Sequence record: NC_042307.1
Strand: one strand, 5' to 3'
Length of the DNA: 64,000 nucleotides
From: a phage
The notes under the pieces were generated by a model. The model ran no database searches. It worked only from the letters and a program-made list of their open reading frames with translations, and was not told the origin of the DNA. The position numbers and the translations under genes were made by a program. This document shows, one piece after another, positions 1 to 64,000 of this stretch. Positions within the stretch are counted from its first letter, which is position 1. Each line of letters begins with the position of its first letter.

Positions 1-115
1 GGGTGCTATACAAAAGCGGGGGGCACGAGTCCACCCCGTTTTTCACCCCACTTCCGGGAGAATACCCCCCTCTCTTTTTTGATAATCCCCCCCCCACAAT
101 GATAAACGGCGTGAG
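1..115. repeat. G/C homopolymer-rich noncoding leader (G6, C7, C9 tracts)
   Basis: Tracts 'gcggggggcac', 'taccccccctctc', 'aatcccccccccac' read directly; no credible ORF. Confidence 0.4.
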
Positions 116-336
116 GAATGGGGATCTCAAGAGCGCTTTTAACGCCTAATATTTGGGCTTATTCCACTAACATAGGCAGATCTCTGATATTTATAACCGG
201 TTGGGATAAGGGTGTGGGGAAAGTCTTGTTAATAAAGGGTTCCAAAAGGGGTAAGGATTCTGTCCAAATCCAAATCGTGCGTTTAAATAAAGTCTGTGGG
301 AGAACCTTAATAACCAATGTTTGTTCACTTCCATTT

Positions 337-515
337 TTAAAACGAGGATCATTATCATTTGCATTCCACTTTCTAAATTATAATCATTCCCCTTTCTAAA
401 TGAGAATCATTTCACTTCTTGGATAATTATCATTCCCTTTTTTAAATGAGGATCATTATCATTTGCATTTCACTTTTTAAATGAGATTGATTTTTATTAT
501 CATTTGCATTCAGGC
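337..515. repeat. Imperfect direct repeats (iteron-like): 'ATCATTATCATTTGCATT' at 348, 452, 496 and 'TTTAAATGAG(A/G)ATCAT' x3
   Basis: Repeat units read directly; AT-rich, non-coding. Confidence 0.5.
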
Positions 516-517
516 GA

Positions 518-541
518 GCAGGGCAATTGCCCTGCGCTTTT
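518..541 (+). terminator. Perfect palindrome 'GCAGGGCAATTGCCCTGC' followed by T-run (terminator-like or protein-binding palindrome)
   Basis: Inverted repeat with 'gcttttgtg' downstream. Confidence 0.35.
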
Positions 542-627
542 GTGCAAATTCGACATTGCTCCACGGGTTTTACGTTCGGGCATGTATTTTCAAATTCGAC
601 CCATTTTTGGTAGTGTGCCAATTCGAC
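542..627. repeat. Three copies of 'CAAATTCGAC' motif spaced about 35-45 bp
   Basis: Copies at 544-554, 590-600, 617-627. Confidence 0.45.
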
Positions 628-629
628 CC

Positions 630-1109
630 TTAAATTTTATTCCTCCATTTTACTAGGAATTTTAGATTATTTGGACAGTTAGGGTGGGTACCATTACTAG
701 TAGGGACATAAGCCCGGTTATTATTACCCTTTGAGGTAGTTCTAGCAACACGAATATATTTTGGAAGATTGGTTGTTTTACTGTTGGTATTTTTGCGATT
801 TCTAGCATTTTTATAGTCAGGTATTTGTCTTAGATTCTCAGGAGAATTATTAGTGGGATCCTGATCTATATGATCTACCTGCAACTCGGGATCAATACTG
901 CCGTTATGTAGGCAGAAAACAATCCGAGAAACTGCTAGGGTTCCCACCCCAGATACAAAGACCACATAAGACTTCCTACCTTTTCCGTCGTCCCTTAAAG
1001 TGCCTGTATGTTTTCTTTTAGGTAATCTACTCAGTCCACTGGGACTTGATGGGTCAATAAAAAATAAGTCTTTCATTTGTGCATATTCGATAGGTATATA
1101 TCTTGACAT
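630..1109 (-). CDS. HNH homing endonuclease (HNH_3-like)
   Basis: Motif 'VDHIDQDPTNNSPENLR'; ATG at 1109 preceded by AGGAGG; track ORF 630..1163 trimmed to RBS-supported start. Confidence 0.6.
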   Translation of the reverse strand: MSRYIPIEYAQMKDLFFIDPSSPSGLSRLPKRKHTGTLRDDGKGRKSYVVFVSGVGTLAVSRIVFCLHNGSIDPELQVDHIDQDPTNNSPENLRQIPDYKNARNRKNTNSKTTNLPKYIRVARTTSKGNNNRAYVPTSNGTHPNCPNNLKFLVKWRNKI

Positions 1110-1183
1110 AATAAAATTCCTCCTATGAAGTAATATTATAACAAAATTTTCGAAAGTGTGCAAGTGAAATTTTTATATTTGAA

Positions 1184-1212
1184 AATAACCGCCCTCCCTA
1201 TAACCGCCCTAT
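1184..1212. repeat. 29-bp direct repeat copy 1 'AATAACCGCCCTCCCTATAACCGCCCTAT'
   Basis: Identical copy at 1698-1726. Confidence 0.6.
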
Positions 1213-1239
1213 TCGAATCCTGTGGAATTAGCTAGAGTA

Positions 1240-1656
1240 TGTGCAAATCCGACATGTGTTGAGATGTGCGAATCCGATGAAATTTTTATGACTTCGATGA
1301 GAGGGTGTGTGATTGTATGGGTTTGTGGAGAAGATGAGAGAGCGAGAGAAATTTTGGGACTAGAAGGAAGTGGGCGCAGGATTGGTGCGGAGCACCTGAT
1401 TTGCGGGGATTTTGGGGAATAGTTGAGATAATTTGGGGAGATTTGAGATAGGTGCAGAAAAAGTAAAATTTTATTAGCAAAATGGGGCAAAATAGCTTGA
1501 CAAGTGAAAATTCTTGTGGCCCTAAAAACTCAGGCAATCATGGGCCTTCGGCCCGAAATAATGCTGCTATTTTCAAGAGATTATATGTTCCTAAAAACTT
1601 AGGCGTTTGTGCAAATCCGACCATAAATTTCTAGAAACACAATGTGCAAATCCGAC
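1240..1656. repeat. Dispersed 13-mer 'GTGCAAATCCGAC' copies (1240, 1266 variant, 1609, 1644) in ORF-poor region
   Basis: Motif read directly; related 'CAAATTCGAC' copies at 544-627 and one more copy at 3660. Confidence 0.5.
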
Positions 1657-1697
1657 AGTAAAATCCAGAAATGTGTTTTCAAAAAATGTCTCCTAGA

Positions 1698-1726
1698 AAT
1701 AACCGCCCTCCCTATAACCGCCCTAT
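1698..1726. repeat. 29-bp direct repeat copy 2
   Basis: Identical to 1184-1212. Confidence 0.6.
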
Positions 1727-2190
1727 ATTAACCGCCTATTGCTAGAGTTTCTAGGAACATGAAAACCGCCTGAGTTGGCTAGAGAAACAGATTTAAAGTT
1801 TAATGTAAACTCTAGAGTTAGTGCTCAACTATTCCTAGAAACTTAGGAGTCTAGAAGAAAGTGTTGTGCCATCCTAGCAGATGAGCGGCAACAAGTGTAT
1901 CATCTTGAACACAGATATTGCCTTTAAATATTTATCAGTTATTTAAAAGTTAATATACCCCCATTTCATGAGAGTTAGCCCCTCTAGGCGCGTGCGATTT
2001 GATACATCCTCCTAAGTCTCGGTGTGGAAGAACAATTGACGAGAACCTGCAAACAGAACCGTCATCAAGTGTTTTCCTACGAGGAATGATGTAAATCTAC
2101 GGCCTAGAGGTAAAAACAAGTTGATGTTTTTAATCTATGAGATTATTATAACATGCATTTGGATATCTGTCAAGAATTTTTCGTTAACGT

Positions 2191-2916
2191 TTATACATCG
2201 TGATTGACTTTGAGTATGACTCCCTTCGATGCCATGAAAAGGAATGTTGCTAGGTAAGATGACTCGGAATTTAGCGCAGAATAATCTACACTTCCTCTAG
2301 GTCTCGTATCCTGCATCGTATCAAGAATTGTTGAGATGTCAAACTTAACAGACTTCGCAACTTTTCTAGCCTGTTCAGGATCACGTAAGATTTCGAAATG
2401 TGCAGCATCTAGAATAGGGTTAGATGTTGTTGAGTCGTCAACTATACTTAGATGAACCTGCGCAAGTATAGATACAATTCCTAGCTTTAATTCAGATAGA
2501 GAAGAATAAGGTGGTTCTACTTTCTTTGTAAGTCTAGGAAGATGATCATACTTACATTGCTTAGGTGGAATTATCAAAATCTTAGGATAACATTCTAAGG
2601 CTGTCTTTGCACTTCCTTCTTTAAAATGTGGGAGTTCTTTATCCGCAAAGACATGGAATGAATCTGCTGAAAATCCTTTAATAGTAGGGTCAACAGTTTG
2701 AATCAGACGACGTATACTAATATATGAAGGAGCTAATGTAACTTCTTCCGCATCCTTATTATATTTAGGCTGTCCACTAGCATTAATGTACGCAGGATAA
2801 AACTCTGCACAAAACGCTACTGCATGTGTCTCTAGTTCATTAAGTTGAGAAACACATTTTCCATTACAAGCTCTAGCTAATTTAATAATCTCTGCTAAAT
2901 TCTTTTTAATACTCAT
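2191..2916 (-). CDS. hypothetical protein (241 aa)
   Basis: Long ORF, 4-bp overlap with next gene (operon-like). Confidence 0.5.
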   Translation of the reverse strand: MSIKKNLAEIIKLARACNGKCVSQLNELETHAVAFCAEFYPAYINASGQPKYNKDAEEVTLAPSYISIRRLIQTVDPTIKGFSADSFHVFADKELPHFKEGSAKTALECYPKILIIPPKQCKYDHLPRLTKKVEPPYSSLSELKLGIVSILAQVHLSIVDDSTTSNPILDAAHFEILRDPEQARKVAKSVKFDISTILDTMQDTRPRGSVDYSALNSESSYLATFLFMASKGVILKVNHDV

Positions 2917-3401
2917 ATGTCATCCGCCTGTCCACTAGCTGTTGCTGCTAATCTTCTTTCACGTTTCAAGATATTATTAATAATATCTTTTGCATCAGAT
3001 TTATTTTTGGCTGTTTTCTTTATTAATTCAAATAAGAATCTTGGGTTAGGAACTTCAAACTCTTCCTCTCCTAAACATATAGTATACTCTTTTAAGTGTA
3101 GCTGAGTATATTTAGTAAGAGGGAAAGATTCTAGTATTCCCGTACTATCAACAGGAATATGTTCTTTCATAGGGATCACAGCGCATTTCTGTTCTTTCAA
3201 GAAATTCAGGAATCCAATAGTTTGGACATCTTCTGAATCATAGGAGACTTTTCTGATAGTCTCAATAAGCGTAATAGCCTCAAAGGTTAATACAGTTAAA
3301 TAACGTCGTACGGTAGAACCATCGGTTATTTGTAGAAAGTAAACCGACGAATCCTCTGTTGGTTCAAACAGTATATTAGCAAACTTAAATGCTTCTTTCA
3401 T
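2913..3401 (-). CDS. hypothetical protein (162 aa)
   Basis: ORF translationally coupled to neighbours. Confidence 0.5.
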   Translation of the reverse strand: MKEAFKFANILFEPTEDSSVYFLQITDGSTVRRYLTVLTFEAITLIETIRKVSYDSEDVQTIGFLNFLKEQKCAVIPMKEHIPVDSTGILESFPLTKYTQLHLKEYTICLGEEEFEVPNPRFLFELIKKTAKNKSDAKDIINNILKRERRLAATASGQADDI

Positions 3402-4015
3402 TAACTACCTCTCTTATCTTCGTTAAGAGCAGCTCCCAGTGTTTCCATAATTGCATCTTCTAGACTTCCATGCTTACTAGGATTGCTTAAGTGAGTAACG
3501 TAGATGGGATTCCTAGAAACTCCAGAGTCCACAGGCGCTACGCTTTTCATGTCAGATTCAAAAGCTTCTTGAGTATGTTTCAACTGTGCAGATGGTCCAT
3601 AATCTTCACCAACTCGATATGAGGAATTATTTTCTATGACGCCACCACACGGAACATTGTGCAAATCCGACGTTGTTTTAGGACTGTTCCACATTGTAAT
3701 TGGCCCTGACTGCCACGGATCCCGAATAGTTACTGGAGTACTAGGGCGGTTCACCTCAGTCTTCACGAGTTTATAACCAGCATCTATTAATGCATTAATA
3801 AGGTTATCAGCTGGAATGCGAGCCTTGCCAAAAATCTTACGAGCGTTGTTGAGCTTACCTTCAAAATCTTTACATGCTTTAATATTAGTGTGTGCAAAGG
3901 TTAGCTTCATAGATTTGAATTGTACAGTGGCAGTTAAATCTTTGAAGCTATAATCCCACGTATTCAGTTCATGATCTGGTACTACTTGAATAGATTGTTG
4001 TGCATATAAAGTCAT
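3401..4015 (-). CDS. hypothetical protein (204 aa)
   Basis: ORF; start overlaps stop of upstream gene. Confidence 0.5.
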   Translation of the reverse strand: MTLYAQQSIQVVPDHELNTWDYSFKDLTATVQFKSMKLTFAHTNIKACKDFEGKLNNARKIFGKARIPADNLINALIDAGYKLVKTEVNRPSTPVTIRDPWQSGPITMWNSPKTTSDLHNVPCGGVIENNSSYRVGEDYGPSAQLKHTQEAFESDMKSVAPVDSGVSRNPIYVTHLSNPSKHGSLEDAIMETLGAALNEDKRGS

Positions 4016-4200
4016 TATTTATTCTCCAGTTTGTCTAACAGCTTATGAGCTGCTAGATTATATTGTTTAAGTTCACGGTTAAGGATTTGGTTCTCACACT
4101 TTAACTCTAAATTCTTATTATTAAGAATATTACAGATTAGTAGAAGTGCTAGTATAACTAGCAGGGAACCTACAAGCATTAAAAGAAAAAGAGTTTCCAT
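4015..4200 (-). CDS. small membrane protein (TM helix + coiled coil)
   Basis: Hydrophobic 'LFLLMLVGSLLVILALLLI' then charged heptad-like tail. Confidence 0.4.
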   Translation of the reverse strand: METLFLLMLVGSLLVILALLLICNILNNKNLELKCENQILNRELKQYNLAAHKLLDKLENK

Positions 4201-4445
4201 TATTTAATTCCCATGTAACGTTTGAGATATGTGATGAAGTCTTCTGTTGTATGTTTTAGGCTACCCTGAACCACAAACAACTTTAAAGCCTCACGCTGTA
4301 ATTTAAGAGCAGCTAACTCACCACGTAATTTTGTTAAATCTTCCGCTAGTTCCCTAGCTCTGCGCATAATAGCAAATGATACAAATGTTACAATAAATAA
4401 CATAACTGCTAAAATAATTACTATGATCTCCATATTAACATCCAA
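4200..4445 (-). CDS. small membrane protein (TM + coiled coil)
   Basis: Hydrophobic N-terminus 'IIVIILAVMLFIVTFVSFAI'. Confidence 0.4.
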   Translation of the reverse strand: MDVNMEIIVIILAVMLFIVTFVSFAIMRRARELAEDLTKLRGELAALKLQREALKLFVVQGSLKHTTEDFITYLKRYMGIK

Positions 4446-4704
4446 CTCTTATTATATATTTGGGCATGTTCTACTAATTCATTTATTGATGTAGAATTAT
4501 CGTAGATACCCTCTAGTAAACGTTTTCTGTCAAATTTATCAACTAAATACTCTGCGCCATTTATTACTACCCTATACAGCTTCTGGAACTAAGGGGTGTT
4601 TGTTTGGTATTGGGCGACTGCTTAAGTTTATTTCGTTTTTACCCCATTCTGTTTTAAATAGTTTGTTACTAAGTGCTGCTAGTGGGTTTGACCATACAAT
4701 ATAG

Positions 4705-5151
4705 CTACTCACTATTTATCTCCATTCTTAGCTTTGAAAACTTATTATACCAAACTATATGATTATCGTCAATTACAAATTTATGGTAACATGCTGGTAC
4801 GGTATAAGTTCCATAATCAGTGACACGCTGCACAACCTTGTGTGCGCACAGTCGACATCCATGCCCTTCTAAATGAGATCTAGCAGTTTGCCAGTAATAA
4901 CCCTTATGGTCTGGACAATAGATCTCGACTTGCTGTTGCATTGTCTTATAATTTACACGCTCATATCCGAAGAAAGCTCCATGAGCTGCAATGGCTTTCT
5001 TGATAAATATAAGGTTTAGTGCTTCTTGTTGAAAGTCGGGGTGTAGCTGCTTAATCTTAGTTCTATTAATAGACCCATCCGATTTGATGAATCTATTTAT
5101 TGGAAAGTTATTAGCTTCCTCGATTAATAATTCATTTACTTTCTCTCTCAT
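4705..5151 (-). CDS. zinc-ribbon protein ('CPDHKGYYW...GHGCRLC')
   Basis: Start ATG 5151 chosen to abut stop of upstream ORF; Cys/His motif like the repeats of the T5orf172-type proteins. Confidence 0.4.
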   Translation of the reverse strand: MREKVNELLIEEANNFPINRFIKSDGSINRTKIKQLHPDFQQEALNLIFIKKAIAAHGAFFGYERVNYKTMQQQVEIYCPDHKGYYWQTARSHLEGHGCRLCAHKVVQRVTDYGTYTVPACYHKFVIDDNHIVWYNKFSKLRMEINSE

Positions 5152-5152
5152 A

Positions 5153-5356
5153 TTAGATACTCTCACAACTAAGGTGGAAACATTCGTAAGCATCTCCAGT
5201 AAACTCTTTATCTTGTAGTATACACTTAGCCTGATCTTCCGGTACTCCAGCATCTAATAATTGTTGTTTACTTGGCTTTTCAGCGAATACTTTTACAAAA
5301 TACTCACCATCCTGATTATACTCATTTATATCCCTAGTAAGGACATACACTTGCAT
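5153..5356 (-). CDS. hypothetical protein (67 aa)
   Basis: ORF in gene-dense minus block. Confidence 0.35.
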   Translation of the reverse strand: MQVYVLTRDINEYNQDGEYFVKVFAEKPSKQQLLDAGVPEDQAKCILQDKEFTGDAYECFHLSCESI

Positions 5357-5365
5357 TTAAAGTTC

Positions 5366-5404
5366 CTTGAAAACACAAAAGGCCAGAACAATTAAGTCCT
5401 GGCC
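5366..5404 (-). terminator. Rho-independent terminator (stem GGCCAG/CTGGCC + T-run on minus strand)
   Basis: Hairpin then 'ttttgtgtttt' in minus sense, downstream of gene ending 5412. Confidence 0.5.
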
Positions 5405-5411
5405 CCTAGAA

Positions 5412-5783
5412 TTAATGAAGTTGTTTACCACTTCTTAACATAGTGGCCGTTTCCATAAGACCTAGCGTAGCATCACGCTTATTGATCTGTTTACCAAGTT
5501 CATCAGTACGTTTACTGATGTAAGCATTAATAGCCATATTCATAGCTGTAGCGAGATCTTCTTTGGTTATCTCTTCATCGTCTAAAGCTAATTTAGCCAA
5601 AGAATCAAATGTGTTAGAGAGTCCTATAAGATCTGAGGTTTCTCCAGCCAAAATAGGATTAATATTATCTACTGTTACTTCTAGCATGGAGTTGACAATA
5701 TCTTCACCGTCTATTAGACCAGATTCAATATTACTCTCCCACTCCTTCATCTGCTCCAATAATGGATTTTTCTTTTCTGTCAT
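5412..5783 (-). CDS. hypothetical acidic protein; start uncertain (5783 or 5750)
   Basis: Track ORF 5412..5849 overlaps upstream gene; internal ATGs with weak RBS. Confidence 0.35.
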   Translation of the reverse strand: MTEKKNPLLEQMKEWESNIESGLIDGEDIVNSMLEVTVDNINPILAGETSDLIGLSNTFDSLAKLALDDEEITKEDLATAMNMAINAYISKRTDELGKQINKRDATLGLMETATMLRSGKQLH

Positions 5784-6192
5784 GGTAGAGGTTTCCTGTG
5801 TCAGTCGGTAAGAAGGATGATTGCGTTTTAGGTGGATGTTGCTTAGCAATCCAGTTAAGAATCAGCACGCGACTAGGAACAATATCGGTGTTATACCAAA
5901 AATCGTGAACCCATTGACGAGCATCTTCAAACTTACCAAATTTATATGCTTTCTTAAACAATTCAAATCCAAAACAATCTAGTGTAAAGTCTACTTCGCG
6001 ATATTGAATTACTTTAGAACCAGTTAGGTCTTGGATCGCTGCATTAATTTCTGTATGTGAGAATTTTGTTTCATGAAACTTATTAAAGAATCGGTAGTTG
6101 AAGCGTCCGTTCGTTTCGACAAATAACTGGATGAAGAGATCGTTAAATTGGTTATCAAACCAGTAATTCTGTAGTTGTTGTAGTGCTGTCAT
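5731..6192 (-). CDS. hypothetical protein (153 aa)
   Basis: ORF. Confidence 0.45.
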   Translation of the reverse strand: MTALQQLQNYWFDNQFNDLFIQLFVETNGRFNYRFFNKFHETKFSHTEINAAIQDLTGSKVIQYREVDFTLDCFGFELFKKAYKFGKFEDARQWVHDFWYNTDIVPSRVLILNWIAKQHPPKTQSSFLPTDTGNLYHDRKEKSIIGADEGVGE

Positions 6193-6389
6193 TTACGAAC
6201 CCCGTTAATTGCCATAATGATGCCTTCGTACATAAAAGGAAGTAGTTCAGAAGTGTAGAAGATATTTTCCGTTATTCCTAGATGTCGAAAAAATATATTA
6301 AATAATGCTGTTAGAAATACAATCTGAGGCAGTAATATAAAATACTCAGTTACAATCTTTGGTGCCTGATAAACAAGACGTTTTATCAT
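6189..6389 (-). CDS. small membrane protein (66 aa)
   Basis: Hydrophobic segment 'ILLPQIVFLTALFNIFF'. Confidence 0.35.
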   Translation of the reverse strand: MIKRLVYQAPKIVTEYFILLPQIVFLTALFNIFFRHLGITENIFYTSELLPFMYEGIIMAINGVRK

Positions 6390-6488
6390 TGTTTTTAAGT
6401 CTCCTTATTACTTTGGCCTGCTCCACAATAATGAAAACTGCGAGCACTAATAGTGCTATTAGCCCCGCAGTAATTGGTACTAAATCAA

Positions 6489-6866
6489 TCATGGGAGACG
6501 CCATACATAATTAGCAGTCTGTAGAACTTCGGAAACACCATCGTGTTGCATCACTACAGACGTTGGAGAGTAACTATTCGCCAGTTCTGTACGAACCATC
6601 TCACATTCTTCTCCAGTTTCAATATTTTTAACAATCACTTTCATATTAAGGGGTGTTAATATAGAAAGTGGTTTCCAAGAATCCTCAATTTCAACCCCTA
6701 CCTTTTTCTCGATTAACATGAGAACTTCTAGTGTATCATCTGGAATACTAATATTATTATTTACAAACTGTAACAGCTCATGCAAAGTATTTAATTCGTT
6801 AAAATTAAGTTTCATCTTTAAGAATATCCTCAACCATATCACAGGACTGTTGCAATTCGTCAGCAA
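6489..6866 (-). CDS. hypothetical protein (125 aa)
   Basis: ORF. Confidence 0.4.
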   Translation of the reverse strand: MLTNCNSPVIWLRIFLKMKLNFNELNTLHELLQFVNNNISIPDDTLEVLMLIEKKVGVEIEDSWKPLSILTPLNMKVIVKNIETGEECEMVRTELANSYSPTSVVMQHDGVSEVLQTANYVWRLP

Positions 6867-7050
6867 TGCGCTTAATATCGGTTTTCGTCACTTTACCGAT
6901 TAACATCACCAGTAACATAGAAAGTATAATAAGTGGAACTGGGATAACAAATAGTGCTACCTTAACTATATTCTTTGGTGCCCATGTATGGTACTTAGTA
7001 ACTAGAACCCCTACCACGATTATATAAAATGCTAGAATAAACATCATCAT
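6805..7050 (-). CDS. small membrane protein (2 TM)
   Basis: Two hydrophobic stretches. Confidence 0.35.
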   Translation of the reverse strand: MMMFILAFYIIVVGVLVTKYHTWAPKNIVKVALFVIPVPLIILSMLLVMLIGKVTKTDIKRIADELQQSCDMVEDILKDET

Positions 7051-7328
7051 TTTTTAATCTCCGTGATTATCTGTGTACGCATTACTTTAGCAGGTAATTT
7101 ATTATTCCCAACTATTGCTTCTATATTATTTAATTTTTCCTTAAGAATATCCGAGCGTCTTTGGGCTATTTCAATATCTTGCTCTTGCTCTAGCAAGCGG
7201 TGGTGTAGTCCATCATTAGTAATAAGCATACTTTCCATGTTTTTTCGTGCGTTTATAATCCCAATAACTCCACCAATCGCTACTAGTGTAGTAAGAACTA
7301 GTAACCCAATAAGAATTTCTGTAATCAT
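7047..7328 (-). CDS. membrane-anchored coiled-coil protein (93 aa)
   Basis: N-terminal TM 'ILIGLLVLTTLVAIGGVIGI' then charged helix. Confidence 0.4.
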   Translation of the reverse strand: MITEILIGLLVLTTLVAIGGVIGIINARKNMESMLITNDGLHHRLLEQEQDIEIAQRRSDILKEKLNNIEAIVGNNKLPAKVMRTQIITEIKK

Positions 7329-7861
7329 TTATTTAATTCCTCTAAAGTAGGTAAGGGTTTTGTATGATCAAAAGTTTCTATAACAGCGTTAGACCCATGT
7401 AGTTCTAAACGTAGTTCATTAGCTCTTTGAACCGCTAATTCTAGATCTAAGAAATCAAAATACCCACCATGTACTAACTTTTTGTATGAATCTACAACCC
7501 TTACTTCCCATTTTTGCTTTTGTTTATGCCAAAAGATTCCCAAATACCCTGATTTGCTCCTTGCTGTTCTATTTCTAGAATTTTCTTGGTTGTTAGACTC
7601 TCTAAGGTTAGCCCACCTATTATCACTCCGTATACGATTTACGTGGTCTATTACTTCGGGAATATAACCTTCCATATAGAGGAAGGCTAGTCGATGTGCT
7701 TTGTAACCTACTTTATCTACTCTTATTTCTATATACCCAGTCTTTCTTAGACAGCCAGCAATACTACCAGCTTTTTGATTACCTATACTTACTAATCTAA
7801 TAAACTCGCCCGTTTCCGGGCGGTATTCCAATAATTCTTTTAATCTTTCTTGTGTTATCAT
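7325..7861 (-). CDS. HNH homing endonuclease (MITQERLKEL family)
   Basis: Motifs 'EVIDHVNRIRSDNRWANLRESNNQEN'; paralog of ORFs at 14934, 31921, 56828. Confidence 0.7.
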   Translation of the reverse strand: MITQERLKELLEYRPETGEFIRLVSIGNQKAGSIAGCLRKTGYIEIRVDKVGYKAHRLAFLYMEGYIPEVIDHVNRIRSDNRWANLRESNNQENSRNRTARSKSGYLGIFWHKQKQKWEVRVVDSYKKLVHGGYFDFLDLELAVQRANELRLELHGSNAVIETFDHTKPLPTLEELNK

Positions 7862-8133
7862 TTTTTCTTTAATTGCTTAACTTCACGCTCAAAGCTAGCT
7901 GCTCGGCGTTCTGCCACTGCTTGATGCTCCTTAGCAAAGCGTGCCTCTTGTTTTGCTAAGTTAAAGGCCATAGCGTTCTTGTTAAGAGAATCGTACATCT
8001 TTTTCATTGCTGGGATGGACATTTTCATCAGTTGCCCCTCAAATCCTTGCATGTCGAGGAAAATTGCTAATACATTGGCCATTTCAGTCTTGGTAAGGTT
8101 AGAGGCGTCGAAGTCTTTAGTCATGTTTTCCAT
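7858..8133 (-). CDS. hypothetical protein
   Basis: ATG 8133 preceded by GAGAGAGGAAA RBS. Confidence 0.45.
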   Translation of the reverse strand: MENMTKDFDASNLTKTEMANVLAIFLDMQGFEGQLMKMSIPAMKKMYDSLNKNAMAFNLAKQEARFAKEHQAVAERRAASFEREVKQLKKK

Positions 8134-8165
8134 TATAATTTCCTCTCTCATTAATTTATGAACTT

Positions 8166-8194
8166 ATTATACAGAATTTTGAGGTTTAAAGCAA
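8166..8194 (-). promoter_or_regulatory. Sigma70-like early promoter (-35 TTGCTT, 17 bp, -10 TATAAT on minus strand)
   Basis: Plus-strand 'attata'(8166-8171) and 'aagcaa'(8189-8194). Confidence 0.5.
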
Positions 8195-8211
8195 CTGAAT
8201 TTTTTAATTAC

Positions 8212-8643
8212 TTACCAATCGTTAACAACACCAGAGAACTCAGAAGCAAAAACTTTCTCAAATTTTTCTGCAATTTCAGGATGATCTTTACAGATTAACT
8301 CAATACATGCTTCTGGAGCCATTCCTTCGTCTTCAGGATCACCATAATACTTGTCCCAAAGATCGTCAGGGATGATATGCTCTGCCAAATCTTGGAAAGA
8401 GATTAGCTGATAACGTTCTGCTTCATCGGGGATAAGGATTTCACAAAGATCTTTATCTATATCACTACGGTAATCAGCAATTAGTAGGGCATTGCAAGCA
8501 TGACACTCCCAAACCATCAAGCGTTCAGAAATAGGATTAGACTTATCCTGAACGTAAGACTGAAACAGGGTTCGGAAAGTAGCTTTAACTTGTTCAAACT
8601 TATCTGCTGCTGCGAAAACTAGAGCTTTATCTACTTTGTTCAT
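8212..8643 (-). CDS. hypothetical acidic protein (143 aa)
   Basis: ORF with GAGAAGGAAA RBS. Confidence 0.45.
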   Translation of the reverse strand: MNKVDKALVFAAADKFEQVKATFRTLFQSYVQDKSNPISERLMVWECHACNALLIADYRSDIDKDLCEILIPDEAERYQLISFQDLAEHIIPDDLWDKYYGDPEDEGMAPEACIELICKDHPEIAEKFEKVFASEFSGVVNDW

Positions 8644-8810
8644 TTTGTTTCCTTCTCATCAATTTATAAGATAATTATACAGAAACTTAGGCATTTTAGC
8701 AAATAAAACTTTTAATTAAAATGCCTAGTCCTGTACCAATAGCAATACAAATAATTATAAGTATTGCTATTGCTTGTATGACTCGTTTAATGATAGCCTC
8801 AGCTATATAC

Positions 8811-9332
8811 TTAGACATTTAACATCCAGCTAGTTTTATCATGAGAAGTGTACTTACCATTCATGATGTCTTCCAGGCGTACTGGTGATTTTGCATACTC
8901 TACACAAACGTTAATATAACGGGGATCTCCCATTAACTCAAAGTGAGTATGCCCATGTAAGTTCTTCTTGCCCCTTAACTCTTCTGGGTGTACTGGAGCA
9001 TGGGAAAGCCAAAAGTTTTTATATTTAACTAGTGATTGTACGTTATCTACAACTCCCACTAAGTCTTTGAAAGATAACCCTTCTCGTTCTAAGTCGTGGT
9101 TCCCCAAAACTAAGGTAGTTCTAGCATTACTAAAGAGTTTTTCGAATTTCTCCAAACCATTTCTAGATACAAATGCATCCCCTAAAATATAAAATACTGT
9201 ACGCTTATCTTTCATGGATGTAATAGTATCCATAATAAATTCATCATGCTCTTCCATAGTAGAAAAGATTGGTCTGAATTTAGTAATATTTGCATGTCCT
9301 AAATGGAGATCACTCCAAAAGCAAACTTTCAT
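8811..9332 (-). CDS. calcineurin-like metallophosphoesterase
   Basis: 'DLHLGH', 'GDAF..RN', 'GNHD' motifs. Confidence 0.6.
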   Translation of the reverse strand: MKVCFWSDLHLGHANITKFRPIFSTMEEHDEFIMDTITSMKDKRTVFYILGDAFVSRNGLEKFEKLFSNARTTLVLGNHDLEREGLSFKDLVGVVDNVQSLVKYKNFWLSHAPVHPEELRGKKNLHGHTHFELMGDPRYINVCVEYAKSPVRLEDIMNGKYTSHDKTSWMLNV

Positions 9333-10196
9333 TTAAAGAATCCTCTGTACACCACAGCTATTATTTTTGTCAGTGGTAAATGTTGTGATTTTGCCAGTTT
9401 CATCATTAACCTGCGCAACCGTCAACTGCCCGTTGAAAACACCGCCAGTATCAAGATAAACACGGTTTTTATAAAGAAGTGGGTAAGGTACTCCAGTATG
9501 TCCGTGAAACACGAAATCTACTCCTTTAACTTCTGGCACTTCTACCATATATTTTTCTTTAAACCCAGAATAACGCTGGAAATACGGGTGTTCCTCACCA
9601 TTTTTAGACAAGTGGAAACCTATTTCTTGGATTACATCTCGATCCCATAGATATGGTTCAACAAGGTATCCCGGGTGATCACGTGGATCTTCCTTAGCTG
9701 CTTCTACTTGTGCAATAAGGTTATCCCATACTGGGGTTTCTACCTCATTACCACATTCTTTATACGTGAATGGTACACCACCATGAACAACACCATACTT
9801 CTTACCACGATGCAGCACAGTCAGGAATACTGGAAGTTTTTCAGCCATGTCTTCGGCAATATTTTTAATGGTATCTGCATCTAGTTCATTCATAGCCCAC
9901 ATACCACCGTTATACATCCAGTTAGCCCAATCTCCTACAATCATAAACTGGTCATGATTTCCACGAACGCTACAGAAACGTGGATTATATAAGAATTTAG
10001 CTAGAACTTGTAGATTCTGCGTGCCTCGGTCAATTAAATCCCCTACACATACAACGCAATCTTTCTTGCCGTTATAGCCAGCTAATTGTAGTGCATCTTC
10101 TAGTAAATCGTTGCATCCATGAATATCACCAACAAAGAATAAGTTAACATCATCAGGTACTACTAGTGTTTTATGTACATTAAATTCTTTTTTCAT
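9333..10196 (-). CDS. Ser/Thr protein phosphatase (PPP family)
   Basis: 'GDIHG', 'GDLIDRG', 'GNHD' motifs; ATG at 10196. Confidence 0.7.
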   Translation of the reverse strand: MKKEFNVHKTLVVPDDVNLFFVGDIHGCNDLLEDALQLAGYNGKKDCVVCVGDLIDRGTQNLQVLAKFLYNPRFCSVRGNHDQFMIVGDWANWMYNGGMWAMNELDADTIKNIAEDMAEKLPVFLTVLHRGKKYGVVHGGVPFTYKECGNEVETPVWDNLIAQVEAAKEDPRDHPGYLVEPYLWDRDVIQEIGFHLSKNGEEHPYFQRYSGFKEKYMVEVPEVKGVDFVFHGHTGVPYPLLYKNRVYLDTGGVFNGQLTVAQVNDETGKITTFTTDKNNSCGVQRIL

Positions 10197-10198
10197 AA

Positions 10199-10444
10199 TT
10201 ATTCCCAAATAACATTTAAAATAGTTGTACCATAATTATTTGATAGTTTTAGAGTATAACCCTCTTTATAAATGGATTTTATAGCTTCATAGCTAATTTC
10301 GTCACGGTTAAACTGCACATAAGAACCCCCAGCCTCTACAGAAGCTATAATCCGTCTTTTAACATACCTATATGGTTTCTTTCTGCTCTTAAGGAGTGCA
10401 GCCCTATTAATTCTAGATAAACGTTTTGCTTGCTCCGCTAACAT
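10199..10444 (-). CDS. hypothetical protein (81 aa)
   Basis: ORF. Confidence 0.4.
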   Translation of the reverse strand: MLAEQAKRLSRINRAALLKSRKKPYRYVKRRIIASVEAGGSYVQFNRDEISYEAIKSIYKEGYTLKLSNNYGTTILNVIWE

Positions 10445-10500
10445 TTAATCCTCCTATCAATCTATATAATTATTATACCAAAATTTTTAGCAAAAAGCAA

Positions 10501-10534
10501 GTAAAATAAAAGCCTGATCCGCTAAGATCAGGCT
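10501..10534 (-). terminator. Rho-independent terminator
   Basis: Stem AGCCTGATC/GATCAGGCT, T-run in minus sense. Confidence 0.55.
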
Positions 10535-10541
10535 TGGTTTA

Positions 10542-10832
10542 TTAATCTTCTGGATTATCATCCAGGAAGTTTTTAATAGCTTCGTGCATAGTTTCCTTAC
10601 GAAGCTGACGTCCAATCAAAATATGATTAGCTTCTATTCGACCATTAGGTAAGCGATCTGCCAGAACTACTACAGGTACTTGACGTACACCAAATTTCTG
10701 CATTAATTCTGTATTATCAGTCTCTTTATGGATTTCCAAATTATAGTCATTGACTACTTTATCAAATACTGGCTCAAACATTTTGCAAGGATTGCAAGTA
10801 GAACCTTTCAATAGATATACTAATTTACTCAT
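10542..10832 (-). CDS. thioredoxin/glutaredoxin-like protein
   Basis: Redox 'CNPC' motif near N-terminus, about 96 aa. Confidence 0.5.
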   Translation of the reverse strand: MSKLVYLLKGSTCNPCKMFEPVFDKVVNDYNLEIHKETDNTELMQKFGVRQVPVVVLADRLPNGRIEANHILIGRQLRKETMHEAIKNFLDDNPED

Positions 10833-11355
10833 TATTTAAATCCTCAATACTTGGAATAACTCCATTAAATACCTCTAAAACAGCACGCTCTCCGTGTAGT
10901 TTTTGTCTTAAAGTATTGGCTGATTTAACTGCCAATTCTAAATCTTTATGTTCAAAGCGCCCGCCGGATATACTTTCTCCATTTGAGTTCACGACGTAGA
11001 CTTGCCACTTACCTCGATTCCATGAAACTCCTAAATAGCCGGATTTACTCCATGCTTTCCTATTTCTTAGATTTTCCTGTTTAGTAGCATTACGAATATT
11101 ACACCACCTATTATCATAGGTTATGCGATTTTCATGGTCCATCTCATGCTCTGGCCATTCTCCAGTCATGTATAGACATGCTAATTGCTGCGCATAATAA
11201 GGGCGTTTATTAACGGTTATTCTAATGTATCCATCTTTAGTGAGTGTTCCTGCTATATCCCCCCTCTTTTTCGGTCCTCTACTTACTTTCCATGTAAAGA
11301 TTCCCGTTTCAGGGTCGTAATTGAACATCTGTTTAAGAGTATCCTGTGTAATCAT
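10825..11355 (-). CDS. HNH homing endonuclease
   Basis: 'HEMDHENRITYDNRWCNIRNATKQEN' motif. Confidence 0.65.
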   Translation of the reverse strand: MITQDTLKQMFNYDPETGIFTWKVSRGPKKRGDIAGTLTKDGYIRITVNKRPYYAQQLACLYMTGEWPEHEMDHENRITYDNRWCNIRNATKQENLRNRKAWSKSGYLGVSWNRGKWQVYVVNSNGESISGGRFEHKDLELAVKSANTLRQKLHGERAVLEVFNGVIPSIEDLNNE

Positions 11356-11780
11356 AGTTTATTAATAGCTTCTAAGAAGTTTTTCATGCACTTAACAGTT
11401 GCGGTGCTCAGATCAAGATTTACACCCAAACACTCGGTTAATGCTTCCTGATAAGGAGCCTTTAATCTGCCTTCTGGGACTTCTACCTTCTTATATTCTT
11501 TATTTTGGACCTTTTTAATCATAGTCTCTAGTACAAGAAGTGGTAATTTAGCACCTTCAATATCAGTACCCAAAAGTTCAGCTAAAATTTTATTAAGATC
11601 AAGACGAGTTAACTTTTTGCCCTTAGACATAGATGCACCTACCTTTGTATCAATAGATTTTCCCGCTTTCTTTTCGAGCTTTTTGTACTCAGGAGAGTCA
11701 TGATCACGGAGTGCAATGTTTAGCTCGTAATGTGGTATACGAAAATGTTCCGCCATTTGAGTGTAGAAACGATCAGACAT
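11352..11780 (-). CDS. hypothetical protein (142 aa)
   Basis: ORF. Confidence 0.45.
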   Translation of the reverse strand: MSDRFYTQMAEHFRIPHYELNIALRDHDSPEYKKLEKKAGKSIDTKVGASMSKGKKLTRLDLNKILAELLGTDIEGAKLPLLVLETMIKKVQNKEYKKVEVPEGRLKAPYQEALTECLGVNLDLSTATVKCMKNFLEAINKL

Positions 11781-11855
11781 AATATATACCTCTCTTAACT
11801 AATTTATGTATATATTATATAATAACTAGGGCTAAAAGTCAACTACTTTTTTATC

Positions 11856-12272
11856 TTAATCTACTGCATGTATAAATCTTTTCCTAACTAGATACATAGT
11901 TATTGGGTAAATTGAGTACATAAGTATCGGGGAGAAAAGGGTGAAATACGCTGTAACTCCCCCAGCTAACATCAAAGGTATTAATGCTAGAGTAAGGGCC
12001 ATAAGAATCATACCGAATGAAACAGCCAAAGCTATGGATATAGGATTCTCTAGTTCCATCCATAACCAACAATATTTCGTATCTCTATGGCAATTGCATT
12101 TACAAACGCCGAATGAACCCATAATTATATACTCTAGTCCGTGAATAACCTTTATTAATAAGCTATTTCGGGTAGTTAATGCAATGATAGTAAAGACTAT
12201 CATTAAAACGAATACTACTAGACTTATTTTCCAGATACCTAGCAGCATCATAGTGAATAGTTCTGCAAACAT
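11856..12272 (-). CDS. multi-pass membrane protein (138 aa)
   Basis: Several hydrophobic segments; lies downstream of endolysin. Confidence 0.4.
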   Translation of the reverse strand: MFAELFTMMLLGIWKISLVVFVLMIVFTIIALTTRNSLLIKVIHGLEYIIMGSFGVCKCNCHRDTKYCWLWMELENPISIALAVSFGMILMALTLALIPLMLAGGVTAYFTLFSPILMYSIYPITMYLVRKRFIHAVD

Positions 12273-12349
12273 GGCTTTCTCCTATCTTCAAAAATTATTA
12301 AAGCCCCCTTTGCCTAAAAAGGCGGGAATATTCCCGCCTAAGTTATTAA

Positions 12350-12763
12350 TTAAACTAGTTCGACATGACCGCCATCATAGGTACCACGTTTTATTTCATC
12401 GTGATAGTCTCCCGAAGCATTCCAATCAGCACCAAAACGAAGTTTAATGCCTAGTTCTTTACCAGCTTGTTCAAAAGCCTTTTTAACTGCCCAAAATGCT
12501 TCTAAGTCATTCCAGTCAATTTTGCCATTAATATATGGAGCAAAATCGATAGCATCTCCAGTAATATGTTTGCTTTTACTAGGATCTTTTAGAAATGAAG
12601 TACCATTAGCAATATTTTGGGCACTTTGTGCTACTGTACGAATACCTTGCACGATTGTGAAATCGTACGGAGATAATTCTAAAGCCCTACGAGCTACTTT
12701 TTGTAGTTCGGGCTTAACGGTAGCTAATTGTTTTTCACTATTTTTACCAAATTTAAAACTCAT
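12350..12763 (-). CDS. lys: endolysin, L-alanyl-D-glutamate peptidase (T5 Lys-like, 137 aa)
   Basis: Size and sequence recall of T5 endolysin; follows holin gene. Confidence 0.7.
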   Translation of the reverse strand: MSFKFGKNSEKQLATVKPELQKVARRALELSPYDFTIVQGIRTVAQSAQNIANGTSFLKDPSKSKHITGDAIDFAPYINGKIDWNDLEAFWAVKKAFEQAGKELGIKLRFGADWNASGDYHDEIKRGTYDGGHVELV

Positions 12764-13443
12764 ATTGATCTACCTAAAGATCTCTGTTGTGGGGAACAGA
12801 GCTTTGCTAAATATTCCTTGAACTGTTCAGAATCAGCTGTATCTACCGGATTATCTTTCCAAGCAATACCAATGTACCCAGCATAGATATTTTTTAGATT
12901 GAAATATGGACAAGTGTATATGTAATTAAAAGTAACGTTTTTAAACGCAGGTATATTTAACCCCATATATTTATTTACTCTTACACTTAAATCCGATGCG
13001 TAGTTAAAGCCCTCTAAATGACGTCTGTATAATTCAGACGTTTTATTTACCGCTTTATCGGCCAAGTCAGCCCTATCTAATTGCGCATTACTTTCCCATG
13101 CAATAATATTGGAATAGTCATTGATAGCATCTGGTTTATACTTGACTACAAAAACAGCATCTGCACCCGTCTGAGAGAAGAGAACCATGCTCTTTTCCCT
13201 CGCCACATCAGGGAAGTTATCTATCCTCTGGGTTTGTAAATCCTGTAAAACTGCAGACGTGGAAAAAGTCTTTAAGAATGACATCACTTCACTAGTATTA
13301 CTAACAAATAAGAAAATAATGACAGCAACTAAGATAGTTAGCAGACGTTTAAGAAGCGATGCTGGGTCTTTCGCTTCTTGGAGCAGTACTGTTAATAATT
13401 GTAAGAACTTTTCCAATTTGTAACCTCCTCTAACCAGTACCAT
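12760..13443 (-). CDS. holin (T5-type); start uncertain
   Basis: TM 'LLTILVAVIIFLFV', 4-bp overlap with endolysin. Confidence 0.55.
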   Translation of the reverse strand: MVLVRGGYKLEKFLQLLTVLLQEAKDPASLLKRLLTILVAVIIFLFVSNTSEVMSFLKTFSTSAVLQDLQTQRIDNFPDVAREKSMVLFSQTGADAVFVVKYKPDAINDYSNIIAWESNAQLDRADLADKAVNKTSELYRRHLEGFNYASDLSVRVNKYMGLNIPAFKNVTFNYIYTCPYFNLKNIYAGYIGIAWKDNPVDTADSEQFKEYLAKLCSPQQRSLGRSI

Positions 13444-13572
13444 TATACTAATTTTGGAGGAAAATTTCAATGGGTTTTTAAATGTTACACTTGGAGCACA
13501 AAATTATGTCGTTGTCAAGAAGAATTTTAGATAAAAGAAAAGCCAGGGTACTTAAACCTGGCTTAAAATTAC

Positions 13573-14172
13573 TTACTCTTCGTTGTGCTCCTCGGATTGA
13601 GGTAACTGGGCTTTATTATATTGCTCAGATCGATATTTTGCCAAGATTTCAATACGCTTATGGATTTCCTTGCTATCTAGATAGATATTTTTGTTGTCTT
13701 TTACCATCTCGTCGATTTCATCTATTGAGAAGAACGGATAGTAGACATCTAGCATCATATCTTCTACGAACTTGTTGTAAGATTCATAGGCTTTCTTGAT
13801 TTCTTGACCTTTCTCACAGAACCCACCAGAGAACGTGTGTCCCATTAGCGTAGCATGTGGATGTACTACCCATCCATGACAAGATAGGAAAATTGTGCAG
13901 TAAGCAGAAGCACTAGGACCAATCAGGTGCCCTATAACTGTTCCACGGCAATTAGCAATTAAGTTAGATAACTGTGCAGCAGTATCAACATAACCACCGG
14001 GGCCATTAATCATCAGATTAATTTCGTCGTCCTCATTTGCCTGCATAAGTACCATTGATAAATCACGGTATTCATCCGGCGGACCGATTTCTTCATCAAA
14101 GAAAAAGGTATACTCGTTACATAGGCGAATGGAGTGGAACAGGTTAGTCTTTTCTTCTTTTCTATTAGTCAT
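13573..14172 (-). CDS. ClpP-like serine protease
   Basis: 'INGPGG', 'GPSASAY', 'VVHPH' resemble ClpP INSPGG/Ser/His motifs. Confidence 0.55.
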   Translation of the reverse strand: MTNRKEEKTNLFHSIRLCNEYTFFFDEEIGPPDEYRDLSMVLMQANEDDEINLMINGPGGYVDTAAQLSNLIANCRGTVIGHLIGPSASAYCTIFLSCHGWVVHPHATLMGHTFSGGFCEKGQEIKKAYESYNKFVEDMMLDVYYPFFSIDEIDEMVKDNKNIYLDSKEIHKRIEILAKYRSEQYNKAQLPQSEEHNEE

Positions 14173-14184
14173 AGCGATCCTTGA

Positions 14185-14937
14185 TTACCCCACTAGTGGT
14201 TCTAGCTCTGAGTCACAGAAGTTATACACTTCTAGTGTGAGGTTATAGATACCATCGGGTGTATTAGCTAATTCGTGAGTGATATATTTTGCAGGAATAC
14301 CACTTTCAGATGGATGATCTGATTTAATAGTGAACTTCTGCTCAGCGGGCACTACATTTACTAGTAAAGAATCCATATCTAAATGGTTCGTTTCTCTGAG
14401 TAACTCTCCTTCATTGGGGAATCTCACATCTGTTATTACGGCGACATCTGGGTCGTCTTTAGCGATGGATTGCTCCAGAATTATGAGCCAAATGCGTTCA
14501 TGTACCAGCTGCCTTCCTAGCTCTGTTCCTACGAGCTGTAACATTTTTCTTGGAGAAATAAATAAACTATAAAGTCCGTCTTCTTTATTCTCTGAGATAA
14601 GTTGTTGAGGATTAAGATATTTTTCCTCAAAAATCGGCCAAAGGTACGAGAAGTCTTCAAACTTATCGATACCGTATTTAAACCATACGTCTCTAGCTCG
14701 CTCCAACTGAGATTGTGTGACTGTAAACCATTGGTCAATCTCTTTCCCTCTGCGCTCTCCTAGAAACTCTGGAGTTACACCGAGGATTACGGATGCAAGT
14801 TCATAAACGGGCTTAGCAAAACTGTAACGACGGGATAAACACGTTGGATACGTGTCATTACACCAATCGATAATTAATTTTGCAACGGTATCTTTTCCTG
14901 CACCTGCCCCGCCATGTAAACCTACTAGTACGCTCAT
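14185..14937 (-). CDS. dnk: deoxynucleoside-5'-monophosphate kinase (T5 Dnk-like, 250 aa)
   Basis: P-loop 'GGAGAGKDT'; size matches T5 enzyme. Confidence 0.6.
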   Translation of the reverse strand: MSVLVGLHGGAGAGKDTVAKLIIDWCNDTYPTCLSRRYSFAKPVYELASVILGVTPEFLGERRGKEIDQWFTVTQSQLERARDVWFKYGIDKFEDFSYLWPIFEEKYLNPQQLISENKEDGLYSLFISPRKMLQLVGTELGRQLVHERIWLIILEQSIAKDDPDVAVITDVRFPNEGELLRETNHLDMDSLLVNVVPAEQKFTIKSDHPSESGIPAKYITHELANTPDGIYNLTLEVYNFCDSELEPLVG

Positions 14938-15470
14938 TTATTAAGTTCCTCTAAAGTTGGTAAAGATTTTGTAGAATCAAAAGTTTCTACAACAGCATTT
15001 TCACCATGCAACTGTAAACGAAGTTCATTGGCTCTTTTAACTGCCAACTCTAAATCTAGGTATCTAAAGGAGCCTCCATACATATTAGTACCTCTAAAAT
15101 TAGCAACATTTACTTCCCACTTCTGGTCACGTTTCCTCCAGCTAATTCCTAGATAACCAGATTTACTTCTAGTAGCTTTATTTCTCTGGTTTTCTTGATT
15201 ATTAGACTCTCTAAGATTTACCCAACGATTGTCGCTCCTTACGCGGTTTATGTGATCTACCATCTCAGGAGTATAGCCCTCCATATAAAGGAATGCTAGC
15301 TGATGTGCCAGGTAGGGTTTTCCATCTACCTTTATTTGTATATATCCATCTTTCCTAAGTGTACCTGCGATATTACCAGCTTTTTGATTACCAACAGCCA
15401 CTAACCTAATAAATAATCCAGTATCAGGGTTATATTCAAGTAATTCCTTTAATCTTTCTTGTATTACCAC
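14934..15470 (-). CDS. HNH homing endonuclease (MVIQERLKEL family)
   Basis: Paralog of 7325..7861. Confidence 0.7.
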   Translation of the reverse strand: MVIQERLKELLEYNPDTGLFIRLVAVGNQKAGNIAGTLRKDGYIQIKVDGKPYLAHQLAFLYMEGYTPEMVDHINRVRSDNRWVNLRESNNQENQRNKATRSKSGYLGISWRKRDQKWEVNVANFRGTNMYGGSFRYLDLELAVKRANELRLQLHGENAVVETFDSTKSLPTLEELNK

Positions 15471-15471
15471 A

Positions 15472-15825
15472 TTAATCTTTCCTATTGTTAATTGGTGGAT
15501 AATATACTAAACAACGTTTTTCTTGCAAATCTTGGCGGTAGAAGCAAACCATACTTGTCAGTCGTGAGATATATGAATATTCTGCCTCGCGGCATTTTGC
15601 CAACATATTCCAATCTTTATATGGTACGACTACTAGTACGCCATCCTCCCCATTTGTAGCTAATTTCTTTTCAAACTTAAAGTCAAAGCTACAAGGTTGA
15701 AGTCCTTTAGGCCAGTCCACATGAGCTGTTGGTAGTTCATGGGTAGGTTCTGGCTTTATTTCTTGTGCACAGCCTGTGATTGTGATTGCGGCTGCGAGCA
15801 GTATTCCAAGTTTTATTTTGTGCAT
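15472..15825 (-). CDS. lipoprotein (possible o-spanin or exclusion lipoprotein)
   Basis: Signal peptide with lipobox 'ITGC'. Confidence 0.5.
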   Translation of the reverse strand: MHKIKLGILLAAAITITGCAQEIKPEPTHELPTAHVDWPKGLQPCSFDFKFEKKLATNGEDGVLVVVPYKDWNMLAKCREAEYSYISRLTSMVCFYRQDLQEKRCLVYYPPINNRKD

Positions 15826-16511
15826 CTACGCACCTCATAATGTGTTTCTATGTATTGTTCCACTTCTACTGGAGAAACATTGAAAAACTCTGTACTTCCA
15901 CTAAACCCCCCATAACTGCATCTTTTATTTTTATAGACACTATGTAGGTCAGCTTCGATCTTAGCTGTTTCTTCCTTAGAACCCTTGCCACAAATATAGT
16001 AAGATGATACTCTCAGATCTTTAAAACCACTACAAGACTTAACTTCTAGAAGTCTTTTCTGCACACTCTTACTTATACCTATTTTTATGCCTTTATCTGA
16101 AACAAATATGTATAAAAATCCTTGTGTATCCCAAGCTGTTTTGGCACAATTTGGGCACCCACTATGGTGTAAAACGTGGTTAGTGGTTGTCTCCCACTGA
16201 TGGGAACATGTATTACATAAAAACTTTAGCTTAGAAGTAGAATTAGTATATTCACTTAGTAATACGATTTTTCTAGGACTGAGGAGTGAGTTAATCCTGT
16301 CTTTGGTTAACTTTTCATTGCCTGCACATTTTGGGCATCCTCTACCTTTATTTCTGACATTTGTAGGGGCTGTTAACCATGTATTAGAGCATATAAGACA
16401 CTTAAATTGTGTCTTTGTCTTATTATGTTCATATTCCCCTACTAATCTTACTGTCCTACCTTGAGCTTCTAAATCTTTATTAAAGATTTCTTTATTTATT
16501 TTTACGCTCAT
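15813..16511 (-). CDS. T5orf172/GIY-YIG-like endonuclease with tandem zinc-ribbon repeats
   Basis: Repeated 'C..C..W....GCP.C' units then 'GFLYIFVSDKGIKIG' core. Confidence 0.55.
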   Translation of the reverse strand: MSVKINKEIFNKDLEAQGRTVRLVGEYEHNKTKTQFKCLICSNTWLTAPTNVRNKGRGCPKCAGNEKLTKDRINSLLSPRKIVLLSEYTNSTSKLKFLCNTCSHQWETTTNHVLHHSGCPNCAKTAWDTQGFLYIFVSDKGIKIGISKSVQKRLLEVKSCSGFKDLRVSSYYICGKGSKEETAKIEADLHSVYKNKRCSYGGFSGSTEFFNVSPVEVEQYIETHYEVRRCTK

Positions 16512-16917
16512 CCCTACAGTACTCCAAGCTACCAGAAAGACATGCTAATCTTTCCTCGAATTCCTTACTCTGCTTTTTAGCAATTAATGTAACCAATCCA
16601 GGCTTTGCAGCTATAATATCTTGACGACTAAGTGCTTTATCAAGCTGATTAATTTTCTTGTCTAGATCTGCTTGCGAAACATTATTCATTGTGAAATACT
16701 GATTCATTCGAGTCTCACGAAGTTCACTCTCAGCCCTCACATTATTAAGGGAAGTTTCTAGAGCAGAGATCTTTTTAGTAGCTACTGCAAGATCACCTGC
16801 TAGAGTCTCAACCTTATTAACTAAGTGATAAGCACCGAATCCGATGCCTATCGCCAAACCAGCTCCCAGGATATACATCTTGTTATTCCAAACTAAGTCT
16901 ACAAACCATTTCCGCAT
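16492..16917 (-). CDS. N-terminal TM + coiled-coil protein (possible i-spanin)
   Basis: 'ILGAGLAIGIGFGAY' TM then heptad-rich region. Confidence 0.4.
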   Translation of the reverse strand: MRKWFVDLVWNNKMYILGAGLAIGIGFGAYHLVNKVETLAGDLAVATKKISALETSLNNVRAESELRETRMNQYFTMNNVSQADLDKKINQLDKALSRQDIIAAKPGLVTLIAKKQSKEFEERLACLSGSLEYCRDERKNK

Positions 16918-17414
16918 TAGCCTGTACTCGCAAACTCACCGTGGAGTTCTTTGAGTTTGGTATCCCGCCATTTTATAGCCTCTTCCAAACTCTTAAGTGT
17001 TTTCGAAACTTGCTTACCATGTTTGGTAATTCTTACTTGGTAAGTCCCATTTGTTTTTCTATGGATATTTTTAACGCCTAAATGGTTATCGCTTCTTACT
17101 TTTTGGTTACAAGCATTATCAGATCTTGTAGCAGGCCTTAGATTCTCAAATCTATCATTAGTTGAGTCTTTGTCCTTGTGATCAACTATTTCAGGCCATT
17201 CTCCAGTATGCCATGCATAGATTAATCTATGTGCCCCTATAGCTATGGAACCATTATATAGTTCAACTACTCTATGCCCTGTACTTTGTCTAGATCCTGC
17301 TACTGTTCCGGCGAATATCTTATTAAAATGTTCGTCCCCTTCCCTGGGTTTCCAGATAAGATTACCATCTTCTTGGTAATCGAAGATTCTTCTTAGCTCT
17401 TCCTTACTGATCAT
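16917..17414 (-). CDS. HNH homing endonuclease
   Basis: 'EIVDHKDKDSTNDRFENLR' motif. Confidence 0.65.
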   Translation of the reverse strand: MISKEELRRIFDYQEDGNLIWKPREGDEHFNKIFAGTVAGSRQSTGHRVVELYNGSIAIGAHRLIYAWHTGEWPEIVDHKDKDSTNDRFENLRPATRSDNACNQKVRSDNHLGVKNIHRKTNGTYQVRITKHGKQVSKTLKSLEEAIKWRDTKLKELHGEFASTG

Positions 17415-17638
17415 CTTTTCATATTCCTAAAAGAAGTAACAGTATCAAATCCATGTGCAGCTAAGCGATCCTTATCGGAAATCGTAATAGTATTTGGTTC
17501 ACCGGTTCCTAACACGCCCCAGATATATTGCTCGATCATCTGGTGTAAACGGTATAAGTTACTTTCAATTTCCTGCCACGGAATACCTGACTGATGGAAA
17601 CGAATGTTAGTCTGAATCACGAAGTTACGAATCATCAT
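17411..17638 (-). CDS. hypothetical protein (75 aa)
   Basis: ORF. Confidence 0.35.
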   Translation of the reverse strand: MMIRNFVIQTNIRFHQSGIPWQEIESNLYRLHQMIEQYIWGVLGTGEPNTITISDKDRLAAHGFDTVTSFRNMKR

Positions 17639-18111
17639 CGTTATCGTTCTTCTTGATACCTTTCACATACGCAATCGGTACACGCAGTTCGGACAAGATA
17701 CGTTCTGCTTTAGGTTTTGCTTCAACGAGCAAATCACGCATTGTTTCACGAACATCTCCACGACTCTTATCCATTAGGTAGGAGCGAGCATGCAATCCCA
17801 TCTCTTCCATTTTATCGAACATAGTGTCGAGGTCGAACGTTTTAAAGCTAAACGCTGGATGCCAGCAGTACAACTCGGTGTAACCAGTAAACTTCACCTG
17901 CAACAAACAGTGGGTTTACAAAGTATTCGAAGTCGCCACGGAAAGATAGTGAACCTTCACGAAATACTTGGCGAGTATGCACAATGTTCTTTTCTGCATC
18001 ATCAGTTACCTTAACCAGTAACTCTTCAGTTTTACGCTCCCAAACACGATCGGGGTCAAACAAACTGTTCTGCAAATCATACACATCTGCGAATTTAGAA
18101 ATGATCCTCAT
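17625..18111 (-). pseudogene. hypothetical gene split across two overlapping frames (possible frameshift or two genes)
   Basis: ORFs 17848..18111 and 17625..17906 overlap in different frames; second begins with TTG. Confidence 0.3.
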
Positions 18112-18180
18112 ATTTAATCCTCTTGCCTCAATCTATGAATATATTATACAAAAGTTTGGGCATCTATGCAACTAAAATTT

Positions 18181-18220
18181 TATTACAAAAATAGCCCAGT
18201 CGCAAAAGTGCAGGCTGGGC
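18181..18220 (-). terminator. Rho-independent terminator
   Basis: Stem GCCCAG/CTGGGC with T-run in minus sense. Confidence 0.5.
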
Positions 18221-18265
18221 TTTGTCATTATTTGCTTTTGCTAGTAAGTTGACTTAGTGTCAATC

Positions 18266-18646
18266 TTATGTAATATTAGTTTCTCTAGCTTTGCGTAGTA
18301 CCCCTGCATTTCTCCATAACTTAATATCGTCTACTGTTTCTTTATAAGGAGCTATGGTAAAACCTAGTGGGCCAGCACTAAATAACCCTAAGAATCCTAT
18401 TGCACGCATATAGAATAAACATTCTTCGCCTGTCATTTCTTCAACTGCTTTTCTTTGTTTTTCGTTTTCAAACTCGTGATCCTTGTTGTCTATACGAAGG
18501 TGTTTAATAAACCATTCAGCAGAATATTCATCTAAGTGTCTAAGTATGGCTACTGCATACCCAGCGCCAATTAAAAACCAAGTGGTAACAAGAATTAGTA
18601 CTATGGTCATATCATCTCCAGTTAAGGTCAGCGACCAACTCACCAC
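18266..18646 (-). CDS. membrane protein (126 aa)
   Basis: Hydrophobic segments. Confidence 0.4.
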   Translation of the reverse strand: MVSWSLTLTGDDMTIVLILVTTWFLIGAGYAVAILRHLDEYSAEWFIKHLRIDNKDHEFENEKQRKAVEEMTGEECLFYMRAIGFLGLFSAGPLGFTIAPYKETVDDIKLWRNAGVLRKARETNIT

Positions 18647-18720
18647 TTACCGCACTAAGGGGCACGACTCCCTTATCCGTAACAGTTGCAGGTGACGCAA
18701 CTCGGTCCTACGCGAGTTCT

Positions 18721-19005
18721 TTACTTGCTCTGCATTTCAGCACGGAACTTTTTCATCTTACGAGTTTTACGGAAGAAGAAATAAGTAGCTACTGGCCCGA
18801 ACAAGGTGTCCATAATAAGCATACCTGACATAACGAATTTGAACATCTTTTCATCGTCAAATACTGCTAATTCTGGCGGACGATATTTGTTTATAACATA
18901 AAGAATAACATCTTTATTTTTAGAGATATACAGATCATCAATCAGACTGTAAATCGCGACAACTGCACCAATAACAAACCACAAAGCAAATGGAGAGATA
19001 ATCAT
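18721..19005 (-). CDS. membrane protein (94 aa)
   Basis: Hydrophobic segments. Confidence 0.4.
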   Translation of the reverse strand: MIISPFALWFVIGAVVAIYSLIDDLYISKNKDVILYVINKYRPPELAVFDDEKMFKFVMSGMLIMDTLFGPVATYFFFRKTRKMKKFRAEMQSK

Positions 19006-19331
19006 TTCAGATCCTTTTCATTAATTAAAATATTTGTAAATAATGGGGTATTCCCCAAGCACATGGTAGGGCCAAATGTATTCATGGCTACCCATAACTG
19101 CATGGTTATCATACCGTCTTTAATCGCCGGATCTTTATACTCCTCGATACGTTTCTTGGCAAAAGCAACTATGTCTGGATTATTTTTATTTTCCTGAATA
19201 TAGTCATGCCAAAACTGGGTATTCTCACTACGTAGGAATGTTAAAATATCCTTAGTTGCTGGAATCTGCACTGTGCTGTTGATGTTTAGTCTTTTCACGT
19301 TCTTCTCTCTGTTATTCTTTAGGAAACCCAT
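19002..19331 (-). CDS. hypothetical protein (109 aa)
   Basis: ORF. Confidence 0.4.
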   Translation of the reverse strand: MGFLKNNREKNVKRLNINSTVQIPATKDILTFLRSENTQFWHDYIQENKNNPDIVAFAKKRIEEYKDPAIKDGMITMQLWVAMNTFGPTMCLGNTPLFTNILINEKDLK

Positions 19332-19821
19332 TAAACTCTTCGATGACTGCTAGAGTTCCGTGCAATTCTAATCGTAATCCATTAGCTTTGTATACTGCAG
19401 ATTCTAAGTCTTCATAATCGAATAGACCACCGTAAACTCTAATACCTTCGTTATTATTAGTATAAACTCTCCATTTCTGGAGATGAGTATCCCAAGATAC
19501 TCCTAAGTATCCCGAATTGCTAGTAGCAGTCCTATTTCTATTATTTTCCTGCCTAGAACTATCTCTGAGATTACTCCACCTATTATCATCCCTAATTCTA
19601 TTGATATGATCAACAAATTCAGGAATATACCCTTCCATAAACAAGAAGGCTAATCTATGCGCTAGTTCCCTGTGTCCATCTCCAACTCTAATCTGAATAT
19701 ACCCATAGTTATTAGGCTTATTATTTATAGGTTTTATTCTACCACTTTTTAGACGTCTAGAAAATAATCCTGTTTCTGGATCATATATCAGCAGTTCTTT
19801 TAACCTTTCTTGTGTAATCAT
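19312..19821 (-). CDS. HNH homing endonuclease
   Basis: 'EFVDHINRIRDDNRWSNLRDSSRQEN'. Confidence 0.7.
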   Translation of the reverse strand: MITQERLKELLIYDPETGLFSRRLKSGRIKPINNKPNNYGYIQIRVGDGHRELAHRLAFLFMEGYIPEFVDHINRIRDDNRWSNLRDSSRQENNRNRTATSNSGYLGVSWDTHLQKWRVYTNNNEGIRVYGGLFDYEDLESAVYKANGLRLELHGTLAVIEEFNGFPKE

Positions 19822-20114
19822 TCTTCCATCTCAATATCACAGTCGTAACGGCAAGTGAAGGAATCTGAATTGTTCGAACGCTGGGTAGTAATATTACCAT
19901 TACGGTGAATAGTTACTGCCGGTGTAGAGAAATTTTTGTTAGTGTATACCTCTACTTTGCCATTACGTTCCTTAACATCACGCACTTTACCATACTCAGT
20001 GATAATGCCGTTCTGTTGTATCCTAACACTACCATTTTTCATAAAAACTTTGGTAGATGCCAGAGAACCGAAACTAACTGCGGAGATCATCAGTGCAATA
20101 ATAAACTTATTCAT
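19818..20114 (-). CDS. secreted protein with signal peptide
   Basis: ATG 20114 with GGAGG RBS; 'MNKFIIALMISAVSFGSLAS'. Confidence 0.45.
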   Translation of the reverse strand: MNKFIIALMISAVSFGSLASTKVFMKNGSVRIQQNGIITEYGKVRDVKERNGKVEVYTNKNFSTPAVTIHRNGNITTQRSNNSDSFTCRYDCDIEMEE

Positions 20115-20388
20115 CTTCATCCTCCCCACTACAATCACGACATACATCATAATCGTTGAAAGAACGTTCGTGAGCTTCACGCCACCAAGAACAAGAATCG
20201 CAGAGAAACATTTCGGTTTTCTCTAGTGCTTGACCTAAAAGATCATCAGCTTCCTTAACAGTAATCTTCAATCCGCACACATCTGCCACACGTTCTTTAA
20301 TTAAGCGACCTGCTTCGTGGTAAGACATACAGGTTCCCGCAACATCATGTTCAAGAACATGAATAGCACAGTCTAGACGAGTTTTCAT
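20107..20388 (-). CDS. Cys-rich small protein (possible zinc binding)
   Basis: 'CDSCSWW...CRDCSG'. Confidence 0.4.
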   Translation of the reverse strand: MKTRLDCAIHVLEHDVAGTCMSYHEAGRLIKERVADVCGLKITVKEADDLLGQALEKTEMFLCDSCSWWREAHERSFNDYDVCRDCSGEDEDE

Positions 20389-20418
20389 TTCAAACCTCTC
20401 TCATCAATTTATAAATAT

Positions 20419-20447
20419 ATTATAACAAGAAAAGAGAGGTTTAGCAA
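20419..20447 (-). promoter_or_regulatory. Sigma70-like early promoter (-35 TTGCTA, -10 TATAAT)
   Basis: Plus 'attata' 20419-20424, 'tagcaa' 20442-20447, 17-bp spacer. Confidence 0.5.
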
Positions 20448-20464
20448 ATGAATTATTTCAGAAG

Positions 20465-20812
20465 TTAGTCATAGCACCACCATAACCCACGCTTACGCAT
20501 GTCATGATCGCGATTATAATCATAATTTTCTGGATCTTTCATCACGCGGTGGAGTTCTTGACGATTCCCTTGACGAACCATTTTATTAGAATGCCACTTA
20601 ACATTCTTACTAATAGAATTCCAGTTATAACCATCCTTTTTCTCATTACGAATGGTTGCTTCCTTCATTTCTTTTTTGATGTCGTCCCAAGATTTGGCAT
20701 AAGTAACACGAATGTAGTAGCCACTTGCTTTGAGGAAAGTATATCCCTGGGTGTAATTAGCTTTAGACTTCCACCACTGATCACCAGTTTGTCTACGATA
20801 AGTACGGCTCAT
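20465..20812 (-). CDS. hypothetical protein (115 aa)
   Basis: ORF. Confidence 0.4.
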   Translation of the reverse strand: MSRTYRRQTGDQWWKSKANYTQGYTFLKASGYYIRVTYAKSWDDIKKEMKEATIRNEKKDGYNWNSISKNVKWHSNKMVRQGNRQELHRVMKDPENYDYNRDHDMRKRGLWWCYD

Positions 20813-20885
20813 ATTACCTCCATTAAGTCTTTTGAATTAACCTAATGTGGATGAATTTTATTATACATAAATTATCTACCTGTAT

Positions 20886-20922
20886 ACAGAAAAACCCCAG
20901 ACTACTTATTCAATAGCTGGGG
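20886..20922 (-). terminator. Rho-independent terminator
   Basis: Stem CCCCAG/CTGGGG, 'tttttctgt' in minus sense. Confidence 0.55.
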
Positions 20923-20933
20923 TTTGTTGTTAA

Positions 20934-21248
20934 TCACAGATCGGGGAGTTCATATTCGAAACAGCCTGAGCTAGTTCCTTCTCCGAATCCTACGAAGCCA
21001 TCAAATTCATCATTTGAAATATCCGTAATCATTGCTTCCATTTTCCTAATCTCCGAGATTTTCATGCCTGCTTTACTATTCTTATAATACTTGCGAGGAT
21101 TCCCGCACATCCAACAAGAACAGATACAAGGAGTAGTAGTGATAATACCTAACCGTTTAGGGCTTTCTTCATGTGGGAAGACTGTCCAATACTTCTTGCG
21201 GTTGTTCTTTACACGTTGCCGGTGATGACGTCTTAATGCTCGATCCAC
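20934..21248 (-). CDS. hypothetical protein (104 aa)
   Basis: ORF. Confidence 0.4.
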   Translation of the reverse strand: MDRALRRHHRQRVKNNRKKYWTVFPHEESPKRLGIITTTPCICSCWMCGNPRKYYKNSKAGMKISEIRKMEAMITDISNDEFDGFVGFGEGTSSGCFEYELPDL

Positions 21249-21329
21249 ACATTTCTCCTAAAACTTGGGAGATAAATGGAGTTTGCTCGACTACCTTACG
21301 TAGTTCGTAGAAACCGTATCCAAGCCCCA

Positions 21330-21698
21330 TTACATCGCCTGAGTAAATGTACGACTAATAACGTCGTTCTGCTGTTCACGCGTCAGTGAGTTAAAACGTA
21401 CAGCATACCCTGAAACACGGATAGTTAATTGAGGGTATTTTTCAGGATGTTTCTGTGCATCCAAAAGCTGATCACGACTTAACACATTGACATTTAGGTG
21501 CTGACCTCCCTCGATTTGAGGAACTACTTCCACCTTGACTTCACGGAAGGATTCGGGGTCAAAATGTGGTGTGATACCTTCTAGATCCTCAACCAGAACT
21601 TTTTGTTTAAGTTCACCATCTTTAGAGTACAGTTGAATAATCTGATTATCATGAACAAGATTAATTACGCCAGACTTAAGATTTTGATATGCTTTCAT
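21330..21698 (-). CDS. GrcA/YfiD-like autonomous glycyl-radical cofactor protein
   Basis: C-terminal '[11 protein letters not shown]...[23 protein letters not shown]'; ATG 21698 with GGAGAG RBS. Confidence 0.65.
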
Positions 21699-21883
21699 TA
21701 GCTCTCCTGTTTGGTAGTTAGTAGTGGATTTGAACCACTGTAGTCGCTCCGTATGAAGGAGGTGCATAACCACTCTGCCAACTAACTATTATGTTTTACT
21801 AGACTAAGTAAGTATTCTTTGTACTCTTTAGACCAATTAGCTTTTTTAAACTTTCCTGGACGCATAGTCTTAATTCCTAAATT

Positions 21884-21960
21884 TGGTACTCCGGGAGGGA
21901 TTTAAACCCCCGATCTCTCGGTTATCAGCCGAGTGCTTTAGATCGCTAAGCTACCGAAGT
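21884..21960 (-). tRNA. tRNA-Ile (anticodon GAU)
   Basis: Hand-folded cloverleaf; CCA encoded. Confidence 0.6.
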
Positions 21961-21975
21961 ATTAAAATATTTACA

Positions 21976-22266
21976 TCACACACTTTCTAAGTAAGAAGTA
22001 TAATGGAATTTAGTTTCTCCAGTCTTATCTACTTCTACCTCAGTTCGTGGTACTTGACGAACTACACCATGAATCATCTTATAGCGAATGCCTTTAGCTG
22101 GTTCATGATCTTTTGGAAATACTTGTTTAACCGTTACTACTTTATATCCTTCACGCGGTGTTAACACTACTACTTGATCACCCTCTTTGATTTTCCAGGA
22201 GGGTGGAAATTCATAGGTATATCTTTGACCACCAGTTTGGAATACTACAGAAAGATAACGTTTCAT
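21976..22266 (-). CDS. hypothetical protein (96 aa)
   Basis: ORF with upstream promoter-like sequence. Confidence 0.4.
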   Translation of the reverse strand: MKRYLSVVFQTGGQRYTYEFPPSWKIKEGDQVVVLTPREGYKVVTVKQVFPKDHEPAKGIRYKMIHGVVRQVPRTEVEVDKTGETKFHYTSYLESV

Positions 22267-22340
22267 TTGGTTTCCCTCTCATTAATTTATATAATTATTA
22301 TAACAAGAAATAAGAGAGAATGCAAATGAATTTTTAAATT

Positions 22341-22415
22341 TGGTGCTCCCACCAGGAATCGAACCCGGTTCAGATGCTTACAAGGCAACTGCATCGCCAG
22401 CAATGCTTTAGGAGC
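22341..22415 (-). tRNA. tRNA-Thr (anticodon UGU), one mismatch in anticodon stem
   Basis: Hand-folded; CCA encoded. Confidence 0.5.
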
Positions 22416-22435
22416 GATGATCCCGTTATTTCAAC

Positions 22436-22600
22436 GGGATTTCTTTTTCAATAACAGGAGACTTATCAGTCATAACTGTCATAGCCAACTGCTGAAGAAA
22501 CTCGAAAGTTAGCTTTAAACGTTCTTCACCTAATTCAATCTCAACGTATTTCTTTTGCTTGTCAACCTTTAATTTTAGGTTATCAGCCATCTTCTGATTC
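22436..22600 (-). CDS. small hypothetical protein (54 aa, below track cutoff)
   Basis: ATG 22600 to TAA 22436; 'MADNLKLKVDKQKKYVEIEL...'. Confidence 0.3.
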
Positions 22601-22804
22601 TCGTTGCTCGGCTACTGCTAGCCAGTCTGGTAAAAGAAACTTAGTACGAAACTCTTCATAAGATTCTTCTGGATAAAAGCTAAAACCTCCTTTCTCATCA
22701 TTCAAGATAACAGAGCCGTCAGTTTGTTCATACGCTCGATATGTTTCTCCAATAATGATAACTCGCTTATCAGTACTTTTATTACGAAACTCAAAAACGT
22801 GCAT
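22583..22804 (-). CDS. hypothetical protein (73 aa)
   Basis: ORF. Confidence 0.35.
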   Translation of the reverse strand: MHVFEFRNKSTDKRVIIIGETYRAYEQTDGSVILNDEKGGFSFYPEESYEEFRTKFLLPDWLAVAEQRESEDG

Positions 22805-22818
22805 TGTGTTTCCTTATT

Positions 22819-22893
22819 TGGTGCGGGATACGAGAGTCGAACTCGTGTTTACTGGTTGGAAGCCAGTTATTCTAGCCACTGAACTAATCACGC
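22819..22893 (-). tRNA. tRNA-Gly (anticodon UCC)
   Basis: Hand-folded; CCA encoded. Confidence 0.6.
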
Positions 22894-22900
22894 ATTAATT

Positions 22901-22984
22901 TGGCTGGAGAAGGAGGATTCGAACCTACGTACCTTCCGGTTATGAGCCGGGTGCTCATACCATATGGGCTTGAGAACCAGAATT
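22901..22984 (-). tRNA. tRNA-like element, anticodon loop 'CUCAUAA' (CAU), acceptor stem noncanonical
   Basis: T-arm and CCA present; 5' acceptor does not pair. Confidence 0.3.
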
Positions 22985-23073
22985 TGGCGGAAGAAGTGGG
23001 AATCGAACCCACAAGGCTATATTTCAAACCGACAGATTAGCAATCTGCTGCAAAACCGTTCTGCTATTTTTCC
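22985..23073 (-). tRNA. tRNA-Ser (anticodon GCU), class II with long variable arm
   Basis: Hand-folded; CCA encoded. Confidence 0.55.
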
Positions 23074-23093
23074 GGATTTATAAATATATTATA

Positions 23094-23612
23094 TTAGAAA
23101 TTTAGCTTCATGGCAAGAAAATTTTTCAAGTTTTCGGTAGACATCTCATCCACATCTATAGGAGAAACAAACCCATTTAATTGTTTAGCAAACTTTTCGC
23201 CAGCAGGATCATTATCCCCAACAGCTACCAATTTAAAAGGTAGTAATTTCAATTGCTTTAATAGCGGTTTTCCTGGAGAAGAACCCAACATTGCTAGAGC
23301 AGGATACCCAGCATTATGTAATGCTACAGCCTTAAATACAGATTCAGCAATTAATACTACTTTTTCATCCCCATTGAGAGTTTCTAGTCCCCATACACAC
23401 TGTGTAGTAGAATAAGTAAAATATCTAGCTTCAAAGGGGCACTTACCATGACCTTTTGGAGCAGAAGGATTATAAGTCTGATAGCCTCTCAACATTCCAG
23501 AGAAGTCATACAATGGGACTGTTAGCCATCCTTCTGGGCTTAACCAGCAGTGATATTTATCTGTATCAAACCCTCTAGATAAGAGATGTTCTGTTAGTTC
23601 ATCAATAGTCAT
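23094..23612 (-). CDS. Toprim-like domain protein
   Basis: 'VVLIAESVFKAVA...VAVGDNDPAGEKFA'; ATG 23612 with GAGAGG RBS. Confidence 0.4.
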   Translation of the reverse strand: MTIDELTEHLLSRGFDTDKYHCWLSPEGWLTVPLYDFSGMLRGYQTYNPSAPKGHGKCPFEARYFTYSTTQCVWGLETLNGDEKVVLIAESVFKAVALHNAGYPALAMLGSSPGKPLLKQLKLLPFKLVAVGDNDPAGEKFAKQLNGFVSPIDVDEMSTENLKNFLAMKLNF

Positions 23613-23831
23613 ACTAGATTCCTCTCTCAAATTTATAAATATATTATGCAGAGAATTTAGCATTCAAGCAATTGAATTTTTTAACTTTTTAGAGGAAAAT
23701 CACAGGATGCTTAAGGGTAGCAGGTAAGTGGGTAGACCCCAAAATTGTTATCCCCACTTGATTTTCAATGTGATATAGTGTAAAGTATTTGTCATAGCTG
23801 AGTGACCAAAGAGACACACTTATCCTCTACC

Positions 23832-23873
23832 TTAAAACAGAAAAGCCCTGCGCTCTCCAGGGAACACAGGGCT
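23832..23873 (-). terminator. Rho-independent terminator
   Basis: Stem AGCCCTG/CAGGGCT, 'tttctgtttt' in minus sense. Confidence 0.55.
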
Positions 23874-23897
23874 TACTTCGAATATTACGTGTGGGAA

Positions 23898-24845
23898 TTA
23901 CTTGTTACGCATATCCATAATCATCTGGCCATCGTAACCAGTGCCAACTACTGTTTGAGGTACACCGCCTTGATATTTCTGAGCACGAATCATTTCAACT
24001 TCTAGTTGTTTCCAGCGAATCATCTCAGGAGTAATAGTACGTTGCAGAGCGGCGTTAGCTTCGGCTTCCTTCTTAGCTGCGTACAGTTTAGCATCTGCAT
24101 CACGTTCGTTTGCAATAGCTTGGTTGTTACGAGCTTCACGATCTGCTTCTGCTTGTTTAACCTTCTGCTGTGCTTCTTGTTCAACACGAGCCAACTCAGC
24201 TTTCGCAGCATTAACTTGTTCCTCACGAACTTTGGTATTCTGTACCTGTTCCATGATTACAGGCGGCAAAGTAATATCCTGAAGGAACACTTGCTTAACT
24301 GTGTAACCATAAGGGCGTGCATACTCTTCAACTTCCTGTTGAATTGCGGTTTGTAATTGAGCCTGGATTTTAGCATCAAACAAATCTTGTGCTTTAGGAA
24401 CAGACTTACCGAACTCACGAATAGTGGACAGTAATTTTTCAGTTACATATTTGTCTAATGCTTGATCCTGGGTACCTGCGTTAATACGGTTAATCGGTGC
24501 CTTAGAACCATCAAACTGCAACATAACAGTCAGGTCAACAGTGGATTTAAACTTATCCTGACTAGGAACCTGAAGTTTATCTAATTTTACAGCAATGTCT
24601 TTTGTACTAAAAGTATCGAAAGATGCAAATGGGTTTACAAGATGAAAACCAGGTAATACAGGATTAGGGTCTACTTTACCCAGAAATGTTTGGGTTTTAA
24701 CCGTACCATCAGAAACAATAGTATATGAATTAAAAGCTAGGATTAAACCTGCTAAACCAACTACAGCACCAATACCCCAACGTTTAATAGTGCGGATTAC
24801 TTTTTGCTCAGAAGTCAGTTCTTTCATATTTTTAGTATTAAACAT
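23898..24845 (-). CDS. SPFH/band-7 (prohibitin/HflC-like) membrane protein
   Basis: N-terminal TM, long Ala/Glu/Gln-rich coiled coil; AAGGA RBS. Confidence 0.55.
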   Translation of the reverse strand: MFNTKNMKELTSEQKVIRTIKRWGIGAVVGLAGLILAFNSYTIVSDGTVKTQTFLGKVDPNPVLPGFHLVNPFASFDTFSTKDIAVKLDKLQVPSQDKFKSTVDLTVMLQFDGSKAPINRINAGTQDQALDKYVTEKLLSTIREFGKSVPKAQDLFDAKIQAQLQTAIQQEVEEYARPYGYTVKQVFLQDITLPPVIMEQVQNTKVREEQVNAAKAELARVEQEAQQKVKQAEADREARNNQAIANERDADAKLYAAKKEAEANAALQRTITPEMIRWKQLEVEMIRAQKYQGGVPQTVVGTGYDGQMIMDMRNK

Positions 24846-24879
24846 ATATTTCCTTTGTTTTAGTTACAGTTAATAAAAT

Positions 24880-24954
24880 TGGCCGAGGTGACAGGATTCG
24901 AACCTGCATAAAGGAATTTAGAAGACTCCTGCCTCTCCCTTAGACTACACCCCG
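24880..24954 (-). tRNA. tRNA-Arg (anticodon UCU)
   Basis: Hand-folded; CCA encoded. Confidence 0.55.
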
Positions 24955-25608
24955 TTTAAGTATTTTTAAGAACTCTCGTAAAAACCCTTAAAAATACAGA
25001 CGATACCGGGAGAGTCATAAGTCTCACTCATTAAGTATTTCAAGACAAAATACAGTAACGTCTATTATTTTCCAGTTTAAGTCAAGGTGACTTAGTGGTT
25101 ATGTCCTGCGGTATACTGAGGACTCGGTTAAGTTAGGGTCATGACTCCCCACCTTTTTGCTGCTACTCAACAGGAGTTATCGCGAATTACCTGTGCTATT
25201 GTGCACCATTAGTGGCATCTCTCATGCCATCATTTCCCACTCTCATATTCACGCGGTCTGTTAGAATCGCACCTCCGATTTTCGATGCGAAGCTGGATGC
25301 CTAGTCTCAAGTTAAACGGGGTACACACTAGGCAGTGATCCCGAGTTCCGAGTTTGGTTGAGGCCGTCAGGTTTCCTCGTGGTTTAGCTGTTTCGATTCT
25401 AACCTAATACTGATCAGGCGGCGTACCTCCTGAACCGTCATAGTATGTACTCCAGCAGCGAATGCTTATCCGGTATAAGCCCCGAGTTATCTGATTCTTT
25501 CCGACCGCAGGATTCGAACCTGCATCTTCCACCAGTTACGGTTTGATATTACCGTTTATACTAGGACGGCAGTGTTATCACATAAGTCAGTTCGACACCC
25601 CACTATTA

Positions 25609-26091
25609 CTAACCAAAGTTAGTAAATTCTTTATGTAAGGATTCTCTTAATATCTTAGAGGCCTCGAAAGCCTCTTCCGCAGTTTTAAACCCTCTTTTAC
25701 TGTAATTTTTTCCTTCATGTCTTACTTGGTATCTCCAGGAAGAGCCTTCCCAACTTACTCCTTTGTACCCAGAAGTATTATTGCATTGTTGGTTTCTATT
25801 CGCATTATTTTGCGATCTAGAGGCGTCCCTTAGATTATTTTTCCTATTATTTCTAGGATTAGTATCCTTATGATCTACTTCTTCAGGCCTATATCCATAG
25901 TACATAATAAATAATAAGACATGCAGTTGATAGGTGTCGCCCTGAAATCCCACATCTGGATGTGATTTCTTATTATTGGCACAACACTCTTTCAAACCTT
26001 TCTTTGTTTTCCTATATAGTATCCCATTATCAGGATCAGCTACAAAATATTTTTCAAGTATTTCTTTAGTAGGGTATTCTTTCCTTTTCAT
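25609..26091 (-). CDS. HNH homing endonuclease (F-Tfl-like, adjacent to tRNA cluster)
   Basis: 'EEVDHKDTNPRNNRKNNLR'. Confidence 0.6.
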   Translation of the reverse strand: MKRKEYPTKEILEKYFVADPDNGILYRKTKKGLKECCANNKKSHPDVGFQGDTYQLHVLLFIMYYGYRPEEVDHKDTNPRNNRKNNLRDASRSQNNANRNQQCNNTSGYKGVSWEGSSWRYQVRHEGKNYSKRGFKTAEEAFEASKILRESLHKEFTNFG

Positions 26092-26097
26092 GAATAT

Positions 26098-26126
26098 ATT
26101 ATACAGAATTTTGAAGCGTTTAGCAA
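26098..26126 (-). promoter_or_regulatory. Sigma70-like early promoter (-35 TTGCTA, -10 TATAAT)
   Basis: Plus 'attata' 26098-26103, 'tagcaa' 26121-26126. Confidence 0.5.
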
Positions 26127-26134
26127 ATTAATTT

Positions 26135-26578
26135 TTAATTAAATTCGCCAGCAACCTGAGCAGCAATGCCACCGTCGTAACGACCAGGAAACTCTTCCTT
26201 AATCGCTTTCATCAGCATACCCTTTGTAATCCCAGGATTCAGCTTAACTAATTCTGCGAAGTATTTGCGAATCTCAGAATCAGATAGCTGAGGAGGCAAA
26301 TACTGCTGTAACCACTTATTTAGAATGTATTCATACTGAGCGGACTGCAAGCTATAACTATCAAGATCTTGACCATGAAGTTTAGCTTTCGTCTGGTTAA
26401 TGCTTTTTAGTTGAGCTTTGAGATAAGACACAAATTGTTCAGAAGTGATGAAATCTTTATCAATACGCTGAAGATCCCCGATTATGGTCTGATAGCTTTT
26501 AGCGACTTCTTTATCAGAACCATTAAACTTAGAATCCTGCAAAGCTCTACGCAAAACATCTAAAATATTCTCTTCCAT
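26135..26578 (-). CDS. hypothetical protein, possibly GatB/YqeY-like
   Basis: Weak recall of YqeY-type helical protein. Confidence 0.3.
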   Translation of the reverse strand: MEENILDVLRRALQDSKFNGSDKEVAKSYQTIIGDLQRIDKDFITSEQFVSYLKAQLKSINQTKAKLHGQDLDSYSLQSAQYEYILNKWLQQYLPPQLSDSEIRKYFAELVKLNPGITKGMLMKAIKEEFPGRYDGGIAAQVAGEFN

Positions 26579-26748
26579 TATTTCATTCCTAACGCTTGGT
26601 TGAAAGATTGTTCTGTCATAACTGCTGAGACTTTGGCGAAATCAAACTTTTTAGGGTTCGTAGTGATTTCAGCAACGTTGGAAGTTTTAACAGTTTTCGT
26701 AGTACGAATACCGCGAGTGTTAACACCAATGACGATCAAGTTTTTCAT
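26578..26748 (-). CDS. small protein (56 aa, below track cutoff), translationally coupled
   Basis: ATG 26748 after GAGGAAG; stop overlaps downstream ATG. Confidence 0.4.
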   Translation of the reverse strand: MKNLIVIGVNTRGIRTTKTVKTSNVAEITTNPKKFDFAKVSAVMTEQSFNQALGMK

Positions 26749-26816
26749 ATTTCGCTTCCTCTCATTAATTTATGAAAGTATTATACAGAAGTTTAAGTAT
26801 TTAAGCAAATAAATTT

Positions 26817-27266
26817 TTAAGTTTTAGTGACAACAGGCTTATAAAATGTATGTCCCTTAATCTTAGTTGTTTTCTTAAACTTCTTTGTCCAGTACGGTTT
26901 ATCTTTACCACTATGGAAGTATAAGGCTCCATGTGTAGGATCTTGTGGTAAATCAACGTAGTATATCACTCTAGCTAAATTCTTGGCGGTTTTCCAAGCC
27001 TCATCGGTTTTATCAACTTTTGGTCTCTTAGATACCCAAGAGAACTGGTTAGACTGATATACTACTTTACAGTAGGAATCTGGGAATTTACCGGAGTTTA
27101 CACGGTTTTTAGTAACATGTGCAATCGCCGTCATTCCCTTTATGCCCTCACCACGACTTTCGAAATAGAAAATTTTAGCAATGCAATCTATTTTTTTTGC
27201 ATCGTGCGATGCCTGACTACTAAAGCTGAAGGTAAGGGCAGCTACTAAAAGCAAAGCTGCCTTCAT
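26817..27266 (-). CDS. secreted cell-wall hydrolase (SleB/CwlJ-like)
   Basis: Signal peptide; 'IFYFESRGEG...AIAHVTKNRV'. Confidence 0.55.
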   Translation of the reverse strand: MKAALLLVAALTFSFSSQASHDAKKIDCIAKIFYFESRGEGIKGMTAIAHVTKNRVNSGKFPDSYCKVVYQSNQFSWVSKRPKVDKTDEAWKTAKNLARVIYYVDLPQDPTHGALYFHSGKDKPYWTKKFKKTTKIKGHTFYKPVVTKT

Positions 27267-27278
27267 TCTTTTTACTCC

Positions 27279-28100
27279 TTAAAATAGATCATATTCTAAT
27301 CTATTGGGATTTTCTCGGTATCCATAAGACGTAAGAGTACCCCTCATATACTCTGCGTCAACAGGATTAGATGTTACTAGAACCACTTTTAGTGGTCTTT
27401 GACCTAAAAATAGTATATGATCTAATAAGTCTTTTCCTTGTACCTCTGGATCTCCTAAATCTGAGTCCATAAATAAATAGGATCCTGTGAAACTAAATAT
27501 ATCTGATAGCTCCAGCGCACCTATAACTGTACGACAAATAATGGACATTTCAGGTAGATCTCTAACATCGTCTATTAGAATATTGGTCTGCTTCCCAATT
27601 TCTGCATTACATAAACCATTTACTAGTTTTTCTCTTTCCCCTTTAGCTTGTTCGAAAGTGGTGAAGCCAGGAGATACGAAAAACTTTCCACCTAATGTAA
27701 TGCTATACACAAAACCCTCGGGGAGGAGTTCTACACCTACGGTTTTATTAGTATTAATCCTATTTAACTTAAAATTTGTCTCTCTTAGATTAATAATTCT
27801 GTTATCCCACGGTATAGTATTTATATGGTCGATCATATAAGGCGGCTCTTCACCATAATGGAGCAACCACGCTATTCGGTGTCCATAAATAATTGTGGGT
27901 TTATTATCTAAGAGCAAACTAACTCTGATGTACCCATCAGAGTTCTTACTACATATTTCTCTCCCAGCATATAGGGTGTGCCAAGTTTTATTCTTGTATT
28001 TATTAGGCCTATAAAATAATTTACCGGTATAAGGATTATACTCTATAATTTCTCGAATATAATCTATATATGGTAGTATTTGTTTTTGTAATTTACCCAT
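27279..28100 (-). CDS. HNH-like N-terminal domain fused to unknown C-terminal domain
   Basis: 'GHRIAWLLHYGEEPPYMIDHINTIPWDNRIINLRE' then about 120 aa with 'ILIDDVRD...LFMDSDLG...VVLVTSNP'. Confidence 0.5.
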   Translation of the reverse strand: MGKLQKQILPYIDYIREIIEYNPYTGKLFYRPNKYKNKTWHTLYAGREICSKNSDGYIRVSLLLDNKPTIIYGHRIAWLLHYGEEPPYMIDHINTIPWDNRIINLRETNFKLNRINTNKTVGVELLPEGFVYSITLGGKFFVSPGFTTFEQAKGEREKLVNGLCNAEIGKQTNILIDDVRDLPEMSIICRTVIGALELSDIFSFTGSYLFMDSDLGDPEVQGKDLLDHILFLGQRPLKVVLVTSNPVDAEYMRGTLTSYGYRENPNRLEYDLF

Positions 28101-28542
28101 AATAGCCTCGTTTCATCAATTTAAAAATATATTATACAGATAACTTAATAAATTAGCAAATACATTTTTAAATTGTGAAACTAGTAAACCGATAAACAGC
28201 CTAGAGGCGCCACAGGCCATATCTTATGAGCCATGTACCTTTGATCTAGGGTTTGAATCATCAACGAATACTTTGCATCTTTTAGCTTTAGAAGTTTAGA
28301 AGTTTGAGTTCTTTAAACTTTTCAGCTTTCATACTTAAATGTTGATCTTTGAAGTTGTGTCGGTAATATCAACGACGCTTTGTTCTTACGTGTCAGCTTA
28401 AAAGGCTGGTGTAATAAACATAATCTCCAATAGATTATACTTTATAGTATGGTCAGCGGTCTTATTTAACCTCGTATTTCAACCGCTGCTGCGAGGTAAG
28501 ATGCTTGGGCTTTCGTCTACCGATTTACTAGCTTTTAAATTA

Positions 28543-29181
28543 TTACTCTACTTCAATGAAGGTAGAGGCGTTAGACTCGGACAGAACAAAGTCAACATTT
28601 GTTGCAAAGTCCTGGTATTGCTCGTCATGCTGTTTAATCAGCTTCTCCAGCTCCAGCGGATCAATCAAGAATGGAGTATTCTTGAGTTCCAACAGGTTGA
28701 GCTGCATTTTAACTTCATCTTCGGAAGTTTTCTTATCGCGGGTAGCCATGCTATCCTGCAAACGCTCATATTTAGCATCAAACTGTGCTTTCTGCGTATT
28801 AAACTTAACCGTAGCGGCATGGAACTGCTTACGCATATTAGCCAGCAATTGAGCTTTAAGCTCCATAGAACGCTTAGCTTCAATTGCTTCTGCAACAGTC
28901 ATTTTACGAGAACCAATCTCAACGATTGTTTCCGCATTGCTCTTAATCAGAGCAGCTTTGATACGATCACGCTGGGACATCATATCCAGCAGAGACTGGA
29001 AATCAGTCTTAATACGAGTAGACAGGGCATCTACTTCGATTGCAGCGCCAACTACAACCTGGTTTTTATCCTTACCTTCACCAACAGCGATCAGAAGCTG
29101 TTGTTCAGTAGCTTTACGGATTTTAGCTTCCAGAGATTTGATGGTTGCCAGAGCACGGGTTTTAGAAATACGAGTGGTCAT
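28543..29181 (-). CDS. hypothetical protein (212 aa), host-like codon usage
   Basis: Chosen over antisense ORF 28501..29199 on composition and strand context. Confidence 0.5.
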   Translation of the reverse strand: MTTRISKTRALATIKSLEAKIRKATEQQLLIAVGEGKDKNQVVVGAAIEVDALSTRIKTDFQSLLDMMSQRDRIKAALIKSNAETIVEIGSRKMTVAEAIEAKRSMELKAQLLANMRKQFHAATVKFNTQKAQFDAKYERLQDSMATRDKKTSEDEVKMQLNLLELKNTPFLIDPLELEKLIKQHDEQYQDFATNVDFVLSESNASTFIEVE

Positions 29182-29233
29182 TGTTTCTTCCTTATATGAA
29201 GTTTAAGATTTGAATTTGTTTAAAGTTGGTCTA

Positions 29234-29416
29234 TTACAGACCAATTGCCAGTAAGGTACGCAGAACAGTATCTTTACTGTTATCAATTTTAGGATTAGCA
29301 CGATTTAGCAAATCAAAGATTTTCTGGACACCTGATTGACGTTCAACCATACGACGGATACCCAGATTACGAGTAGCTTTCTTACCATTTTTACGAACAT
29401 TTTTAGATACTGGCAT
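29234..29416 (-). CDS. small basic protein (60 aa)
   Basis: AGGGAG RBS. Confidence 0.4.
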   Translation of the reverse strand: MPVSKNVRKNGKKATRNLGIRRMVERQSGVQKIFDLLNRANPKIDNSKDTVLRTLLAIGL

Positions 29417-29486
29417 ATTTGTCTCCCTTTGGTTGTTCCCTCAAATTTATGAATATATAATACAGAATTTGGAAGCTGGAAGCAAA

Positions 29487-30188
29487 TCAAATTTTGATTT
29501 TTTCGACCATAGCTGCAACACAATAGCTCTCAACTAAGGCATCGAATGCTGGGTCATGTTTAACTGGGTAGATTCCATAACGAATGGTGTCCATCTTCTC
29601 CATCTTAGCTTTTGCCCAGCTAGCACCTTCGGCTTCTAGATCTTTATAGCTATAACCAGCTTGCATCCACTGATTACGGAAAGATCGAACGTTACCTAAG
29701 TTCCAGAATTTCCACGGAACTATTTCTTCATGGGTTCCGGCATGGAACGTATTTGCAGAGTAGATTGTCATATCAAACTCTGGGCCATTGCCATAATACA
29801 AAGCATTCTCTCCTAGAGCCAACTCCATAATGTTTTGAGCCATAGAGTAAGCAGCATAATTAGAGCCGAGTTTATTAGTACAATGATGTTTACCGTTTTG
29901 GAATGCAATCAGTTTTGGATTACGTTCCTTCATAGCTTCCATTATGTGAATAGCAGAGGGGCTATTTTTAGCTTGATCCATCCAGAATGCTAGAGTAGAT
30001 GCTGTAACTTTGGCACCAGAATTAAGCTGATCCTGCACATCCAAAGTAACAAACACTAGATCAGGATCTTTATCAATTCCGTGCATAGCCACAAAAGCGA
30101 AAGAAGGCATTACGATATGAGTAGTACCACAATCTCCCGGAGTTCCTAGAGATTCAATATCTAACATACCAAATGGTTTTACTTTCAT
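29487..30188 (-). CDS. putative DnaQ/DEDD-like 3'-5' exonuclease
   Basis: N-terminal 'MLDIESLG'. Confidence 0.4.
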   Translation of the reverse strand: MKVKPFGMLDIESLGTPGDCGTTHIVMPSFAFVAMHGIDKDPDLVFVTLDVQDQLNSGAKVTASTLAFWMDQAKNSPSAIHIMEAMKERNPKLIAFQNGKHHCTNKLGSNYAAYSMAQNIMELALGENALYYGNGPEFDMTIYSANTFHAGTHEEIVPWKFWNLGNVRSFRNQWMQAGYSYKDLEAEGASWAKAKMEKMDTIRYGIYPVKHDPAFDALVESYCVAAMVEKIKI

Positions 30189-30216
30189 AACTTATCCTTT
30201 ATTGTGTAGAAAACTA

Positions 30217-30453
30217 TTAAAGAGCTGTCTCTTTAATAGACTCCCACTTCTTGGGGTCTTTAAAACCAGGAAGCATGTCTTCACTAACATCCCAGTTTTC
30301 TTCCATAGAGAAGTCGGGCCATTCATTCCAACTACCTTCCAGCTCTTCATAACAGGTATCCATTACCTCATGACTAGAAAGTCGTGTATAATCTCTAGCG
30401 GACTTATGAGTGCTAGCACGGTTAAAATCATTCTTTGCTACAAAATTACGCAT
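30217..30453 (-). CDS. small acidic protein (78 aa)
   Basis: ORF. Confidence 0.35.
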   Translation of the reverse strand: MRNFVAKNDFNRASTHKSARDYTRLSSHEVMDTCYEELEGSWNEWPDFSMEENWDVSEDMLPGFKDPKKWESIKETAL

Positions 30454-30494
30454 AGTTTCTCCAAAATATGAGGGGCGAAAGCCCCTCTTATCTA

Positions 30495-31010
30495 TTACTT
30501 CGCTTTACGCTTACGAGCTGGTTTAGCAGATTTACGAGCAGAATCACCCGTAAATTTAATACCCACACCGTAACACAGAGCACGAACATTATCTTTACTA
30601 TACTCTACGCCAAAGATATTTGGCTTAACAGAACCAAACTGTCCACGAGTATCACGCAATACATCTGCCGTTGGTTTGCGTTTCTGGTTAACTGCTTTCT
30701 CGTAATCTTTCATGGCCATGCCATTACGAGGGAACAATTCTGCTCCAGCATTGAAACTCAGTGCTACGGGAACAGATTTGTGACCATAACCCTGTACATA
30801 GGTCACAAGGCGGGCTACAGAACGAGTAGCATTCTTAGCCTTCGGCTTTTGACGAATCGGAGCCGGACGATTCAGTGCCTGTGCAGCTTGAGCATCAGTA
30901 GGGTGCTTGCGCAGGTGGCGTTCCAGACGAGCTTTGCGGTTAGCCTCAGTCTGCGGGAAAGTTTTTACTGTAGTAGCTGCTTGAGTTTTTGCGTTTTTCT
31001 GCTTAGCCAT
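30495..31010 (-). CDS. basic protein, possible DNA-binding
   Basis: ATG 31010 with AAAGGAAAA RBS; Lys/Arg/Ala-rich. Confidence 0.45.
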   Translation of the reverse strand: MAKQKNAKTQAATTVKTFPQTEANRKARLERHLRKHPTDAQAAQALNRPAPIRQKPKAKNATRSVARLVTYVQGYGHKSVPVALSFNAGAELFPRNGMAMKDYEKAVNQKRKPTADVLRDTRGQFGSVKPNIFGVEYSKDNVRALCYGVGIKFTGDSARKSAKPARKRKAK

Positions 31011-31092
31011 TATTTGTTTTCCTTTTTGTTTATTTTTTATGAAGTATATTATACGGTAATTTGAAGCGTTTAGCAACTGAATTTTTTAAAAA

Positions 31093-31371
31093 TTATCTAC
31101 CAACCATCTTGGCTTGTTCTGCATCGGAAACATATTGATACGCTCCTTTATTATACGCTGGAGCAGTACACATTTTCTTACGCTCAATCTCTTCTTGAGC
31201 TTTTCTTTCGCGTTCAGCTAATTCTTCATCCAGATAAACTAAACGTTGTTCTGGAGGAGGTGGAAGACGTGTTTCTGGCTCACCAATATTAGCCTTTCTT
31301 ATTTGACGAGGTGATTGTGCACGTTTTCTCAATGGTTTAAATCCTAATGAATTTGAGTTATAAATTCGCAT
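31093..31371 (-). CDS. hypothetical protein (92 aa)
   Basis: ORF. Confidence 0.4.
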   Translation of the reverse strand: MRIYNSNSLGFKPLRKRAQSPRQIRKANIGEPETRLPPPPEQRLVYLDEELAERERKAQEEIERKKMCTAPAYNKGAYQYVSDAEQAKMVGR

Positions 31372-31447
31372 AAAGCCCTCCTCACTTTCAATGCGAATAT
31401 TATACTAAATTAGAGGGCTTTAAGCAAGAAGATTTTTAATTTATTTA

Positions 31448-31924
31448 TCACATCTCAGCCATTTCAGCTTCAGTAATAACTGTGTTACACAATGCATCTA
31501 CAGCTTCATTACCACTAATACCAGAATGTCCTTTAACCTTAATAAAGGTAGGGTTAGTATTATGAAAGTTGATATACTGCTGTGTTAATTTAAATGCTTC
31601 CTGCCAAAGTTCTAGATTAAGAGGAACTTCACCATCTGCTTTCTTCCAGCCTTTCCTTTGCCAAGAAAACATCCAACTTTCCATACCATTTTTGCAATAA
31701 GCAGAATCAGTATAGATAACAATTGGCCTATTATCTTTTTTAACTGACCAACGTAGAGCCTCTACAATAGCCGTGAGTTCCATCTCATTATTTGTAGTTT
31801 TAGGACTATATCCAGATTTAGAACCTAAACGATCGTCGTTATCATCATAGACAATAAAACCCCAAGCACCGGGACCTGGGTTAGACTTACAAGCACCATC
31901 TGTGTAAATGTGGAATGTACTCAT
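31448..31924 (-). CDS. rnh: ribonuclease H (RNase HI-like)
   Basis: 'IYTDGAC..NPGPGAWG', 'YTDS'. Confidence 0.7.
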   Translation of the reverse strand: MSTFHIYTDGACKSNPGPGAWGFIVYDDNDDRLGSKSGYSPKTTNNEMELTAIVEALRWSVKKDNRPIVIYTDSAYCKNGMESWMFSWQRKGWKKADGEVPLNLELWQEAFKLTQQYINFHNTNPTFIKVKGHSGISGNEAVDALCNTVITEAEMAEM

Positions 31925-32466
31925 TTATTAAGATCCTCTAAGGTAGGATAATAGTTATTATAAAATGTTTCTTCTACAGCATCTTTACCATGTAACTCAT
32001 GTCGCAAGGTATTTGCTTTTAATACGGCGTTCTCTAAATCTAGATATTCGAATATTCCACCATAAATATTCTTACCCTCACTATTTATTATCTGTACTTG
32101 CCACTTTTGTAGCTGCTTATTCCAATGTACTCCTAAGTACCCTGATTTGCTAGAGGCAGTGCAGTTTCTATTATTAATTTGACTAGTAGATTCTCTTAAA
32201 TTTTTCCATCTATTATCTGACCGTATACGATTTATATGATCTACTAAGTCAGGAATACTTCCTGTCATATACAGAAATGCCAGTCTATGGGCTAGATAAT
32301 CTACCTTATCTATTTTTATAGTTATATAACCATCTTTTCTTAAATAGCCAGCAACTGCTCCGGCTTTACCTCCCCTACCTCTACTTATTTTATTAGTAAA
32401 TATTCCAGTATCGGGATCATAATTTAGAAGTTCTTTTAATCTCTCTAGTGTCGGTTGTTTACTCAT
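31921..32466 (-). CDS. HNH homing endonuclease
   Basis: 'DLVDHINRIRSDNRWKNLR'. Confidence 0.7.
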   Translation of the reverse strand: MSKQPTLERLKELLNYDPDTGIFTNKISRGRGGKAGAVAGYLRKDGYITIKIDKVDYLAHRLAFLYMTGSIPDLVDHINRIRSDNRWKNLRESTSQINNRNCTASSKSGYLGVHWNKQLQKWQVQIINSEGKNIYGGIFEYLDLENAVLKANTLRHELHGKDAVEETFYNNYYPTLEDLNK

Positions 32467-32842
32467 CCAACCACCCTAAATCCATACTAAGAAGCGCTTT
32501 TAATCCAGTTATTCCACTTCCATAAGTATCATAACGAATAGCTGTTCTACTTTTCACTTCTAGAATATCTTCATGTTCTGTGTTTTCTAGGATTTCGGTA
32601 GAAATCCCCAAGTACCCTACTTGGTCCTCCTCATCCCACCCCATATCCTCTAGAAGATTTAGAGATAGTTCTACTCTTTCATCTCCATTACCTACGGAGT
32701 AGTATTCCTCTAGTTTTTTAAACTTTAAAACTAGAGAATCTAGAATTAGTAGGATTTGTTCCTTAGTAATAGTTTCTTTATCACCCTGCAAGTAATTGGA
32801 GTAATTCAGAAGGGCTTGTTCTAATTCAATTTCTTTACTCAT
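32459..32842 (-). CDS. hypothetical acidic protein (127 aa)
   Basis: ORF. Confidence 0.4.
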   Translation of the reverse strand: MSKEIELEQALLNYSNYLQGDKETITKEQILLILDSLVLKFKKLEEYYSVGNGDERVELSLNLLEDMGWDEEDQVGYLGISTEILENTEHEDILEVKSRTAIRYDTYGSGITGLKALLSMDLGWLDE

Positions 32843-32943
32843 TTTATTATCCTTTTGTACTTATTGAGTATATTATATTTAAAATTATACCTAATAAGCA
32901 AGTACAATTTCAAATATAATAGCCCCCGAAAGGGCTATTTAAG

Positions 32944-33783
32944 TTAAGAGGACATTTTAGCTTTAAGAGCTGGATGAGGATCGTACCCCTCTAAATGGAA
33001 TGACCAAGCTGCTGTATTATTTTCTAATAAATCGTAAAGATCTATAAACTCTGGCATTACTAGAGTTGGCAGAGGGCGTGGCTTGCGTTTTACCTGTTCT
33101 TCTACCTGTTCCATGTGGTCATTATAGATATGAGTATCACCGCCACTAAAGATAAGGTAACGAGGTTTTAATCCTGTCAGTTTTGCTAATATATGCGTTA
33201 ATAAAGCATAACTAGCAATATTGAAAGGTAAACCGAGGAAACAATCCACAGAGCGTTGTGCCCATTTAAGATCTAGGTATCCATCGTTACTTACATAGCA
33301 CTGGAAGCCGTAGTGACAAGGTGGTAATGCCATTTTATCAAGTTCAGCTACGTTCCACGCAGAAACTAGATGTCTGCGGCCATGAGGATTATTCTTGAGT
33401 CCTTCAATAAGCTCTAGAATCTGATCTCGCCCACCAAAGTTACGCCACTGTTTACCATATACTGGTCCTAGATTACCCTTATCATACCCCATACTTATAG
33501 CTTGGTCTTCATAATTTGGAGTCCAGATGGTCCACTGTCCTTCGTCACGCCCAAATGTGAATACACGTAGATCATGAAGATTTGTGGAACCAGACAAGAA
33601 CCATAATAGTTCTCCTACTACGGATTTCCAAGCTAGACGTTTGGTAGTGACGGCAGGAAACCCATCACGTAGGTCGAACTTAGCATAGGAATCAAAAATT
33701 GAAACTGTGCCTGTTCCTGTACGGTCATTACGGGGTTCACCCAGTAAAATTACATCTGTCAAAATTTTTAAGTATTGTTGCAT
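32944..33783 (-). CDS. thyA: thymidylate synthase
   Basis: 'MQQYLKILTDVILLGEPRNDRTGTGT', 'LPPCHYGFQ'. Confidence 0.8.
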   Translation of the reverse strand: MQQYLKILTDVILLGEPRNDRTGTGTVSIFDSYAKFDLRDGFPAVTTKRLAWKSVVGELLWFLSGSTNLHDLRVFTFGRDEGQWTIWTPNYEDQAISMGYDKGNLGPVYGKQWRNFGGRDQILELIEGLKNNPHGRRHLVSAWNVAELDKMALPPCHYGFQCYVSNDGYLDLKWAQRSVDCFLGLPFNIASYALLTHILAKLTGLKPRYLIFSGGDTHIYNDHMEQVEEQVKRKPRPLPTLVMPEFIDLYDLLENNTAAWSFHLEGYDPHPALKAKMSS

Positions 33784-34316
33784 TAATAAGTAACCAATTC
33801 CTGTACAAATCGCAGGCTGTTATCACTGTTTGCGCCAACTGCATAGACTAATCGAGTGGATTCATAGTTATAATCCAGTATCATACTATCTAGGTGTATA
33901 TCTGCCTCTAGCTTCTGTTCACTAAAGATTGTAGATACAAAAGCACTTTCAATATGCCCATGTTGATACATTTCTAGAAGAAGATTAGCTCCACCTAGAA
34001 CTACTGTTTGCTGATCTTTTAGAAAAGTAGGTAATGTATCACCTATCATTGATATGGGAGTGTAAATATCATGTGTAATATCGTCTGGCAGTGGACGATC
34101 AGCACGAATAAATAGGTCAGAAGCTCCAATCATACGTTCCCTAACGGCATATGGAAGAGCTAAATAAGTACCTGCCCCAATAATAATATTATCAGGATTT
34201 AGTACATCTAATTGTGAATAAAAAGCATCTAGTTCTTCTTTAAAAGAACCCCAGGGGAGCTTACCTCGGAGGCCGAACTCCCCATTCGGCCCAACTGCAT
34301 ACATTGCTGTAATCAT
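33783..34316 (-). CDS. frd: dihydrofolate reductase
   Basis: 'MITAMYAVGPNGEFGLRGKLPW'; position next to thyA. Confidence 0.7.
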   Translation of the reverse strand: MITAMYAVGPNGEFGLRGKLPWGSFKEELDAFYSQLDVLNPDNIIIGAGTYLALPYAVRERMIGASDLFIRADRPLPDDITHDIYTPISMIGDTLPTFLKDQQTVVLGGANLLLEMYQHGHIESAFVSTIFSEQKLEADIHLDSMILDYNYESTRLVYAVGANSDNSLRFVQELVTY

Positions 34317-35459
34317 AGGAAGTCTCCAAATTCATTACCCAAATCTTTCAAGGTATCAGTAGAGGTCTCAGTTACCTGACCTACACGGTAGGCTGCACCA
34401 ATCTGGATTTCTTGTGGGGCAGGCTGTAGAGAAGTAGTATCCAACCAGTTCATGATCCACGGAATAGGGTTTTTAGTGATTACTGGTAAGTGACTAGGCC
34501 ATTCTACACCAATGTGCATAAATGCGTTACGCCCCACAAAGTACAAGTATTCTTCTAGAAGTTCTGCATTCAAACCAATCAGACTACGACCTTTGAAGAT
34601 GAAATGACCCCATTCAATTTCAGTTTTAAGAGTTTTCAGGAGTTGTGCTGGTGCTTTAGCCACTGCTTCATCTACCAGATCTTTGTCAAACTGCTGGAAC
34701 ATAATCTGGATGATTGTTTTAGACATCTGAGTATGTAGGGCTTCATCTTTAGCAATCAATTGCAGATTTTTAGCAATACCTTGCAGAATATCGTTCTCTG
34801 CTAACGCAAAGGTACATGCAAAGGATGCGTAGAACTGCATTGCTTCCAGACCGTAGATTGCAAAATAAGCATCTAACAGTTTAGCCTGAGTTTCACGCTT
34901 AACCTCAGGGAACTCAGTTTCTGGATATGTATTGTCACCACGATGATCACGTACTGCGATGAAATACTGACCTAACTGGTACAGTTCATCGAACAGCTCA
35001 ACAGAATCAGCGATACGTGCGAATGCTTCTTGGTTTTTGGTTACAGAATCAATAAATTCTGCCGGATCAGTCAGCACATTACGAATAATATTACTATAAG
35101 CACGACTATGCAGGTCTTCAAAGTAGCTCCACTGCTTGAGCATACCTTCTAGTTCTGGACGACTTACAAGCGGCATAATAGCTGCTTCAGGCGCTCGACT
35201 GATAAAGGAATCAGTTTGGGTCTGCCATGCTAAGTTCAGGAGTGTGATTTCCTGAATTTCACGTGGGAGATTGGGCCATTGTTTCTTATCTGCTTCCAGA
35301 CTGATTTCAGTTTCAGTCCAAAATTGAGAGCGTTGCAGAAGTGCCAGACGTTCTAGTTCTGGATGTGCTACACGTACATAATCTGCGATACCTAGAGAAT
35401 CGCCCCAGGAAAAGATCAGCGTTAGTATGATCCCAATTCAGGTTTAGTAAAGTAGTCAT
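34313..35459 (-). CDS. nrdB: ribonucleotide reductase small subunit NrdB, interrupted by apparent +1 frameshift near 35401-35404
   Basis: Track ORF 34313..35176 carries 'FYASFACTFALAE', 'DEALH'; N-terminal homology continues upstream in same frame to 35437, but RBS+ATG at 35459 is in another frame. Confidence 0.6.
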
Positions 35460-35594
35460 TGATTTTCCTCTTTCTCACTATTTCAGGAATATTATAGCAA
35501 ATCAGGTAGCGATTAGCAGGTAAAATTATAAACTATCAAGCTCCAATAGTTTCATATCGCGCCACTCTATAGCATCCTCAAGTTCTTGGAATGT

Positions 35595-36017
35595 TTAAGT
35601 ATATTTTACACCTTTACGGGCTATCTGTACCTGGTAAGATCCGCTAGCTTTTGGATGAATATTTTTAATACCTAACTTATTATCTTTATGCGCCCCGACA
35701 TTCTTTCCGTTACTGAATCTATCAGAAGCTACTAGGTTAATAGCTCTATTATCATGTCGTATTCTATTGTCGTGGTCTACTTCAGGTGGCAGATACCCAT
35801 GAATTTTAGCAAAGATTACCCTATGTGCTAAGTAGGGGTATCCTTTAATATTTAATACTATATATCCTGTAGATTTATCTAAGGAGCCTGCTGGTTTTCC
35901 GGCATATTTGGTATTAAATGTTTTATTATCTCTAGGTCTATGAGTTAATATTCCAGTATATGGATCATAATCAAATAATTTAGCTACCTCTAGATGATCT
36001 TCTAATGTTTTTGACAT
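35595..36017 (-). CDS. HNH homing endonuclease inserted between nrdA and nrdB
   Basis: 'PEVDHDNRIRHDNRAINL'; ATG 36017. Confidence 0.6.
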   Translation of the reverse strand: MSKTLEDHLEVAKLFDYDPYTGILTHRPRDNKTFNTKYAGKPAGSLDKSTGYIVLNIKGYPYLAHRVIFAKIHGYLPPEVDHDNRIRHDNRAINLVASDRFSNGKNVGAHKDNKLGIKNIHPKASGSYQVQIARKGVKYT

Positions 36018-36082
36018 AATTATAATTTCCAACCAATTAGTATAAAAAATAAGAGGGTTATAATTAACCCTCTTTACTAGTT

Positions 36083-38410
36083 TTATAAGGTACAGCCACC
36101 TGAAGAACATCCTGTAGTTTCTCCAGCTCCTCCACCATTCGCAGTGTTAAAGTTAGCATAATACCAGGTTTTTATACCATACTTAACCGCAGTCATAAAG
36201 TCACGAACTACTACTGGGCCAGGGATGATTTCATTCTCGAATTTAGAGTAATCATAATACATCTGGAAACTTGATGACTGACTCAAGAATTTTTGGTAAA
36301 CGGCGTTCCATTTGATCCACTCAGTGCGATCAATATCATAAGCTAGTTTATAGCTCATTAACGTTTCCCAGTCGGTTGCACCTGGAGCAATTGCAATTAC
36401 TTTATTTACTGCACTACCTTTGATAGATACAATCTTACGAGGTGGTTCGATAGAGTTAGTAACACCTAACAGAACAGAAGAACTTTCTCCCGGCATCTGA
36501 GCAGTCAGAACAGAGTTACGCATACCATATTTCAGAATATCTGCACGCAGAGACTCCCAATCCATTTCTAGACCTACGGATACCAGTTCATCAACAGTTT
36601 TCTTGTACGTGTCGATTACCAGAGTTCCTTTAGATGGTTTAGTACGATCGAACCATTCACATGCACCTTGCTCTTTGGCTAGACGTACAGAGGCTTTATG
36701 CAGGAAGTAGGACAATTTTTCAGCTTCACGATGAATCCAGTTACGAGCCTCAATACCTTCATAAGCCAGACCTTCTGCTGCCATTGCACCTGCTGCGTTC
36801 ATCAGACCAATACCAACGTTACGACGTTTCTTAGCCGTATATTCCATAGTTGGGAACGGGTAATCCTGAATTTCAATGATGGTATCAACAAATTTCAGAA
36901 GAATATAGCAAGTCTTTTCCCACTCAGCCAGAGATTCCATGCGTCCTAATACAACACCACCTAAGTTACACAGAGATACTTCCCCAATATCCTCCGGCTT
37001 CATTTGATCGAGTTGTTCTTTTGTTTTATACAGTTCCGTGATATGATGGAACGGGCGTGTAGGCTGAGTAATTTCAACACAAAGGTTGGTCATACGAATC
37101 GGGTCAAGGAAGTTACCATGACGGTTAGATTCACCAATGTGATGAGCATACATACGCCCTGTTTCCATACGGATACGTAACCAAGTATCTAGGATTTCTT
37201 TTGCAGAGATTCTAGGAGCTGCTGGAATTGTTTTTCCTTCGTGGTCGGTCTTTGTAAGAGATGCCACACGTTTCTCCGCTGCCACGTAGATTTCTTCAAA
37301 CTTAGCCTCATCTTCACCATAAAACGCTTCATGAACTTCTGGTGCGTAGAAGTAGGACATTAGCGTAATATCTTCGTTTTTCAGGTAACGTTTTAACAGA
37401 AGGTTGTTAAAGCTCAGAGAATAATCCATCTTATCGATTTTATTCTCGTCTGTAGCACGTTGCTGCTTAACCTGCATCAACTGAATGATTTCAGGATCGA
37501 AGTATGGATAAGACACAGTAGCAGAACCGCCACGGGTTTGCTGAGTGTTAGCTTTTACTGAACGGTCAATGTGTCGATAATATGGCAGTTTTCCGGAATG
37601 CGGGAATGCCCCATTTCGCACCGGATCAGCAATTGATCGGCTTTCAAGATGATACCCGATTCCCGCTCTGGCTGCGACCATTTTGAAGACGATGTGCTCG
37701 GCTGTGTCGATTGAATCCAACGTGTCAGTGGAATCCACGAGGCAGCAACTAGCAAATCCACGGTCACTAGAACGCAAACCAACCAGTGGCGGCGTAGGAA
37801 CGTTGATTTTGTGGAGCGACATTGCATTGTAGAGATCGATTGCATCTAGAATTGTCCAGTTGGGTTGAGATAACATCGCCATTGCCATGCCCATATAGGC
37901 AAATTGCGGGGTTTCGTAAATTTCACCAGTGGCTATATTACGACGGGAATATTTATCAAAGAACTGTTTCAGTCCACCACTAGTAAAAAGACGGTCACGA
38001 TCGTGGTCTATAACCTGATTCAGAGCTTCAAATTGCTCATCGGTAATCCATGCACTCATGTCTTCCCATGCACCTACACTAACCATATGATCGTGGAAGA
38101 AGCGTAGAGAAGGTGGTTCGAAGGAATCATAAAGGCGTTTACGCATCTGCGCAAGACGTAATTCCTTTGCTGGCACGTCGTATGCTGGATTATCTTTAAT
38201 AAGACTTTCGGCAGCTTTAATTAACGCATCCATCAGAGTATCGGAATCTACAACCCCTTTAGGCAGAGTTTTTTGAGCAGCCATAGTAATGGCAGACCAA
38301 CTTACATCAACTGTTTTGCAACCATACTCTGCCCAACCATTGAGTTTTTCAGGAGCAAAGTCTTCTACAGTACCGTCACGTTTAATTACTTTTTCAATGC
38401 GATGGCTCAT
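36083..38410 (-). CDS. nrdA: ribonucleotide reductase large subunit NrdA
   Basis: ATP-cone N-terminus, 'CNLG', C-terminal Cys pair; ATG 38410 with AAGGA RBS. Confidence 0.8.
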   Translation of the reverse strand: MSHRIEKVIKRDGTVEDFAPEKLNGWAEYGCKTVDVSWSAITMAAQKTLPKGVVDSDTLMDALIKAAESLIKDNPAYDVPAKELRLAQMRKRLYDSFEPPSLRFFHDHMVSVGAWEDMSAWITDEQFEALNQVIDHDRDRLFTSGGLKQFFDKYSRRNIATGEIYETPQFAYMGMAMAMLSQPNWTILDAIDLYNAMSLHKINVPTPPLVGLRSSDRGFASCCLVDSTDTLDSIDTAEHIVFKMVAARAGIGYHLESRSIADPVRNGAFPHSGKLPYYRHIDRSVKANTQQTRGGSATVSYPYFDPEIIQLMQVKQQRATDENKIDKMDYSLSFNNLLLKRYLKNEDITLMSYFYAPEVHEAFYGEDEAKFEEIYVAAEKRVASLTKTDHEGKTIPAAPRISAKEILDTWLRIRMETGRMYAHHIGESNRHGNFLDPIRMTNLCVEITQPTRPFHHITELYKTKEQLDQMKPEDIGEVSLCNLGGVVLGRMESLAEWEKTCYILLKFVDTIIEIQDYPFPTMEYTAKKRRNVGIGLMNAAGAMAAEGLAYEGIEARNWIHREAEKLSYFLHKASVRLAKEQGACEWFDRTKPSKGTLVIDTYKKTVDELVSVGLEMDWESLRADILKYGMRNSVLTAQMPGESSSVLLGVTNSIEPPRKIVSIKGSAVNKVIAIAPGATDWETLMSYKLAYDIDRTEWIKWNAVYQKFLSQSSSFQMYYDYSKFENEIIPGPVVVRDFMTAVKYGIKTWYYANFNTANGGGAGETTGCSSGGCTL

Positions 38411-38554
38411 TTGGTTTTCCTTTTTATAGTTATCAGGATTTAGGAAATAGTTTACTTTATTCTCAGTCATTTGGCAAATAAAATTTTCTGATAGAAAAGG
38501 CCCGAGTATTTTCATACCCAGGCCTCCTGTGTTGTCAGTCTAGTTTTTGGCCAC

Positions 38555-38752
38555 TTAAGTTCTCAGCAGAATATCTATTGAGGTACTTAGTTCATTATAA
38601 TTGAAGGGCCGATTTGGATTTGAGGTTACAATTGTCCACGCTAGGGTAGTCTTAGGACTTTCTTCCCCTTCCTTACGTGTAATCATATTAGCAGCACTCA
38701 GTGAAGTACGATGTATTTTAGTTTGTCGGTGTAAATGTACAACGTCTCCCAT
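38555..38752 (-). CDS. small hypothetical protein (65 aa)
   Basis: ATG 38752 immediately after phoH stop. Confidence 0.3.
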   Translation of the reverse strand: MGDVVHLHRQTKIHRTSLSAANMITRKEGEESPKTTLAWTIVTSNPNRPFNYNELSTSIDILLRT

Positions 38753-38753
38753 A

Positions 38754-39515
38754 TTACACCTTCCCCATGTCTTTAAAAATATCGTAGAATGCTTTAGACT
38801 CAGCAGAACGAACGTTATCAATCAATTCGATCATTGAGAATGGAGCATTTTCATATTTCTCATAAACTTCCATAAGAAGTGCTAGACCTGAGTCACCTTT
38901 AATGTCTTTCTGAGCTATATCTCCGCAGATAATTAAACGGCAGTCTTGTCCTACACGAGTTAGGAGACAAACCATTGCCTCAACGGAAATATTCTGAGCT
39001 TCATCGACAATTACATAGGAGTTGTTGAAAGTTCTGCCACGAGCATGTTCTATAGCCAAAAATTTAATTTTCTGACGTTCGACATATCCCTTATAGGCAT
39101 GATCACCGATGGCCCATTTCATACCATCAGCTATTGGCTCCAACCAAGGCTCTAGCTTTTCTGCTAGATCACCAGGAAGCATACCAAGAGACTTACCTAG
39201 AGGTTCATTAGGACGTACGAGGATCACTTGCTCAATATCTGAGTGAATGTCTACGAGTTCCTGAGCTGCAAGAACAGACGGGATAAAGGTTTTACCTGTA
39301 CCTGGCTCACCGATACCCACAGTCACTGTGTTGTTCTTGATCATATTAATATATGATTTTTGCTCTCGGTTTTTACCTACTAGGGATTTAGCAACTGGGT
39401 TAGCGTAATCATTAGAAAAATCAGCCTGAATTACGTTATTCTCATATTTGTTGCCACGCTTTCTTGAACCATTGCGGTTCTCTCTTTTTTGACGTGCTTT
39501 TCCCATAAATAACAC
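38754..39515 (-). CDS. phoH: PhoH-like ATPase
   Basis: Walker A 'GEPGTGKTF'. Confidence 0.7.
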   Translation of the reverse strand: MLFMGKARQKRENRNGSRKRGNKYENNVIQADFSNDYANPVAKSLVGKNREQKSYINMIKNNTVTVGIGEPGTGKTFIPSVLAAQELVDIHSDIEQVILVRPNEPLGKSLGMLPGDLAEKLEPWLEPIADGMKWAIGDHAYKGYVERQKIKFLAIEHARGRTFNNSYVIVDEAQNISVEAMVCLLTRVGQDCRLIICGDIAQKDIKGDSGLALLMEVYEKYENAPFSMIELIDNVRSAESKAFYDIFKDMGKV

Positions 39516-39748
39516 TCCTATAGTGTACTTCGCTTCTAACAGAGGATCAACAAAGAGATCTTGTTTATCAACTTACAAATATATTATAACAAGGTTTACA
39601 GCAAAAAGCAAGTATAATTTTAAATAAACCTATGATATTGCTTTTAAATAAAAAATTTACTTGCTTATAAAGGTAGAAATATGATACTAGATAATCATTT
39701 ATTTATATGCGAAATATTACAGTATTAGATGGCGAAAGAAAATTTTAA

Positions 39749-39777
39749 TTGACATAGTGGATAATGTTTAGTATAAT
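39749..39777 (+). promoter_or_regulatory. Sigma70-like promoter (-35 TTGACA, 17 bp, -10 TATAAT)
   Basis: Read directly upstream of first plus-strand gene. Confidence 0.55.
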
Positions 39778-39800
39778 AGGTGTAAAAATTCTGTGGAGAA

Positions 39801-40670
39801 GTGGAATGCCCGAAAAAATTAACTCAAGAAGAAGTAGATAAATGCCTAGCCGAGCGTGGTTTTACTATGGTGGATAAGCCATATCAAAATTCTAGGTATA
39901 GGCATACGTATCAGTGTGAATACGGTCACCAATGGACAGCTAAATTTGACGCTATTAGGAATGGAAAGACCAATTGTCCTACTTGCTCTATTAGTAGCCG
40001 TAAACTAGATATTGATAAAATTAATACTATATTACAGGACAGAGGTATTACATTGTTGAACGGCTATAAAAATAGTGCCGATATAAATACTAAATTTAGG
40101 TGTGTTTGTGGTCATGAGTGGGCTACTACACTTAATAGTATAATTAATAGAGGTAGTGGCTGCCCATCTTGTGCTGCTAATAAACAGAAACTTAGTGTTA
40201 ATACTATAAATGATCGTCTTGCTGCCAGAAATATCAGAATAGTGGGTGAGTATAGTAATGCGAATACTAAGACCGCCTTTCTTTGTGGTGCAGGGCATAG
40301 GTGGGAAGCTACTCCAGGGTCTGTATTAAGGGGGAACGGTTGTCCTTACTGTAGTTATAGAGATTTAGAAAGTACTAGGATATATGTTATGTATAGCCCC
40401 TCACATGGGGTTAAAATAGGTAGGTCTAACAATCCAGAGCGTAGACTTCTACATATTAGATCTAGTAGCCACCTTATTGATTTGGAAATAATTAAAGTAT
40501 TTGAAATTGGGGAATATAGTAGTGCAGTTCGAATAGAAAAATTAGCCCATAACTACTTTAAAGAGCAGAATTGCCAGTACAAAGATTTTGACGGCGCTAC
40601 GGAATTCTTCAATATTGAACCAAAAGTAGCTATAAAGTTTATCGAGGAAATAATCAATGACAGAGAATGA
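39801..40670 (+). CDS. T5orf172/GIY-YIG-like endonuclease with four zinc-ribbon repeats (GTG start)
   Basis: Repeated 'C.C.H.W....GCP.C'; 'RIYVMYSPSHGVKIGRS'. Confidence 0.55.
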   Translation: MECPKKLTQEEVDKCLAERGFTMVDKPYQNSRYRHTYQCEYGHQWTAKFDAIRNGKTNCPTCSISSRKLDIDKINTILQDRGITLLNGYKNSADINTKFRCVCGHEWATTLNSIINRGSGCPSCAANKQKLSVNTINDRLAARNIRIVGEYSNANTKTAFLCGAGHRWEATPGSVLRGNGCPYCSYRDLESTRIYVMYSPSHGVKIGRSNNPERRLLHIRSSSHLIDLEIIKVFEIGEYSSAVRIEKLAHNYFKEQNCQYKDFDGATEFFNIEPKVAIKFIEEIINDRE

Positions 40671-42483
40671 ATTAATTGAGAATTGCAAAGGTCTGCTCAC
40701 TCTAACTGCGGATAAGGACTTACAGCATAATAATGCTAATAAGCCTAGTGAGATGTTCCATACTCAAAGAGACTTATTGGCCGGAGAAATCAACAAATAT
40801 TTAGTATCGCAGGAATTACCCAAACATCTATTAGACGCCCATAATCTAGGTAAGATACACATTCATGATATGGATTACAGGGCGCAGGGGTACACTAACT
40901 GTTGCTTAGTAGACCTTGGTGGCATGCTGAAGAATGGTACTAAAATTGGTAATGCAAATATTGAAACTCCTAAATCCATAACTACTGCATGTGCAATCAC
41001 TGCTCAGATTATTGCCCAAGTATCTGGTGCTCAGTATGGTGGCACCTCTATTGATCGTATCGACGAGGTTCTAGCCCCGTATGTCAGAAAGTCTTACAAT
41101 AAACATCTGGGTCGTGGGCTACGTTGGCTCAAGGATGAAAGAAAAGCTGCTGTGTATGCTACTGAGCTTACTGAAAAAGAGTGTTATGATGCATTCCAAG
41201 CTCTAGAGTATGAAACTAATTCATTATTTAACTCTAATGGGCAGACCCCTTTTGTTACGCTTGGCTTTGGATTAGGTCAGGAGTGGGAGGAAAGGATGAT
41301 TCAGAAAGCCATCCTCCAAAATCGTATTAAAGGTTTAGGTGCTGCTGAGTCAACCCCTATCTTCCCTAAACTAGTATTCTCAGTTAAAGAAGGGTTAAAT
41401 AAAAATCCAGGCGATCCTAACTACGATATAAAACAGCTAGCACTTGAGTGTTCTGCTACCCGTATGTACCCAGACTATTTAAGCTATGAGAAAGTTGTAG
41501 CTGTTACTGGTGATTTTAAAGCCCCTATGGGTTGTCGTAGCTTTTTATCTGCTATCCCCTCCGGAGAAATTGCAGGGCGCAATAATTTAGGTGTAGTGTC
41601 TATTAATCTACCTATGGTTGCTGCTGAGGCAGATGGGGTTTTTGAAGATTTCTGGGATATTCTGGACAAATATGTGGATGAGGCTTTTGAAGCTCATGAT
41701 TTTTTCTTGGATAGACTTAAGAAAGTGAAGGCTAAACAAGCCCCTATTCTTTATATGCACGGTGGTTTTGGTGTGCGTTTAGATGGGGAAGAGTATGTAT
41801 GGCCTATTTTTGAGGGTAGATCTTCTGTATCTCTTGGATACATTGGGGTCTATGAGATGTGCCAAATAATGTTTAGTCTACCACAAACCCATAGGGATTG
41901 TATTGAATTTACAGAAGAAGTTCTTACTCACCTAAAAAATCGTTGCGAAGTTAAAGCTAATGAGACTAATCTTGGATTTAGCTTATACGCTACCCCTAGT
42001 GAGTCTCTATGTAATCGTTTTAATAAATTACTAGAACGTAGATTCCCAGAGTATTCTTGGTTAACAGACAAAGGCTATCTTACTAATAGTCACCATTTGG
42101 ACGTAAGAGAGAAGGTAGCCCCAGATACTAAATTTGAGTACGAAGCTCATTTTACCAAAATAGCTAATGGTGGTAATATATCGTTTGTGGAATTACCACA
42201 AATGAAAAAATTCCATAAAGCTCTTGAATACGTAGTAGATAAGGGACTAGAGTGTAGCCATTATATCGGTGTTAATATACCGATTGACGAGTGTTTCAAC
42301 TGTGGATATATGGGTGAATCTATTGCCTCTGAGCGTGGGTTTGTATGTCCAAGTTGTGGGTCTGAAGAAATAGAGGTTACACGTAGGGTTTGCGGGTACC
42401 TGGGATCCCCGGGCAGTAGGCCTTTCAATTCTGGGAAACAAAAAGAAGTGCTTGGTAGAGTAAAACACTTAAATCTTAAGTAA
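40657..42483 (+). CDS. nrdD: anaerobic ribonucleoside-triphosphate reductase NrdD
   Basis: Glycyl radical 'RRVCGYLG', zinc site 'CFNCG...CPSCG'. Confidence 0.8.
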   Translation: MTENELIENCKGLLTLTADKDLQHNNANKPSEMFHTQRDLLAGEINKYLVSQELPKHLLDAHNLGKIHIHDMDYRAQGYTNCCLVDLGGMLKNGTKIGNANIETPKSITTACAITAQIIAQVSGAQYGGTSIDRIDEVLAPYVRKSYNKHLGRGLRWLKDERKAAVYATELTEKECYDAFQALEYETNSLFNSNGQTPFVTLGFGLGQEWEERMIQKAILQNRIKGLGAAESTPIFPKLVFSVKEGLNKNPGDPNYDIKQLALECSATRMYPDYLSYEKVVAVTGDFKAPMGCRSFLSAIPSGEIAGRNNLGVVSINLPMVAAEADGVFEDFWDILDKYVDEAFEAHDFFLDRLKKVKAKQAPILYMHGGFGVRLDGEEYVWPIFEGRSSVSLGYIGVYEMCQIMFSLPQTHRDCIEFTEEVLTHLKNRCEVKANETNLGFSLYATPSESLCNRFNKLLERRFPEYSWLTDKGYLTNSHHLDVREKVAPDTKFEYEAHFTKIANGGNISFVELPQMKKFHKALEYVVDKGLECSHYIGVNIPIDECFNCGYMGESIASERGFVCPSCGSEEIEVTRRVCGYLGSPGSRPFNSGKQKEVLGRVKHLNLK

Positions 42484-42490
42484 GCTAATC

Positions 42491-42525
42491 AGCCAGGTTG
42501 CTAGTCGACCTGGCTTTTATTTTAT
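42491..42525 (+). terminator. Rho-independent terminator after nrdD
   Basis: Stem AGCCAGGT/ACCTGGCT + 'TTTATTTTAT'. Confidence 0.6.
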
Positions 42526-42554
42526 TTGCTTTCAGCTAAAAATTTATGTATAAT
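42526..42554 (+). promoter_or_regulatory. Sigma70-like promoter (-35 TTGCTT, -10 TATAAT)
   Basis: 17-bp spacer; 'ataaatttgagagg' leader. Confidence 0.5.
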
Positions 42555-42582
42555 AGATTTATAAATTTGAGAGGAAAAGACT

Positions 42583-42960
42583 ATGAAAGTAAAACCCTAT
42601 ATCATTGTTTCAACCTGTGGGAGCTACCAATTAGCGGTAGAAACCATAGAAGAAGCTATTTTTGCTGCTACTGGTGATTATTCTCATCTTGAGGGGGTTG
42701 GTTATCCTACCATTATTGGTAATTGGGTGGAAACTAATTTAGATGTTAATCCATATAATTCTGATTATGAAGATGAAGAAGAGGTACAGGATAACATTGA
42801 ATTTGTATATAAAAGAATCTTAAGTATCTATGAGCATCAGGGCAGCCCTATTGAGTATGTGGATATTACTGAAGTAGCTAAGAAGCGCCTTAAATACGTT
42901 TATGCCAATTTTTCAAATGAAGACCTGGAAACAGTTGCAGTGGAGTTTAATAATGACTAA
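42583..42960 (+). CDS. hypothetical acidic protein (125 aa)
   Basis: ORF with GAGAGG RBS. Confidence 0.5.
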   Translation: MKVKPYIIVSTCGSYQLAVETIEEAIFAATGDYSHLEGVGYPTIIGNWVETNLDVNPYNSDYEDEEEVQDNIEFVYKRILSIYEHQGSPIEYVDITEVAKKRLKYVYANFSNEDLETVAVEFNND

Positions 42961-43159
42961 GAATGTAAAACACCTTAAATATCGCTTAATTTACAACGGA
43001 CGTATGGAAACAGAAGACCTAGCTCAATTAGCTATTAATTCTAATGAGGTCACGGTACGTGCGTTAGCTATTGAAAAGTTGCGGGCTTCTTATGAAAGTC
43101 GTATTATGGAACTAGAGGAGAAACTTTATGGCATTCTCGAAGCCGATGCTACCCGATAA
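42953..43159 (+). CDS. hypothetical protein (68 aa)
   Basis: ATG 42953 overlapping upstream stop. Confidence 0.35.
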   Translation: MTKNVKHLKYRLIYNGRMETEDLAQLAINSNEVTVRALAIEKLRASYESRIMELEEKLYGILEADATR

Positions 43160-43349
43160 TGGCTTAAATGCTGCGCTGGAAAATGCATTGATGCAGCAGT
43201 GGGAGGCTGGATATAAGGATGGGGTTGAATCTTGTGCAAAAATAATGGATATTATGGCTAATTCTGTAGTTGGGAAAGCCCATCCAGAAGTATCTGATAT
43301 ACTCCATAACCTTAGTAAAAACTTCAGAGAGCAGGTGAAAAATGCGTAG
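43128..43349 (+). CDS. hypothetical protein (73 aa)
   Basis: ORF. Confidence 0.35.
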   Translation: MAFSKPMLPDNGLNAALENALMQQWEAGYKDGVESCAKIMDIMANSVVGKAHPEVSDILHNLSKNFREQVKNA

Positions 43350-44166
43350 ATTAATTATTATTAGTGGTGCAGGTTTGAGCGTTGAAAGTGGTGTACGAGC
43401 CTTCCGTACTGATACTGCTAGTGGTAAAGCATTGTGGGATGATTATGACTTAGAAGAGGTATGTAATATTCATGCCTTTCGTGGTAGCTTTTACCACAAA
43501 ACTCACGAGTTCTACAACAAACGTCGTGAAGAGTTAGAAACTGTTGAACCCAATCTTGCACACTTGCGTATTGGTGAGTGGTATAAACAATACCCAGGTC
43601 AAGTAGTAAACTTGACTACCAACGTTGATGACCTTATTGAGCGTGCTGGTGTTCCGCATAGTGACATTCTACATATTCATGGGTATTTAAAAGAGGTTGT
43701 TGTAGCTGACAGCTACAATAGCAGTAATAAACGAGTTATTGATGTTGGGTATAGCTCTATTGACCCGGATGATTATAAATGGGTTAAACCTAATGTAATC
43801 TTCTTTGGGGAGCATGCTCCAGCGTACGCAGAAATGTACAATATTTTTGATGGTATTACTAGTCAAGATATGATAGTTGTAGTTGGTTGCTCTAACCAAG
43901 TAATTAATTTCTACTGGGAATTATTTCCTATTCTTAACCGTACTGCTGCGAAACTTATGGTAGTTAACTACTATGATAGTGCCCTAGCGGCAGAACCAGG
44001 CTATCAAGGTATGACTCGTAGTGATATGTACCAACTGGAAGATCGTGGTATTCCTTACTGGAGTAAAGGTGCGGTAGATGCTTTCAGTGACCCTGGTTTT
44101 ATCGCTCGTGTAGAAGCTCATCTAGAGGGTAGACCTTATATGCCGGGGAAACAGACATGTCCATAG
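43342..44166 (+). CDS. Sir2-like NAD-dependent deacylase/ADP-ribosyltransferase family protein
   Basis: 'IIISGAGLSVESGVRAFR' NAD-binding motif. Confidence 0.6.
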   Translation: MRRLIIISGAGLSVESGVRAFRTDTASGKALWDDYDLEEVCNIHAFRGSFYHKTHEFYNKRREELETVEPNLAHLRIGEWYKQYPGQVVNLTTNVDDLIERAGVPHSDILHIHGYLKEVVVADSYNSSNKRVIDVGYSSIDPDDYKWVKPNVIFFGEHAPAYAEMYNIFDGITSQDMIVVVGCSNQVINFYWELFPILNRTAAKLMVVNYYDSALAAEPGYQGMTRSDMYQLEDRGIPYWSKGAVDAFSDPGFIARVEAHLEGRPYMPGKQTCP

Positions 44167-44339
44167 TTAAATCTGTGTATACACATCCTGATGATATATT
44201 TGTATGGGCGGATGGTAGTTGGTGTTATCGATGTGAGCTATGGGAAATGGACTATAAATCTGATGACTATGGTGTCATATATGTTGATACGGTTGAGTAT
44301 GATACGTTCTTAGCAAGGGACAAAAATGGAAATAAGTAA
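44157..44339 (+). CDS. hypothetical protein (60 aa)
   Basis: ORF overlapping neighbours. Confidence 0.35.
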   Translation: MSIVKSVYTHPDDIFVWADGSWCYRCELWEMDYKSDDYGVIYVDTVEYDTFLARDKNGNK

Positions 44340-44832
44340 TACTCCAATTATTTTTCTAGATATTGATGGGGTGCTCAACTCGAGCATCTCTCATCACCAT
44401 GCACCTAATGATGAAAAGATTTTCTTTGGAAGTGACTGGGTTTTTAAACCGCTTCTCAAGGCTTTTCAGGACTTTATTCGTCCTTCTCCAATAATGATTG
44501 TTGGGGTATCTTCATGGTTCTCTGTCAGGAATGAGATGGAGAACGTTCAGATTATGACCGGATTAGATCTTATCGATCGTTTTCTTGGTACAACGGATTT
44601 TACTGGTGGTGGGCTATCTAGGGGTAATTCTGTTCTTCGCTTCGTTGAAAAGTATAAGCTCAAACATTGGTGTGTGCTGGATGACGCTGGTGCTATGATG
44701 TATCAGTATCCAACGGTTATAGTCAATGGTAGAACTGGAATAAATCTTCAAGATTTAAGAGCTGTTAGCTATATGTTAGAATTTAGTCCAGATCTTGAAA
44801 TGTGTAAAGCCCTACAACAATTTAAGGTGTAA
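44326..44832 (+). CDS. HAD-superfamily phosphatase-like protein
   Basis: Motif I 'FLDIDGVLN'. Confidence 0.5.
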   Translation: MEISNTPIIFLDIDGVLNSSISHHHAPNDEKIFFGSDWVFKPLLKAFQDFIRPSPIMIVGVSSWFSVRNEMENVQIMTGLDLIDRFLGTTDFTGGGLSRGNSVLRFVEKYKLKHWCVLDDAGAMMYQYPTVIVNGRTGINLQDLRAVSYMLEFSPDLEMCKALQQFKV

Positions 44833-44834
44833 AT

Positions 44835-45263
44835 ATGTTTAATAATGTATTCTCTAAAGAAGCTAACCCAATATTGGTTAATTTTTGGCGTACTCTTCCA
44901 GACAACCTGTACAATGAGGCTATTAATGCCCTGAAAATATGGTGTGATAATAATGAAATCTCCTTTGCTTTTAGAGGTGAGGTTGAAGAATCTCCCTGTA
45001 TTGGTTTAATTGTGCAGGTAGAGGATGGTTTTGAAGAGATTGTCGGCTGGAAAGAGTTAGATGAAATGGGCTTGGTTTTTGCATTAAACTATAAGCTATT
45101 TATGCCCAATAAACACCGTATTGTTGTTAACTATAAAACCGGTGAATCTCCTGGTTTTCAAGTTAACGAACATTACGGTTGGTCTTACTCACCGGAAGAG
45201 GTAAATGATGGTATCCAGAAACTTCGTCGTTTTGGTTATCAAATTCCGGGTTTAACTGCCTAA
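44835..45263 (+). CDS. hypothetical protein, paralog A
   Basis: Shares 'SF.F...PC.G', 'GL..ALN..LF', 'PGL' with next ORF. Confidence 0.5.
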   Translation: MFNNVFSKEANPILVNFWRTLPDNLYNEAINALKIWCDNNEISFAFRGEVEESPCIGLIVQVEDGFEEIVGWKELDEMGLVFALNYKLFMPNKHRIVVNYKTGESPGFQVNEHYGWSYSPEEVNDGIQKLRRFGYQIPGLTA

Positions 45264-45272
45264 GGAGGCACA

Positions 45273-45665
45273 ATGGAACAAGTATACTGGCGTCAGATAG
45301 ACCCTAGTTTGGTGAAGCGTGCGGAGAAGCTGCTACAACGTTGGTTGGGGGTAAGACAAGCCTCCTTCACTTTTCCGGAGCAGCAAATAGACGATCCCTG
45401 TGTTGGTGTTTTTCTATCAGGCTACGCTGGGGAATGGGAATTGGATTGGAATGAATTGTCTGCTATAGGTCTAATTGTTGCCCTAAATTTCTCTTTGTTC
45501 CATCCACGTGGTTTGGCCATATGTCGTGTGCCTGAGGACGGTTGTTCGCCCCATCTTTTACAGGTGGAAGATGATATTTGGGAGTACACTCCAGATATTC
45601 TCAAAGAAGCCAAAGAACAATTAAACCGTGTTGGGATTTATGTTCCAGGCCTGAATGATGAATGA
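45273..45665 (+). CDS. hypothetical protein, paralog B
   Basis: Tandem paralog of 44835..45263. Confidence 0.5.
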   Translation: MEQVYWRQIDPSLVKRAEKLLQRWLGVRQASFTFPEQQIDDPCVGVFLSGYAGEWELDWNELSAIGLIVALNFSLFHPRGLAICRVPEDGCSPHLLQVEDDIWEYTPDILKEAKEQLNRVGIYVPGLNDE

Positions 45666-45804
45666 TTTTTATTAGCTGAACTTTGTAATCCGGGCTATTA
45701 GTGCTCGGATTATTACATAATCTTTTCAGTCGATTGATAGTCAAAATAAATTGTCGTTGACAATTTGGATGGATTATGTAATAATATATGTATTGGAGGT
45801 GAGG

Positions 45805-46257
45805 ATGTCATTCACACAGCAAGAACTTTTAGATAACTTCCGGTATGAAGAGGGTAAGTTATTTAGAACTACAGGAAGAAATGCAGGGAAAGAATGTTGT
45901 GTTTCTACGGGTAACGGATATTATCGTATATCTCTAGGGAATAGGACTATGCTTCGGCATAGAGCAATATTTTTAATGCATCATGGATACTTACCTGATT
46001 TAGTAGACCATGTGAATACTATAAAAGGTGATGATCGTATTGAAAATCTTAGAGAGCAGACAGTATCCGGTAATCTAAGAAATATCAAATATAAGAAAGG
46101 AATGCATGTTTACCCTTCTGGTAGTAAGAACTGGCAAGTGGTATTTACTATTAACCGTAAACGTATAGTTAAAGGAACATATGACAACTATGAGGTTGCA
46201 TGTTCTATGGCCAAGATGTTTAGAGGTCAATTATACGGTAGGGAATCAATCCAGTAA
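45805..46257 (+). CDS. HNH homing endonuclease
   Basis: 'HRAIFLMHHGYLPDLVDHVNTIKGDDRIENLR'; ATG 45805 with GGAGGTGAGG RBS. Confidence 0.6.
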   Translation: MSFTQQELLDNFRYEEGKLFRTTGRNAGKECCVSTGNGYYRISLGNRTMLRHRAIFLMHHGYLPDLVDHVNTIKGDDRIENLREQTVSGNLRNIKYKKGMHVYPSGSKNWQVVFTINRKRIVKGTYDNYEVACSMAKMFRGQLYGRESIQ

Positions 46258-46790
46258 AATTTCATTTGCAAGGGAGTATTATTTTATAGTATAATATTCC
46301 CATAAATGAGAGACATTAGTAAAAATTGATTTTGCTAATTTTTCTTGTTTACAATCCGCGATACGGAACAGTTAGGCTGCCCCATTAAGGGTTGTTTTAA
46401 CTATTACTAGTGTTTATATTGCATTAGTTAATCTTCAATTAAGTGATCTGTGTACCCTGAATTCGGAAAGGTAAATCCAAACCGTGCATATTTAGCTCGT
46501 TATATAGGCAGAGTTTTATATGGGGGTGCGAACGAAAAGAGCAGCGAATGGCGGCACGTACAGTAGTCACCTACCAATAGGATAGTGAGGACAAATAGAA
46601 TCGGCTTAGCGGCCAATGACCTAGGTTCTATTCTGTATATGAGCGAAGAGAGCACAGCACTGAGATATGATAACTTATTCATATTGTTTGATGATAATTG
46701 ATGTTTACGTAAATAGTAGTAATAGTTGTTCTATTCTTTCTGAATAGTCCTAAAGAAAAGATTTCGATTAACCAACACAGGAGTATTGTT

Positions 46791-49580
46791 GTGTTTTCTA
46801 TCCTCCAAGGTCACGCCGGATTTTCTCGTGATTTAGCAACAGGTATTTGGCGAGAAATCAAAGCGGAAGATTATACCTTTGCCAAGCGATTCTCGAAAGA
46901 GCATCCAGAAGGTAAACCAGCTTCTATGCCCTTCAAATTTGATGTAATAGAAGAGCACGACCCACAAAGCCTTGCCGAAATGTTACCCCTTATGAGACGT
47001 TTAACGTCTGATCCTCATATCGTTGCGGTACGAGGTCGATGTCTTGCACCAAAAAATAATGTGCGACGTAAGAAAGGTAACTTTAATGTATCTAATCCTA
47101 GTAATATTATTGCTATGGACGTGGATGGTATCCTAGATACCGGTGGGTACGACAAATTTAATCTTGTTGGTATGGCCCGCCACATTATTAAGATGTTGAA
47201 TAGTATTAGTGAGGATATGTTTCCTCTTGATGCAGGCTTTATAGCTCATGCATCGTCTTCGGCTGGGCTAAAACCAGGTATCCGAATGCACTTAATGCTA
47301 GAATCTAACGTCAAGGTAACTCAGGGTCAGCTAAAGTTCTTATTTACATCTATCAACGATAGCAGTAAGCAAAAATTTGGTTTTGATATTGCCGACCTAG
47401 CTTATTATTCATCTGTCCAGCTCCACTATTTTGCCGACCCCTTATTTAGCGATGGTATTGTTGATCCGTTTAAAGCGGAGAGTAAGCCACGTCTGGTGTA
47501 TGTTAAAGGTTCGAAAGTAAATTTGCCCAATAATCTGGTTGACTATGAAACAACTAGAGGGGAGTTTAAGGAAGAGTTTTATTCCTTACTTGATCAAATT
47601 AAAGGCAAAAAGATTGCTTCTGATAAAGTAGAAGAAACCATCAGCGAGTTAGAAGAGGCTGATGATGGAGTGTATTTGCGTATTATCCCCAAACTATATC
47701 ATAGAGCATTAGAGGATGGGGTTGATTTTGCATGGCTAGAACGTGAGATTAAACCAGCTTTATCTGAATATATTGCAACTAAAGATAACAGTCGTAATAT
47801 TCAAGATTACTTTAATAACGGTCGTAAGCAGGCTCTCAAAGCGTTTGTGAATAACTCCAAACGTGAGATTCCATTAAATCTGAAAGGTGTTCCACTTAAG
47901 AAATTAGAAGTGGATTCTCCACCAGAAGTTCCATACCTGAAGATTAACATTGTGCCCCCAAAAGGCCATATAACATTTGTTAAGGCAAGTCTTGGTACTG
48001 GTAAAACTACGGCAGTAACTAAATGGCTGGACGCAGGTGTTCTTCCTGGCAACTTTTTAGCAGTTACAAATACTAGAGCACTAGTGTCTTCAAATGCTAA
48101 GAAATTTAGTGCAGGACAATATGATAAGTCTGTAGATATGCTTAATTTCAAGCGTGGTGCTATTGACCGTATGTCCACAACTATTCACTCTTTGCACAAG
48201 TTTAAGAGTTTTATTGGTCAAATTGATGCAATCTTTATCGATGAATGTGATGCAGTAATGAATGACTTATTATTCGCCCCCGTTGTTAAACAACGTCGTG
48301 AATGTATTCAGGTTCTTCGGGATATTCTTGCAACTGCAAAAATAATTATATTATCTGATGGTGATATTAGTGCAGAAACAATTGAAGCCTATGGTTCTTT
48401 GATTGATTTTGATAAACCAGTAGCATTTTATAATCATCATCGTAAGATGCTGTCAAAAGCTCACGCTTATGAGTTTCCTGATGAATCCAGTATTTGGGTT
48501 GCACTTCAGACTTCTCTAGAAATGGGTGAGAAGTCCATTCTAGTATCTGATTGTGGGCCTGATGAGCTGAATGAGAAGGGTATGGCACTACGTCGTAATA
48601 CTGGTGCGTTAGTTAAGGAAATCCATTCAAACTCTACCTCAGATGTGGATATTCGACGTATTCTGGATTATACAACTAATGAGCTAATTGATCAACAAAT
48701 TGATTGCTTATTATGTAGTCCATCCGTAACGAGTGGCGTTGACTTCAACTATTTCGATAATGTATTTGTTATTACTAGAACCAGTAATCAGGCGCCGAAC
48801 ATGCGTTTCCAAGCAATCAGGCGCGACCGTGGTGCTCAGAACATCTATTATTTTATTGATAAATCCACTAGTGGGTTCTCCGCAGGTTCTGAACAATATA
48901 ATATTGATGAAGGTTGGCTGGAGTTAGCACAGCAATTATACGCACGTCGTAGAGAGCTGGAATCTAGAAACTATACTAGTACCTTACGTTATTATTTGCT
49001 TGATCAGGGCGCAACTATTGATATTTTCAGCGAAAGCTGGGGAACTATTGAAGGTGCTGGTAAAGAATATACAGAAGAGCGAATCAAAGCTATTCTGCAT
49101 TCAACTCCAGATTATTGTGCCCCACGTCATGCAGATGCATATGAAGCTAAACTACTTCTTGTTCGCTATTATCATCTTGAGTCTATTAAAGATGTAACAG
49201 TTGAGCATGTTGAACAATATATCAAAGATAAACCGAATGATCGAGCTGCATTCTTCCATAAGATGCACGAGATGTTCTGGGAAGATATTAAGAAGTGTTC
49301 AAATGTAACCATTAAACCATTCATAGAAGCTCTGAAAGGTAAGAAGAAAGACTTCTTCCTTAAAACAGGTCAGAGTGCTAACCCAAAATATGCTAGAATG
49401 TATCTTGGTATGATGGGTATTGGTAAGGATATGAACACTGAAAATATCGTAGACTGGTACAGAACCTATTGTAAAATCGAGTGTATGCCGATTCCTTTCA
49501 AATTCATGACTGACGAGGAAAAACATATGCATGATGAAGCAATGTCAGAGCTAGGTGCTAGAAATGACAGTGAAGAATAA
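46791..49580 (+). CDS. P-loop NTPase, putative replication origin-binding/helicase-like protein (929 aa, GTG start)
   Basis: Walker A 'SLGTGKTTAV', 'FIDECD' Walker B-like. Confidence 0.5.
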   Translation: MFSILQGHAGFSRDLATGIWREIKAEDYTFAKRFSKEHPEGKPASMPFKFDVIEEHDPQSLAEMLPLMRRLTSDPHIVAVRGRCLAPKNNVRRKKGNFNVSNPSNIIAMDVDGILDTGGYDKFNLVGMARHIIKMLNSISEDMFPLDAGFIAHASSSAGLKPGIRMHLMLESNVKVTQGQLKFLFTSINDSSKQKFGFDIADLAYYSSVQLHYFADPLFSDGIVDPFKAESKPRLVYVKGSKVNLPNNLVDYETTRGEFKEEFYSLLDQIKGKKIASDKVEETISELEEADDGVYLRIIPKLYHRALEDGVDFAWLEREIKPALSEYIATKDNSRNIQDYFNNGRKQALKAFVNNSKREIPLNLKGVPLKKLEVDSPPEVPYLKINIVPPKGHITFVKASLGTGKTTAVTKWLDAGVLPGNFLAVTNTRALVSSNAKKFSAGQYDKSVDMLNFKRGAIDRMSTTIHSLHKFKSFIGQIDAIFIDECDAVMNDLLFAPVVKQRRECIQVLRDILATAKIIILSDGDISAETIEAYGSLIDFDKPVAFYNHHRKMLSKAHAYEFPDESSIWVALQTSLEMGEKSILVSDCGPDELNEKGMALRRNTGALVKEIHSNSTSDVDIRRILDYTTNELIDQQIDCLLCSPSVTSGVDFNYFDNVFVITRTSNQAPNMRFQAIRRDRGAQNIYYFIDKSTSGFSAGSEQYNIDEGWLELAQQLYARRRELESRNYTSTLRYYLLDQGATIDIFSESWGTIEGAGKEYTEERIKAILHSTPDYCAPRHADAYEAKLLLVRYYHLESIKDVTVEHVEQYIKDKPNDRAAFFHKMHEMFWEDIKKCSNVTIKPFIEALKGKKKDFFLKTGQSANPKYARMYLGMMGIGKDMNTENIVDWYRTYCKIECMPIPFKFMTDEEKHMHDEAMSELGARNDSEE

Positions 49581-49792
49581 AAAATGGGAAACAAGGAAGT
49601 TTCCAGTAAAAGAACGTAAAGTTCCTGTTTATGATACTTCGGAGAAGCTATGTAGGGTGGTTCCTGCTAGACTAGCATCCATAAATGGCATAGGCGCATG
49701 GTTGCTAAAGCAGAGAAAGCAAAGCATATCATTACGTATATCTTTTGAGTTAGACCAAATCTATAGAGAATTGGGAGAATTGATTAAAGAAA

Positions 49793-50251
49793 ATGATAAC
49801 ACAGGAAGAGGTTAGAGAGGCTTTTGAGTATGATCCTGAAACAGGCCATCTTAAATGGAAGAAAACAAGACAGAAGAGTCTAGTAGGTAAGTTTGCCGGT
49901 GGTAAACATAAAGGGTATATAAGAATAGGGTTTAAGCGTAGGCACTGGGGAGAACATCAGCTGGTATTCTTATATCATAAGGGGTACATACCAGAAGAGA
50001 TAGACCACAAAAACAGGATTAAAGATTGCAACTTTATAGAGAATTTAGAAGACTCCAATAGATCTAAGCAAATGCACAATATTAATGTACGTAAAGACAA
50101 TAAGTTGGGTGAGCCTAATATCTACATGAGGGGCGATAAATATTGTGTGCTAATGCAGAAAGGATCTATTCGTAAGTACCAGCAGTGCAATACTATAGAA
50201 GAGGCTAAAAAAGTTAGGGCTAATTTTAAGTCCGAACTCTATCCAAATTAA
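49793..50251 (+). CDS. HNH homing endonuclease
   Basis: 'EEIDHKNRIKDCNFIENL'. Confidence 0.55.
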   Translation: MITQEEVREAFEYDPETGHLKWKKTRQKSLVGKFAGGKHKGYIRIGFKRRHWGEHQLVFLYHKGYIPEEIDHKNRIKDCNFIENLEDSNRSKQMHNINVRKDNKLGEPNIYMRGDKYCVLMQKGSIRKYQQCNTIEEAKKVRANFKSELYPN

Positions 50252-50259
50252 AAATTTAT

Positions 50260-50288
50260 TTGCTTTCAGGAAAAATTTTCTGTATAAT
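50260..50288 (+). promoter_or_regulatory. Sigma70-like promoter (-35 TTGCTT, -10 TATAAT)
   Basis: 17-bp spacer. Confidence 0.5.
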
Positions 50289-50319
50289 AGATTCATAAAT
50301 TTGAGAGAGGAGTTTAAAT

Positions 50320-51024
50320 ATGGCTGGTTCTCGCAGAAAGAAACATATCCATGAAATCCCGGATGAAGTCTTTAAAAAAGTTATAGAGCATCTGGAAAAC
50401 GGTGGTACTAAGAAAGCAGCATGCGAAATGCTCGGCGTATCATCCAACCCAACTATGGAAAGGATGATAGAAGAGTGGCAAGACCGTCAGATCCAAGTTG
50501 CCGAGATGAAGAAAAAGAAACGTGGTACACTCATTGAAGGTATTGAGTTGGCCAACGTTATTGAACAGTATCTATCTGGTGATTCTTTTGAAGAGATTGC
50601 CGATCGTAATTACCGCTCCGTAGCAATGGTTAAATCTGTTCTGGAACGCTATGGTGCTCTGCTTCGTTTGAATGATATTGTAGATCCATTGAATCCACCA
50701 ATTATTCCTGATGATGCTGTGGCAGAAGAATTTGAGGTTGGAGAACTAGTTTGGGTTCCTGGATACCAGTGTATCGGTGAAATCAAAAAAGCAATGGATA
50801 ATCCTGTTGGTTGTTACCGTGTCTGGCTTCTATCAGAAGGCAAACAACAGAACGTTCATTATATGAATTACGAGCTGGCTTCTGTTAAACATCTGGAAAA
50901 GTTAGGGGTTGACGTAAAATCCCTGGGGTACAAGTGGACTCGTGAAGAAGTTATTACGTTGATTAACGAAGCTGTTAAGGCTGCCTTGAAACTTGATAAA
51001 GAAAAAGGAAAACGCCGTGAGTAG
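50320..51024 (+). CDS. putative DNA-binding protein with HTH-like segments
   Basis: 'TKKAACEMLGVSSNPTMERM'. Confidence 0.4.
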   Translation: MAGSRRKKHIHEIPDEVFKKVIEHLENGGTKKAACEMLGVSSNPTMERMIEEWQDRQIQVAEMKKKKRGTLIEGIELANVIEQYLSGDSFEEIADRNYRSVAMVKSVLERYGALLRLNDIVDPLNPPIIPDDAVAEEFEVGELVWVPGYQCIGEIKKAMDNPVGCYRVWLLSEGKQQNVHYMNYELASVKHLEKLGVDVKSLGYKWTREEVITLINEAVKAALKLDKEKGKRRE

Positions 51025-51268
51025 ACTAACTGATTTACTTAAAGATGGGGAAGTAAAAACACTATATCGTAGAAGCTGGGATAACGATAATAACGGCTTA
51101 GTGTTACTAACTTTAGATGCTGACTCGGATGTAGCTACTCAGCATACCTGGGTAGCCGGTAACTATCCATATAGCGAGGTTGTTTCATTAACAGTATGCG
51201 AAGCTATTGCAGATGATTGGGAGGTTGCCAGCATCGAGGATATGCTCGCTGTTGGCCTGGTGGAGTAA
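51017..51268 (+). CDS. hypothetical protein (GTG start)
   Basis: AAGGAAAA RBS before GTG 51017. Confidence 0.35.
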   Translation: MSRLTDLLKDGEVKTLYRRSWDNDNNGLVLLTLDADSDVATQHTWVAGNYPYSEVVSLTVCEAIADDWEVASIEDMLAVGLVE

Positions 51269-51371
51269 CTACTTAAAAATTTCAGTTGCTTAATCCTACA
51301 ATTCTTGATATAATATTCTCATAGTTTGAAAGAACTATTCTGTTTAATTCTTAATTAAGGAAATATAAAAT

Positions 51372-51782
51372 ATGACTACTCCAACTCAGTGGACTGATGA
51401 ACTGTTCGAAAAAATGTCTTCCGAATACGTTGCTCGTATGGAGCAATTCCCAGAGGATGAACGTCCGGGTGTTAGCATGGAAATTGTTAGCGAAATTGCC
51501 CAGGAAAATGGTGTAACTCCGAACGGTTTTCGTATGAAGCTGACTAAAGCAGGTTTGTATATTAAGAAAGCTGCTGGTTCTACTTCTAAATCTAGCGCAT
51601 CTACTGGAGAAAAAGCTTCCGGTGGTTCTCGTACCTCCAAAGCTCAAGCCCATGCCGACCTTCGCGCAGCATTCTCTGACGCTGGCTTAGCACCAGATTT
51701 TATGGATGATGCAATTATCGACAAACTGACTGGTAAAGCGGCCGCTCATCTGGCAGAAGCAATTCGAGCTATCACTAAGTAA
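51372..51782 (+). CDS. hypothetical protein (136 aa)
   Basis: ORF with AAGGAAAT RBS. Confidence 0.5.
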   Translation: MTTPTQWTDELFEKMSSEYVARMEQFPEDERPGVSMEIVSEIAQENGVTPNGFRMKLTKAGLYIKKAAGSTSKSSASTGEKASGGSRTSKAQAHADLRAAFSDAGLAPDFMDDAIIDKLTGKAAAHLAEAIRAITK

Positions 51783-51818
51783 TTTTAGATAAATCCACCA
51801 ACAAAAGGAACTACAGTT

Positions 51819-52116
51819 ATGACCAAAGCTGAAATTATCGCACAATGTGAAAAATTTGGTGAGTTTTATCTTCATTACGAGAAACTTCGTCAGAAAGGAA
51901 CCACGTACCTTCAGGGTACGATGGAATTTGATCCAGCTCAGGATAAATACCTGGCTGAGCGTATTAAACAGTGAACGTATTCGTAAAGCGAAAGATGATG
52001 AAATCCTTGTCTTCTCTCGTACTAATGATAGCTTCCGTTTTATTCCTGTCGAGAAAGTTCGTCGTGTGACTAGCCTCCAATCAGAGTTAGATCGTGCTTC
52101 TCCAGTAGGCCGATAA
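51819..52116 (+). pseudogene. small gene apparently split by frameshift near 51960-51975
   Basis: ATG 51819 ORF (51 aa) ends at TGA; protein-like sequence continues in +1 frame to 52116. Confidence 0.3.
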
Positions 52117-52126
52117 GAAAACAATT

Positions 52127-52150
52127 AGCCCCTATATGGGGCTTTTTGTG
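52127..52150 (+). terminator. Rho-independent terminator
   Basis: Stem AGCCCC/GGGGCT + TTTTGT. Confidence 0.6.
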
Positions 52151-52166
52151 TATTTGGGATGTGTAA

Positions 52167-52475
52167 ATGAGCGAACAGGTAAATCAAAACTATGAAGGAC
52201 ACGTTGATGACCAGTCCATCATACTTTGGGAGAAGGAGGGGGAACAAGTAAGATTAACAGTATCTGAATTTCGTGGGAATCTATACATGGGTATTCGTTA
52301 CTGGCTTCTTGATATTAATGATGAATGGTTTCCAACGAAATCTGGCTTCTCTTTTCCTTACACCCTAGAAACAACATCACAGCTTTTCTATGCGTTTACA
52401 CAGATTCTTAGCGAATCTGAGGTTTTACATGAAGTACAGAAACGAGCTGAAGAACTAAAAGCCAAGAATGCCTAG
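52167..52475 (+). CDS. hypothetical protein, possibly PC4/YdbC-like ssDNA-binding
   Basis: Weak motif recall only. Confidence 0.4.
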   Translation: MSEQVNQNYEGHVDDQSIILWEKEGEQVRLTVSEFRGNLYMGIRYWLLDINDEWFPTKSGFSFPYTLETTSQLFYAFTQILSESEVLHEVQKRAEELKAKNA

Positions 52476-52492
52476 TTCTTGGCTTTTTCTTT
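52461..52492 (+). terminator. Rho-independent terminator
   Basis: Stem GCCAAGAA/TTCTTGGC + TTTTTCTTT. Confidence 0.55.
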
Positions 52493-52502
52493 ATAAATGT
52501 AT

Positions 52503-52531
52503 TTGCTTTCAACTCAGTTTTGTTATATAAT
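52503..52531 (+). promoter_or_regulatory. Sigma70-like promoter (-35 TTGCTT, -10 TATAAT)
   Basis: 17-bp spacer. Confidence 0.5.
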
Positions 52532-52562
52532 ATTTATATAAATTAATGAGAGATATAAATAA

Positions 52563-53534
52563 ATGACTAATGTAAAAGAATTTATTAAACGCTGTCAAGA
52601 AGCATATTATCAAGGCATGTCTTTAATCTCAGATGAAGAATATGATCGCCTGGTAAAACGCTTCCCGTTAGAGGAAGAGATCGGGCCTAAGGGTGATATT
52701 CCACATCTATATCGTATGTATTCTTTACAGAAAGTTTACTATAACCGCGGTGATAAACCACCATTCAATCCGTTAGGTCAAGTAGAAACTGATAAGTTAG
52801 ATGGTTGTGCAATTTCTCTGCTATATATTAATGGCGAATTTGTTCAAGCACTAACTCGTGGTAATGGTATTCTGGGGAATGATGTCACAAGCAACGTAAG
52901 ATTGCTGAACATTCCTAAAAAGATTTCCCAAAAAGTACCTACTCAAATCACTGGTGAAGTTCTAATTACAAAAGAAGTAGAAAATAAACGTAACTTTGCC
53001 TCTGGTGCTATTAACCTCAAAGATAGCGATGATTTCGTACAACGTATCGGGGAAGGTGGTTTAATCTTCGTTGCATATGGTATCCAGTGTTCTGCTGAAT
53101 CTGTAGGTATTACAGAAGCATATTTAAAAGATATGCTTTGGCTAGAGAATGAGAACTTCTTAACAGTTGTTAATGTGCGTTCCTTCTTTAAATGGATTCC
53201 GACGGACGGTAAAGTTGTTCGTATTAATGACAACAACAAATTCTTCCGCGAAGGCTGGACTAATAAATTTCCTCGTGGAGCATTCGCTGTTAAAGAGGAT
53301 GAAGAAGGCGAGATTACAACTCTTACTAAAGTTGAATGGCAGGTAGGGGCTTCTGGTAAAGTAACTCCAGTTGGTTATTTCGAACCGGTAATTATTGATG
53401 ATGCTACAATTGTTAAGGCGACTCTTAATAACGTTGATTATATTAACTCTCTCGATCTAGAGATCGGTTGCCAGATTCGAGTGATTCGTGCTGGTGGTGT
53501 AATCCCATGCATAGTAGAGCGAGTATACGATTAA
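52563..53534 (+). CDS. lig: NAD-dependent DNA ligase, N-terminal adenylation part
   Basis: 'KLDGCA' KxDG motif. Confidence 0.65.
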   Translation: MTNVKEFIKRCQEAYYQGMSLISDEEYDRLVKRFPLEEEIGPKGDIPHLYRMYSLQKVYYNRGDKPPFNPLGQVETDKLDGCAISLLYINGEFVQALTRGNGILGNDVTSNVRLLNIPKKISQKVPTQITGEVLITKEVENKRNFASGAINLKDSDDFVQRIGEGGLIFVAYGIQCSAESVGITEAYLKDMLWLENENFLTVVNVRSFFKWIPTDGKVVRINDNNKFFREGWTNKFPRGAFAVKEDEEGEITTLTKVEWQVGASGKVTPVGYFEPVIIDDATIVKATLNNVDYINSLDLEIGCQIRVIRAGGVIPCIVERVYD

Positions 53535-53677
53535 TACATAACCCTTTGCTACCCATCTACCATATCGGAATTATAAAGTGGTTATTGACATTTTCGCCGC
53601 TTAGGTATATACTATTATCATTCAGTTGAGGGATAGAAAGTTATGGCGAGGGTAAGCAAAGTTAGTTAAAATTGTAG

Positions 53678-53706
53678 TTGCTAAATGCTTAAATACTTGC
53701 TATAAT
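53678..53706 (+). promoter_or_regulatory. Sigma70-like promoter between the two ligase ORFs
   Basis: -35 TTGCTA, 17 bp, -10 TATAAT. Confidence 0.45.
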
Positions 53707-53733
53707 ATTTATATAAATTGATAAGGAAGAAAT

Positions 53734-54516
53734 TTGATGAAAATCGAAATTCCAACACAATGTCCCTCTTGTGGTTCTAAGCTAGATCTTGTCAACGGAC
53801 AATTATTCTGTCGTAATAAGTCCAACTGTCCAGCGCAATCAAGTAAGTTAATTGAGAACTTCTGTACAAAAATGAAGTTAAAGGGCTTTGGCCCAAAAAC
53901 TATTGAGAAGCTGGAGCTGACGAAGATTTCAGAACTATTTTACCTAACCGAAGAAGATTTGGTTAGAGCCGTGGGTAGCAAGGTTGCCGCTAAGTTAATT
54001 AGCGAATTAAATACTAAAGTTCGCGGAGACATTGACTTTGGTTCAGTTCTCGGTTCTTTAGGAATCACTCTAATTGGAGAGGTTGCAGCAAAGAAATTAT
54101 CCCAAAATTGCACTAGCTTCCATGATGTGAAGGCTGACGGCAAGGCTGGAGAAAATTACAAAGCCTGGCTAAATTCCCCACAAGGCAAGGATGTTATTGA
54201 ACTACCGTGGAAATTTTCAACTGGTATTAAGGGCACTAAAGCTGACGTCATCATTACAGATGAATTAGTTGCCCAGCCAAATGGAATCGCGGTATGTATT
54301 ACCGGATCTTTGCAAGATTTTGCAAATAGAACGGATGCAACAAACTATTTAGAAAGTCTAGGGTATACGGTTAAGAAATCCGTTACCAAAGACGTCAAAT
54401 ACCTAATCTGTGAGGATGAATCGAAGCGTTCCTCCTCATCTTATAAGAAAGCCGAAACGAATGGGATAGAAATCCTGTCGATTAAAGAACTATTGGAGAA
54501 AAATAATAATGTCTAA
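53734..54516 (+). CDS. lig: NAD-dependent DNA ligase, C-terminal part (Zn finger, HhH, BRCT-like)
   Basis: 'CPSCGSKL...C..KSNC'. Confidence 0.6.
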   Translation: MMKIEIPTQCPSCGSKLDLVNGQLFCRNKSNCPAQSSKLIENFCTKMKLKGFGPKTIEKLELTKISELFYLTEEDLVRAVGSKVAAKLISELNTKVRGDIDFGSVLGSLGITLIGEVAAKKLSQNCTSFHDVKADGKAGENYKAWLNSPQGKDVIELPWKFSTGIKGTKADVIITDELVAQPNGIAVCITGSLQDFANRTDATNYLESLGYTVKKSVTKDVKYLICEDESKRSSSSYKKAETNGIEILSIKELLEKNNNV

Positions 54517-55276
54517 ACTGAACTGGAACGTAGAAGGTGTAACCGAGTCTCTGAAAGCAAAAGCCACTGCTCTGGGTGTTGCTGTAATCTCTCAAGAACA
54601 AGTAGCTGCTATCGCTGCTGAACTGGCTGCTGAAACTGGCAAAGATGTTACTGCTCGCTCTGTTGGCTCTAAGCTGCGTAAAGAAGGTTTTGAAGTACAA
54701 AAAGCTAACGAAGTACAGAAATCCCCGTGGACTCCTGAGCAGGAAGCTGAACTGGTTGATTTCCTGAACGCTCATGCTGGTCAGTATACCTATGCTGAAA
54801 TCGCTGCTGCTGTAGCTGGTGGTCAGTTCGGTGCTAAACAGGTACAGGGTAAGATCCTGAGTCTGGAAATGACCGCTTCTGTTAAACCAACTGAAAAAGC
54901 TGCTGCTGTTCGTTCCTTCACTCCGGATGAAGAAACTGATTTTGTTAATCAGGTTGTTGCTGGAGCTACTATTGAAGCTATCGCTGCTCACTTCGGTCGC
55001 AATATTAAGCAGATCCGTGGTAAAGCTCTGAGCCTGCTTCGTGAAGGTCGTATCGCCGCTATGCCGGTACAGGAAACTTCAAGTGCTAAAACTCGTGAAG
55101 ATCTGTTAGAAGGTCTGGATCTGGCTAACATGACTGTTGCTGAGATCGCTGAGAAAACTGGTAAGTCTGAGCGCGGTGTTAAATCTATGCTGTCTCGTCG
55201 TGGTCTGGTTGCTAAGGACTATGATGGTGCCGCTAAGCGTGCTAAACTGGATGCAAAAGCTGCGGCTGCTGAATAA
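54509..55276 (+). CDS. protein with three internal about 70-aa repeats, host-like codon usage
   Basis: Repeats starting 'TPEQEAELVDF', 'TPDEETDFVNQ', 'TREDLLEGLDL'. Confidence 0.5.
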   Translation: MSKLNWNVEGVTESLKAKATALGVAVISQEQVAAIAAELAAETGKDVTARSVGSKLRKEGFEVQKANEVQKSPWTPEQEAELVDFLNAHAGQYTYAEIAAAVAGGQFGAKQVQGKILSLEMTASVKPTEKAAAVRSFTPDEETDFVNQVVAGATIEAIAAHFGRNIKQIRGKALSLLREGRIAAMPVQETSSAKTREDLLEGLDLANMTVAEIAEKTGKSERGVKSMLSRRGLVAKDYDGAAKRAKLDAKAAAAE

Positions 55277-55292
55277 TCTGGTAAATTAAACC

Positions 55293-55326
55293 TAAGGGGA
55301 GGGGGCTATGCTCCTTCCCCTTTTTG
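55293..55326 (+). terminator. Rho-independent terminator (imperfect G/C stem + T5)
   Basis: 'AAGGGGAGGGGGC...GCTCCTTCCCCTTTTT'. Confidence 0.5.
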
Positions 55327-55358
55327 CATTTAGAAGGCACGAAAGCGTGCAAAGGAGA

Positions 55359-56831
55359 ATGACCTTGTTTAACGTGCAAGCTGTAGTGTTGAAGATGCTT
55401 CTAGCTTCCGAACAGAAGCAAATAGCATTGGAAACATTCTCAAAACTGCATAAAGATCATTTTAATGACGCTTTCTCCTCAATTTACCAAGCCGTCCAGA
55501 ATTATTATAAAAAATATAACACAATGCCGTCCATTGACGCACTGATGCTTGAGGCTAATAGGAACGCCCGCCTTTCTCAAGCTCTAGTCGTTTTAGCTAA
55601 CACTCAAATTCCAGAAGTTAGCATGGAACAGGCACTTGAAGTCCTAGAGGCCGAGTATACGCAGGATTTATTCCTGAAGCTTCTAGAAACAGACGTGCTT
55701 CAAGATTTAACAATGCTGGATCAGGGAGAAATTCTTAACCGAGTTGCCTCCCTTCACTTAAAATTAGAAGAGAAAGTAACGAATACTGGAAAAGTATTCA
55801 ACGCAGATAACATGCGTATTTTCCAGAGAGAAGAAGATACCAAACTGAACTTAATCGCTCTTGGTATTTGTAATGAGTTCGACGCTCAAATTGGTTTAGC
55901 TCGCACAGAAACGTTACTGCTTGGTGGTTGGCGTGGTACTGGTAAATCCATTATCTGTTCAAACATACAGGTTCAGCAATATTTGAATGGAGATATTGCT
56001 CCATACTTCTCAATTGAGATGAAAGAACATGAAGTATTTAGACGTAATCTAGCCATGTTAGCTGGTGTATCAGCACTAGCAATGCGTAATAATACTCTAG
56101 AAGGTGCAGCTCTGTTGAGATTAGCCAGAACTAGAGCTAGAATGTTTAACGGTGGTGAAGAGCTTTTCGATAACTTCGTTAAACAATACACAATGGCTAA
56201 GATGAGTGATTTCTACGATATGGAAAGTAAGCTAATAGAAGGATATGAGCTACATACTCCTATGATTATTGTTTATGATCCTGAGCTGTCTATTACAACA
56301 GTTGACGTAGAATTAAATAAATTAGTTGCTAGATATGGGGATAAAGTTACAGTAGCTTTACTTGACTATATTAACCAAACCCGACTTCCAGATTCTAAAA
56401 CCATTGATATGTATGACTGGAAAGAACAGATGGTTGTTAGCTCGTCTTTCAAATCCCTCTGCCAGAAACATAACGTGGCTGGTGTAGCTCCTTACCAGAT
56501 TGATCAAGATGGTAGAACACGTATGTCAAAAGGGATTCTTGATTCCGCAGACATGGCTGCTAATCTTAATGCTGCAAAAGCTGATAATGGTCAAGGTGCT
56601 ATTATGTTTGACTTCGTTAAGACCCGTTCTTCTGATAGCGTGAAGTTTATGCCTAAAATGAACTGGGAAACCCTGCGGATGGATAACACTACCAACCTAG
56701 CAATGGAAGATATATCTCAAATGGAAGCTGAGTTCGTTATCCCTATTGAGAAGGATAAGCCAGCTCAATCTAAACGTGCTAAGAAAGACAAAGCTGAAAA
56801 TTCAACAGGTGAACAGGCCAGCGATATATGA
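55359..56831 (+). CDS. DnaB-like replicative helicase
   Basis: Walker A 'GGWRGTGKS'; ATG 55359 with AAGGAGA RBS. Confidence 0.6.
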   Translation: MTLFNVQAVVLKMLLASEQKQIALETFSKLHKDHFNDAFSSIYQAVQNYYKKYNTMPSIDALMLEANRNARLSQALVVLANTQIPEVSMEQALEVLEAEYTQDLFLKLLETDVLQDLTMLDQGEILNRVASLHLKLEEKVTNTGKVFNADNMRIFQREEDTKLNLIALGICNEFDAQIGLARTETLLLGGWRGTGKSIICSNIQVQQYLNGDIAPYFSIEMKEHEVFRRNLAMLAGVSALAMRNNTLEGAALLRLARTRARMFNGGEELFDNFVKQYTMAKMSDFYDMESKLIEGYELHTPMIIVYDPELSITTVDVELNKLVARYGDKVTVALLDYINQTRLPDSKTIDMYDWKEQMVVSSSFKSLCQKHNVAGVAPYQIDQDGRTRMSKGILDSADMAANLNAAKADNGQGAIMFDFVKTRSSDSVKFMPKMNWETLRMDNTTNLAMEDISQMEAEFVIPIEKDKPAQSKRAKKDKAENSTGEQASDI

Positions 56832-57361
56832 TAACACAGGAACGACTAAAAGAACTGTTTGACTACTCCCCAGAGACTGGGGAGTTTATTAGAAAAGTAT
56901 CTAGAGGCAACCAGAAAGCCGGGAGTATAGTAACTAGAAAGGATTCAAACGGTTATATAATTATCGGTATAGATGGTAGGGATTATAAAGCCCATCGTAT
57001 GGCCTTCCTATTTATGGAAAACACGTTACCTGAAAAAGTAGACCATATAAACCGTATACGAAGTGATAATCGATGGTGTAATCTAAGAGACGCCACAGCC
57101 CAGGAAAATAGTAGAAATAAAACCGCATGTAGTAAGTCTGGATATTTGGGAGTTGCTTGGGATATAGAAAAACAAAGATGGAGAGTTCAAGTAAGAGACT
57201 CTAATAGCACTCTTAAAAATGGTGGCAGATTTAAGTATGAAGAGCTAGAGCTAGCTGTAAATTCAGCAAATATATTAAGGACTAAGTTACATGGAGAACG
57301 TGCTGTTATAGAATTTTTTGATACATCTAATTATCCTTCACTGGAGGAGTTAAATTCATGA
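56828..57361 (+). CDS. HNH homing endonuclease (MITQERLKEL family)
   Basis: 'EKVDHINRIRSDNRWCNLRDATAQEN'. Confidence 0.7.
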   Translation: MITQERLKELFDYSPETGEFIRKVSRGNQKAGSIVTRKDSNGYIIIGIDGRDYKAHRMAFLFMENTLPEKVDHINRIRSDNRWCNLRDATAQENSRNKTACSKSGYLGVAWDIEKQRWRVQVRDSNSTLKNGGRFKYEELELAVNSANILRTKLHGERAVIEFFDTSNYPSLEELNS

Positions 57362-58248
57362 GTAGAATAACAGAGTTACTTGATCTAAAAGGAATTGAGT
57401 ACAAGGATACAGGCGGGGATATTCTTATATGCTGCCTGAATCCTGAACACGAGGATAAACACCCAAGTTTGCGTATTGATCCTGAAACCGGGATTATGCA
57501 CTGCTTGAGTTGCGGTTTTGGCAAAGGTATACCTAGTATTTATCATTATTTTAATGAGACTCAATATAGACAATCTCCAAGACTATCCCAAGTACGTAAA
57601 AAAATTTCTGAGATTAGAAATGGATCTACGAATCTTGCAATCCCAGAATCTGCTTTTCTTTTTGAAGGTGATTTCCGAGGTATCAGTTCTAAGACCTTAA
57701 AGAAATATTTTGCTTTCCAACACCAAGAGGACTGGGAAGGCAGAATTGTATTCCCAATCACAGATGCTGTTGGACGCAATATCCTATTTTTGGGTCGTTC
57801 TATAAACAGTTCTGCCCCTCCTAAATACTTAGTAAAACCAAAACAAGTTTCACCGCCAATTTTTCCTGTACGATATAATACTCCAGTTCTTATTCTAGTT
57901 GAAGGCATCTTTGATATGCTGAACCTAGAGGATAATGGTATAGACTATGCTTCTTGCTGCTTTGGTACACATCAGTTTACATCTGATAACATTGCTGATA
58001 AGTTCAGTCCTTACATTATTGCTGGAGTAAGAGTAGTTGTTATCTTGCTAGATAATGATGCCTCTGGTAATAAAGCTGCTCAAGCACTAGCGAAGCTAAT
58101 TCGTACAAAAACACGTTTAACACCTGTAGTTGGTAACTTCCTTCTTCCAGAAGGTAAAGACCCAGGTGATTTAAATAAAGAAGAGATCGATATGTTGGCT
58201 CAACGTATTGAAATTTTAGTTGCCGAATCGCTCAAAGATTTGGTATAA
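57358..58248 (+). CDS. DNA primase (DnaG-like zinc-binding + Toprim)
   Basis: 'CCLNPEHEDKHPS...CLSCG'; 'LVEGIFD', 'LLDNDASG'. Confidence 0.65.
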   Translation: MSRITELLDLKGIEYKDTGGDILICCLNPEHEDKHPSLRIDPETGIMHCLSCGFGKGIPSIYHYFNETQYRQSPRLSQVRKKISEIRNGSTNLAIPESAFLFEGDFRGISSKTLKKYFAFQHQEDWEGRIVFPITDAVGRNILFLGRSINSSAPPKYLVKPKQVSPPIFPVRYNTPVLILVEGIFDMLNLEDNGIDYASCCFGTHQFTSDNIADKFSPYIIAGVRVVVILLDNDASGNKAAQALAKLIRTKTRLTPVVGNFLLPEGKDPGDLNKEEIDMLAQRIEILVAESLKDLV

Positions 58249-58310
58249 TATATTGGTAAGTTAGAGAAGAAACACTGAAGTTATACTTACTTACCAAAAG
58301 GAGACTAAAT

Positions 58311-60878
58311 TTGAAAATTGCAGTAGTTGATAAAGCTCTAAATAACACTCGTTATGATAAACACTTCCAGCTTTATGGTGAGGAAGTTGATGTATTCCAT
58401 ATGTGTAACGAGAAGTTATCTGGTCGTTTGCTGAAAAAGCATATTACAATCGGAACTCCAGATAACCCGTTCGATCCGAACGATTACGATTTTGTTGTGC
58501 TAGTCGGTGCTGAACCTTTCCTGTATTTCGCAGGTAAGAAAGGTATCGGTGATTATACTGGTAAACGTGTAGAGCATGGTGGCTATGCCAACTGGATTGC
58601 AAGTATTAGTCCAGCTCAGCTACACTTTAAACCTGAAATGAAACCAGTTTTCGATGCTACTGTTGAAAGTATTCACGACATTATTAATGGTCGTGAGAAG
58701 ATTGCAAAAGCTGGTGATTATCGTCCTATTACTGATCCAGACGAAGCTGAAGAATACATCAAGATGGTGTATAACATGGTTATCGGACCTATCGCATTCG
58801 ACTCCGAAACCTCAGCTCTGTATGCTCGTGATGGTTATCTTCTTGGTGTTTCTATGTCTCACCAAGAGTATCAGGGTGTCTATATTGACTCTGACAGCAT
58901 CACCGAAGTAGCTGTACATTATCTCCAGAAAATTCTGGATAGTGAAAACCACACTATTGTTTTTCACAACTTGAAGTTTGATATGCACTTTTATAAGTAC
59001 CATCTGGGACTTTCCTTTGAGAAAGCGCATAAAGAGCGTAGACTTCACGATACCATGTTACAACACTATGTTCTCGATGAACGTCGTGGTACTCACGGCT
59101 TGAAATCTCTAGCAATGAAGTATACCGATATGGGTGACTATGACTTCGAACTAGATAAGTTCAAGGATGATTATTGCAAGGCACATAAGATCAAAAAAGA
59201 GGATTTCAGCTATGATCTGATTCCTTTTGATATTATGTGGCCATATGCTGCAAAAGATACCGATGCTACTCTGCGTCTGCATAACTTCTTCTTACCAAAA
59301 ATTGAGAAGAACGAAAAGCTTTGCAGTCTATACTACGAAGTTCTGATGCCTGGTTGTGTATTCCTGCAACGTGTTGAAGATCGTGGTGTACCGATTTCCG
59401 TTGATCGCTTGAAAGAAGCTCAGTATCAGTTGACTCATAATTTGAATAAAGCCCGGGAGAAACTGTACACTTATCCAGAAGTCGTTCAGCTGGAGAAGGA
59501 TCAGAACGAAGCGTTTAACCCGAACTCTGTTAAGCAACTCCGTGTTCTTCTGTTTGATTATGTTGGTTTGACTCCAACTGGTAAACTGACGGATACAGGT
59601 GCAGATTCTACAAATGCAGAAGCTCTGAATGAACTGGCTACTCAGCACCCGATTGCTAAAACTCTGCTAGAGATTCGTAAGCTGACTAAGCTGATTTCTA
59701 CTTATGTTGAGAAGATTCTTCTGAGCATCGATGCAGATGGTTGCATTCGTACAGGTTTCCACGAACACATGACTACTTCTGGTCGTCTGAGTTCTTCTGG
59801 TAAGCTGAACCTGCAACAGTTACCACGTGATGAATCTATTATCAAGGGTTGTGTAGTAGCTCCTCCTGGATATCGTGTAATCGCATGGGACTTAACAACT
59901 GCGGAAGTTTACTATGCTGCTGTTCTATCTGGTGACAGAAATATGCAACAAGTATTTATCAACATGAAGAATGAGCCTGATAAATACCCTGACTTCCACT
60001 CAAACATCGCACACATGGTATTTAAACTGACTTGTGAACCACGTGATGTTAAGAAGCTGTTCCCAGCTCTGCGTCAGGCTGCTAAGGCAATTACCTTCGG
60101 TATTCTGTATGGTTCTGGCCCAGCGAAAGTAGCTCATTCTGTTAACGAAGCTCTTCTGGAACAGGCTGCTAAGACAGGCGAACCGTTTGTTGAATGTACC
60201 GTTGCAGATGCGAAGGACTATATCGAAACTTACTTCGGTCAGTTCCCTCAGCTTAAGCGTTGGATTGATAAGTGCCACGATCAGATCAAGAATCATGGAT
60301 TTATCTATAGTCACTTTGGTCGTAAACGTCGTCTGCATAATATCCATTCCGAAGACCGTGGCGTTCAGGGTGAAGAAATTCGTTCTGGATTTAATGCAAT
60401 CATTCAGTCTGCTTCTTCTGATAGTCTCCTTTTAGGTGCTGTAGATGCAGATAATGAGATCATTTCTCTTGGCTTAGAACAAGAGATGAAGATTGTTATG
60501 TTGGTTCATGACTCCGTAGTTGCTATTGTTCGTGAAGACTTGATTGATCAATACAATGAAATTCTGATTCGTAATATTCAGAAAGACCGTGGTATCAGTA
60601 TTCCTGGCTGTCCGATTGGTATTGATTCAGATTCTGAAGCTGGAGGTTCTCGTGACTATTCTTGTGGTAAGATGAAGAAACAGCACCCATCAATCGCTTG
60701 TATTGATGATGATGAATATACTCGTTACGTTAAAGAAATGTTACTTGACGCAGATTTCGAGTATAAGAAATTAGCTGCAATGGATAAAGAGCATCCAGAC
60801 CACAGCAAGTACAAGGATGATAAGTTTATTGCTGTATGTAAAGATTTGGATAATGTAAGAAGGATTCTCGGTGCTTAA
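58311..60878 (+). CDS. DNA polymerase, family A with 3'-5' exonuclease (TTG start)
   Basis: 'FDSETSALY', 'RQAAKAITFGILYGSG', 'VHDS'; 855 aa. Confidence 0.8.
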   Translation: MKIAVVDKALNNTRYDKHFQLYGEEVDVFHMCNEKLSGRLLKKHITIGTPDNPFDPNDYDFVVLVGAEPFLYFAGKKGIGDYTGKRVEHGGYANWIASISPAQLHFKPEMKPVFDATVESIHDIINGREKIAKAGDYRPITDPDEAEEYIKMVYNMVIGPIAFDSETSALYARDGYLLGVSMSHQEYQGVYIDSDSITEVAVHYLQKILDSENHTIVFHNLKFDMHFYKYHLGLSFEKAHKERRLHDTMLQHYVLDERRGTHGLKSLAMKYTDMGDYDFELDKFKDDYCKAHKIKKEDFSYDLIPFDIMWPYAAKDTDATLRLHNFFLPKIEKNEKLCSLYYEVLMPGCVFLQRVEDRGVPISVDRLKEAQYQLTHNLNKAREKLYTYPEVVQLEKDQNEAFNPNSVKQLRVLLFDYVGLTPTGKLTDTGADSTNAEALNELATQHPIAKTLLEIRKLTKLISTYVEKILLSIDADGCIRTGFHEHMTTSGRLSSSGKLNLQQLPRDESIIKGCVVAPPGYRVIAWDLTTAEVYYAAVLSGDRNMQQVFINMKNEPDKYPDFHSNIAHMVFKLTCEPRDVKKLFPALRQAAKAITFGILYGSGPAKVAHSVNEALLEQAAKTGEPFVECTVADAKDYIETYFGQFPQLKRWIDKCHDQIKNHGFIYSHFGRKRRLHNIHSEDRGVQGEEIRSGFNAIIQSASSDSLLLGAVDADNEIISLGLEQEMKIVMLVHDSVVAIVREDLIDQYNEILIRNIQKDRGISIPGCPIGIDSDSEAGGSRDYSCGKMKKQHPSIACIDDDEYTRYVKEMLLDADFEYKKLAAMDKEHPDHSKYKDDKFIAVCKDLDNVRRILGA

Positions 60879-61368
60879 TTTCAAATTGCCCGTCTATGCG
60901 TTACGGGCGTTTGTATCAATTGAGCAGGAAGGTGATTATTCCATAATTACAACAAGATATAATAAATATGTGTTAGATAACAGGGAGTTGCCTGGCACAT
61001 TCTCTCAACGTAGGTTAGCCTTATTTGAGAAGCGGAAAGAATTACCGTACAAGCTCTATCCTATTAGAGGTAGAATATCAATGTTGTCTCAATTAGTTGG
61101 GTCAAAGCGTAGCCAATTTATAGATTCTGATGGAAATCTTATTAACTGGAAGAAAACTACGTTCTATGATGTTGTCACCGCTAAAGTTTTGCATTCAGCT
61201 AGAATTTATAACGGAAAATACCAATGCTATGTAGCTAAAGTTCCATATCCATTTGTATTATCCTATGTTCCAGCTTATATAAGCTATATTCTGGTAAATA
61301 ATAGCCCTGTTATTTATCAAGTCCATCAAGAGGAGCCTGAAATTCCTAGACTTAGAATAAAATTATGA
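60871..61368 (+). CDS. hypothetical protein (165 aa)
   Basis: ORF. Confidence 0.45.
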   Translation: MLNFKLPVYALRAFVSIEQEGDYSIITTRYNKYVLDNRELPGTFSQRRLALFEKRKELPYKLYPIRGRISMLSQLVGSKRSQFIDSDGNLINWKKTTFYDVVTAKVLHSARIYNGKYQCYVAKVPYPFVLSYVPAYISYILVNNSPVIYQVHQEEPEIPRLRIKL

Positions 61369-62711
61369 AGGTTGTTATATCTAATAAAGCCTATTTCAAG
61401 CCCGATGATGAACTTTGGGATTATTGTAGTAAGCAAACCACTTATCACATAGAGACAATGACTAGTAAATACCCTATTATGTATAAGAATAGTGGTGTTG
61501 TTGCCAAAGAGATTAAGTGGATTCCTATTACGCGTCTGGACTTATTAGATGCTAAAGGAATAAAATACGAATTAGTCGATAAACGCACATTAGCTCCGGT
61601 AGATATACCAGAACCGTCGTTTAAACTGCGTGAAGAAGATCAGCTTCCAATATACGAAGAATGCGATGATACCTGTATTATTAATGGTAAGCCTGGGTTT
61701 GGTAAAACTATCCTAGCACTTGCACTTGCGTATAAATTTGGCCAGAAAACTTTGGTAATCTGTACGAATACATCCATTCGTGAAATGTGGGCGGCAGAAG
61801 TTCGTAAATGGTTTGGGTTTGAACCAGGCATCATAGGTTCTGGAAAGTACAATATTGATCCACCCATTGTGGTCAGTAATATTCAAACAGTGAATAAACA
61901 TGCGAATAATCTTTCTAAAGTATTCGGTACTGTTATAGTTGATGAAGTTCACCATTGTGTGGCTACAACTTTCACTAACTTCCTAGAAATATCATGTGCT
62001 CGCTATAAAATTGGACTATCCGGTACACTAAAACGAAAAGATGGTCTACAAGTTATGTTCAAAGATTTCTTTGGATATAAGATATTTAGCCCACCGGTTA
62101 ATAATACTGTTGCACCTACAATCCATAGGTACTCCGTGCCTGTTGAGCTATCAGGAAACCAAAACGTACCGTGGGCATTACGTGCTAACGATGTGTATAA
62201 CCATCCTGAATACCGAGAGACTATTATAAACCTAGCACATCTATATGTGAATATGGGGCATAAAGTACTCATTCTAAGTGATAGAACAGAGTTAATCCAA
62301 ACAGTACTAGAAGCTCTTGCACAGCGTGGTGTTACAACCTATGAGATTATAGGTGCAACCCACTTAGATGACAGATTAAAAATTCAGGAAGATATAGCAA
62401 AAGGTGGGCCGTGTGTGCTTGCAGCAGCTCAAAGCATCTTCTCCGAAGGTATTTCACTTAACGAGCTGTCTTGTTTAATAATGGGGAGCCTCATTAATAA
62501 TGAATCTCTCATTGAACAGCTTGCAGGCCGTGTTCAACGTATTGTCGAGGGTAAACTCGACCCAATCGTTGTAGATCTAATTATGAAAGGTGGCACTGGG
62601 TTAAGGCAGGCTTCTGGACGTATGGCCGTGTATCGCAATAACGCGTGGAAAGTAATCACAATGACCCCTGAGAAAGCTGTGAGATTAGCACAAGAAATAT
62701 TTAAAACTTGA
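61365..62711 (+). CDS. SF2 DNA/RNA helicase (DEAH-type)
   Basis: Walker A 'GKPGFGKT', 'VDEVHH'. Confidence 0.65.
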   Translation: MKVVISNKAYFKPDDELWDYCSKQTTYHIETMTSKYPIMYKNSGVVAKEIKWIPITRLDLLDAKGIKYELVDKRTLAPVDIPEPSFKLREEDQLPIYEECDDTCIINGKPGFGKTILALALAYKFGQKTLVICTNTSIREMWAAEVRKWFGFEPGIIGSGKYNIDPPIVVSNIQTVNKHANNLSKVFGTVIVDEVHHCVATTFTNFLEISCARYKIGLSGTLKRKDGLQVMFKDFFGYKIFSPPVNNTVAPTIHRYSVPVELSGNQNVPWALRANDVYNHPEYRETIINLAHLYVNMGHKVLILSDRTELIQTVLEALAQRGVTTYEIIGATHLDDRLKIQEDIAKGGPCVLAAAQSIFSEGISLNELSCLIMGSLINNESLIEQLAGRVQRIVEGKLDPIVVDLIMKGGTGLRQASGRMAVYRNNAWKVITMTPEKAVRLAQEIFKT

Positions 62712-62712
62712 C

Positions 62713-63246
62713 ATGATAACTCAACAAAGATTAAAAGAATTACTAATATATGATCCAGATTCTGGCCACTTTATTAACAAGGTGTCCAGGGGCAGAGGAG
62801 GTAAAATTGGGGCTATTGCTGGAAGTCCTGATAAAGATGGATATATAATCATAGGTATAGATAGGAAATCTTATAAAGCCCATCGCTTAGCCTTCTTGTA
62901 CATGGAAGGCTATATGCCTACTGAAGTAGACCACGATAATAGAATACCTTATGATAATAAATGGAGTAACTTAAAAGATTCTTCTCATTCGGAAAATATG
63001 AAAAACCGTAACCCTTATAGTAAATCTGGTTATAAAGGAGTTACGTGGAATAAGGTTAAGAAGAAATGGCAAGTACAAGTGTGTAGGTCAGATGGTTCTA
63101 CAGTTTATGGTGGGTTATTCCCTTATGAAGAATTAGAGTTAGCTATAAATAAAGCTAATGAACTTAGAGTACAGCATCTAGGTATGGATTCCAGGCAAGA
63201 ACTATTTAAAGGATATATTTGCCGACGTGAGGACTTAGATAAGTAA
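62713..63246 (+). CDS. HNH homing endonuclease
   Basis: 'TEVDHDNRIPYDNKWSNLKDSSHSEN'. Confidence 0.7.
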   Translation: MITQQRLKELLIYDPDSGHFINKVSRGRGGKIGAIAGSPDKDGYIIIGIDRKSYKAHRLAFLYMEGYMPTEVDHDNRIPYDNKWSNLKDSSHSENMKNRNPYSKSGYKGVTWNKVKKKWQVQVCRSDGSTVYGGLFPYEELELAINKANELRVQHLGMDSRQELFKGYICRREDLDK

Positions 63247-63254
63247 AATTGCAT

Positions 63255-63283
63255 TTGGCAACTGCTCATAATTATTGTATAAT
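63255..63283 (+). promoter_or_regulatory. Sigma70-like promoter (-35 TTGGCA, -10 TATAAT)
   Basis: 17-bp spacer. Confidence 0.45.
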
Positions 63284-63354
63284 ATACACATAAATTTGAG
63301 AGAGAAAGTTTCGGATTGATAAGAAAGTCCGAAGCAGAAAAATAAAAATTGTAC

Positions 63355-63384
63355 TTGTCAAATCCTCCCGATTTAATGTATAAT
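63355..63384 (+). promoter_or_regulatory. Sigma70-like promoter (-35 TTGTCA, -10 TATAAT)
   Basis: 18-bp spacer. Confidence 0.45.
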
Positions 63385-63411
63385 ATATACATAAATTGAT
63401 GAGAGACAAAA

Positions 63412-63774
63412 ATGAAATTCTTTGATTACGAGAGAATTTACCTCTTAGCTAGAGGAAACTCCGACCTGATTGTCAAGCTATTTAATAGAATGCTTGCAGA
63501 GCCTGATGCTCACCAACTACTGGTCGGTTATTCATTCATCTTGAATGAATCAACTATTGTTGATAACCCTTACAAATTGTCTAATAGACAACTGGCAGAA
63601 TATCTAGGAATTCTAAGTCTACGAAATTATGCCGAATATAAGTTTACAAACGATCCGAGTTTGGACATGCAATATGTTCCCATATGGATACCACGTTCTG
63701 TAATCGACACTAACCCACTAATTGCAATCAATAAATCGAAGATAATCTTTAAAGAGGAAATAAAATATGGCTAA
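63412..63774 (+). CDS. hypothetical protein (120 aa)
   Basis: ORF with GAGAGA RBS. Confidence 0.5.
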   Translation: MKFFDYERIYLLARGNSDLIVKLFNRMLAEPDAHQLLVGYSFILNESTIVDNPYKLSNRQLAEYLGILSLRNYAEYKFTNDPSLDMQYVPIWIPRSVIDTNPLIAINKSKIIFKEEIKYG

Positions 63775-64000
63775 GTCTTGGGGCGAAACTACTGGCGGTT
63801 CTAACGATAAAATCGACTTCCTGAAATTCAACAACGGTGTAACTCGCGTTCGTATCGTTTCTGGTGTTCTTCCACGTTATGTCTACTGGCTGACTAACAA
63901 AGATGGTAATGCAGCTCCATTTGAGTGCCTGCGTTTCAACCGTACTAAAGAGAGCTTCGTTCGCGGTAAAGCTGACCCGATTCACGAAATGGGCTTCTTC
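63767..64000 (+). CDS. hypothetical protein, 3'-truncated by window end; host-like codon usage
   Basis: ATG 63767 after GAGGAAATAAAAT; 'MAKSWGETTGGSNDKIDFLKF...'. Confidence 0.45.
   Translation, partial: MAKSWGETTGGSNDKIDFLKFNNGVTRVRIVSGVLPRYVYWLTNKDGNAAPFECLRFNRTKESFVRGKADPIHEMGFF

Follow-up and report, generated by a model that had tools for sequence, protein, structure and literature searches.

It is textbook knowledge that the ribonucleotide-reductase genes of T-even phages have homing endonuclease genes as neighbours. The mobE gene lies between nrdA and nrdB of these phages (Wilson & Edgell 2009, PMC2790892), and in T4 the order is nrdA-mobE-nrdB.1-nrdB. MobE is a small, free-standing HNH endonuclease of 141 aa with a classical PF01844 domain; its gene has no promoter of its own, and a hairpin inside the gene limits its expression. 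The gene is patchily distributed among relatives, flanking ribonucleotide reductase (RNR) sequence is inherited together with it, and its mobility has been demonstrated experimentally (PMC2790892). The enzyme nicks T2 nrdB at nt 122-126, and by the logic of this system co-conversion extends from the break to the insertion (PMC2790892).

Comparable insertions have been recorded in T5-like phages. The T5 annotation places hegH (putative HNH endonuclease P-TflVIII, T5.095) between nrdA and nrdB, and Niu et al. [quoted passage not shown] Orthologues of the gene studied here are annotated as homing endonucleases in EPS7, phC17, S124 and other phages. This kind of insertion is therefore common and already known, with annotations that go back to the T5 genome and a comparison with mobE from 2012. 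In the literature, no cleavage or homing test was found for the lineage described here or for any T5-like nrdA-nrdB endonuclease. The added value of the present analysis is modest and lies in a census of the slot, in two exact insertion points with a different linked flank each, and in a copy of the gene that was probably caught in decay.

In this study, an HNH endonuclease ORF was analysed in the window, the whole 64,000-nt stretch of phage DNA (sequence record NC_042307.1), and all positions refer to it. We consider the ORF, with a probability of roughly 0.8, to be a free-standing homing endonuclease gene of the HNH_3/I-HmuI-like type that is carried in a mobile cassette and is decaying in this particular copy. 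The coordinates of the relevant features are collected in Table 1.

Table 1. [quoted passage not shown]
Feature	Position	Strand	Evidence
nrdB, class Ia small subunit, disrupted	34313..35459	-	ORF list, Pfam Ribonuc_red_sm, profile positions 75-271 only
nrdB promoter: -35 CTGCTA 35519-35514, 17-nt spacer, extended -10 TGCTATAAT ending 35491	35491..35519	-	T5 annotation, spacer alignments
Dead 3' end of the endonuclease frame: TFQELEDAIEWRDMKLLELDSL plus ancestral stop, former AP2-like helix	35526..35594	-	
Premature TAA (ancestral AAA, Lys141), private to the window genome	35595..35597	-	five orthologues aligned, all A at 35597
Endonuclease ORF, HNH_3, lineage 'S1a', truncated to 140 aa (ATG at 36017, TAA 35597-35595)	35595..36017	-	Pfam, PHROG 99, orthologue identity
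Terminator-like hairpin: 10-bp stem, 4-nt loop, AUUUUUU	36044..36074	-	terminator scan, RNA fold -16 kcal/mol, z=-2.1
nrdA, class Ia ribonucleotide reductase large subunit, 810 aa	36083..38515	-	Ribonuc_red_lgC E=1.1e-117, Ribonuc_red_lgN, annotated orthologues
Last ~120 nt of nrdA (C-terminal CxxxxC tail), co-inherited with the cassette; candidate target/immunity region	36083..36200	-	alignment, identity tracts

The family assignment of the ORF is well anchored. A mechanical ORF list also gave a longer version starting from an ATG at 36110 inside nrdA; the start was placed at 36017 because annotated orthologues begin at the methionine of MSKTLE. The protein matches Pfam HNH_3 (PF13392) over residues 62-100 (35.9 bits, curated cut-off 24.8, E=5.7e-9) and PHROG 99 'HNH endonuclease' (E=1.8e-39), and it shares 97.9% amino-acid identity with an annotated 'homing endonuclease' of Salmonella phage phC17. 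These family matches and the neighbouring genes show that the ORF is no chance reading frame. A sequence-only reading of this DNA had proposed an HNH endonuclease gene between nrdA and nrdB in a T5-like background, and both points are borne out, the first by the Pfam, PHROG and neighbour-gene evidence and the second by matches of the region to 452 phage records (Demerecviridae, Markadamsvirinae).

Six residues (D81, H82, N90, N94, N103 and N106) are invariant in seven homologues, and all of them are present in the window protein upstream of its stop, where they form the catalytic motif VDH...DNRxxNL...N..N (Asp-His, structural Asn, distal Asn). By analogy with I-HmuI, we take the Asp-His pair to provide the general base and an Asn to serve as metal ligand. 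I-HmuI, the HNH nicking endonuclease of Bacillus phage SPO1 (PDB 1u3e), shares only 15% sequence identity with the window gene; it is intron-encoded and carries a C-terminal helix-turn-helix rather than an AP2 domain. A full-length orthologue (P0001; 163 aa, 94% identical) was modelled with AlphaFold at a pLDDT of 81.7, from an alignment that was shallow because the word-indexed protein search gave only five homologues. The model contains an N-terminal domain, an HNH core (~64-107) with a beta-beta-alpha-metal fold resembling that of I-HmuI, a disordered linker, and a C-terminal unit made of three strands (117-143) and a helix (146-162). Pfam called no AP2 domain in the window protein or in the full-length orthologues, and Foldseek against the PDB returned nothing significant. 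On the basis of the model, the full-length form is predicted to combine an N-terminal domain, a beta-beta-alpha-metal nuclease core and an AP2-like DNA-binding domain at the C-terminus.

The comparison with MobE holds for position and fails for descent. The earlier suggestion of a MobE-like position was correct in that the same slot is occupied, and both genes are free-standing, small (140 aa in the window, 163 aa at full length), patchy among relatives and co-inherited with flanking RNR sequence. However, BLASTP between the two proteins gave E=19, and MobE belongs to PF01844 whereas the window gene belongs to PF13392, so that the window gene is not a member of the MobE family but only its positional analogue. 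The architectures also differ, since the classical HNH domain of MobE is replaced in the window lineage by HNH_3 with an AP2-like C-terminal domain, and the terminator is located upstream of the gene in the window cassette rather than inside it. Expression without an own promoter and limited by a hairpin may be a further likeness, as the sequence patterns comprise a terminator-like hairpin at 36051-36074 and no usable promoter match. The resemblance to MobE is positional and convergent.

Within the T5-like phages, two kinds of relatives can be separated. T5 hegH, AKFV33 ORF96 and the SH9-type genes share with the window gene the nrdA-nrdB spacer, the HNH_3 domain and membership in PHROG 99, but they are only 33-34% identical to it and use a second insertion point. 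The genes of phC17 and S124 (window subtype; 96-98% protein identity) and those of EPS7, FFH1, SP01 and phiR2-01 (EPS7 subtype; ~78% protein identity) share its insertion point and cassette layout; they differ from it in that all are full length (160-163 aa), whereas the window copy carries a stop and private substitutions. Genes of the EPS7 subtype are sometimes labelled as T5 F-TflVI (hegF). This identity was rejected, as hegF is located elsewhere in T5 (T5.046) and is only 42% identical, and the label is a best-hit transfer. A separate hegF orthologue, 99% identical to that of T5, is present in the window at 16920..17420.

The anatomy of the slot was classified in 28 IMG/VR loci and in the window, phC17 and EPS7. 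In the empty order, the nrdA stop is followed by a terminator (GGAGATC-TTCG-GGTCTCC-T5), the nrdB promoter (TTGCTA, 17 nt, TGCTATAAT), the 5' UTR and the nrdB ATG. At Site 1, which is used by the window and EPS7 subtypes, another terminator and the endonuclease gene stand in place of the terminator segment, and homology picks up at AATTTTAC, just before the nrdB -35 box. Site 2 is used by T5 hegH, the AKFV33 type, the SH9 type and a related gene in a more distant phage; here the insert begins directly after TATAATAT and replaces the nrdB 5' UTR, and the endonuclease stop abuts the nrdB ATG. Being inserted immediately after the nrdB -10 box, the hegH, AKFV33 and SH9 types are the first gene from the nrdB promoter. 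Both sites were occupied at once in 0/31 of the loci examined. As judged from these alignments, the nrdA-nrdB spacer appears to be a general landing pad with two exact insertion points, used by at least five HNH_3 lineages.

In the window, the Site-1 cassette occupies the interval from the nrdA stop to the nrdB promoter, which in endonuclease-less relatives holds only a 38-nt terminator segment, and the cassette boundaries are identical in all carriers examined. Its hairpin, located after the nrdA stop and before the endonuclease ATG, takes the place of another terminator present in empty-site phages. Carriers are 97-100% identical over the last ~70-200 nt of nrdA, whereas their flanks are 75-95% identical. 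In the window subtype, the nrdA tail differs from that of all endonuclease-less phages by one codon deletion and by about nine substitutions over the ~33 nt that encode the CxxxxC motif; the last 68 nt of the window's nrdA find identity of >=95% only in the three S1a records, and all others reach <=82%. From these alignments, the mobile unit comprises the last ~70-200 nt of nrdA, the private terminator hairpin and the endonuclease gene. The nrdA segment at 36200-36330 was considered as an obligatory part of the cassette and rejected, as VEc33 and chee24, whose sites are empty, have the same haplotype and a fourth carrier lacks it. That segment (codons ~730-770) has two haplotypes with ~30% nucleotide difference (e.g. 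NAVYQ vs VATMQ), and the window type was found only in phC17, S124, VEc33 and chee24.

An own promoter for the endonuclease was also sought, and the sole match (36046-36019) cannot serve the ORF because it ends one base before the ATG. With no convincing promoter of its own, the gene may thus depend on transcription that passes the nrdA terminator, and its expression would be low.

The distribution of the spacer states was surveyed in T5-like records. The window subtype was found in 3 records (phC17, and S124 as two records; 93-96% nt identity) and the EPS7 subtype in 44 (~77% nt identity), which gives 47 of ~440 records for the window lineage. A complete empty spacer of 106 nt occurred in 252 records, T5 hegH in 75, the AKFV33 type in 33 and the SH9 type in 34. 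These states sum to 441, compared with 439-452 T5-like records found, and about 57% of the spacers are empty, 11% hold a site-1 lineage and 32% a site-2 lineage. The gene is therefore present or absent at one exact site among collinear relatives (47 vs 252 records). Its carriers belong to two genera, Tequintavirus (phC17, FFH1) and Epseptimavirus (EPS7, S124), and the same layout was seen in the fourth carrier, which comes from a Logan read-set assembly. In sliding-identity comparisons, the window, phC17 and S124 are 98-100% identical over ~35800-36325, a block that covers the 5' two-thirds of the endonuclease gene, the terminator and the nrdA 3' end; the flanks fall to 75-95%, and the dhfr region of S124 is only ~50% identical. 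The distribution is thus incongruent with phylogeny and the flank is co-converted, with general mosaicism as a confounder. A gene present in every relative and bare of any signature of mobility, the outcome that the sequence-only reading had named as contrary to its proposal, is not what the 47 of ~440 records, the two genera and the shared block display.

The confounder deserves attention in its own right. The gene may not be, or may no longer be, selfish, and a nuclease module could be shuffled passively by homologous recombination among T5-like phages; it might then be kept for marker exclusion, for DNA processing or for modulation of nrdB through the terminator. The mosaicism of these genomes is indeed extreme, as nrdA 37100-37600 is 100% identical to EPS7 and dhfr is 100% identical to VEc33, T5 and FFH1, so that ordinary homologous recombination could yield identity blocks and patchiness without an active nuclease. 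The ~14 HNH_3-like loci of the window make the family an abundant recombining gene pool, and recombination breakpoints are also found inside the endonuclease gene (S124 chimera). We nevertheless regard passive shuffling as improbable. The two insertion points are exact and are reused by at least five lineages whose mutual protein identity is only 33-42%, the variant coding sequence in the flanks is in tight linkage with the cassettes, and a location beside a conserved gene of an essential pathway is typical. Exact reused sites, flank linkage and a conserved-gene neighbour are classic signs of targeted invasion (PMC2790892, PMC10448857). Private changes that all alter the protein, as described below for the window copy, would be unexpected in a beneficial accessory gene.

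The two insertion points are associated with different flanks. In class-sorted alignments, Site-1 cassettes are linked to the variant nrdA tail and their nrdB 5' ends are ordinary, whereas Site-2 cassettes show no linkage to the nrdA tail but go with variant haplotypes at the start of nrdB (first ~125 nt). The Site-2 haplotypes of nrdB nt 1-125 are cassette-specific and densely substituted, end abruptly near nt 127, and were seen in loci L025 (T5), L012, L013, L023, L028, L017, L018 and L035. Phage SP01 (L015) combines the hegH-linked nrdB haplotype with a site-1 endonuclease.

Under the co-conversion logic established for MobE, linkage to the nrdA tail suggests that the target of the window lineage is most likely the nrdA 3' end or the adjacent terminator, rather than nrdB as in MobE (PMC2790892). 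The earlier proposal of a target in nrdA or nrdB can accordingly be narrowed: the linkage favours nrdA, and nrdB is not implicated for this lineage. The comparison covers a modest number of genomes, in which the nrdA tail of the EPS7 subtype is less distinctive than that of the window subtype. For the Site-2 enzymes, the probable place of action is the nrdB 5' end, close to the MobE nick at nt 122-126. Since the two exact insertion points are each tied to a different flank, they offer testable target predictions for uncharacterised enzymes.

By analogy with MobE and I-HmuI, the following mechanism can be proposed for the window lineage. In a mixed infection, the enzyme would nick or cut an endonuclease-less genome close to the insertion point, most likely in the conserved, relatively GC-rich nrdA 3' end or in the adjacent terminator. 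Repair by recombination with the carrier would then introduce the cassette together with the neighbouring nrdA 3' end. The carrier itself would be shielded from its own enzyme by its variant nrdA tail and its disrupted terminator. A broader picture is offered only tentatively. The spacer may hold two ports contested by at least five HNH_3 lineages. Those inserted at port 1 (between the nrdA stop and the nrdB promoter) would target the end of nrdA that encodes the essential CxxxxC tail, and those inserted at port 2 (immediately behind the nrdB -10 box) would target nrdB within its first ~125 nt, the part in which T4 MobE makes its nick (nt 122-126). If this is true, unrelated nucleases would have converged on the same RNR sequences in phage families that are themselves unrelated, and single-base lesions beside endonuclease genes, as in nrdB and the T5.047 homologue of the window, might be scars of break repair.

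The window copy of the gene is truncated, a defect absent from the sequence-only reading, which had remarked only on the nrdB frameshift. An AAA-to-TAA change at 35597 makes the window ORF 23 codons shorter than the 163-aa orthologues, and the old frame is still readable in phase past the TAA to the ancestral stop at 35526-35528. The stop falls within strand 3 (137-143) and the helix at 146-162 is lost, so that the window copy has no intact AP2-type domain of three-stranded sheet and helix. Four further private amino-acid changes distinguish the window from five orthologues, namely R58K (35845), Q122P (35653, at the end of the first AP2 strand, 117-122), and, beyond the stop, K144Q (35588) and an Ala/Thr-to-Met change at residue 155 (35554). 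An extra T in the T-run of the terminator (36049) is also private.

In all, the 492-nt endonuclease ORF carries 5 private changes, every one of them protein-altering, whereas the flanking genes have about 1 per 340 nt; our own Poisson estimate puts this excess at P ~0.02. A low-quality stretch was sought through clustered private substitutions in the flanking genes, and these were evenly spread at that rate. The pattern fits relaxed selection on a decaying element. A phage suppressor tRNA that would read through the TAA was ruled out, as none of the six tRNAs of the window has a UUA anticodon. Alternatively, the 140-aa protein might still be active and the element still mobile from the window genome. 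The nuclease core is intact, so some activity might remain, and the N-terminal domain and HNH core may suffice for target binding. Against this, every aligned homologue conserves the deleted helix as the second half of its AP2 fold, Q122P falls in the first strand of that fold, and the C-terminal segment appears to be functionally needed because it is >=95% conserved between the two subtypes. Retained activity is therefore unlikely, and the window copy is probably inactive and at the decay stage of the homing-endonuclease life cycle.

The neighbouring nrdB is also disrupted, which agrees with the frameshifted nrdB start reported beside the endonuclease in the sequence-only reading. The gene is split into a 48-codon N-terminal ORF (35313..35459) and a main body (34313..35176) owing to one extra G in the G-run 35403-35406, after codon 19. 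This G was found in 0/27 aligned relatives and is unique among 28 sequences. The frame of the nrdB ATG stops at 35313; nrdA is intact in the same phage. Rescue by re-initiation was considered and rejected, as no ATG, GTG or TTG stands in the correct frame before 35176. It is unlikely because this first restart is downstream of the codon that, in a hand-made alignment, we take to correspond to the iron ligand Asp84 of E. coli R2. At the nrdB promoter, for which T5 has an annotated promoter at the homologous place, the -35 hexamer has a private T>C at 35519 (TTGCTA in relatives), and a consensus promoter scan of the window did not call the site. The disrupted nrdB is either a real pseudogene or an assembly error.

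The same doubt extends to the endonuclease stop. If both the TAA and the +1 G in nrdB were sequencing or assembly errors, the real phage would have an active 163-aa enzyme and an intact nrdB. Both lesions are unique among all relatives examined, the nrdB insertion falls in a four-base homopolymer run, and the exact 140-aa or 171-aa product, sought in public assemblies as a means of separating error from mutation, was found in none of them. The homologue of T5.047 (17414..18111) is likewise broken into three frames by two single-base insertions, which indicates that indel errors may be present in the assembly. However, those two insertions are not in homopolymers, and the endonuclease defect is a substitution (A>T) outside any homopolymer. 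The four other private amino-acid changes in the ORF and the private change in the nrdB -35 box fit relaxed selection better than error. We thus judge error to be a minority explanation and prefer a real mutation in a decaying gene. For annotation, 35526..36017 should be recorded as a truncated (pseudo) homing endonuclease gene and nrdB flagged as frameshifted.

The T5.047 homologue (17414-18111, minus strand) has its single-base insertions at 17632 and 17877 and is located directly upstream of the hegF (F-TflVI) orthologue (16920-17420, minus strand). Both broken genes found in the window therefore adjoin HNH genes, which may reflect coincidence, sequencing error or repair scars.

The load of related elements in the window is very heavy, as ~14 loci in 64 kb have tblastn matches to T5-like HNH_3 homing endonucleases. 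These are located at 627-1109, 7328-7864, 10834-11355, 14937-15470, 16920-17420, 19315-19821, 25612-26091, 27621-28073, 31924-32466, 35529-36017, 45814-46323, 49784-50242, 56828-57355 and 62713-63243, and several of them have no counterpart at the same place in T5. A second HNH_3 gene at 31921-32466 (minus strand; 181 aa, Pfam E=1.3e-14) is 40-43% identical to the endonuclease described here and is adjoined by a 127-aa ORF (32459-32842, minus strand) with no Pfam match; the pair (31921-32842) sits between rnh and thyA, where T5 has only a promoter.

T5-like RNR genes attract several kinds of selfish element. A 289-aa ORF at 39801-40670 (plus strand) lies between phoH and nrdD, the anaerobic RNR gene, where T5 has only promoters; it contains T5orf172, MUG113 and CapR-homology domains with treble-clef zinc fingers (Pfam E ~1e-11 to 1e-15) and is a putative homing endonuclease of a second family. 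In Salmonella phage S124, nrdA is directly preceded by another HNH gene (L005 6451-6936), and nrdA of Escherichia phage SelmaRatti (MZ501103) is annotated as intein-containing. The tRNA cluster of the window phage is strongly reduced, with only six tRNA genes (Met, Ile, Thr, Gly, Ser and Arg) at 21712-24954, compared with ~25 annotated in the homologous region of T5.

Follow-up and report, generated by a model that had tools for sequence, protein, structure and literature searches.

An apparently dispensable sirtuin–phosphatase module beside a separable DUF7415 pair in the early-gene block of a T5-like phage

The window analysed here – a 64,000-nucleotide stretch of phage DNA (sequence record NC_042307.1) – comes from a Tequintavirus, a T5-like phage. 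Its positions 43342–45665 hold a Sir2-family protein (PF02146), a 60-residue open reading frame (ORF), a HAD_SAK_2 phosphatase and two DUF7415 paralogues, all orthologous to genes in the T5.102–T5.107 range and all part of the well-conserved T5.100–T5.107 early-gene block. Situated between nrdD and the replication genes, and near td, nrdA, nrdB and PhoH, the genes form a tightly packed single unit that starts after a strong intrinsic-terminator-like hairpin (42491–42515, + strand; 10-bp stem and T-run) separating it from nrdD. The latter gene (40657–42483, + strand), an anaerobic ribonucleotide reductase with the glycyl-radical motif RRVCGYLG in its translation and with homologues annotated NrdD, is upstream context outside the module. 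The unit also includes three further small overlapping ORFs at 42583–43349 on the + strand (42583–42960, about 42953–43159 and 43128–43349; overlaps in the series of 59, 32 and 8 nt), comprising orthologues of T5.100 and T5.101 plus a third small ORF; they match phrog_11748, phrog_5236 and phrog_5827 in a PHROG scan and gave no significant match in a Pfam search. Downstream lies an HNH homing endonuclease gene (45751–46257, + strand; PF13392) with its own promoter-like site (45757–45785, scoring 11/12 in the promoter scan), which is an adjacent mobile insertion outside the module; T5 has no annotated gene at this place, T5.107 directly preceding T5.108. All genes of the block are under purifying selection (dN/dS 0.06–0.29 against two relatives).

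An earlier note on this DNA had described four ORFs here – a Sir2-like protein, a HAD hydrolase and two small paralogous proteins – as one cluster. Their coordinates and + strand are confirmed, the two small proteins are indeed paralogues (31% identity, E 9e-21), and the profile searches proposed there as a check gave scores far over the curated cut-offs for all four proteins (24 bits for PF02146, 27.5 bits for PF18143 and 27 bits for PF24187). The 60-residue ORF, the tandem DUF7415 domains within each paralogue and the larger packed unit had been missed.

The sirtuin, orthologous to T5.102 (43342–44166, + strand; 274 residues, containing GAGLSVESGVRAF), matches PF02146 with 85.5 bits, its residues 9–187 covering model positions 1–178 of 180. 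Its closest solved relatives are CobB and SIRT5, with E. coli CobB (1s5p) the best at E 2.5e-17. G9-A10-G11, S16-G17, F21-R22, N94 and H113-G114 are invariant in eight phage lineages and CobB, and an alignment of the eight lineages likewise leaves the motifs GAGxS..SG..FR, FYNxRR and FGE unchanged; the catalytic residues Asn94 and His113, whose loss the earlier note had considered, are therefore both present. The class III YxxR motif reads Y58-N-K-R61 and aligns to Y-N-A-R of CobB; Y58 is invariant, and R61 is shared by CobB and seven of the eight phage sequences, the jumbo phage having L. The protein resembles the class III sirtuins CobB and SIRT5 in its Rossmann NAD-binding motifs, catalytic Asn and His, FGE loop and YxxR, yet it is only about 33% identical to CobB and, unlike these two, carries a C-terminal extension and sits in phage-specific gene contexts. 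The four-cysteine Zn module is also lost: the Zn cysteines of CobB are kept in none of the eight phage sequences, the region here reading DSYNSSNKRVIDVGY, and the segment after the GxS motif is V-I-N-F where bacterial sirtuins have a conserved V-Y-P. Loss of the Zn ligands has been noted earlier for KVP40-like phage sirtuins.

With a dN/dS of 0.13–0.15, the sirtuin retains 95% identity within Tequintavirus, 58% to Vequintavirus, 53% to Justusliebigvirus, 41% to BF-type Eneladusvirus and 40% to KVP40-like relatives; its orthology to the SP15, V5 and BF-type sirtuins places it in the phage RNA-repair sirtuin clade. The likeness to Sir2 NADases of defence systems suggested in the earlier note did not hold up: this is a canonical CobB-like sirtuin, and a search against 5027 PADLOC models gave no match at E ≤ 0.01 to defence-type SIR2 (Thoeris ThsA, DSR, SIR2-HerA or pAgo-SIR2).

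The sirtuin is followed by the conserved 60-residue ORF (44157–44339, + strand; T5.103/T5.104 orthologue, phrog_5116 at E 3e-29), which overlaps the Sir2 gene where that ends and the HAD gene where that begins, occurs beside Sir2 only in Demerecviridae loci and is duplicated in T5 and S113. The phosphatase itself (44326–44832, + strand; 168 residues, T5.105 orthologue, PF18143 at 69.9 bits) contains FLDIDGVLN and lies one small ORF downstream of Sir2. With this HAD as neighbour and no Macro match in the cluster, the locus agrees with the conserved neighbourhoods of the RNA-repair sirtuin clade, in which Sir2 is accompanied by an RNA end-processing enzyme (HAD-SAK, cREC, 2H, Nudix, Rnl1 or kinase) and not by a Macro domain. 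Tested against the HAD superfamily motifs (DxD nucleophile, S/T, K/R and DD), its catalytic D12, D14, S62/S63, R99 and D119/D120 proved invariant or nearly so in 19 sequences reaching down to 36% identity. The AF2 model (pLDDT 94.7) shows a capless (C0) HAD with only a β-hairpin flap, and its closest folds – MDP-1 as the best, SCP1, UBLCP1 and Fcp1 – include macromolecule-directed phosphatases. In sequence, by contrast, no similarity to any solved structure is detectable, whether to the capless MDP-1 and SCP1/Fcp1 or to the phosphatase domain of T4 Pnkp, PDB searches with the single sequence and with a profile having returned nothing significant. T4 Pnkp also falls outside the top 60 fold matches, and the window protein has no kinase domain.

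These resemblances bear on a reading, in our view unlikely, in which the sirtuin works as CobB does, as a lysine deacetylase or desuccinylase, and re-tunes enzymes of the host or the phage (acetyl-CoA synthetase, for example, or those of nucleotide metabolism), with the HAD either a protein phosphatase or simply a neighbour unrelated to it. The nearest solved relatives, the conserved catalytic residues, the FGE loop and the acyl-carboxylate motif Y58/R61 agree with it, as do the best NCBIfam models, which are NAD-dependent protein deacylases; furthermore, proteins are the substrates of MDP-1 and of the CTD phosphatases, and a host-takeover deacylase role has been proposed for the KVP40-like Vibrio phage sirtuins, which likewise lack the Zn ligands. 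However, the top NCBIfam score is 101.9 bits against an equivalog cut-off of 243, all scores staying far below their cut-offs so that equivalog-level similarity to CobB is not reached; the Zn cysteines and V-Y-P are gone; and in three lineages the gene neighbourhoods are centred on RNA or NAD rather than on protein modification.

The last two genes encode DUF7415 paralogue A (44835–45263, + strand; 142 residues, T5.106 orthologue, phrog_2502, PF24187 at 115 bits over two stretches) and paralogue B (45273–45665, + strand; 130 residues, T5.107 orthologue, PF24187 at 104.6 bits), the latter with two domains and a conserved C-terminal PGL tail. Each is a tandem of two DUF7415 domains, a view that rests on the Pfam model matching twice in each; single-domain homologues align to the C-terminal half, and BLAST of the N-terminal against the C-terminal halves detected no internal duplication. 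A set of 1.84 billion proteins contains only 146 representatives, which makes this a small family, and its fold is a small β-α-β-β repeat with no solved structural neighbour, the best structural match being the anti-CRISPR AcrIC4, a small α/β phage protein over which 52 residues superpose at 2.4 Å. DUF7415 is a phage-only small α/β domain, present four times at this locus (two genes with two domains each).

How far these genes belong together can be read from their distribution. Sir2 and HAD are conserved together, adjacent in three different orders among divergent T5-like lineages, and they are also lost together: two natural isolates, Bas34/SelmaRatti and SHSML-45, carry independent joint deletions of both, whereas Bas32 and Bas33 retain them. 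Both genes scored ‘Not Fit’ in the T5 CRISPRi-ART screen. Given this co-deletion and the screen results, Sir2 and HAD look like one dispensable unit. The earlier note had counted a conserved but dispensable T5-family block against its proposal of a counter-defence module, and Sir2–HAD is dispensable in just this way; dispensability on a laboratory host is, nonetheless, what would be expected of a counter-defence gene, and the counter-defence reading is therefore not refuted by it.

The DUF7415 pair is separable from Sir2–HAD: the L015 and L017 lineages keep Sir2–HAD but lack DUF7415, Klebsiella T5-like phages have DUF7415 and no HAD, and both deletion variants retain the pair intact. The single cluster of the earlier note thus stands for Sir2 and HAD, which hold together, and not demonstrably for the paralogue pair. 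The best explanation of the block as a whole, which takes in the reactions described next and which we put forward tentatively and at somewhat short of even chances, is that two units, separable although they share transcription as early genes, make it up: an accessory module of two enzymes that the phage can do without (Sir2–ORF60–HAD) and, separately, the DUF7415 pair.

As to substrate and reaction, we infer that the Zn-less sirtuin most likely spends NAD+ on moving ADP-ribose to a phosphate-bearing acceptor. The acceptor proposed in the literature would be the 2′-phosphate left on an RNA end by a metal-independent ribonuclease, as for KptA/Tpt1, and such a step would release nicotinamide and an ADP-ribose cyclic phosphate; the capless HAD would then strip a phosphate, either from the RNA terminus or from the ADP-ribose by-product. 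The benefit would be the restoration of damaged tRNA or RNA ends, or the clean-up of NAD-derived phosphates, in hosts that attack the phage translation apparatus or the NAD pool. The comparison with KptA/Tpt1 extends to the proposed chemistry (NAD+-dependent ADP-ribosyl transfer to a 2′-phosphate with nicotinamide release) and to analogous RNA-repair gene contexts; the KptA/Tpt1 fold, however, belongs to the ART superfamily and is unrelated to the sirtuin, for which the KptA-like removal of RNA 2′-phosphate is a computational prediction.

Both the Sir2–HAD neighbourhood and the RNA-repair prediction are already in the literature: Iyer, Burroughs, Anantharaman and Aravind (2022) described it as their type 3, typified by Escherichia phage SP15, and predicted KptA-like NAD-dependent RNA repair. 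SP15 is 90.9% identical in nucleotide sequence to the window across the block, and the gene family, the Swiss-army-knife-like HAD neighbour and the phage group are the same, with no material difference in Sir2–HAD. Their account does not discuss the 60-residue ORF, the DUF7415 pair, the absence of ligase and kinase, the natural deletions or a link between HAD and NARP1; new here are the joint persistence and loss of Sir2–HAD, the window without ligase or kinase, the coupling of HAD_SAK_2 to NARP1 and the connection with Bas34 sensitivities. In the literature after Iyer et al. (2022), we found no experimental or biochemical work on any sirtuin of this clade.

The RNA-repair reading is favoured by the published prediction, by the joint loss, by the likeness of the capless HAD to macromolecule-directed phosphatases and by gene contexts in other lineages. 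In Vequintavirus phage 206, the 58%-identical Sir2 orthologue is preceded by a T4 Rnl1-type RNA ligase and a cREC cyclic-phosphate domain, and adjoins a P-loop polynucleotide-kinase-like gene and a metallophosphoesterase; the jumbo-phage orthologue is flanked by a 2H/Acb1-like protein, a Nudt16-like Nudix–cREC fusion and PIN-PhoH; and in Aeh1, HAD_SAK_2 lies about 2 kb from rnlA. Tblastn of RNA ligase (two versions of Rnl1), the PNK-like kinase, cREC, metallophosphoesterase, Nudix and 2H against the 64-kb window gave only E > 0.3, one representative query having been used for each at BLAST level, a sensitivity too low to reveal a ligase or kinase of divergent or unrelated sequence. Going by the window, the T5-type module could therefore heal RNA ends but would not seal them.

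Against RNA repair stand, besides this lack of ligase and kinase matches, the protein-deacylase features retained by Sir2 and the translational coupling of a distant HAD_SAK_2 homologue to NARP1, an NAD-rebuilding operon defined by the Adps–Namat pair. In ChuuTotoro-like phages, homologues 38–43% identical to the HAD lie directly upstream of a Prs-like Adps and a NAPRTase-like Namat, in one case with a 4-nt overlap, and this coupling points to a small-molecule ADP-ribose (ADPR)-phosphate substrate rather than to RNA ends. Also on this side, the phenotypes of BASEL T5-like phages against PARIS and OLD, considered as a readout of Sir2–HAD and rejected, do not track the module cleanly: an intact module does not spare Bas33 from PARIS, and missing tRNAs account for the sensitivity of Bas34 to OLD, which tRNAs rescue.

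The earlier note had spoken of an NAD+/ADP-ribose or counter-defence module. That link is plausible, while the published prediction for the neighbourhood is NAD-dependent RNA repair and not NAD metabolism. In its specific form – which we consider unlikely – the HAD would be a phosphatase for ADP-ribose-1″-phosphate or a related compound, a non-homologous analogue of the Macro-domain Adpp of NARP1-AP, and Sir2–HAD would shield from NAD-depleting immunity an NAD+ pool needed by the phage NAD-dependent DNA ligase. Some NARP1 operons recruit an ADPR-1P phosphatase that defeats aRES (Osterman et al., 2026 preprint), its gene lying in or abutting the Adps–Namat operon, the same place as that of the ChuuTotoro-like HAD_SAK_2; moreover, the jumbo-phage Sir2 lies 1 kb from a NAMPT gene. 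Bas34, for which sensitivity to both NAD-depleting and tRNase defences has been reported and which is named as the T5-like BASEL phage restricted by NAD-depleting PsAvs2 and Vesta, lacks Sir2–HAD, whereas Bas32 and Bas33 have the module. On the other side, the characterised Adpp is a Macro-domain protein and not a HAD; only distant HAD_SAK_2 homologues abut NARP1, and in one phage lineage only; the window appears to have no Adps, Namat or NAMPT, going by tblastn with a NAMPT/Namat query, which found no homologue in the 64 kb; a sirtuin consumes NAD+, which leaves its part in an NAD-protecting pathway unexplained; and the Bas34 phenotypes are confounded by fewer tRNAs and by escapers that map to A1.

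A bolder version, to our mind distinctly unlikely, would make Sir2–ORF60–HAD an unrecognised, NARP-independent, NAD+-centred counter-defence, with the HAD an independently arisen ADPR-1″-phosphate phosphatase, the sirtuin acting on an NAD-derived or phosphorylated acceptor and the DUF7415 pair, separately, a new-fold protein important for T5 growth. If it were true, loss of Sir2–HAD would explain the unusual sensitivity of Bas34 to PsAvs2, Vesta and possibly tRNase systems.

For the DUF7415 pair, neighbours in other phages suggest a binding or adaptor protein tied to enzymes of nucleotide metabolism rather than an enzyme. The domain is fused to thymidylate kinase and to a MazG-like dNTP (dATP/dGTP) pyrophosphohydrolase, a PHROG scan of the fusion partners giving no function beyond thymidylate kinase, and in T4-like phages it lies between nrdD and nrdG, after rnlA or near nudE; these associations come from a handful of lineages only. 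In the T5 CRISPRi-ART screen, T5.106 was ‘Not Fit’ and T5.107 ‘Fit’ at a borderline, marginal level.

The same fusions and the nrdD–nrdG position would suit a nucleotide-pool module, in which the HAD is a (deoxy)nucleotidase, DUF7415 provides subunits or adaptors of dNTP synthesis and the block belongs with the td–nrdB–nrdA–PhoH–nrdD region where it lies; HAD_SAK_2 also adjoins td in Aeromonas phages. We hold this to be highly improbable: small-molecule nucleotidases are not typically capless HADs, the sirtuin is left unexplained, Sir2–HAD is kept in a lineage without nrdD, and early regions are so densely packed that adjacency alone is a weak argument.

Annotation of the T5 sirtuin dates back to the sequencing of the genome, and the protein has orthologues in about 1000 phage genomes, yet its activity has never been measured. 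Should the KptA-like prediction hold, no sirtuin before this one would have been shown to act on RNA, and phages would have a new way of answering immunity based on ribonucleases; should the NAD-centred reading hold, the NAD+ arms race would gain an extra layer. The question is cheaply testable, as the deletion phages (Bas34 and SHSML-45) and intact siblings (Bas32 and Bas33) are in a public collection and Bas34-specific sensitivities are already in published screens. The DUF7415 pair marks a modest yet genuine gap in knowledge – a phage-only fold that outlasts the deletion of its neighbours, with one copy (borderline) fitness-relevant in T5.

Several other ideas about DUF7415 were considered and rejected. 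The tail of paralogue A, RRFGYQIPG, recalls RRVCGYLGSPG of NrdD, and this, with the single-domain homologue between nrdD and nrdG, prompted the idea of a glycyl-radical ‘spare part’ for NrdD, like GrcA/YfiD; the GY motif is missing from paralogue B and from the single-domain proteins, the Pfam search gave no Gly_radical match, and the small β-α-β-β repeat fold is also against it. A stand-in NrdG activase is unsupported, as DUF7415 shows nothing of a radical-SAM protein and is found in some phages that have no nrdD; tblastn found no NrdG homologue in the 64-kb window. A match to phiCTX orf7 and records naming a ‘tail tube protein’ prompted the comparison with LysM-like tail protein X, and orf7 proved to be a separate gene, the P2 X homologue being the next one, orf8; the database names ‘exonuclease’ and ‘tail tube’ are without support. 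As a minor observation on the neighbouring gene, the nrdD allele of the window has just 61% amino acid identity to the 8sent1748 copy, though the two phages are otherwise 93% identical.

The region matches 444 phage records, best of all Tequintavirus genomes, with Salmonella phage 8sent1748 at 93.3% and Escherichia phage SP15 at 90.9% identity over 3.8 kb. The ORFs listed in the earlier note are present, all on the plus strand, and profile searches bear out its domain calls: the gene at 43342–44166 matches SIR2 (PF02146; 85.5 bits), that at 44326–44832 matches HAD_SAK_2 (PF18143; 69.9 bits), and the two small proteins (paralog A, 44835–45263; paralog B, 45273–45665), which are indeed paralogous (31% identity to each other, E 9e-21), belong to DUF7415 (PF24187; 115 and 104.6 bits). 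Its list missed one conserved gene, ORF60 (44157–44339, plus strand; 60 aa; phrog_5116), which overlaps the Sir2 end by 10 nt and the HAD start by 14 nt. The T5 counterparts are T5.102 (Sir2), T5.103/104 (the small ORF, duplicated in T5), T5.105 (HAD) and T5.106 and T5.107 (the paralogs).

These genes form a compact block lying between the minus-strand td–nrdB–nrdA–PhoH group plus nrdD on one side and the origin-binding protein on the other. Its start is marked by a strong terminator-like hairpin (42491–42515) that follows nrdD. Three small ORFs, Sir2, ORF60, HAD and the two paralogs come next, no overlap or gap between them exceeding 9 nt, and the block stops short of an HNH endonuclease with a promoter-like site of its own. 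Compared with two relatives, all block genes show dN/dS values of 0.06–0.29, HAD being the most constrained, and are therefore real genes. ORF60 itself carries the motif W.DGSWCYR...SDDY and has no Pfam family; single-copy in the window, it is tandemly duplicated in T5 (T5.103/T5.104) and S113 (locus L013, 4330–4678), and among the loci compared by tblastn it occurs only in T5-like (Demerecviridae) ones, always beside Sir2.

As SP15 is among the closest relatives, the Sir2–HAD part of the block is already described, as a prediction only. Iyer, Burroughs, Anantharaman and Aravind (Viruses 2022, PMC9503650, section 3.7.3) defined a distinct phage sirtuin clade with three neighbourhood types and proposed that the sirtuin acts like KptA, using NAD+ to remove 2'-phosphates from cleaved RNA, while its partner enzymes would act on cyclic phosphates, opening them, or on the by-product, ADP-ribose cyclic phosphate; our literature search found no experimental study of this after 2022. 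With this specific neighbourhood already published as a predicted RNA-repair system, what remains new here is limited: the co-loss and dispensability of Sir2 and HAD, the link between HAD_SAK_2 and NARP1, the lack of a detected ligase or kinase partner in the window, the recognition of phage Bas34 as a natural mutant, and a first account of the structure and context of DUF7415.

Orthologs of the sirtuin occur in some 1000 phage records, spanning T5-like, rV5-like, phi92-like, KVP40-like and jumbo phages, and the gene contexts behind the 2022 prediction could be reproduced. In Vequintavirus phage 206, a 58%-identical sirtuin is preceded by a T4 Rnl1-type RNA ligase and a cREC domain and lies beside a metallophosphoesterase and a P-loop kinase annotated as polynucleotide kinase. 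The sirtuin of an Eneladusvirus jumbo phage has as flanking neighbours a 2H/Acb1-like protein, a Nudt16-like Nudix–cREC fusion and a PIN–PhoH protein, and NAMPT lies 1 kb upstream of it. The HAD_SAK_2 gene of Aeromonas phage Aeh1 adjoins td, about 2 kb from rnlA. Within T5-like lineages the Sir2–HAD pairing robustly withstands rearrangement: the order is Sir2–small–HAD in Tequintavirus, Epseptimavirus and My1, nrdD–HAD–small–Sir2–small in a 71-kb metagenomic contig (L015), and HAD–small–Sir2–small beside PhoH, without nrdD, in another (L017). A tblastn search of the 64-kb window, with a single representative query for each of RNA ligase, polynucleotide kinase, cREC, metallophosphoesterase, Nudix, NAMPT and NrdG, gave no homolog (all E > 0.3), such a search being blind to divergent or unrelated ligases and kinases. 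This counts against a complete repair pathway; on this evidence, a T5-type module could heal RNA ends, not seal them. Of the explanations considered, we rank highest that Sir2–HAD is a KptA-like RNA end-healing or by-product-processing unit, at somewhat below even chances.

Among solved structures, E. coli CobB (1s5p, E 2.5e-17) comes closest to the sirtuin, with archaeal Sir2 and human SIRT5 next. Aligned across eight phage lineages and CobB, the NAD-binding GAGxS..SG..FR, Asn94, His113–Gly114 and the FGE loop are shared and invariant, so that the loss of catalytic His or Asn, proposed in the earlier note as grounds against its own reading, is not seen. The class III Tyr58/Arg61 pair is also kept, except for Arg61 to Leu in the jumbo-phage sequence. 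Unlike cellular sirtuins, none of the phage members keeps a Zn-ligand cysteine – a loss known earlier from KVP40-like phage sirtuins – and the protein scores 102 bits against the 243-bit threshold of the CobB equivalog models, with V-I-N-F after the GxS motif where bacterial sirtuins conserve V-Y-P. To a CobB-like deacylase we give a low probability. Likeness to Sir2 NADases of defence systems, which the earlier note had drawn on, is wrong: the protein matched none of 5027 defence-system models and is therefore not a defence-type SIR2 NADase. Between Tequintavirus and Epseptimavirus (43342–44166 versus L013 3501–4352) Sir2 is about 52–62% identical and the adjacent HAD 90%, the sirtuin evolving much faster than its partner or having been exchanged; some lineages carry a 26-aa insertion after its Phe46.

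T5.102 to T5.106 are all 'Not Fit' in the CRISPRi-ART screen of T5 (Adler et al. 2025, supplementary files). The screen is insensitive, primase, nrdA and the origin-binding protein being scored likewise, so that these calls alone are weak evidence. Natural deletion variants are stronger evidence of dispensability. SelmaRatti (Bas34; MZ501103.1, L019 at ~2518) has lost the equivalent of window 43652–44685, joining Sir2 residues 1–103 to HAD 117–168 and removing the catalytic His, ORF60 and the HAD nucleophile, while a different deletion in Shigella phage SHSML-45 (NC_031022.1, L020; window 43203–44514) leaves nothing of Sir2 or the small ORF and removes HAD residues 1–60. Both are viable isolates with an intact DUF7415 pair (88–95% identity), and these two independent joint losses are consistent with one unit that is useful under some conditions. 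In Klebsiella T5-like phages, HAD is absent, whereas Sir2, the small ORF and the two DUF7415 genes are present.

Bas34 is thus a ready-made natural Sir2–ORF60–HAD mutant, and it bears on the NAD+/ADP-ribose counter-defence role suggested in the earlier note, a plausible idea to which we give a low probability. Published screens report it as unusually sensitive: it is named as the T5-like BASEL phage restricted by the NAD-depleting PsAvs2 and Vesta, and as 'the only' Tequintavirus that the OLD tRNase restricts; Bas32 and Bas33 have the module intact, and the publications found on these sensitivities do not mention the deletion. However, Bas34 lacks phage tRNAs that rescue the OLD phenotype, A1 is where the Vesta escapers map, and Bas33 is PARIS-sensitive although it has the module, so these confounded correlations are leads, not evidence of function. 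In favour of such a role, ChuuTotoro-like phages place two distant HAD_SAK_2 homologs (38–43% identical) immediately upstream of Prs-like and NAPRTase-family genes (Serratia phage ChuuTotoro, L014 5001–8217; L016 4001–7519), one HAD overlapping the Prs-like gene by 4 nt. That gene pair is the definition of NARP1 (Adps plus Namat), and a 2026 preprint reports that some NARP1 operons recruit the ADPR-1''-phosphate phosphatase Adpp against aRES, a RES-type NAD+ phosphorylase defence. HAD_SAK_2 holds the position of this phosphatase in NARP1-AP operons, where Adpp is a Macro domain rather than a HAD (the preprint does not mention HADs); by analogy, HAD_SAK_2 may be a non-homologous Adpp counterpart acting on ADP-ribose phosphates, which is also compatible with the by-product-processing role proposed in 2022.

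By profile search, DUF7415 has just 146 members among 1.84 billion representatives, mostly of 60–200 aa, and we found no paper naming it. Its invariant positions are mainly buried aromatic or aliphatic residues and a C-terminal P-G-L tail, the latter present on both paralogs and absent from single-domain members; its variable region is the first-repeat hairpin, which in paralog B (residues ~27–56) is hypervariable and carries indels even though the orthologs are conserved elsewhere. Clues point to a nucleotide-metabolism context: the domain is fused to thymidylate kinase and, in two separate representatives, to a MazG-like dATP/dGTP pyrophosphohydrolase, and its gene is placed exactly between the Jiaodavirus nrdD and nrdG, comes immediately after rnlA in Aeh1 and lies two genes beyond nudE in Slopekvirus and Pseudotevenvirus. 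P2-like phiCTX also has the domain, between capsid and tail genes. A nucleotide-pool module is the reading that we rate lowest. The pair is not an obligate Sir2–HAD partner, because it is missing from two lineages that keep Sir2–HAD and retained where these are deleted. T5.107, the paralog B ortholog, is among 17 'Fit' T5 genes and listed as 'of entirely unknown function' (Adler et al. 2025), albeit with a marginal call (fitness -2.90, p 0.02, versus +3.0 and +1.7 for clear hits). We infer a non-enzymatic binding or adaptor role, the weakest part of this account.

Several features of the surrounding window deserve mention. The HNH endonuclease (45751–46257), with a near-consensus promoter, is inserted between paralog B and the origin-binding gene, at a position that has no annotated gene in T5 and differs among relatives. 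The nrdD allele (40657–42483) is just 61% identical in amino acids to the 8sent1748 and S113 versions, the DNA immediately 3' being 93% identical to 8sent1748, which indicates allelic replacement or a mosaic boundary near the 42491–42515 terminator. Overlapping the nrdD start, a 289-aa ORF (39801–40670) combines repeated treble-clef zinc-finger/CapR modules with a T5orf172/MUG113 (GIY-YIG-like) domain, probably making it a homing endonuclease; L015 has a similar gene ahead of nrdD. Within 34313–36110, the nrdB ORF (287 aa) covers just positions 75–271 of the small-subunit model, the relative's nrdB having ~381 aa, and an HNH endonuclease gene (35595–36110) comes after it; a mobile element or an intron may thus interrupt nrdB here. 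A PhoH ATPase recurs near Sir2/HAD in T5-like lineages (window 38754–39515; L015 1322–2086; L017 1339–2115), directly adjoining them where nrdD is absent, and in a jumbo phage (L012 5046–6500) is fused to a PIN RNase domain. GC skew turns from negative to positive at ~40 kb, coinciding with the minus- to plus-strand gene switch between PhoH and the T5orf172-like ORF. Six minus-strand tRNA genes (21712–24954) encode Met, Ile, Thr-UGU, Gly, Ser and Arg species, Thr(UGU) being the one reported to rescue phages from the OLD and PARIS tRNases.

Follow-up and report, generated by a model that had tools for sequence, protein, structure and literature searches.

What is encoded by the 533 bp in front of D2, the gene of the presumed initiator helicase of T5-like phages? 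The gap lies in a stretch of 64,000 nucleotides of phage DNA (record NC_042307.1; one strand, 5' to 3'), which we refer to in its whole length as the window. An earlier note, made from the letters alone, had placed this gap at 46258 to 46790, described it as the largest intergenic gap of the plus-strand block and proposed it as a candidate replication origin or noncoding RNA. The boundaries were exact: the upstream ORF ends at 46257, and the downstream ORF of 929 amino acids starts with GTG at 46791. The ranking held as well: among the gaps between plus-strand ORFs in the block from 39.8 to 64 kb, this one is the largest, with the second measuring 286 bp and the third 200 bp. The base composition is mixed, as had also been described, with a GC content of 24 to 35% at 46250 to 46450, 43 to 47% at 46450 to 46650, and 29 to 30% at 46650 to 46800.

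The region from 46200 to 46850 is closest to Escherichia phage AKFV33 (99.4% identity). From 46290 onward it is 98.6% identical to phage T5, and 439 phage records match it. The window can therefore be assigned to Tequintavirus in the family Demerecviridae. The ORF downstream of the gap, taken in the earlier note for an origin-binding ATPase, is indeed T5 D2 (obp), a bipolar SF2 helicase annotated as "replication origin binding protein" (46791 to 49580, plus strand). It is 99.8% identical to the T5 protein over the first 400 amino acids and matches the Pfam family Herpes_ori_bp at residues 389 to 533. The possibility that its N-terminal domain is an AEP primase was examined by searches of Pfam and PDB profiles, which were negative. 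D2 is related to UL9 of herpesviruses, and its role in the initiation of T5 replication has been proposed only (PMC3632103).

The upstream neighbor of the gap is an HNH homing-endonuclease ORF (Pfam HNH_3). It is a later insertion; T5 itself has neither an HNH nor an IscB partner. The equivalent gap of T5 spans 59,041 to 59,614, that is, 59.0 to 59.6 kb of 121.75 kb, or 48.5 to 49% of the map. It is annotated only with a predicted terminator and a predicted early promoter, T5P32. In database records, annotation of the gap amounts at most to "promoter," "terminator," or spurious small ORFs. In the library of literature that was searched for T5 noncoding RNAs, leaders, or origins, no description of the element was found.

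The gap opens with a promoter of the sigma-70 type on the plus strand (46266 to 46295), in which TTGCAA and TATAAT are separated by an 18-nt spacer and 10 of 12 positions match the consensus. It is annotated in AKFV33 and in T5, where its equivalent is T5P32. In all 11 lineages of alignment A2, TTGC and TATAATA, 17 to 18 nt apart, were invariant or nearly so, and their flanks diverged. From these elements, transcription is predicted to start near 46302 and to give a plus-strand transcript of about 490 nt. In T5, a terminator sits just upstream of T5P32, so this promoter is likely the sole source of D2 transcripts. No promoter-like sites were found on the minus strand within 46302 to 46790; they occurred only outside the leader, at 46258 to 46230 and further upstream. 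A public total RNA-seq data set of T5 at 10 min is available (PMC12483538).

A gap of about 500 to 710 bp precedes the D2 homologue in every enterobacterial lineage of the Demerecviridae examined. Its carriers are T5, DT57C, IME178, EPS7, Yersinia phage phiR2-01, Klebsiella phage Sugarland, Pectobacterium phages My1 and DU_PP_V, and Providencia phage PSTCR5. A comparison across T5-like genomes had been recommended in the earlier note, and it showed that gap, promoter, and fold are retained in the lineages examined. The blocks conserved in alignments A1 and A2 are the promoter, a 26-nt block (GAUACGGAACAGUUnGGCUGCCCCAU, invariant in both alignments), a GGCUUAGCGGCC block, and the ribosome-binding region. 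Between these blocks the sequence may differ almost completely, with its length kept.

The plus strand of the gap folds to -133.4 kcal/mol (z = -3.77), and none of 100 shuffled sequences folded as well. The z-score of the minus strand is -1.59. The same architecture was seen in single-sequence folds of eight lineage representatives. Because MAFFT cannot align the cores of the divergent sequences, we wrote a STRAL-like aligner, which uses the pairing probabilities of each sequence and five conserved anchor words, and obtained the consensus with RNAalifold. This home-made aligner mis-aligns parts of Sugarland and PSTCR5. Alignment A4 contained ten distinct sequences (less than 97.5% identical) from seven lineages, padded with N, and pairs were counted on the consensus. 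Imposed on the window copy, the comparative model (-125.0 kcal/mol) is 8.4 kcal/mol costlier than the unconstrained minimum.

The consensus of A4 has 123 pairs. Standard pairs filled 84.6% of their cells, compared with 37 to 45% when the partners were slid by 1 to 3 columns and 75.4% after shuffling. Both sides had changed in 49 pairs, as opposed to 19 to 31 in the slid controls and 27.2 ± 3.2 in the shuffled ones, none of which reached 49 in 500 trials. The covariation score was 0.288, compared with at most 0.108 (slid) and 0.151 (shuffled; 0 of 500). A structure-guided alignment inflates pairing and can itself create apparent covariation, and for this reason we also ran a null through the whole pipeline, using 24 sets in which the inter-anchor segments of six divergent sequences were dinucleotide-shuffled. 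The real data gave 78 consensus pairs against 20 ± 5.6 (maximum, 32), 32 compensatory pairs against 8.5 ± 3.4 (maximum, 17), and a consensus energy of -78.0 against -21.5 ± 5.2 kcal/mol; these controls address the inflation and do not remove it. The pattern general to structured RNAs under purifying selection was thus seen against phylogeny-preserving controls and against controls of the alignment procedure. Of the two options in the earlier note, the noncoding RNA is strongly supported by the conserved promoter and by a large plus-strand structure with extensive compensatory covariation. Judged by sequence comparison, the gap encodes a folded plus-strand RNA whose pairing has been preserved among T5-like phages through compensatory changes.

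Within the structure, G·U pairs occupied 596 cells and A·C only 64, a ratio that was roughly 1 to 2:1 in the slid controls. This excess, together with the z-scores of the two strands, identifies the plus strand as the functional one. Compensatory changes by themselves prove single-strand pairing only, not RNA, and DNA hairpins tolerate G·T pairs. A DNA-level element has therefore to be considered, either a duplex origin or a signal of the ssi/pas type with hairpins in single-stranded plus-strand DNA, for which transcription would be irrelevant; the AT-rich flanks that are present around the core would suit it. We regard such an element as very unlikely. In every lineage an invariant promoter aims into it, and the hairpin of the Shine-Dalgarno sequence and start codon is part of the same conserved unit as the folded leader. 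Known ssi signals are 100 to 200 nt long with two or three hairpins, whereas the structure here takes up about 430 nt and pairs across about 270 nt. Iterons, too, are absent.

Could the gap instead hold nothing functional, only a decayed gene or a structure arisen by chance? The window copy does contain short ORFs of 26 to 60 codons, but these are not conserved even in EPS7. No conserved ORF was found in the gap in any comparison of the lineages, whose ORFs of 25 to 77 codons differ in strand, frame, and position. A protein-coding gene or pseudogene was rejected on the same grounds, as the two plus-strand ORFs of T5 are absent from EPS7 at 92 to 96% identity.

The identities to the window, segment by segment, bear on the same question. 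In T5, they are 100% for the RNA core, 98 to 100% for the 5' and 3' parts of the RNA, and 95 to 97% for the flanking coding sequences. In EPS7, the respective values are 92.7%, 92 to 96%, and 77 to 86% (the core-to-core identity is 93% in a separate alignment that was normalized differently). In DT57C and IME178, the core is 66 to 67% identical, the 5' and 3' parts 83 to 88%, D2 85%, and the upstream gene 92 to 96%; core to core, in a separate alignment with another normalization, the identity is 58 to 61%, compared with 53% for shuffled sequences (maximum, 57%). These figures indicate at least two core types, each tightly conserved internally. Among members of one core type, conservation of the RNA exceeds that of the genes on either side, which is the opposite of the poor conservation that, according to the earlier note, would have spoken against its candidate. 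With this conservation, and with covariation far above all controls, we give the decayed gene or chance structure next to no credence.

From 5' to 3', the predicted RNA consists of P1, motif 1, the first strand of a long stalk, P-iv, the core with motif 2, Ph, the return strand of the stalk, P-last, and the start-codon hairpin. P1 (46303 to 46351, plus strand; helix 2) is an extended hairpin at the 5' terminus, GAGAGA...UUAGUAAAA / UUUUGCUAA...UUUUCUU, which is found in both the minimum-energy and the comparative models and is 88.7% paired. Compensated variants are visible by eye in DU_PP_V (UUAGACAAG/UUUGUCUAA) and Sugarland (GAGAGAAAU/AUUCCUCUC). P1 resembles a 5' stabilizer hairpin; hairpins at the 5' terminus protect E. 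coli mRNAs against 5'-end-dependent decay. In the record of phage Shivani, the inner part of P1 and its U-run are annotated as a terminator.

Motif 1 (GCGAUACGGAACAGUUAGGCUGCCCCAU, 46358 to 46385, plus strand) is almost invariant and has no covarying partner. Its sequence is the same, or almost the same, in Tequintavirus, Epseptimavirus, My1, DU_PP_V, and Sugarland, and the 64-kb window contains neither a second copy nor a complement of it. Given the conservation and lack of a partner, it probably stays single-stranded or makes a contact with a protein or with another part of the tertiary structure. A self-fold of the motif (helix 3) never covaries and is deleted in My1 and DU_PP_V, and it is for these reasons not counted as supported. 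Long-range pairing between GGCUGC of motif 1 and GCGGCC of motif 2 is compatible via G·U pairs only; it was not adopted, since the local hairpin of motif 2 is better supported, with two double changes.

The long AU-rich stalk is formed by 46398 to 46441 and 46688 to 46728 (plus strand), about 270 nt apart, and both strands were identified from inverted repeats (I1 and I2) as well as from the comparative model. The inverted repeats of the gap are the two strands of this stalk. In the window it comprises 35 bp according to the comparative model, 19 and 16 bp around a 3-nt internal loop, and the duplex measures 22 to 40 bp in 8 of 8 lineage representatives. Its base (46399 to 46407 with 46719 to 46727; helix 4) is 100% paired, and five of the nine pairs are compensatory.

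RNase III cuts duplexes of about 20 bp or more, and the predicted stalk provides such a length of mostly uninterrupted double-stranded RNA. Stalks cut by RNase III excise 16S and 23S rRNA, and the early transcripts of T7 and lambda carry RNase III sites. With the E. coli rRNA precursors, the T7 R sites, and the lambda N leader, the stalk shares a long-distance duplex of more than 20 bp. Like the T7 and lambda sites, it is predicted to be part of an early phage RNA made by the host polymerase, and cleavage would give the downstream mRNA a new 5' end. By this analogy, the stalk is probably processed by RNase III. There is no sequence similarity to any of these systems, and the T7 and lambda sites are simple hairpins without a 220-nt core.

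The core domain itself (46442 to 46661, plus strand; about 220 nt) is closed by P-iv, which joins 46442 to 46453 with 46652 to 46661 (helix 7). Counted over 46443 to 46453 with 46652 to 46660, P-iv is 100% paired with eight of nine pairs compensatory, and its variants are CUGUGU/GCACAG, CUACAC/GUGUAG, CUGCGC/GCGCAG, CCAUAU/GUAUGG, and CUAGAA/UUCUAG. Inside, Pa (46454 to 46458 with 46523 to 46527), Pb (46464 to 46466 with 46482 to 46484), and Pc (46487 to 46501 with 46507 to 46522) have 2 to 3 compensatory pairs each. Two further plus-strand helices were read by hand: Pe (46558 to 46563 with 46633 to 46638), where UACAG/CUGUA of T5 corresponds to UCCAG/CUGGA of EPS7, and Pf with its loop AAUA (46570 to 46575 with 46580 to 46590), which was taken from the lineage sequences. 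Pg (46594 to 46602 with 46624 to 46632; helix 15) is 88.6% paired, and all eight of the pairs counted in it (46595 to 46602 with 46624 to 46631) are compensatory. Helices 10, 13, 14, and 17 of the inner structure are weak and gained no support from the covariation counts.

Inside Pg stands the motif 2 hairpin, GGCUUAGCGGCC (46603 to 46614, plus strand), about 243 nt downstream of the motif 1 block. Its loop, UUAGCG, never changes, and every lineage, Providencia phage PSTCR5 among them, has CUUAGCGG unaltered. The stem covaries (helix 16), from GGC/GCC to AGC/GCU in phiR201 and to GAC/GUC in My1. R1, a small covariance model, found exactly one copy in the 64-kb window, at 46588 to 46636 (52.1 bits, E = 1.8e-12). 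The core is followed, ahead of the returning stalk strand, by the hairpin Ph (46664 to 46685, plus strand; helix 18), in which four pairs have changed on both sides and whose loop in the other core type is a conserved AGUUGCCACC. A sequence repeated at 46625 and 46728, GUUCUAUUCU, offered an alternative pairing that could act as a switch; this was rejected because the pairing is not conserved in the other core type.

The stalk is followed by P-last (46731 to 46747, plus strand; helix 19), a hairpin CUAUUC-UUUCU-GAAUAG, and then by a conserved UCCUAAAGAAAA. P-last is 89.4% paired with zero compensatory changes, and its sequence does not vary within Tequintavirus and Epseptimavirus. Since no lineage has a U-run 3' of the hairpin, P-last does not qualify as an intrinsic terminator. 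No intrinsic terminator was found on the plus strand between the structure and D2, either in a scan of the window or, by eye, in the other lineages. The sole terminator-like match is on the minus strand and spans the motif 2 hairpin. Of the two marks of a free-standing noncoding RNA gene, its own promoter is present and an intrinsic terminator before D2 is absent, though a 3' end might also arise by processing. As far as the sequence shows, the RNA thus begins, at the least, as the 5' leader of the mRNA for D2.

The leader ends in a hairpin at the translation start of D2 (46774 to 46795, plus strand; helix 20), in which AACAC (46774 to 46778) pairs with GUGUU (46791 to 46795), including the GUG start codon, and the Shine-Dalgarno sequence AGGAG (46779 to 46783) sits in the loop. 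The hairpin is 86.7% paired and shows zero double compensatory changes in the formal count. Its arms are AACAC/GUGUU in T5, AACAU/GUGUU (with a U·G pair) in EPS7, and AACAU/AUGUU in Sugarland; the upstream base changes jointly with the first base of the start codon (GUG or AUG). From this arrangement a regulatory role of the hairpin can be inferred. A buried start codon with the Shine-Dalgarno sequence in the loop is the classic translational operator of phage replication genes.

The reading that we favor, with moderate confidence, is a regulatory leader that acts in cis on D2; it would be cut at the stalk and recognized by a protein that binds the invariant motifs, possibly D2. The promoter, the fold, its plus-strand polarity, the lack of a conserved ORF, and the lack of a terminator are features of the sequences themselves, and from them we infer an action in cis on D2 expression. 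Host sigma-70 RNA polymerase would start at the promoter at 46266 to 46295, transcribe P1, motif 1, the stalk, and the core, and run on into D2 with no terminator between. P1 would shield the transcript. The 35-bp stalk would be a substrate of host RNase III, whose predicted cut would detach the core from the message for D2. A factor, plausibly D2 itself or some other early protein of the phage, may recognize the invariant motifs in or near the core, and the hairpin burying the GUG start would set the rate of translation. Jointly, these steps would hold the level of the replication-initiation helicase within narrow limits.

Replication proteins that autoregulate their own mRNA are a common phage design. 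The operators of T4 gp43, gp32, and regA and of the MS2 coat and replicase system share with the D2 leader a small hairpin that holds the Shine-Dalgarno sequence or the start codon (here at 46774 to 46795). These operators are 20 to 40 nt long, whereas the leader has about 490 nt, and the additional 430-nt structure is without a counterpart among them. T-box elements, cobalamin and lysine riboswitches, and ribosomal-protein leaders likewise share the location in a 5' untranslated region, single-stranded motifs, covarying helices, and a platform for the ribosome-binding site. No known aptamer was matched, the genes controlled by those elements are metabolic or translational rather than for a helicase, and the D2 leader is about twice as long as the largest of them. 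No known translational operator comes close in complexity to a core of about 220 nt with more than eight helices. Pure cis regulation may thus not explain the core, and since the leader reading accounts for it poorly, two rival readings stay alive, an RNA that acts in trans and a transcript that primes an origin.

The first of these rivals, which we consider possible but tentative, is a stand-alone RNA that works in trans. The stalk would serve only as a processing stem, from which RNase III frees a core of about 220 to 290 nt, with motif 2, as a stable RNA or RNP. Suggested roles are a scaffold, a decoy, an anti-defense RNA, or a ribozyme, and the position before D2 would then reflect early co-expression only. 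In size and complexity the RNA is in the range of large ornate noncoding RNAs and not of operators, and a long stalk with a compact core mirrors rRNA precursors. The invariance of the loop UUAGCG and of motif 1 is as expected for a binding or catalytic site. Moreover, the divergence of the core types (58 to 61% identity against 53% for shuffled sequences) despite a D2 identity of 85% has the look of exchanged modules, or of a core evolving rapidly together with a partner.

The family and genome searches speak against this rival. An Rfam scan had been suggested in the earlier note, and no family matched (Rfam 15, 4,227 models). At gathering level, the only matches in the whole window were seven tRNAs, all outside the gap. 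At E ≤ 10, the region from 45600 to 47000 yielded noise of 14 to 20 bits, compared with thresholds of 40 to 94, and at E ≤ 1 nothing was found within the leaders of six other lineages. GOLLD (RF01998), ROOL (RF03087), and the HEARO/omega RNAs share with the D2 leader a size class, covarying helices, invariant loops, and a location in phages, but none of them matches in the seven lineages, even at E ≤ 10 or E ≤ 1. GOLLD and ROOL are found near tRNA genes, whereas the RNA here lies before a helicase gene and is not free-standing. Mimicry of a host RNA was rejected, as there was no similarity in 5,426 E. coli genomes. The RNA resembles neither Rfam families nor E. coli RNA, and neither a terminator nor an independent 3' end signal is present.

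In IMG/VR, a motif scan returned 33 true loci and 7 chance matches without promoter and motif 2. In metagenomes, 8 true loci, all close to known phages, were accompanied by 5 chance matches. Motif scans and protein-anchored scans of both collections placed the RNA in T5-like phages of enterobacteria only and always before D2. There was one copy per genome, and no other genomic context was seen in IMG/VR or the metagenomes. An RNA that is always single-copy, always directly before D2, and nowhere else is less readily explained by a function in trans.

The promoter, motif 2, a long stalk, and a hairpin similar to P1 are all present in the Providencia type (PSTCR5, L089, and L090), which is about 620 nt long; it lies outside the alignment, and model R1 recovers it at an E value of about 10 only. 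The same model had no match in the Vibrio and Aeromonas phages. In L091, which encodes a D2 homologue with 45% identity, the upstream DNA has no such leader; D2 thus does not strictly need the leader RNA. In Vibrio and Aeromonas Demerecviridae, 640 to 1,600 bp of ORF-poor DNA precede obp. In phages of the Thalassavirus type, this DNA contains conserved blocks and a long-range helix with compensatory changes, which is a lead only, as four sequences are involved.

The second rival returns to the origin of replication. A persistent RNA-DNA hybrid formed by the transcript would be processed and prime the leading strand, and D2 would open the duplex or be loaded there. The promoter is strong and conserved, the structured transcript of about 490 nt predicted downstream of it is richer in G than in C (GC skew of +0.26 to +0.33 at 46450 to 46600), and the region adjoins the gene of the presumed initiator helicase. 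ColE1 RNA II and the T4 origins oriF(uvsY) and oriG(34) likewise have a promoter hundreds of nucleotides upstream, a long structured transcript, and a replication neighborhood. The position in T5, at 48.5 to 49% of the map, also suits an origin. Bourguignon et al. (1976) reportedly placed the main origin of the first round, by electron microscopy, close to the center of the T5 map. Multiple internal origins of T5 are the sole point for which PMC3632103 cites that 1976 work. Among the proteins encoded by T5 are a polymerase of the Pol I family, a flap endonuclease, and an RNase H (PMC3326045), a further likeness to the ColE1 and T4 origins.

The positive hints for an origin are positional only: the region neighbors the gene of the presumed initiator, and it lies near the center of the T5 map. 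A search for an iteron or DNA-repeat origin (seed 7) gave only two-copy families of 10 to 22 nt with irregular spacing, and this candidate was rejected; repeated protein sites are thus absent for a primed origin too. The positive GC skew is common to all nearby plus-strand genes. The skew switches near 40 kb, at the point where the genes change direction, rather than at 46.3 to 46.8 kb; the position of the switch is weak evidence on the matter, because the skew follows transcription here. An RNA that hybridizes to DNA needs neither a 220-nt core of many helices nor a start-codon hairpin. Unlike in ColE1, no antisense partner similar to RNA I was detected, and what the leader has in common with the RNA II pre-primer is an outline only, a promoter and a long folded transcript. 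Unlike at the ColE1 and T4 origins, the predicted transcript runs on into a protein gene, whose ribosome-binding site it includes. We consider a transcription-primed origin doubtful. A combined possibility, to which we also assign a low probability, is a large ornate RNA class active in the initiation of T5 replication, with a core and motifs that recruit D2 or are remodeled by it and with a transcript or 3' end that marks or primes the central origin.

T5 has been a model phage for about 80 years, and to our knowledge its origin or origins and the control of D2 are undefined at the sequence level. An unannotated gap of more than 400 sequenced T5-like genomes now becomes a concrete object with coordinates. 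Its helices are defined, two of its motifs are invariant, and its stalk is a predicted RNase III site, all at a place where the regulation of replication initiation would be expected. The object is of a familiar kind, a structured leader or large noncoding RNA; the RNA family itself is new and unusually large, and it ranks among the larger RNA structures with covariation support that are known from phages. Therapy, biocontrol, and the testing of defense systems all make wide use of T5-like phages, so a conserved RNA of theirs is relevant as a possible target or trigger of immunity. A role in replication initiation, or an autonomous RNP or ribozyme, if true, would make it a new class of functional RNA. 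Should the RNA mark or prime the origin, a classical model phage would prove to have an RNA-guided origin of replication.

Cumulative GC skew across the window is lowest at about 40 kb. A divergent intergenic region of 286 bp is located there (window 39515-39801), with minus-strand genes, which include a tRNA cluster at 21.7-25.6 kb, on one side and the plus-strand replication block on the other.

Within this block, the genes T5.106-like (window 44835-45263) and T5.107-like (window 45273-45665) are paralogues, both assigned to phrog_2502, a PHROG of unknown function. A T5.107-like gene lies directly 5' of the promoter of the leader, the structured plus-strand RNA that precedes the replication helicase gene D2, in the records of T5, DT57C/IME178 and AKFV33; in those of EPS7, Sugarland, My1 and DU_PP_V, the gene at this position is unnamed or listed under a different name. 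The window has an HNH homing-endonuclease ORF (Pfam HNH_3; window 45751-46257, plus strand) inserted precisely at the junction of the T5.107-like gene with the leader promoter, where it replaces both the upstream terminator and the spacer that separates the -35 and -10 promoter elements. T5 has no HNH ORF at this site. Phage Shivani carries the same cassette followed by a duplicated promoter and P1, the 5' hairpin of the leader, as if part of the leader had been copied by homing. The observations on this cassette cover positions 2059-2300 of locus L003 as well.

No Pfam domain was found in residues 1-400 of D2 (window 46791-47990). D110-x-D112 and S155/S157/G159...R165-x-H167 in this part of the protein are invariant across ten Demerecviridae homologues, which share 26-74% identity with the D2 of the window, and resemble motifs I and II of AEP primases. 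Searches of Pfam and of PDB profiles returned nothing for an AEP-like N terminus, and an AlphaFold model built from the single sequence was too poor to use, with a pLDDT of 39.6.

ORF-poor DNA of 640-1600 bp likewise precedes the D2 homologue in Vibrio and Aeromonas Demerecviridae, as at positions 1004-1717 of Vibrio phage locus L013 (also L096, L097 and L098) and 19-1608 of Aeromonas phage TS3 (L017). The Thalassavirus-type regions have conserved blocks in common, as well as a helix between distant segments (ACUGAU/AUCAGU) in which compensatory changes occur. The enterobacterial model of motif 2, the invariant hairpin of the leader core, matched none of the Vibrio or Aeromonas regions.

Between P1 and motif 1, a near-invariant block of the leader, an optional 97-nt insert is flanked by direct repeats of 8 nt (TTTTTCTT). 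It was found in 51 phage records, in every case at one place per genome, including DT57C (L004, about 1585-1681), L009, L067, L074 and L088; the window lacks it at the equivalent site, about 46343. Inside the insert is a separate hairpin, AUUUACGG/CCGUAAAU. The insert accompanies either of the two RNA core types and may be an additional leader module or a small mobile insertion.

These two core types exist side by side in Tequintavirus (window 46442-46661 versus L004/L005 and L007). The T5/EPS7/phiR201 and DT57C/IME178 types are only 58-61% identical (53% when shuffled), whereas outside the core the same comparison gives 85% for D2 and 92-96% for the upstream gene. The DT57C-type core is closer to that of Pectobacterium phage DU_PP_V (62-67%). 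This divergence between similar flanks, together with the affinity to DU_PP_V, suggests that the core has been exchanged as a module.

Follow-up and report, generated by a model that had tools for sequence, protein, structure and literature searches.

Separate ligA and ligB genes for the NAD+-dependent DNA ligase of a T5-like phage, and the conserved promoter motifs between them

The NAD+-dependent DNA ligases of bacteria (LigA) are single polypeptides; that of E. coli (PDB 2OWO) is a chain of 671 residues in which the domains follow one another in the order Ia, adenylation (NTase), OB, Zn finger, HhH, and BRCT. LigN truncated to its Ia, NTase, and OB domains retains self-adenylation (PMC1684257); the same paper cites the T5 genome report for the splitting of the T5 ligase. 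In the T5 records (AY692264, AY543070, and AY587007), the two genes appear as T5p114 and T5p115 (dnlj1 and dnlj2) and are labeled "subunit A/B", as the preliminary description of the locus studied here had stated; the records differ in the start assigned to ligB, which is either TTG or ATG. Moreover, the ligase of Providencia phage vB_PreS_PR1 has been deposited as two chains (PDB 9hu3/9i5i), chain A being named "DNA ligase (NAD(+))" and chain B "DNA ligase subunit B". A literature search for a paper on these entries, on split DNA ligase, or on the PR1 ligase retrieved nothing relevant, and no biochemical data on the ligase of T5 or of the phage studied here were found in the searchable literature. 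The split of the T5-like ligase is thus already known, being annotated, cited, and structurally solved; the preliminary description fairly called it mechanistically unusual, but it is not new. The following analysis goes beyond the annotation with regard to the conservation of promoter positions, the low variation of the gap between the two genes, the placement of cargo only upstream of the promoters, and the existence of fused relatives.

The window, i.e., the whole stretch of phage DNA analyzed (64,000 nucleotides, NC_042307.1), is 97.8% identical to phage T5 over 2.3 kb of this region, with point differences only; the LigA and LigB proteins share 99.7% and 96.9% identity with those of T5, respectively, and the genes, their order, and their neighbors are the same. 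The two ligase ORFs lie where they had been preliminarily placed, both on the plus strand: ligA (52563-53534) codes for a protein of 323 aa with domain Ia and the NTase and OB domains, and ligB (53737-54516), annotated as NAD-dependent DNA ligase subunit B, codes for a protein of 259 aa with the Zn finger, HhH, and BRCT domains. The domain order of E. coli LigA is thus that of LigA plus LigB, and identity with it is about 30%. The phage ligase is about 90 residues shorter overall, the deletions falling in the Ia-NTase linker, in the NTase domain, and in one HhH region.

The alignment of both ORFs with bacterial LigA revealed that the catalytic residues and the Zn-binding cysteines match those of E. 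coli. In LigA, Pfam recognized DNA_ligase_aden (PF01653, 2.2e-23) and DNA_ligase_OB (PF03120, 3.8e-22, residues 252-321); domain Ia spans residues 1 to about 35, and the C-terminus lies three to five residues past the OB domain. The KLDGCA motif noticed in the preliminary description is present in the ORF ending at 53534, with the nucleophilic lysine at K78 (codon 52794-52796). The NTase domain retains the lysine of motif I (KxDG) together with motifs III, IV, and V, K78/D80/G81, E132, D215, and K244 aligning with K115/D117/G118, E173, D285, and K314 of E. coli; R99 and R143 are further conserved catalytic residues. Two E. coli residues, R208 and K290, are replaced by N and R in the T5-like clade, and the region of R277 is deleted; the same holds for the fused relatives discussed below. 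As for domain Ia, the E. coli residues that we take to be needed for the reaction with NAD+ are Y22, H23, D32, Y35, and D36; four out of five are kept in the phage protein (Y15, D24, Y27, and D28), H23 being replaced by Y16.

In LigB, the C4 Zn finger (C9/C12/C25/C31) aligned with C408/C411/C426/C432 of E. coli, the HhH region aligned with residues 402-529 of 2OWO (7e-11), with a weak match to Pfam HHH_2, and a BRCT domain was found at residues 183-254 (PF00533, 5.7e-8), with the TGSL motif conserved. The second ORF had been preliminarily described as starting at 53734; a TTG is indeed found there and would yield a protein of 260 aa, but the ATG at 53737 is the more likely start. It lies 7 nt downstream of a Shine-Dalgarno sequence (AAGGAAG, 53723-53729), and chain 9hu3_B begins with MKIQIPT, matching the ATG start. 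The spacer therefore measures 202 bp to the ATG (53535..53736) or 199 bp to the TTG.

The locus belongs to a conserved run of genes on one strand (PC4-like gene, ligA, ligB, D5, and DnaB-type helicase), which is found in Vibrio phages as well. Downstream, the gene for a D5-type HTH protein (54509..55276, plus strand) shares 8 nt with the ligB stop (ATGTCTAA) and would be co-transcribed with ligB; a strong terminator-like hairpin (55294..55322, plus strand; 13 pairs, 8 of them G-C, and a T run), located where the HASG4 annotation places a terminator, would close this ligB-D5 transcription unit. Upstream, a terminator-like hairpin of 13 pairs with a T run (52457..52487, plus strand), which AY587007 lists as a putative rho-independent terminator, follows the PC4/p15-like gene; since it closes that gene, a new transcript is predicted to begin at ligA. 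A putative ligA promoter (TTGCTT-17-TATAAT, 52503..52531, plus strand) was read from the sequence, at a place where a putative early promoter is marked in the T5 records; it fell below the threshold of our scan because its -35 element matches the consensus at only three of six positions.

As had been supposed, the separation of ligA and ligB is no error but a real, family-wide arrangement in the T5-like phages (Demerecviridae): it was seen in all relatives examined, including those with as little as 40% protein identity. Both ORFs are present in 429 near-full-length DNA matches and in three independently sequenced T5 genomes, and 962 phage records contain LigB; genus by genus, its numbers are close to those of LigA. 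Among the 120 best LigA homologues, 119 are 313-337 aa long, the remaining one being partial (240 aa). The cut falls in the linker between the OB domain and the Zn finger, at about residue 399 of E. coli LigA, and occupies the same alignment column in T5-like phages, Providencia PR1, and Vibrio phage Gary. The window fits the T5 type, with a LigA of about 310-340 aa stopping just past the OB fold and a LigB of about 250-260 aa starting seven to eight residues ahead of the first Zn cysteine. Both halves are under purifying selection (dN/dS against close relatives of 0.015-0.11 for ligA and of 0.06-0.35 for ligB), LigB evolving faster than LigA. The two genes lie in different frames, and the ligase domains are not all on one polypeptide.

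The spacer has a GC content of 31% and stops in all frames; its plus strand contains no ORF of at least 40 aa, except for a chance one overlapping the end of ligA. A single promoter had been noted in it; a promoter motif is indeed present, but there are two in tandem. The upstream one, P-K28b (TTGACA-17-TATACT, 53585..53613, plus strand), matches the consensus at 11 of 12 positions, and the T5 annotation maps to 53565-53639; the downstream one, P-K28a (TTGCTA-17-TATAAT with the extended -10 TGcTATAAT, 53678..53706, plus strand), matches at 10 of 12, with the T5 annotation at 53658-53732. They are the two best matches within the scanned region. The number of consensus matches in this AT-rich region does not exceed chance (five found against 6.6 expected from shuffles); thus, the promoter call is based on position, conservation, and annotation. 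A search for literature on PK28a/PK28b gave unrelated papers only, so that the experimental support consists of the GenBank annotation and of work on T5 promoters reportedly carried out in the 1980s.

The -10 element and the initial transcribed sequence of the putative ligA promoter are identical to those of P-K28a. They belong to a 25-nt repeat with an exact 19-nt core (TATAATATTTATATAAATT), one copy of which (52526..52550, plus strand) covers the -10 element and the early transcribed region before ligA, while the other (53701..53725, plus strand; 92% identity to the first) precedes ligB. Exact copies number two in the 64 kb, before ligA and before ligB, and AY587007 labels them as copies 4 and 5 of "Repeat b".

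The surroundings of the gap promoters show very low diversity (pi of 0.001-0.009 versus 0.03-0.15 in ligA). The spacer, which is identical to that of T5 at 202/202 positions, differs from that of most close relatives at zero or one position out of 202 bp, the number rising to as many as 10 for the most divergent one; in the same relatives, the dS of the flanking genes is 0.04-0.24. Among the seven distant relatives examined, an equivalent of P-K28a was found in all seven at -58 to -60 (about -59) from the ligB ATG, and an equivalent of P-K28b in six at -145 to -155 (about -152); the seventh, with a gap of 101 bp, keeps the downstream promoter only.

According to these data, we assign a probability of about 0.85 to the reading in which T5-like phages possess a two-subunit NAD+-dependent ligase, interrupted in the flexible linker that joins the OB fold to the Zn finger, with subunits that associate non-covalently and are produced from separate ligA and ligB-D5 units. 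A phage LigA of about 560-580 aa would have been cut at this linker, fission being the probable direction. LigA (Ia, NTase, and OB) would react with NAD+ and bear the adenylate on K78; LigB (Zn finger, HhH, and BRCT) would represent the DNA-binding half, with which a one-piece LigA closes its clamp on the nick. The proteins would be translated apart and, in the phage of the window, presumably associate into an active enzyme. As for expression, ligA would have its own promoter, placed after the terminator, and ligB would come first in another early unit, ligB-D5, transcribed from P-K28b and P-K28a and ended by the hairpin at 55294-55322; for the use of these tandem promoters, the T5 annotation and the conservation of the motifs argue. 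Since there is no terminator between ligA and ligB, read-through can add to the expression of the latter, and the identity of the -10 and initial transcribed sequences of the two genes fits a coordinated early expression.

A wider role of the gap may be considered. LigB would be expressed from the tandem early promoters, its gene being the first of the ligB-D5 unit, and this arrangement keeps its position in phages as far apart as those of E. coli and of Vibrio; the dosage or timing of LigB could therefore be set separately from those of LigA. It is conceivable, albeit doubtful, that the gap is an ancient border between transcription units, open to cargo and maintained by family-wide selection, and that the split perhaps derived from a mobile element of the type found in Salmonella phage SP3. 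If this were true, the separate setting of LigB could amount to a regulatory switch on the ligase, or could give LigB a second role together with D5.

Cargo is indeed found in the gap, which ranges from 101 to 1114 bp among the relatives. In SP3, a GIY-YIG ORF starts on the ligA stop codon, and the 215 nt of ligA beside it are 27% diverged, versus about 2% for the remaining gene, a flank that resembles a co-conversion tract. A NADAR gene occupies the gap of another relative (L034), and the gaps of Vibrio phages (443-1114 bp) contain whole ORFs of unknown function. These observations speak for a mobile origin of the split: a homing endonuclease, free-standing and equipped with promoters of its own, would have broken the gene at the linker and would later have been lost from most lineages. 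We regard this origin, too, as improbable, since plain fission, in which a stop and a new start arise next to a promoter, accounts for the data just as well, and all insertions (the accessory GIY-YIG and NADAR genes among them) lie upstream of the conserved promoters, never in their place. Moreover, a GIY-YIG endonuclease was found in the gap of only two distinct phages (SP3 and one other) among 437 matching records, which suggests that it arrived recently and secondarily.

As for function, it is improbable that the two halves are uncoupled, LigA being a minimal ligase that works by itself and LigB having taken another role, e.g., as a BRCT/HhH DNA-binding adaptor working with D5. ATP-dependent minimal ligases can consist of just the NTase and OB domains (PMC12133292). 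The placement of ligB in a separate transcription unit, translationally coupled to D5, and its higher dN/dS would also fit this view. Nevertheless, ligA and ligB co-occur nearly 1:1 throughout the family, always adjacent and in constant order, the Zn cysteines and the TGSL motif of LigB are conserved, and both PR1 chains were deposited in one PDB entry. In E. coli LigA, loss of the Zn finger or of the HhH domain is said to abolish nick sealing while self-adenylation stays, which also counts against a LigA sufficient by itself.

The possibility that the spacer is removed or bypassed, yielding one polypeptide after all, appears very remote. Introns and homing endonucleases do occur in phages of this size, translational hopping is exemplified by T4 gene 60, and a GIY-YIG endonuclease is present in the SP3 gap; the latter is, however, free-standing, with no intron around it. 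A check of the spacer for intron signatures was negative: no significant Rfam family was found in 53400-53850 (best E = 3.7, a chance-level match) and the folding energy of the spacer is no better than that of shuffles (z = -0.21), so that a group I intron or another structured RNA was rejected. Intein motifs are absent because the protein alignment shows no insertion. A translational hop, or any other recoding from one ORF to the other, was likewise rejected, since both the frame offset (0, 1, or 2) and the gap length vary among relatives and Vibrio gaps carry whole ORFs; the AT-rich spacer is, in addition, filled by the two promoters. Lastly, although LigA of bacteria consists of one chain, it can be dismissed that the split reflects faulty sequencing or assembly, or the decay of a single ligase gene into a pseudogene, given the 429 DNA matches, the three T5 genomes, and the 962 phage records with a separate ligB, which exclude a continuous frame, together with the low dN/dS of both halves, the Shine-Dalgarno sequence and ATG of ligB, and the solved two-chain structure.

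The two-subunit ligase thus represents a natural case of an enzyme tolerating a cut at a domain linker, which might be useful for split-ligase protein engineering, and raises the question of how LigA closes its clamp around DNA with untethered halves. The comparative additions leave the classification of the ligase unchanged; the tandem promoter, the cargo site, the diverged SP3 flank, and the fused relatives could serve as starting points for a small study of evolution or regulation.

The solved ligase of Providencia phage PR1 is a close counterpart. Its chains match LigA and LigB with E values of 1.1e-103 and 8.5e-80, are about 55% identical to them when the proteins are concatenated, and share with the window the cut point and the domain content of each chain; tandem promoters are found at -154 and -58. 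It differs in that it belongs to another genus and has a spacer of 192 bp.

Compact fused ligases of 555-586 aa (P0152, P0160, P0172, P0179, and others) were found on metagenomic T5-like contigs. They share 33-40% identity with the phage ligase across both halves, their length corresponds to that of LigA plus LigB (323 + 259 = 582), and their gene order (PC4, ligase, D5-like, DnaB, and primase) is that of the window; they consist, however, of one ORF, with a linker of 4-20 residues in place of the stop, promoters, and new start of T5-like phages. Of the four fused relatives, two (L040 and L045) show the overlap of ligase and D5 genes seen in the window, and in the other two the D5-like gene begins 2-15 nt past the ligase. 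When the fused genes were scanned for an internal promoter that might have preceded the split, a promoter-like site was seen in the linker of one of the four, and in one such a site lies just inside the Zn finger. In a neighbor-joining tree, star-like and without support values, the fused forms are mostly basal, two being nested among the split ones.

A broader parallel is offered by the "genes in pieces" of other phages, i.e., the nrdA gene of Aeh1, split by mobE, and the T4 topoisomerase genes 39 and 60. There, too, the gene of an essential enzyme is divided between domains into adjacent genes, whose products reassemble, as is presumed for the window; the SP3 gap with its GIY-YIG ORF is similar. 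Unlike in those systems, the gap of the window harbors no endonuclease and holds conserved promoters, and the endonuclease is rare in the family.

The two ligase ORFs, ligA and ligB, were retrieved exactly at the positions given in the preliminary description. The former (52563-53534, plus strand) codes for a protein of 323 residues, matching the Pfam NAD-dependent ligase adenylation domain (2.2e-23) and ligase OB fold (3.8e-22) and harboring the previously noted KLDG motif, whose nucleophile lysine is K78. The latter (53737-54516, plus strand; 259 residues) gave a BRCT match (5.7e-8) and a weak HhH match on Pfam, and aligns with residues 402-529 of the one-piece E. coli LigA (PDB 2OWO; 7e-11). 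The ORF listing begins ligB at an alternative TTG (53734); the ATG at 53737 is the more likely start, because it is preceded at 7 nt by AAGGAAG and agrees with the N-terminus of the solved homologue. The two genes, whose frames differ in the window, are separated by a 202-bp gap (31% GC) with all three frames closed by stops.

The alignment to E. coli LigA, proposed as a check, showed that the phage LigA comprises the Ia, NTase and OB domains, up to about residue 399, and that LigB starts 7-8 residues N-terminal of the first zinc-finger cysteine, only a few linker residues being absent from both. In the alignment, the T5-like, Providencia phage PR1 and Vibrio phage Gary proteins are all cut at one shared column, and all the approximately 55 LigA-only clusters (50% identity) stop within a few residues of it.

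The ligase region shares 97.8% DNA identity with phage T5, the spacer being identical at 202 out of 202 positions, and DNA-level matches were retrieved from 516 phage records, 429 of them with a query coverage of 80% or more. Public entries labelled "Campylobacter phage C13" and "Listeria phage", and a partial hypothetical protein attributed to "Enterococcus faecalis" (P0012, from a 723-bp contig), also contain near-identical T5-like ligase DNA or protein; they are probably contaminated or mislabelled. The two-gene ligase is an already known feature: both subunits are listed in a 2013 paper on the T5 helicase (PMC3632103), and PDB entries 9hu3 and 9i5i embed a chain A, "DNA ligase (NAD(+))", and a chain B, "DNA ligase subunit B", matched by LigA (1.1e-103) and LigB (8.5e-80), respectively. 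Their source, according to tblastn (100% identity), is the T5-like Providencia phage vB_PreS_PR1; literature searches retrieved no paper describing these structures. A LigN truncation reduced to domain Ia plus the adenylation and OB domains still forms the enzyme-adenylate (PMC1684257). The present analysis adds to the existing annotation the gap conservation, the promoter positions, the gap cargo and the endonuclease of Salmonella phage SP3.

The best-supported reading is that of a two-subunit enzyme, in which LigA would react with NAD+ and carry AMP, LigB would provide the DNA-binding half (Zn-finger, HhH and BRCT), and the two would associate non-covalently, either by themselves or on nicked DNA. 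At the sequence level, the steps of this model are observed directly; the PR1 two-chain structure, the strict co-occurrence of the two genes and the knowledge of one-piece LigA enzymes point to the association and activity of the two proteins. According to the main rival explanation, which we consider improbable, LigB would play an independent role and LigA would work alone.

As to the split, 119 of the best 120 LigA homologues from a 5.8-billion-protein collection are 313-337 residues long and one is partial (240 residues), with identities down to 46% and from phages of Escherichia, Yersinia, Erwinia, Serratia, Pectobacterium and Vibrio. LigB homologues occur in 962 phage records, with counts per genus near those of LigA (Vibrio, 363 vs. 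381; Salmonella, 266 vs. 272; Escherichia, 129 vs. 134; Klebsiella, 87 vs. 86). In 33 viral contigs ligA lies 5' of ligB on the same strand, with a frame offset of 0, 1 or 2 among relatives; the gap is 202 bp in close relatives, with the sole exception of SP3 (L028; 794 bp), 101-801 bp in the distant ones of this set, and 443-1114 bp, with small ORFs inside, in Vibrio phages. The dN/dS values against close relatives (0.015-0.11 for ligA and 0.06-0.35 for ligB) point to purifying selection on both halves. Homologue lengths, co-occurrence, arrangement and selection thus exclude a sequencing error, a pseudogene and any recoding mechanism linking the two genes, bearing out the earlier proposal of a conserved split and, overall, its interpretation of the ligase. 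The suggested search for intron signatures in the spacer was negative, since no Rfam family was found (best E = 3.7) and its fold was no better than that of shuffled sequences (z = -0.21), which excludes an intron.

Concerning transcription, a terminator-like hairpin (52457-52487) precedes a putative ligA promoter (52503-52531; TTGCTT-17-TATAAT), and scanning the region revealed no terminator after ligA. The promoter previously recognized in the spacer is annotated in T5, but as two promoters rather than one: P-K28b and P-K28a (T5P36 and T5P37 in T5 records), mapping to 53565-53639 and 53658-53732. They contain the region's two best matches in the promoter scan, TTGACA-17-TATACT (53585-53613) and TTGCTA-17-TATAAT, whose -10 is extended (53678-53706), respectively. 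Since these promoters precede ligB, the D5 gene overlaps it by 8 nt (ATGTCTAA) and a strong terminator-like hairpin (55294-55322) lies 3' of D5, ligB would be the leading cistron of a unit shared with D5, and transcripts running on from ligA may add to its expression. The 19-nt TATAATATTTATATAAATT, spanning the -10 together with the initial transcribed region, is found without mismatches at just two places in the window, one before each ligase gene. A Shine-Dalgarno-like GAGGGA (53628-53633) lies 3' of the P-K28b -10, and an 8-codon mini-ORF (MARVSKVS, 53643-53669) begins 9 nt after it; PR1, Vibrio and other relatives have a purine-rich motif, sometimes with a mini-ORF, at the corresponding position behind their upstream promoter. 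The DnaB-type helicase gene, if started as in T5 (ATG 55308), would begin inside the loop of the 55294-55322 hairpin; a Shine-Dalgarno AAGGAG (55352-55357) precedes an in-frame ATG (55359) and TTG (55365), suggesting that the real start is downstream. Elsewhere in the window, six tRNA genes (Met, Ile, Thr, Gly, Ser and Arg) are clustered at 21712-24954 on the minus strand.

Variation across the locus is lowest in the gap, with 0-1 differences out of 202 in most close relatives and up to 10 in the most divergent (pi 0.001-0.009 vs. 0.03-0.15 for ligA); the flanking genes have a synonymous divergence of 0.04-0.24. Upstream, the region annotated as promoter P-N26 (about 51313-51412) is nearly invariant as well (pi 0.003-0.014 in 27 close relatives), so low variability seems to be shared by strong T5 promoters in general. 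In the same 27 relatives, two stretches near P-N26 (49863-50012 and 51063-51212) reach a pi of about 0.3; such hypervariability suggests that small genes have been replaced in a mosaic fashion. In the distant relatives compared (Pectobacterium-type, Providencia-type and Vibrio phages), an upstream site, TTGAC(A/G)-17-TATA(A/C)T, is found at -145 to -155 relative to the ligB ATG and a downstream one at -58 to -60, the exception being contig L035, whose 101-bp gap retains the downstream site alone. The tandem promoter is conserved in position well past DNA-level similarity.

Every gap insertion sits 3' of the ligA stop and 5' of the upstream promoter: a NADAR-domain gene (L034:3153-3809; 1.8e-31), a 60-residue ORF (L036:3634-3816), two ORFs of 134 and 186 residues in Vibrio phage Gary (L038:3469-4427), and, in SP3, a GIY-YIG endonuclease-like ORF (L028:3184-3840, equivalent to just after 53534; 218 residues, Pfam 1.1e-5), which starts on the ligA stop codon, 5' of P-K28b. 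The last 215 nt of SP3 ligA show 58 differences (27%) from its otherwise nearest relative, versus 16 (about 2%) in the first 700 nt, a pattern expected next to a homing endonuclease. The GIY-YIG gene occurs in no more than two distinct phages out of 437 matching records; it was therefore probably acquired late, rather than having caused the split. A further insertion of 272 bp (L002:1662-1934, equivalent to between 52531 and 52563), embedding a 90-residue ORF with no Pfam match, lies between the ligA promoter and ligA in the relatives HASG4, EASG3, HildyBeyeler and Tennessee.

An exhaustive search of 50% clusters retrieved compact one-piece ligases of 555-586 residues, the length of LigA plus LigB (582), sharing 36-46% identity with LigA. 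Four of them (556-566 residues) lie on metagenomic phage contigs (L040, L043, L044 and L045) with the T5-like gene order PC4-like, ligase, D5-like protein, DnaB-type helicase and primase; the D5-like protein of L040 shares 40% identity with that of the window (1e-47). These appear to be distant T5-like phages without the split, and their gene order places the event inside a conserved replication module. The basal position of most fused forms in a neighbour-joining tree suggests that the direction was fission; the tree is, however, poorly resolved, and two fused forms are nested among split forms. Compared with E. coli LigA, the phage proteins conserve K78, D80, G81, R99, E132, R143, D215 and K244, as well as four out of five residues in domain Ia and the full set of four Zn cysteines; LigA differs in having E. 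coli R208 replaced by N, K290 by R and the R277 region deleted, differences common to the fused phage relatives and, therefore, not a product of the split.
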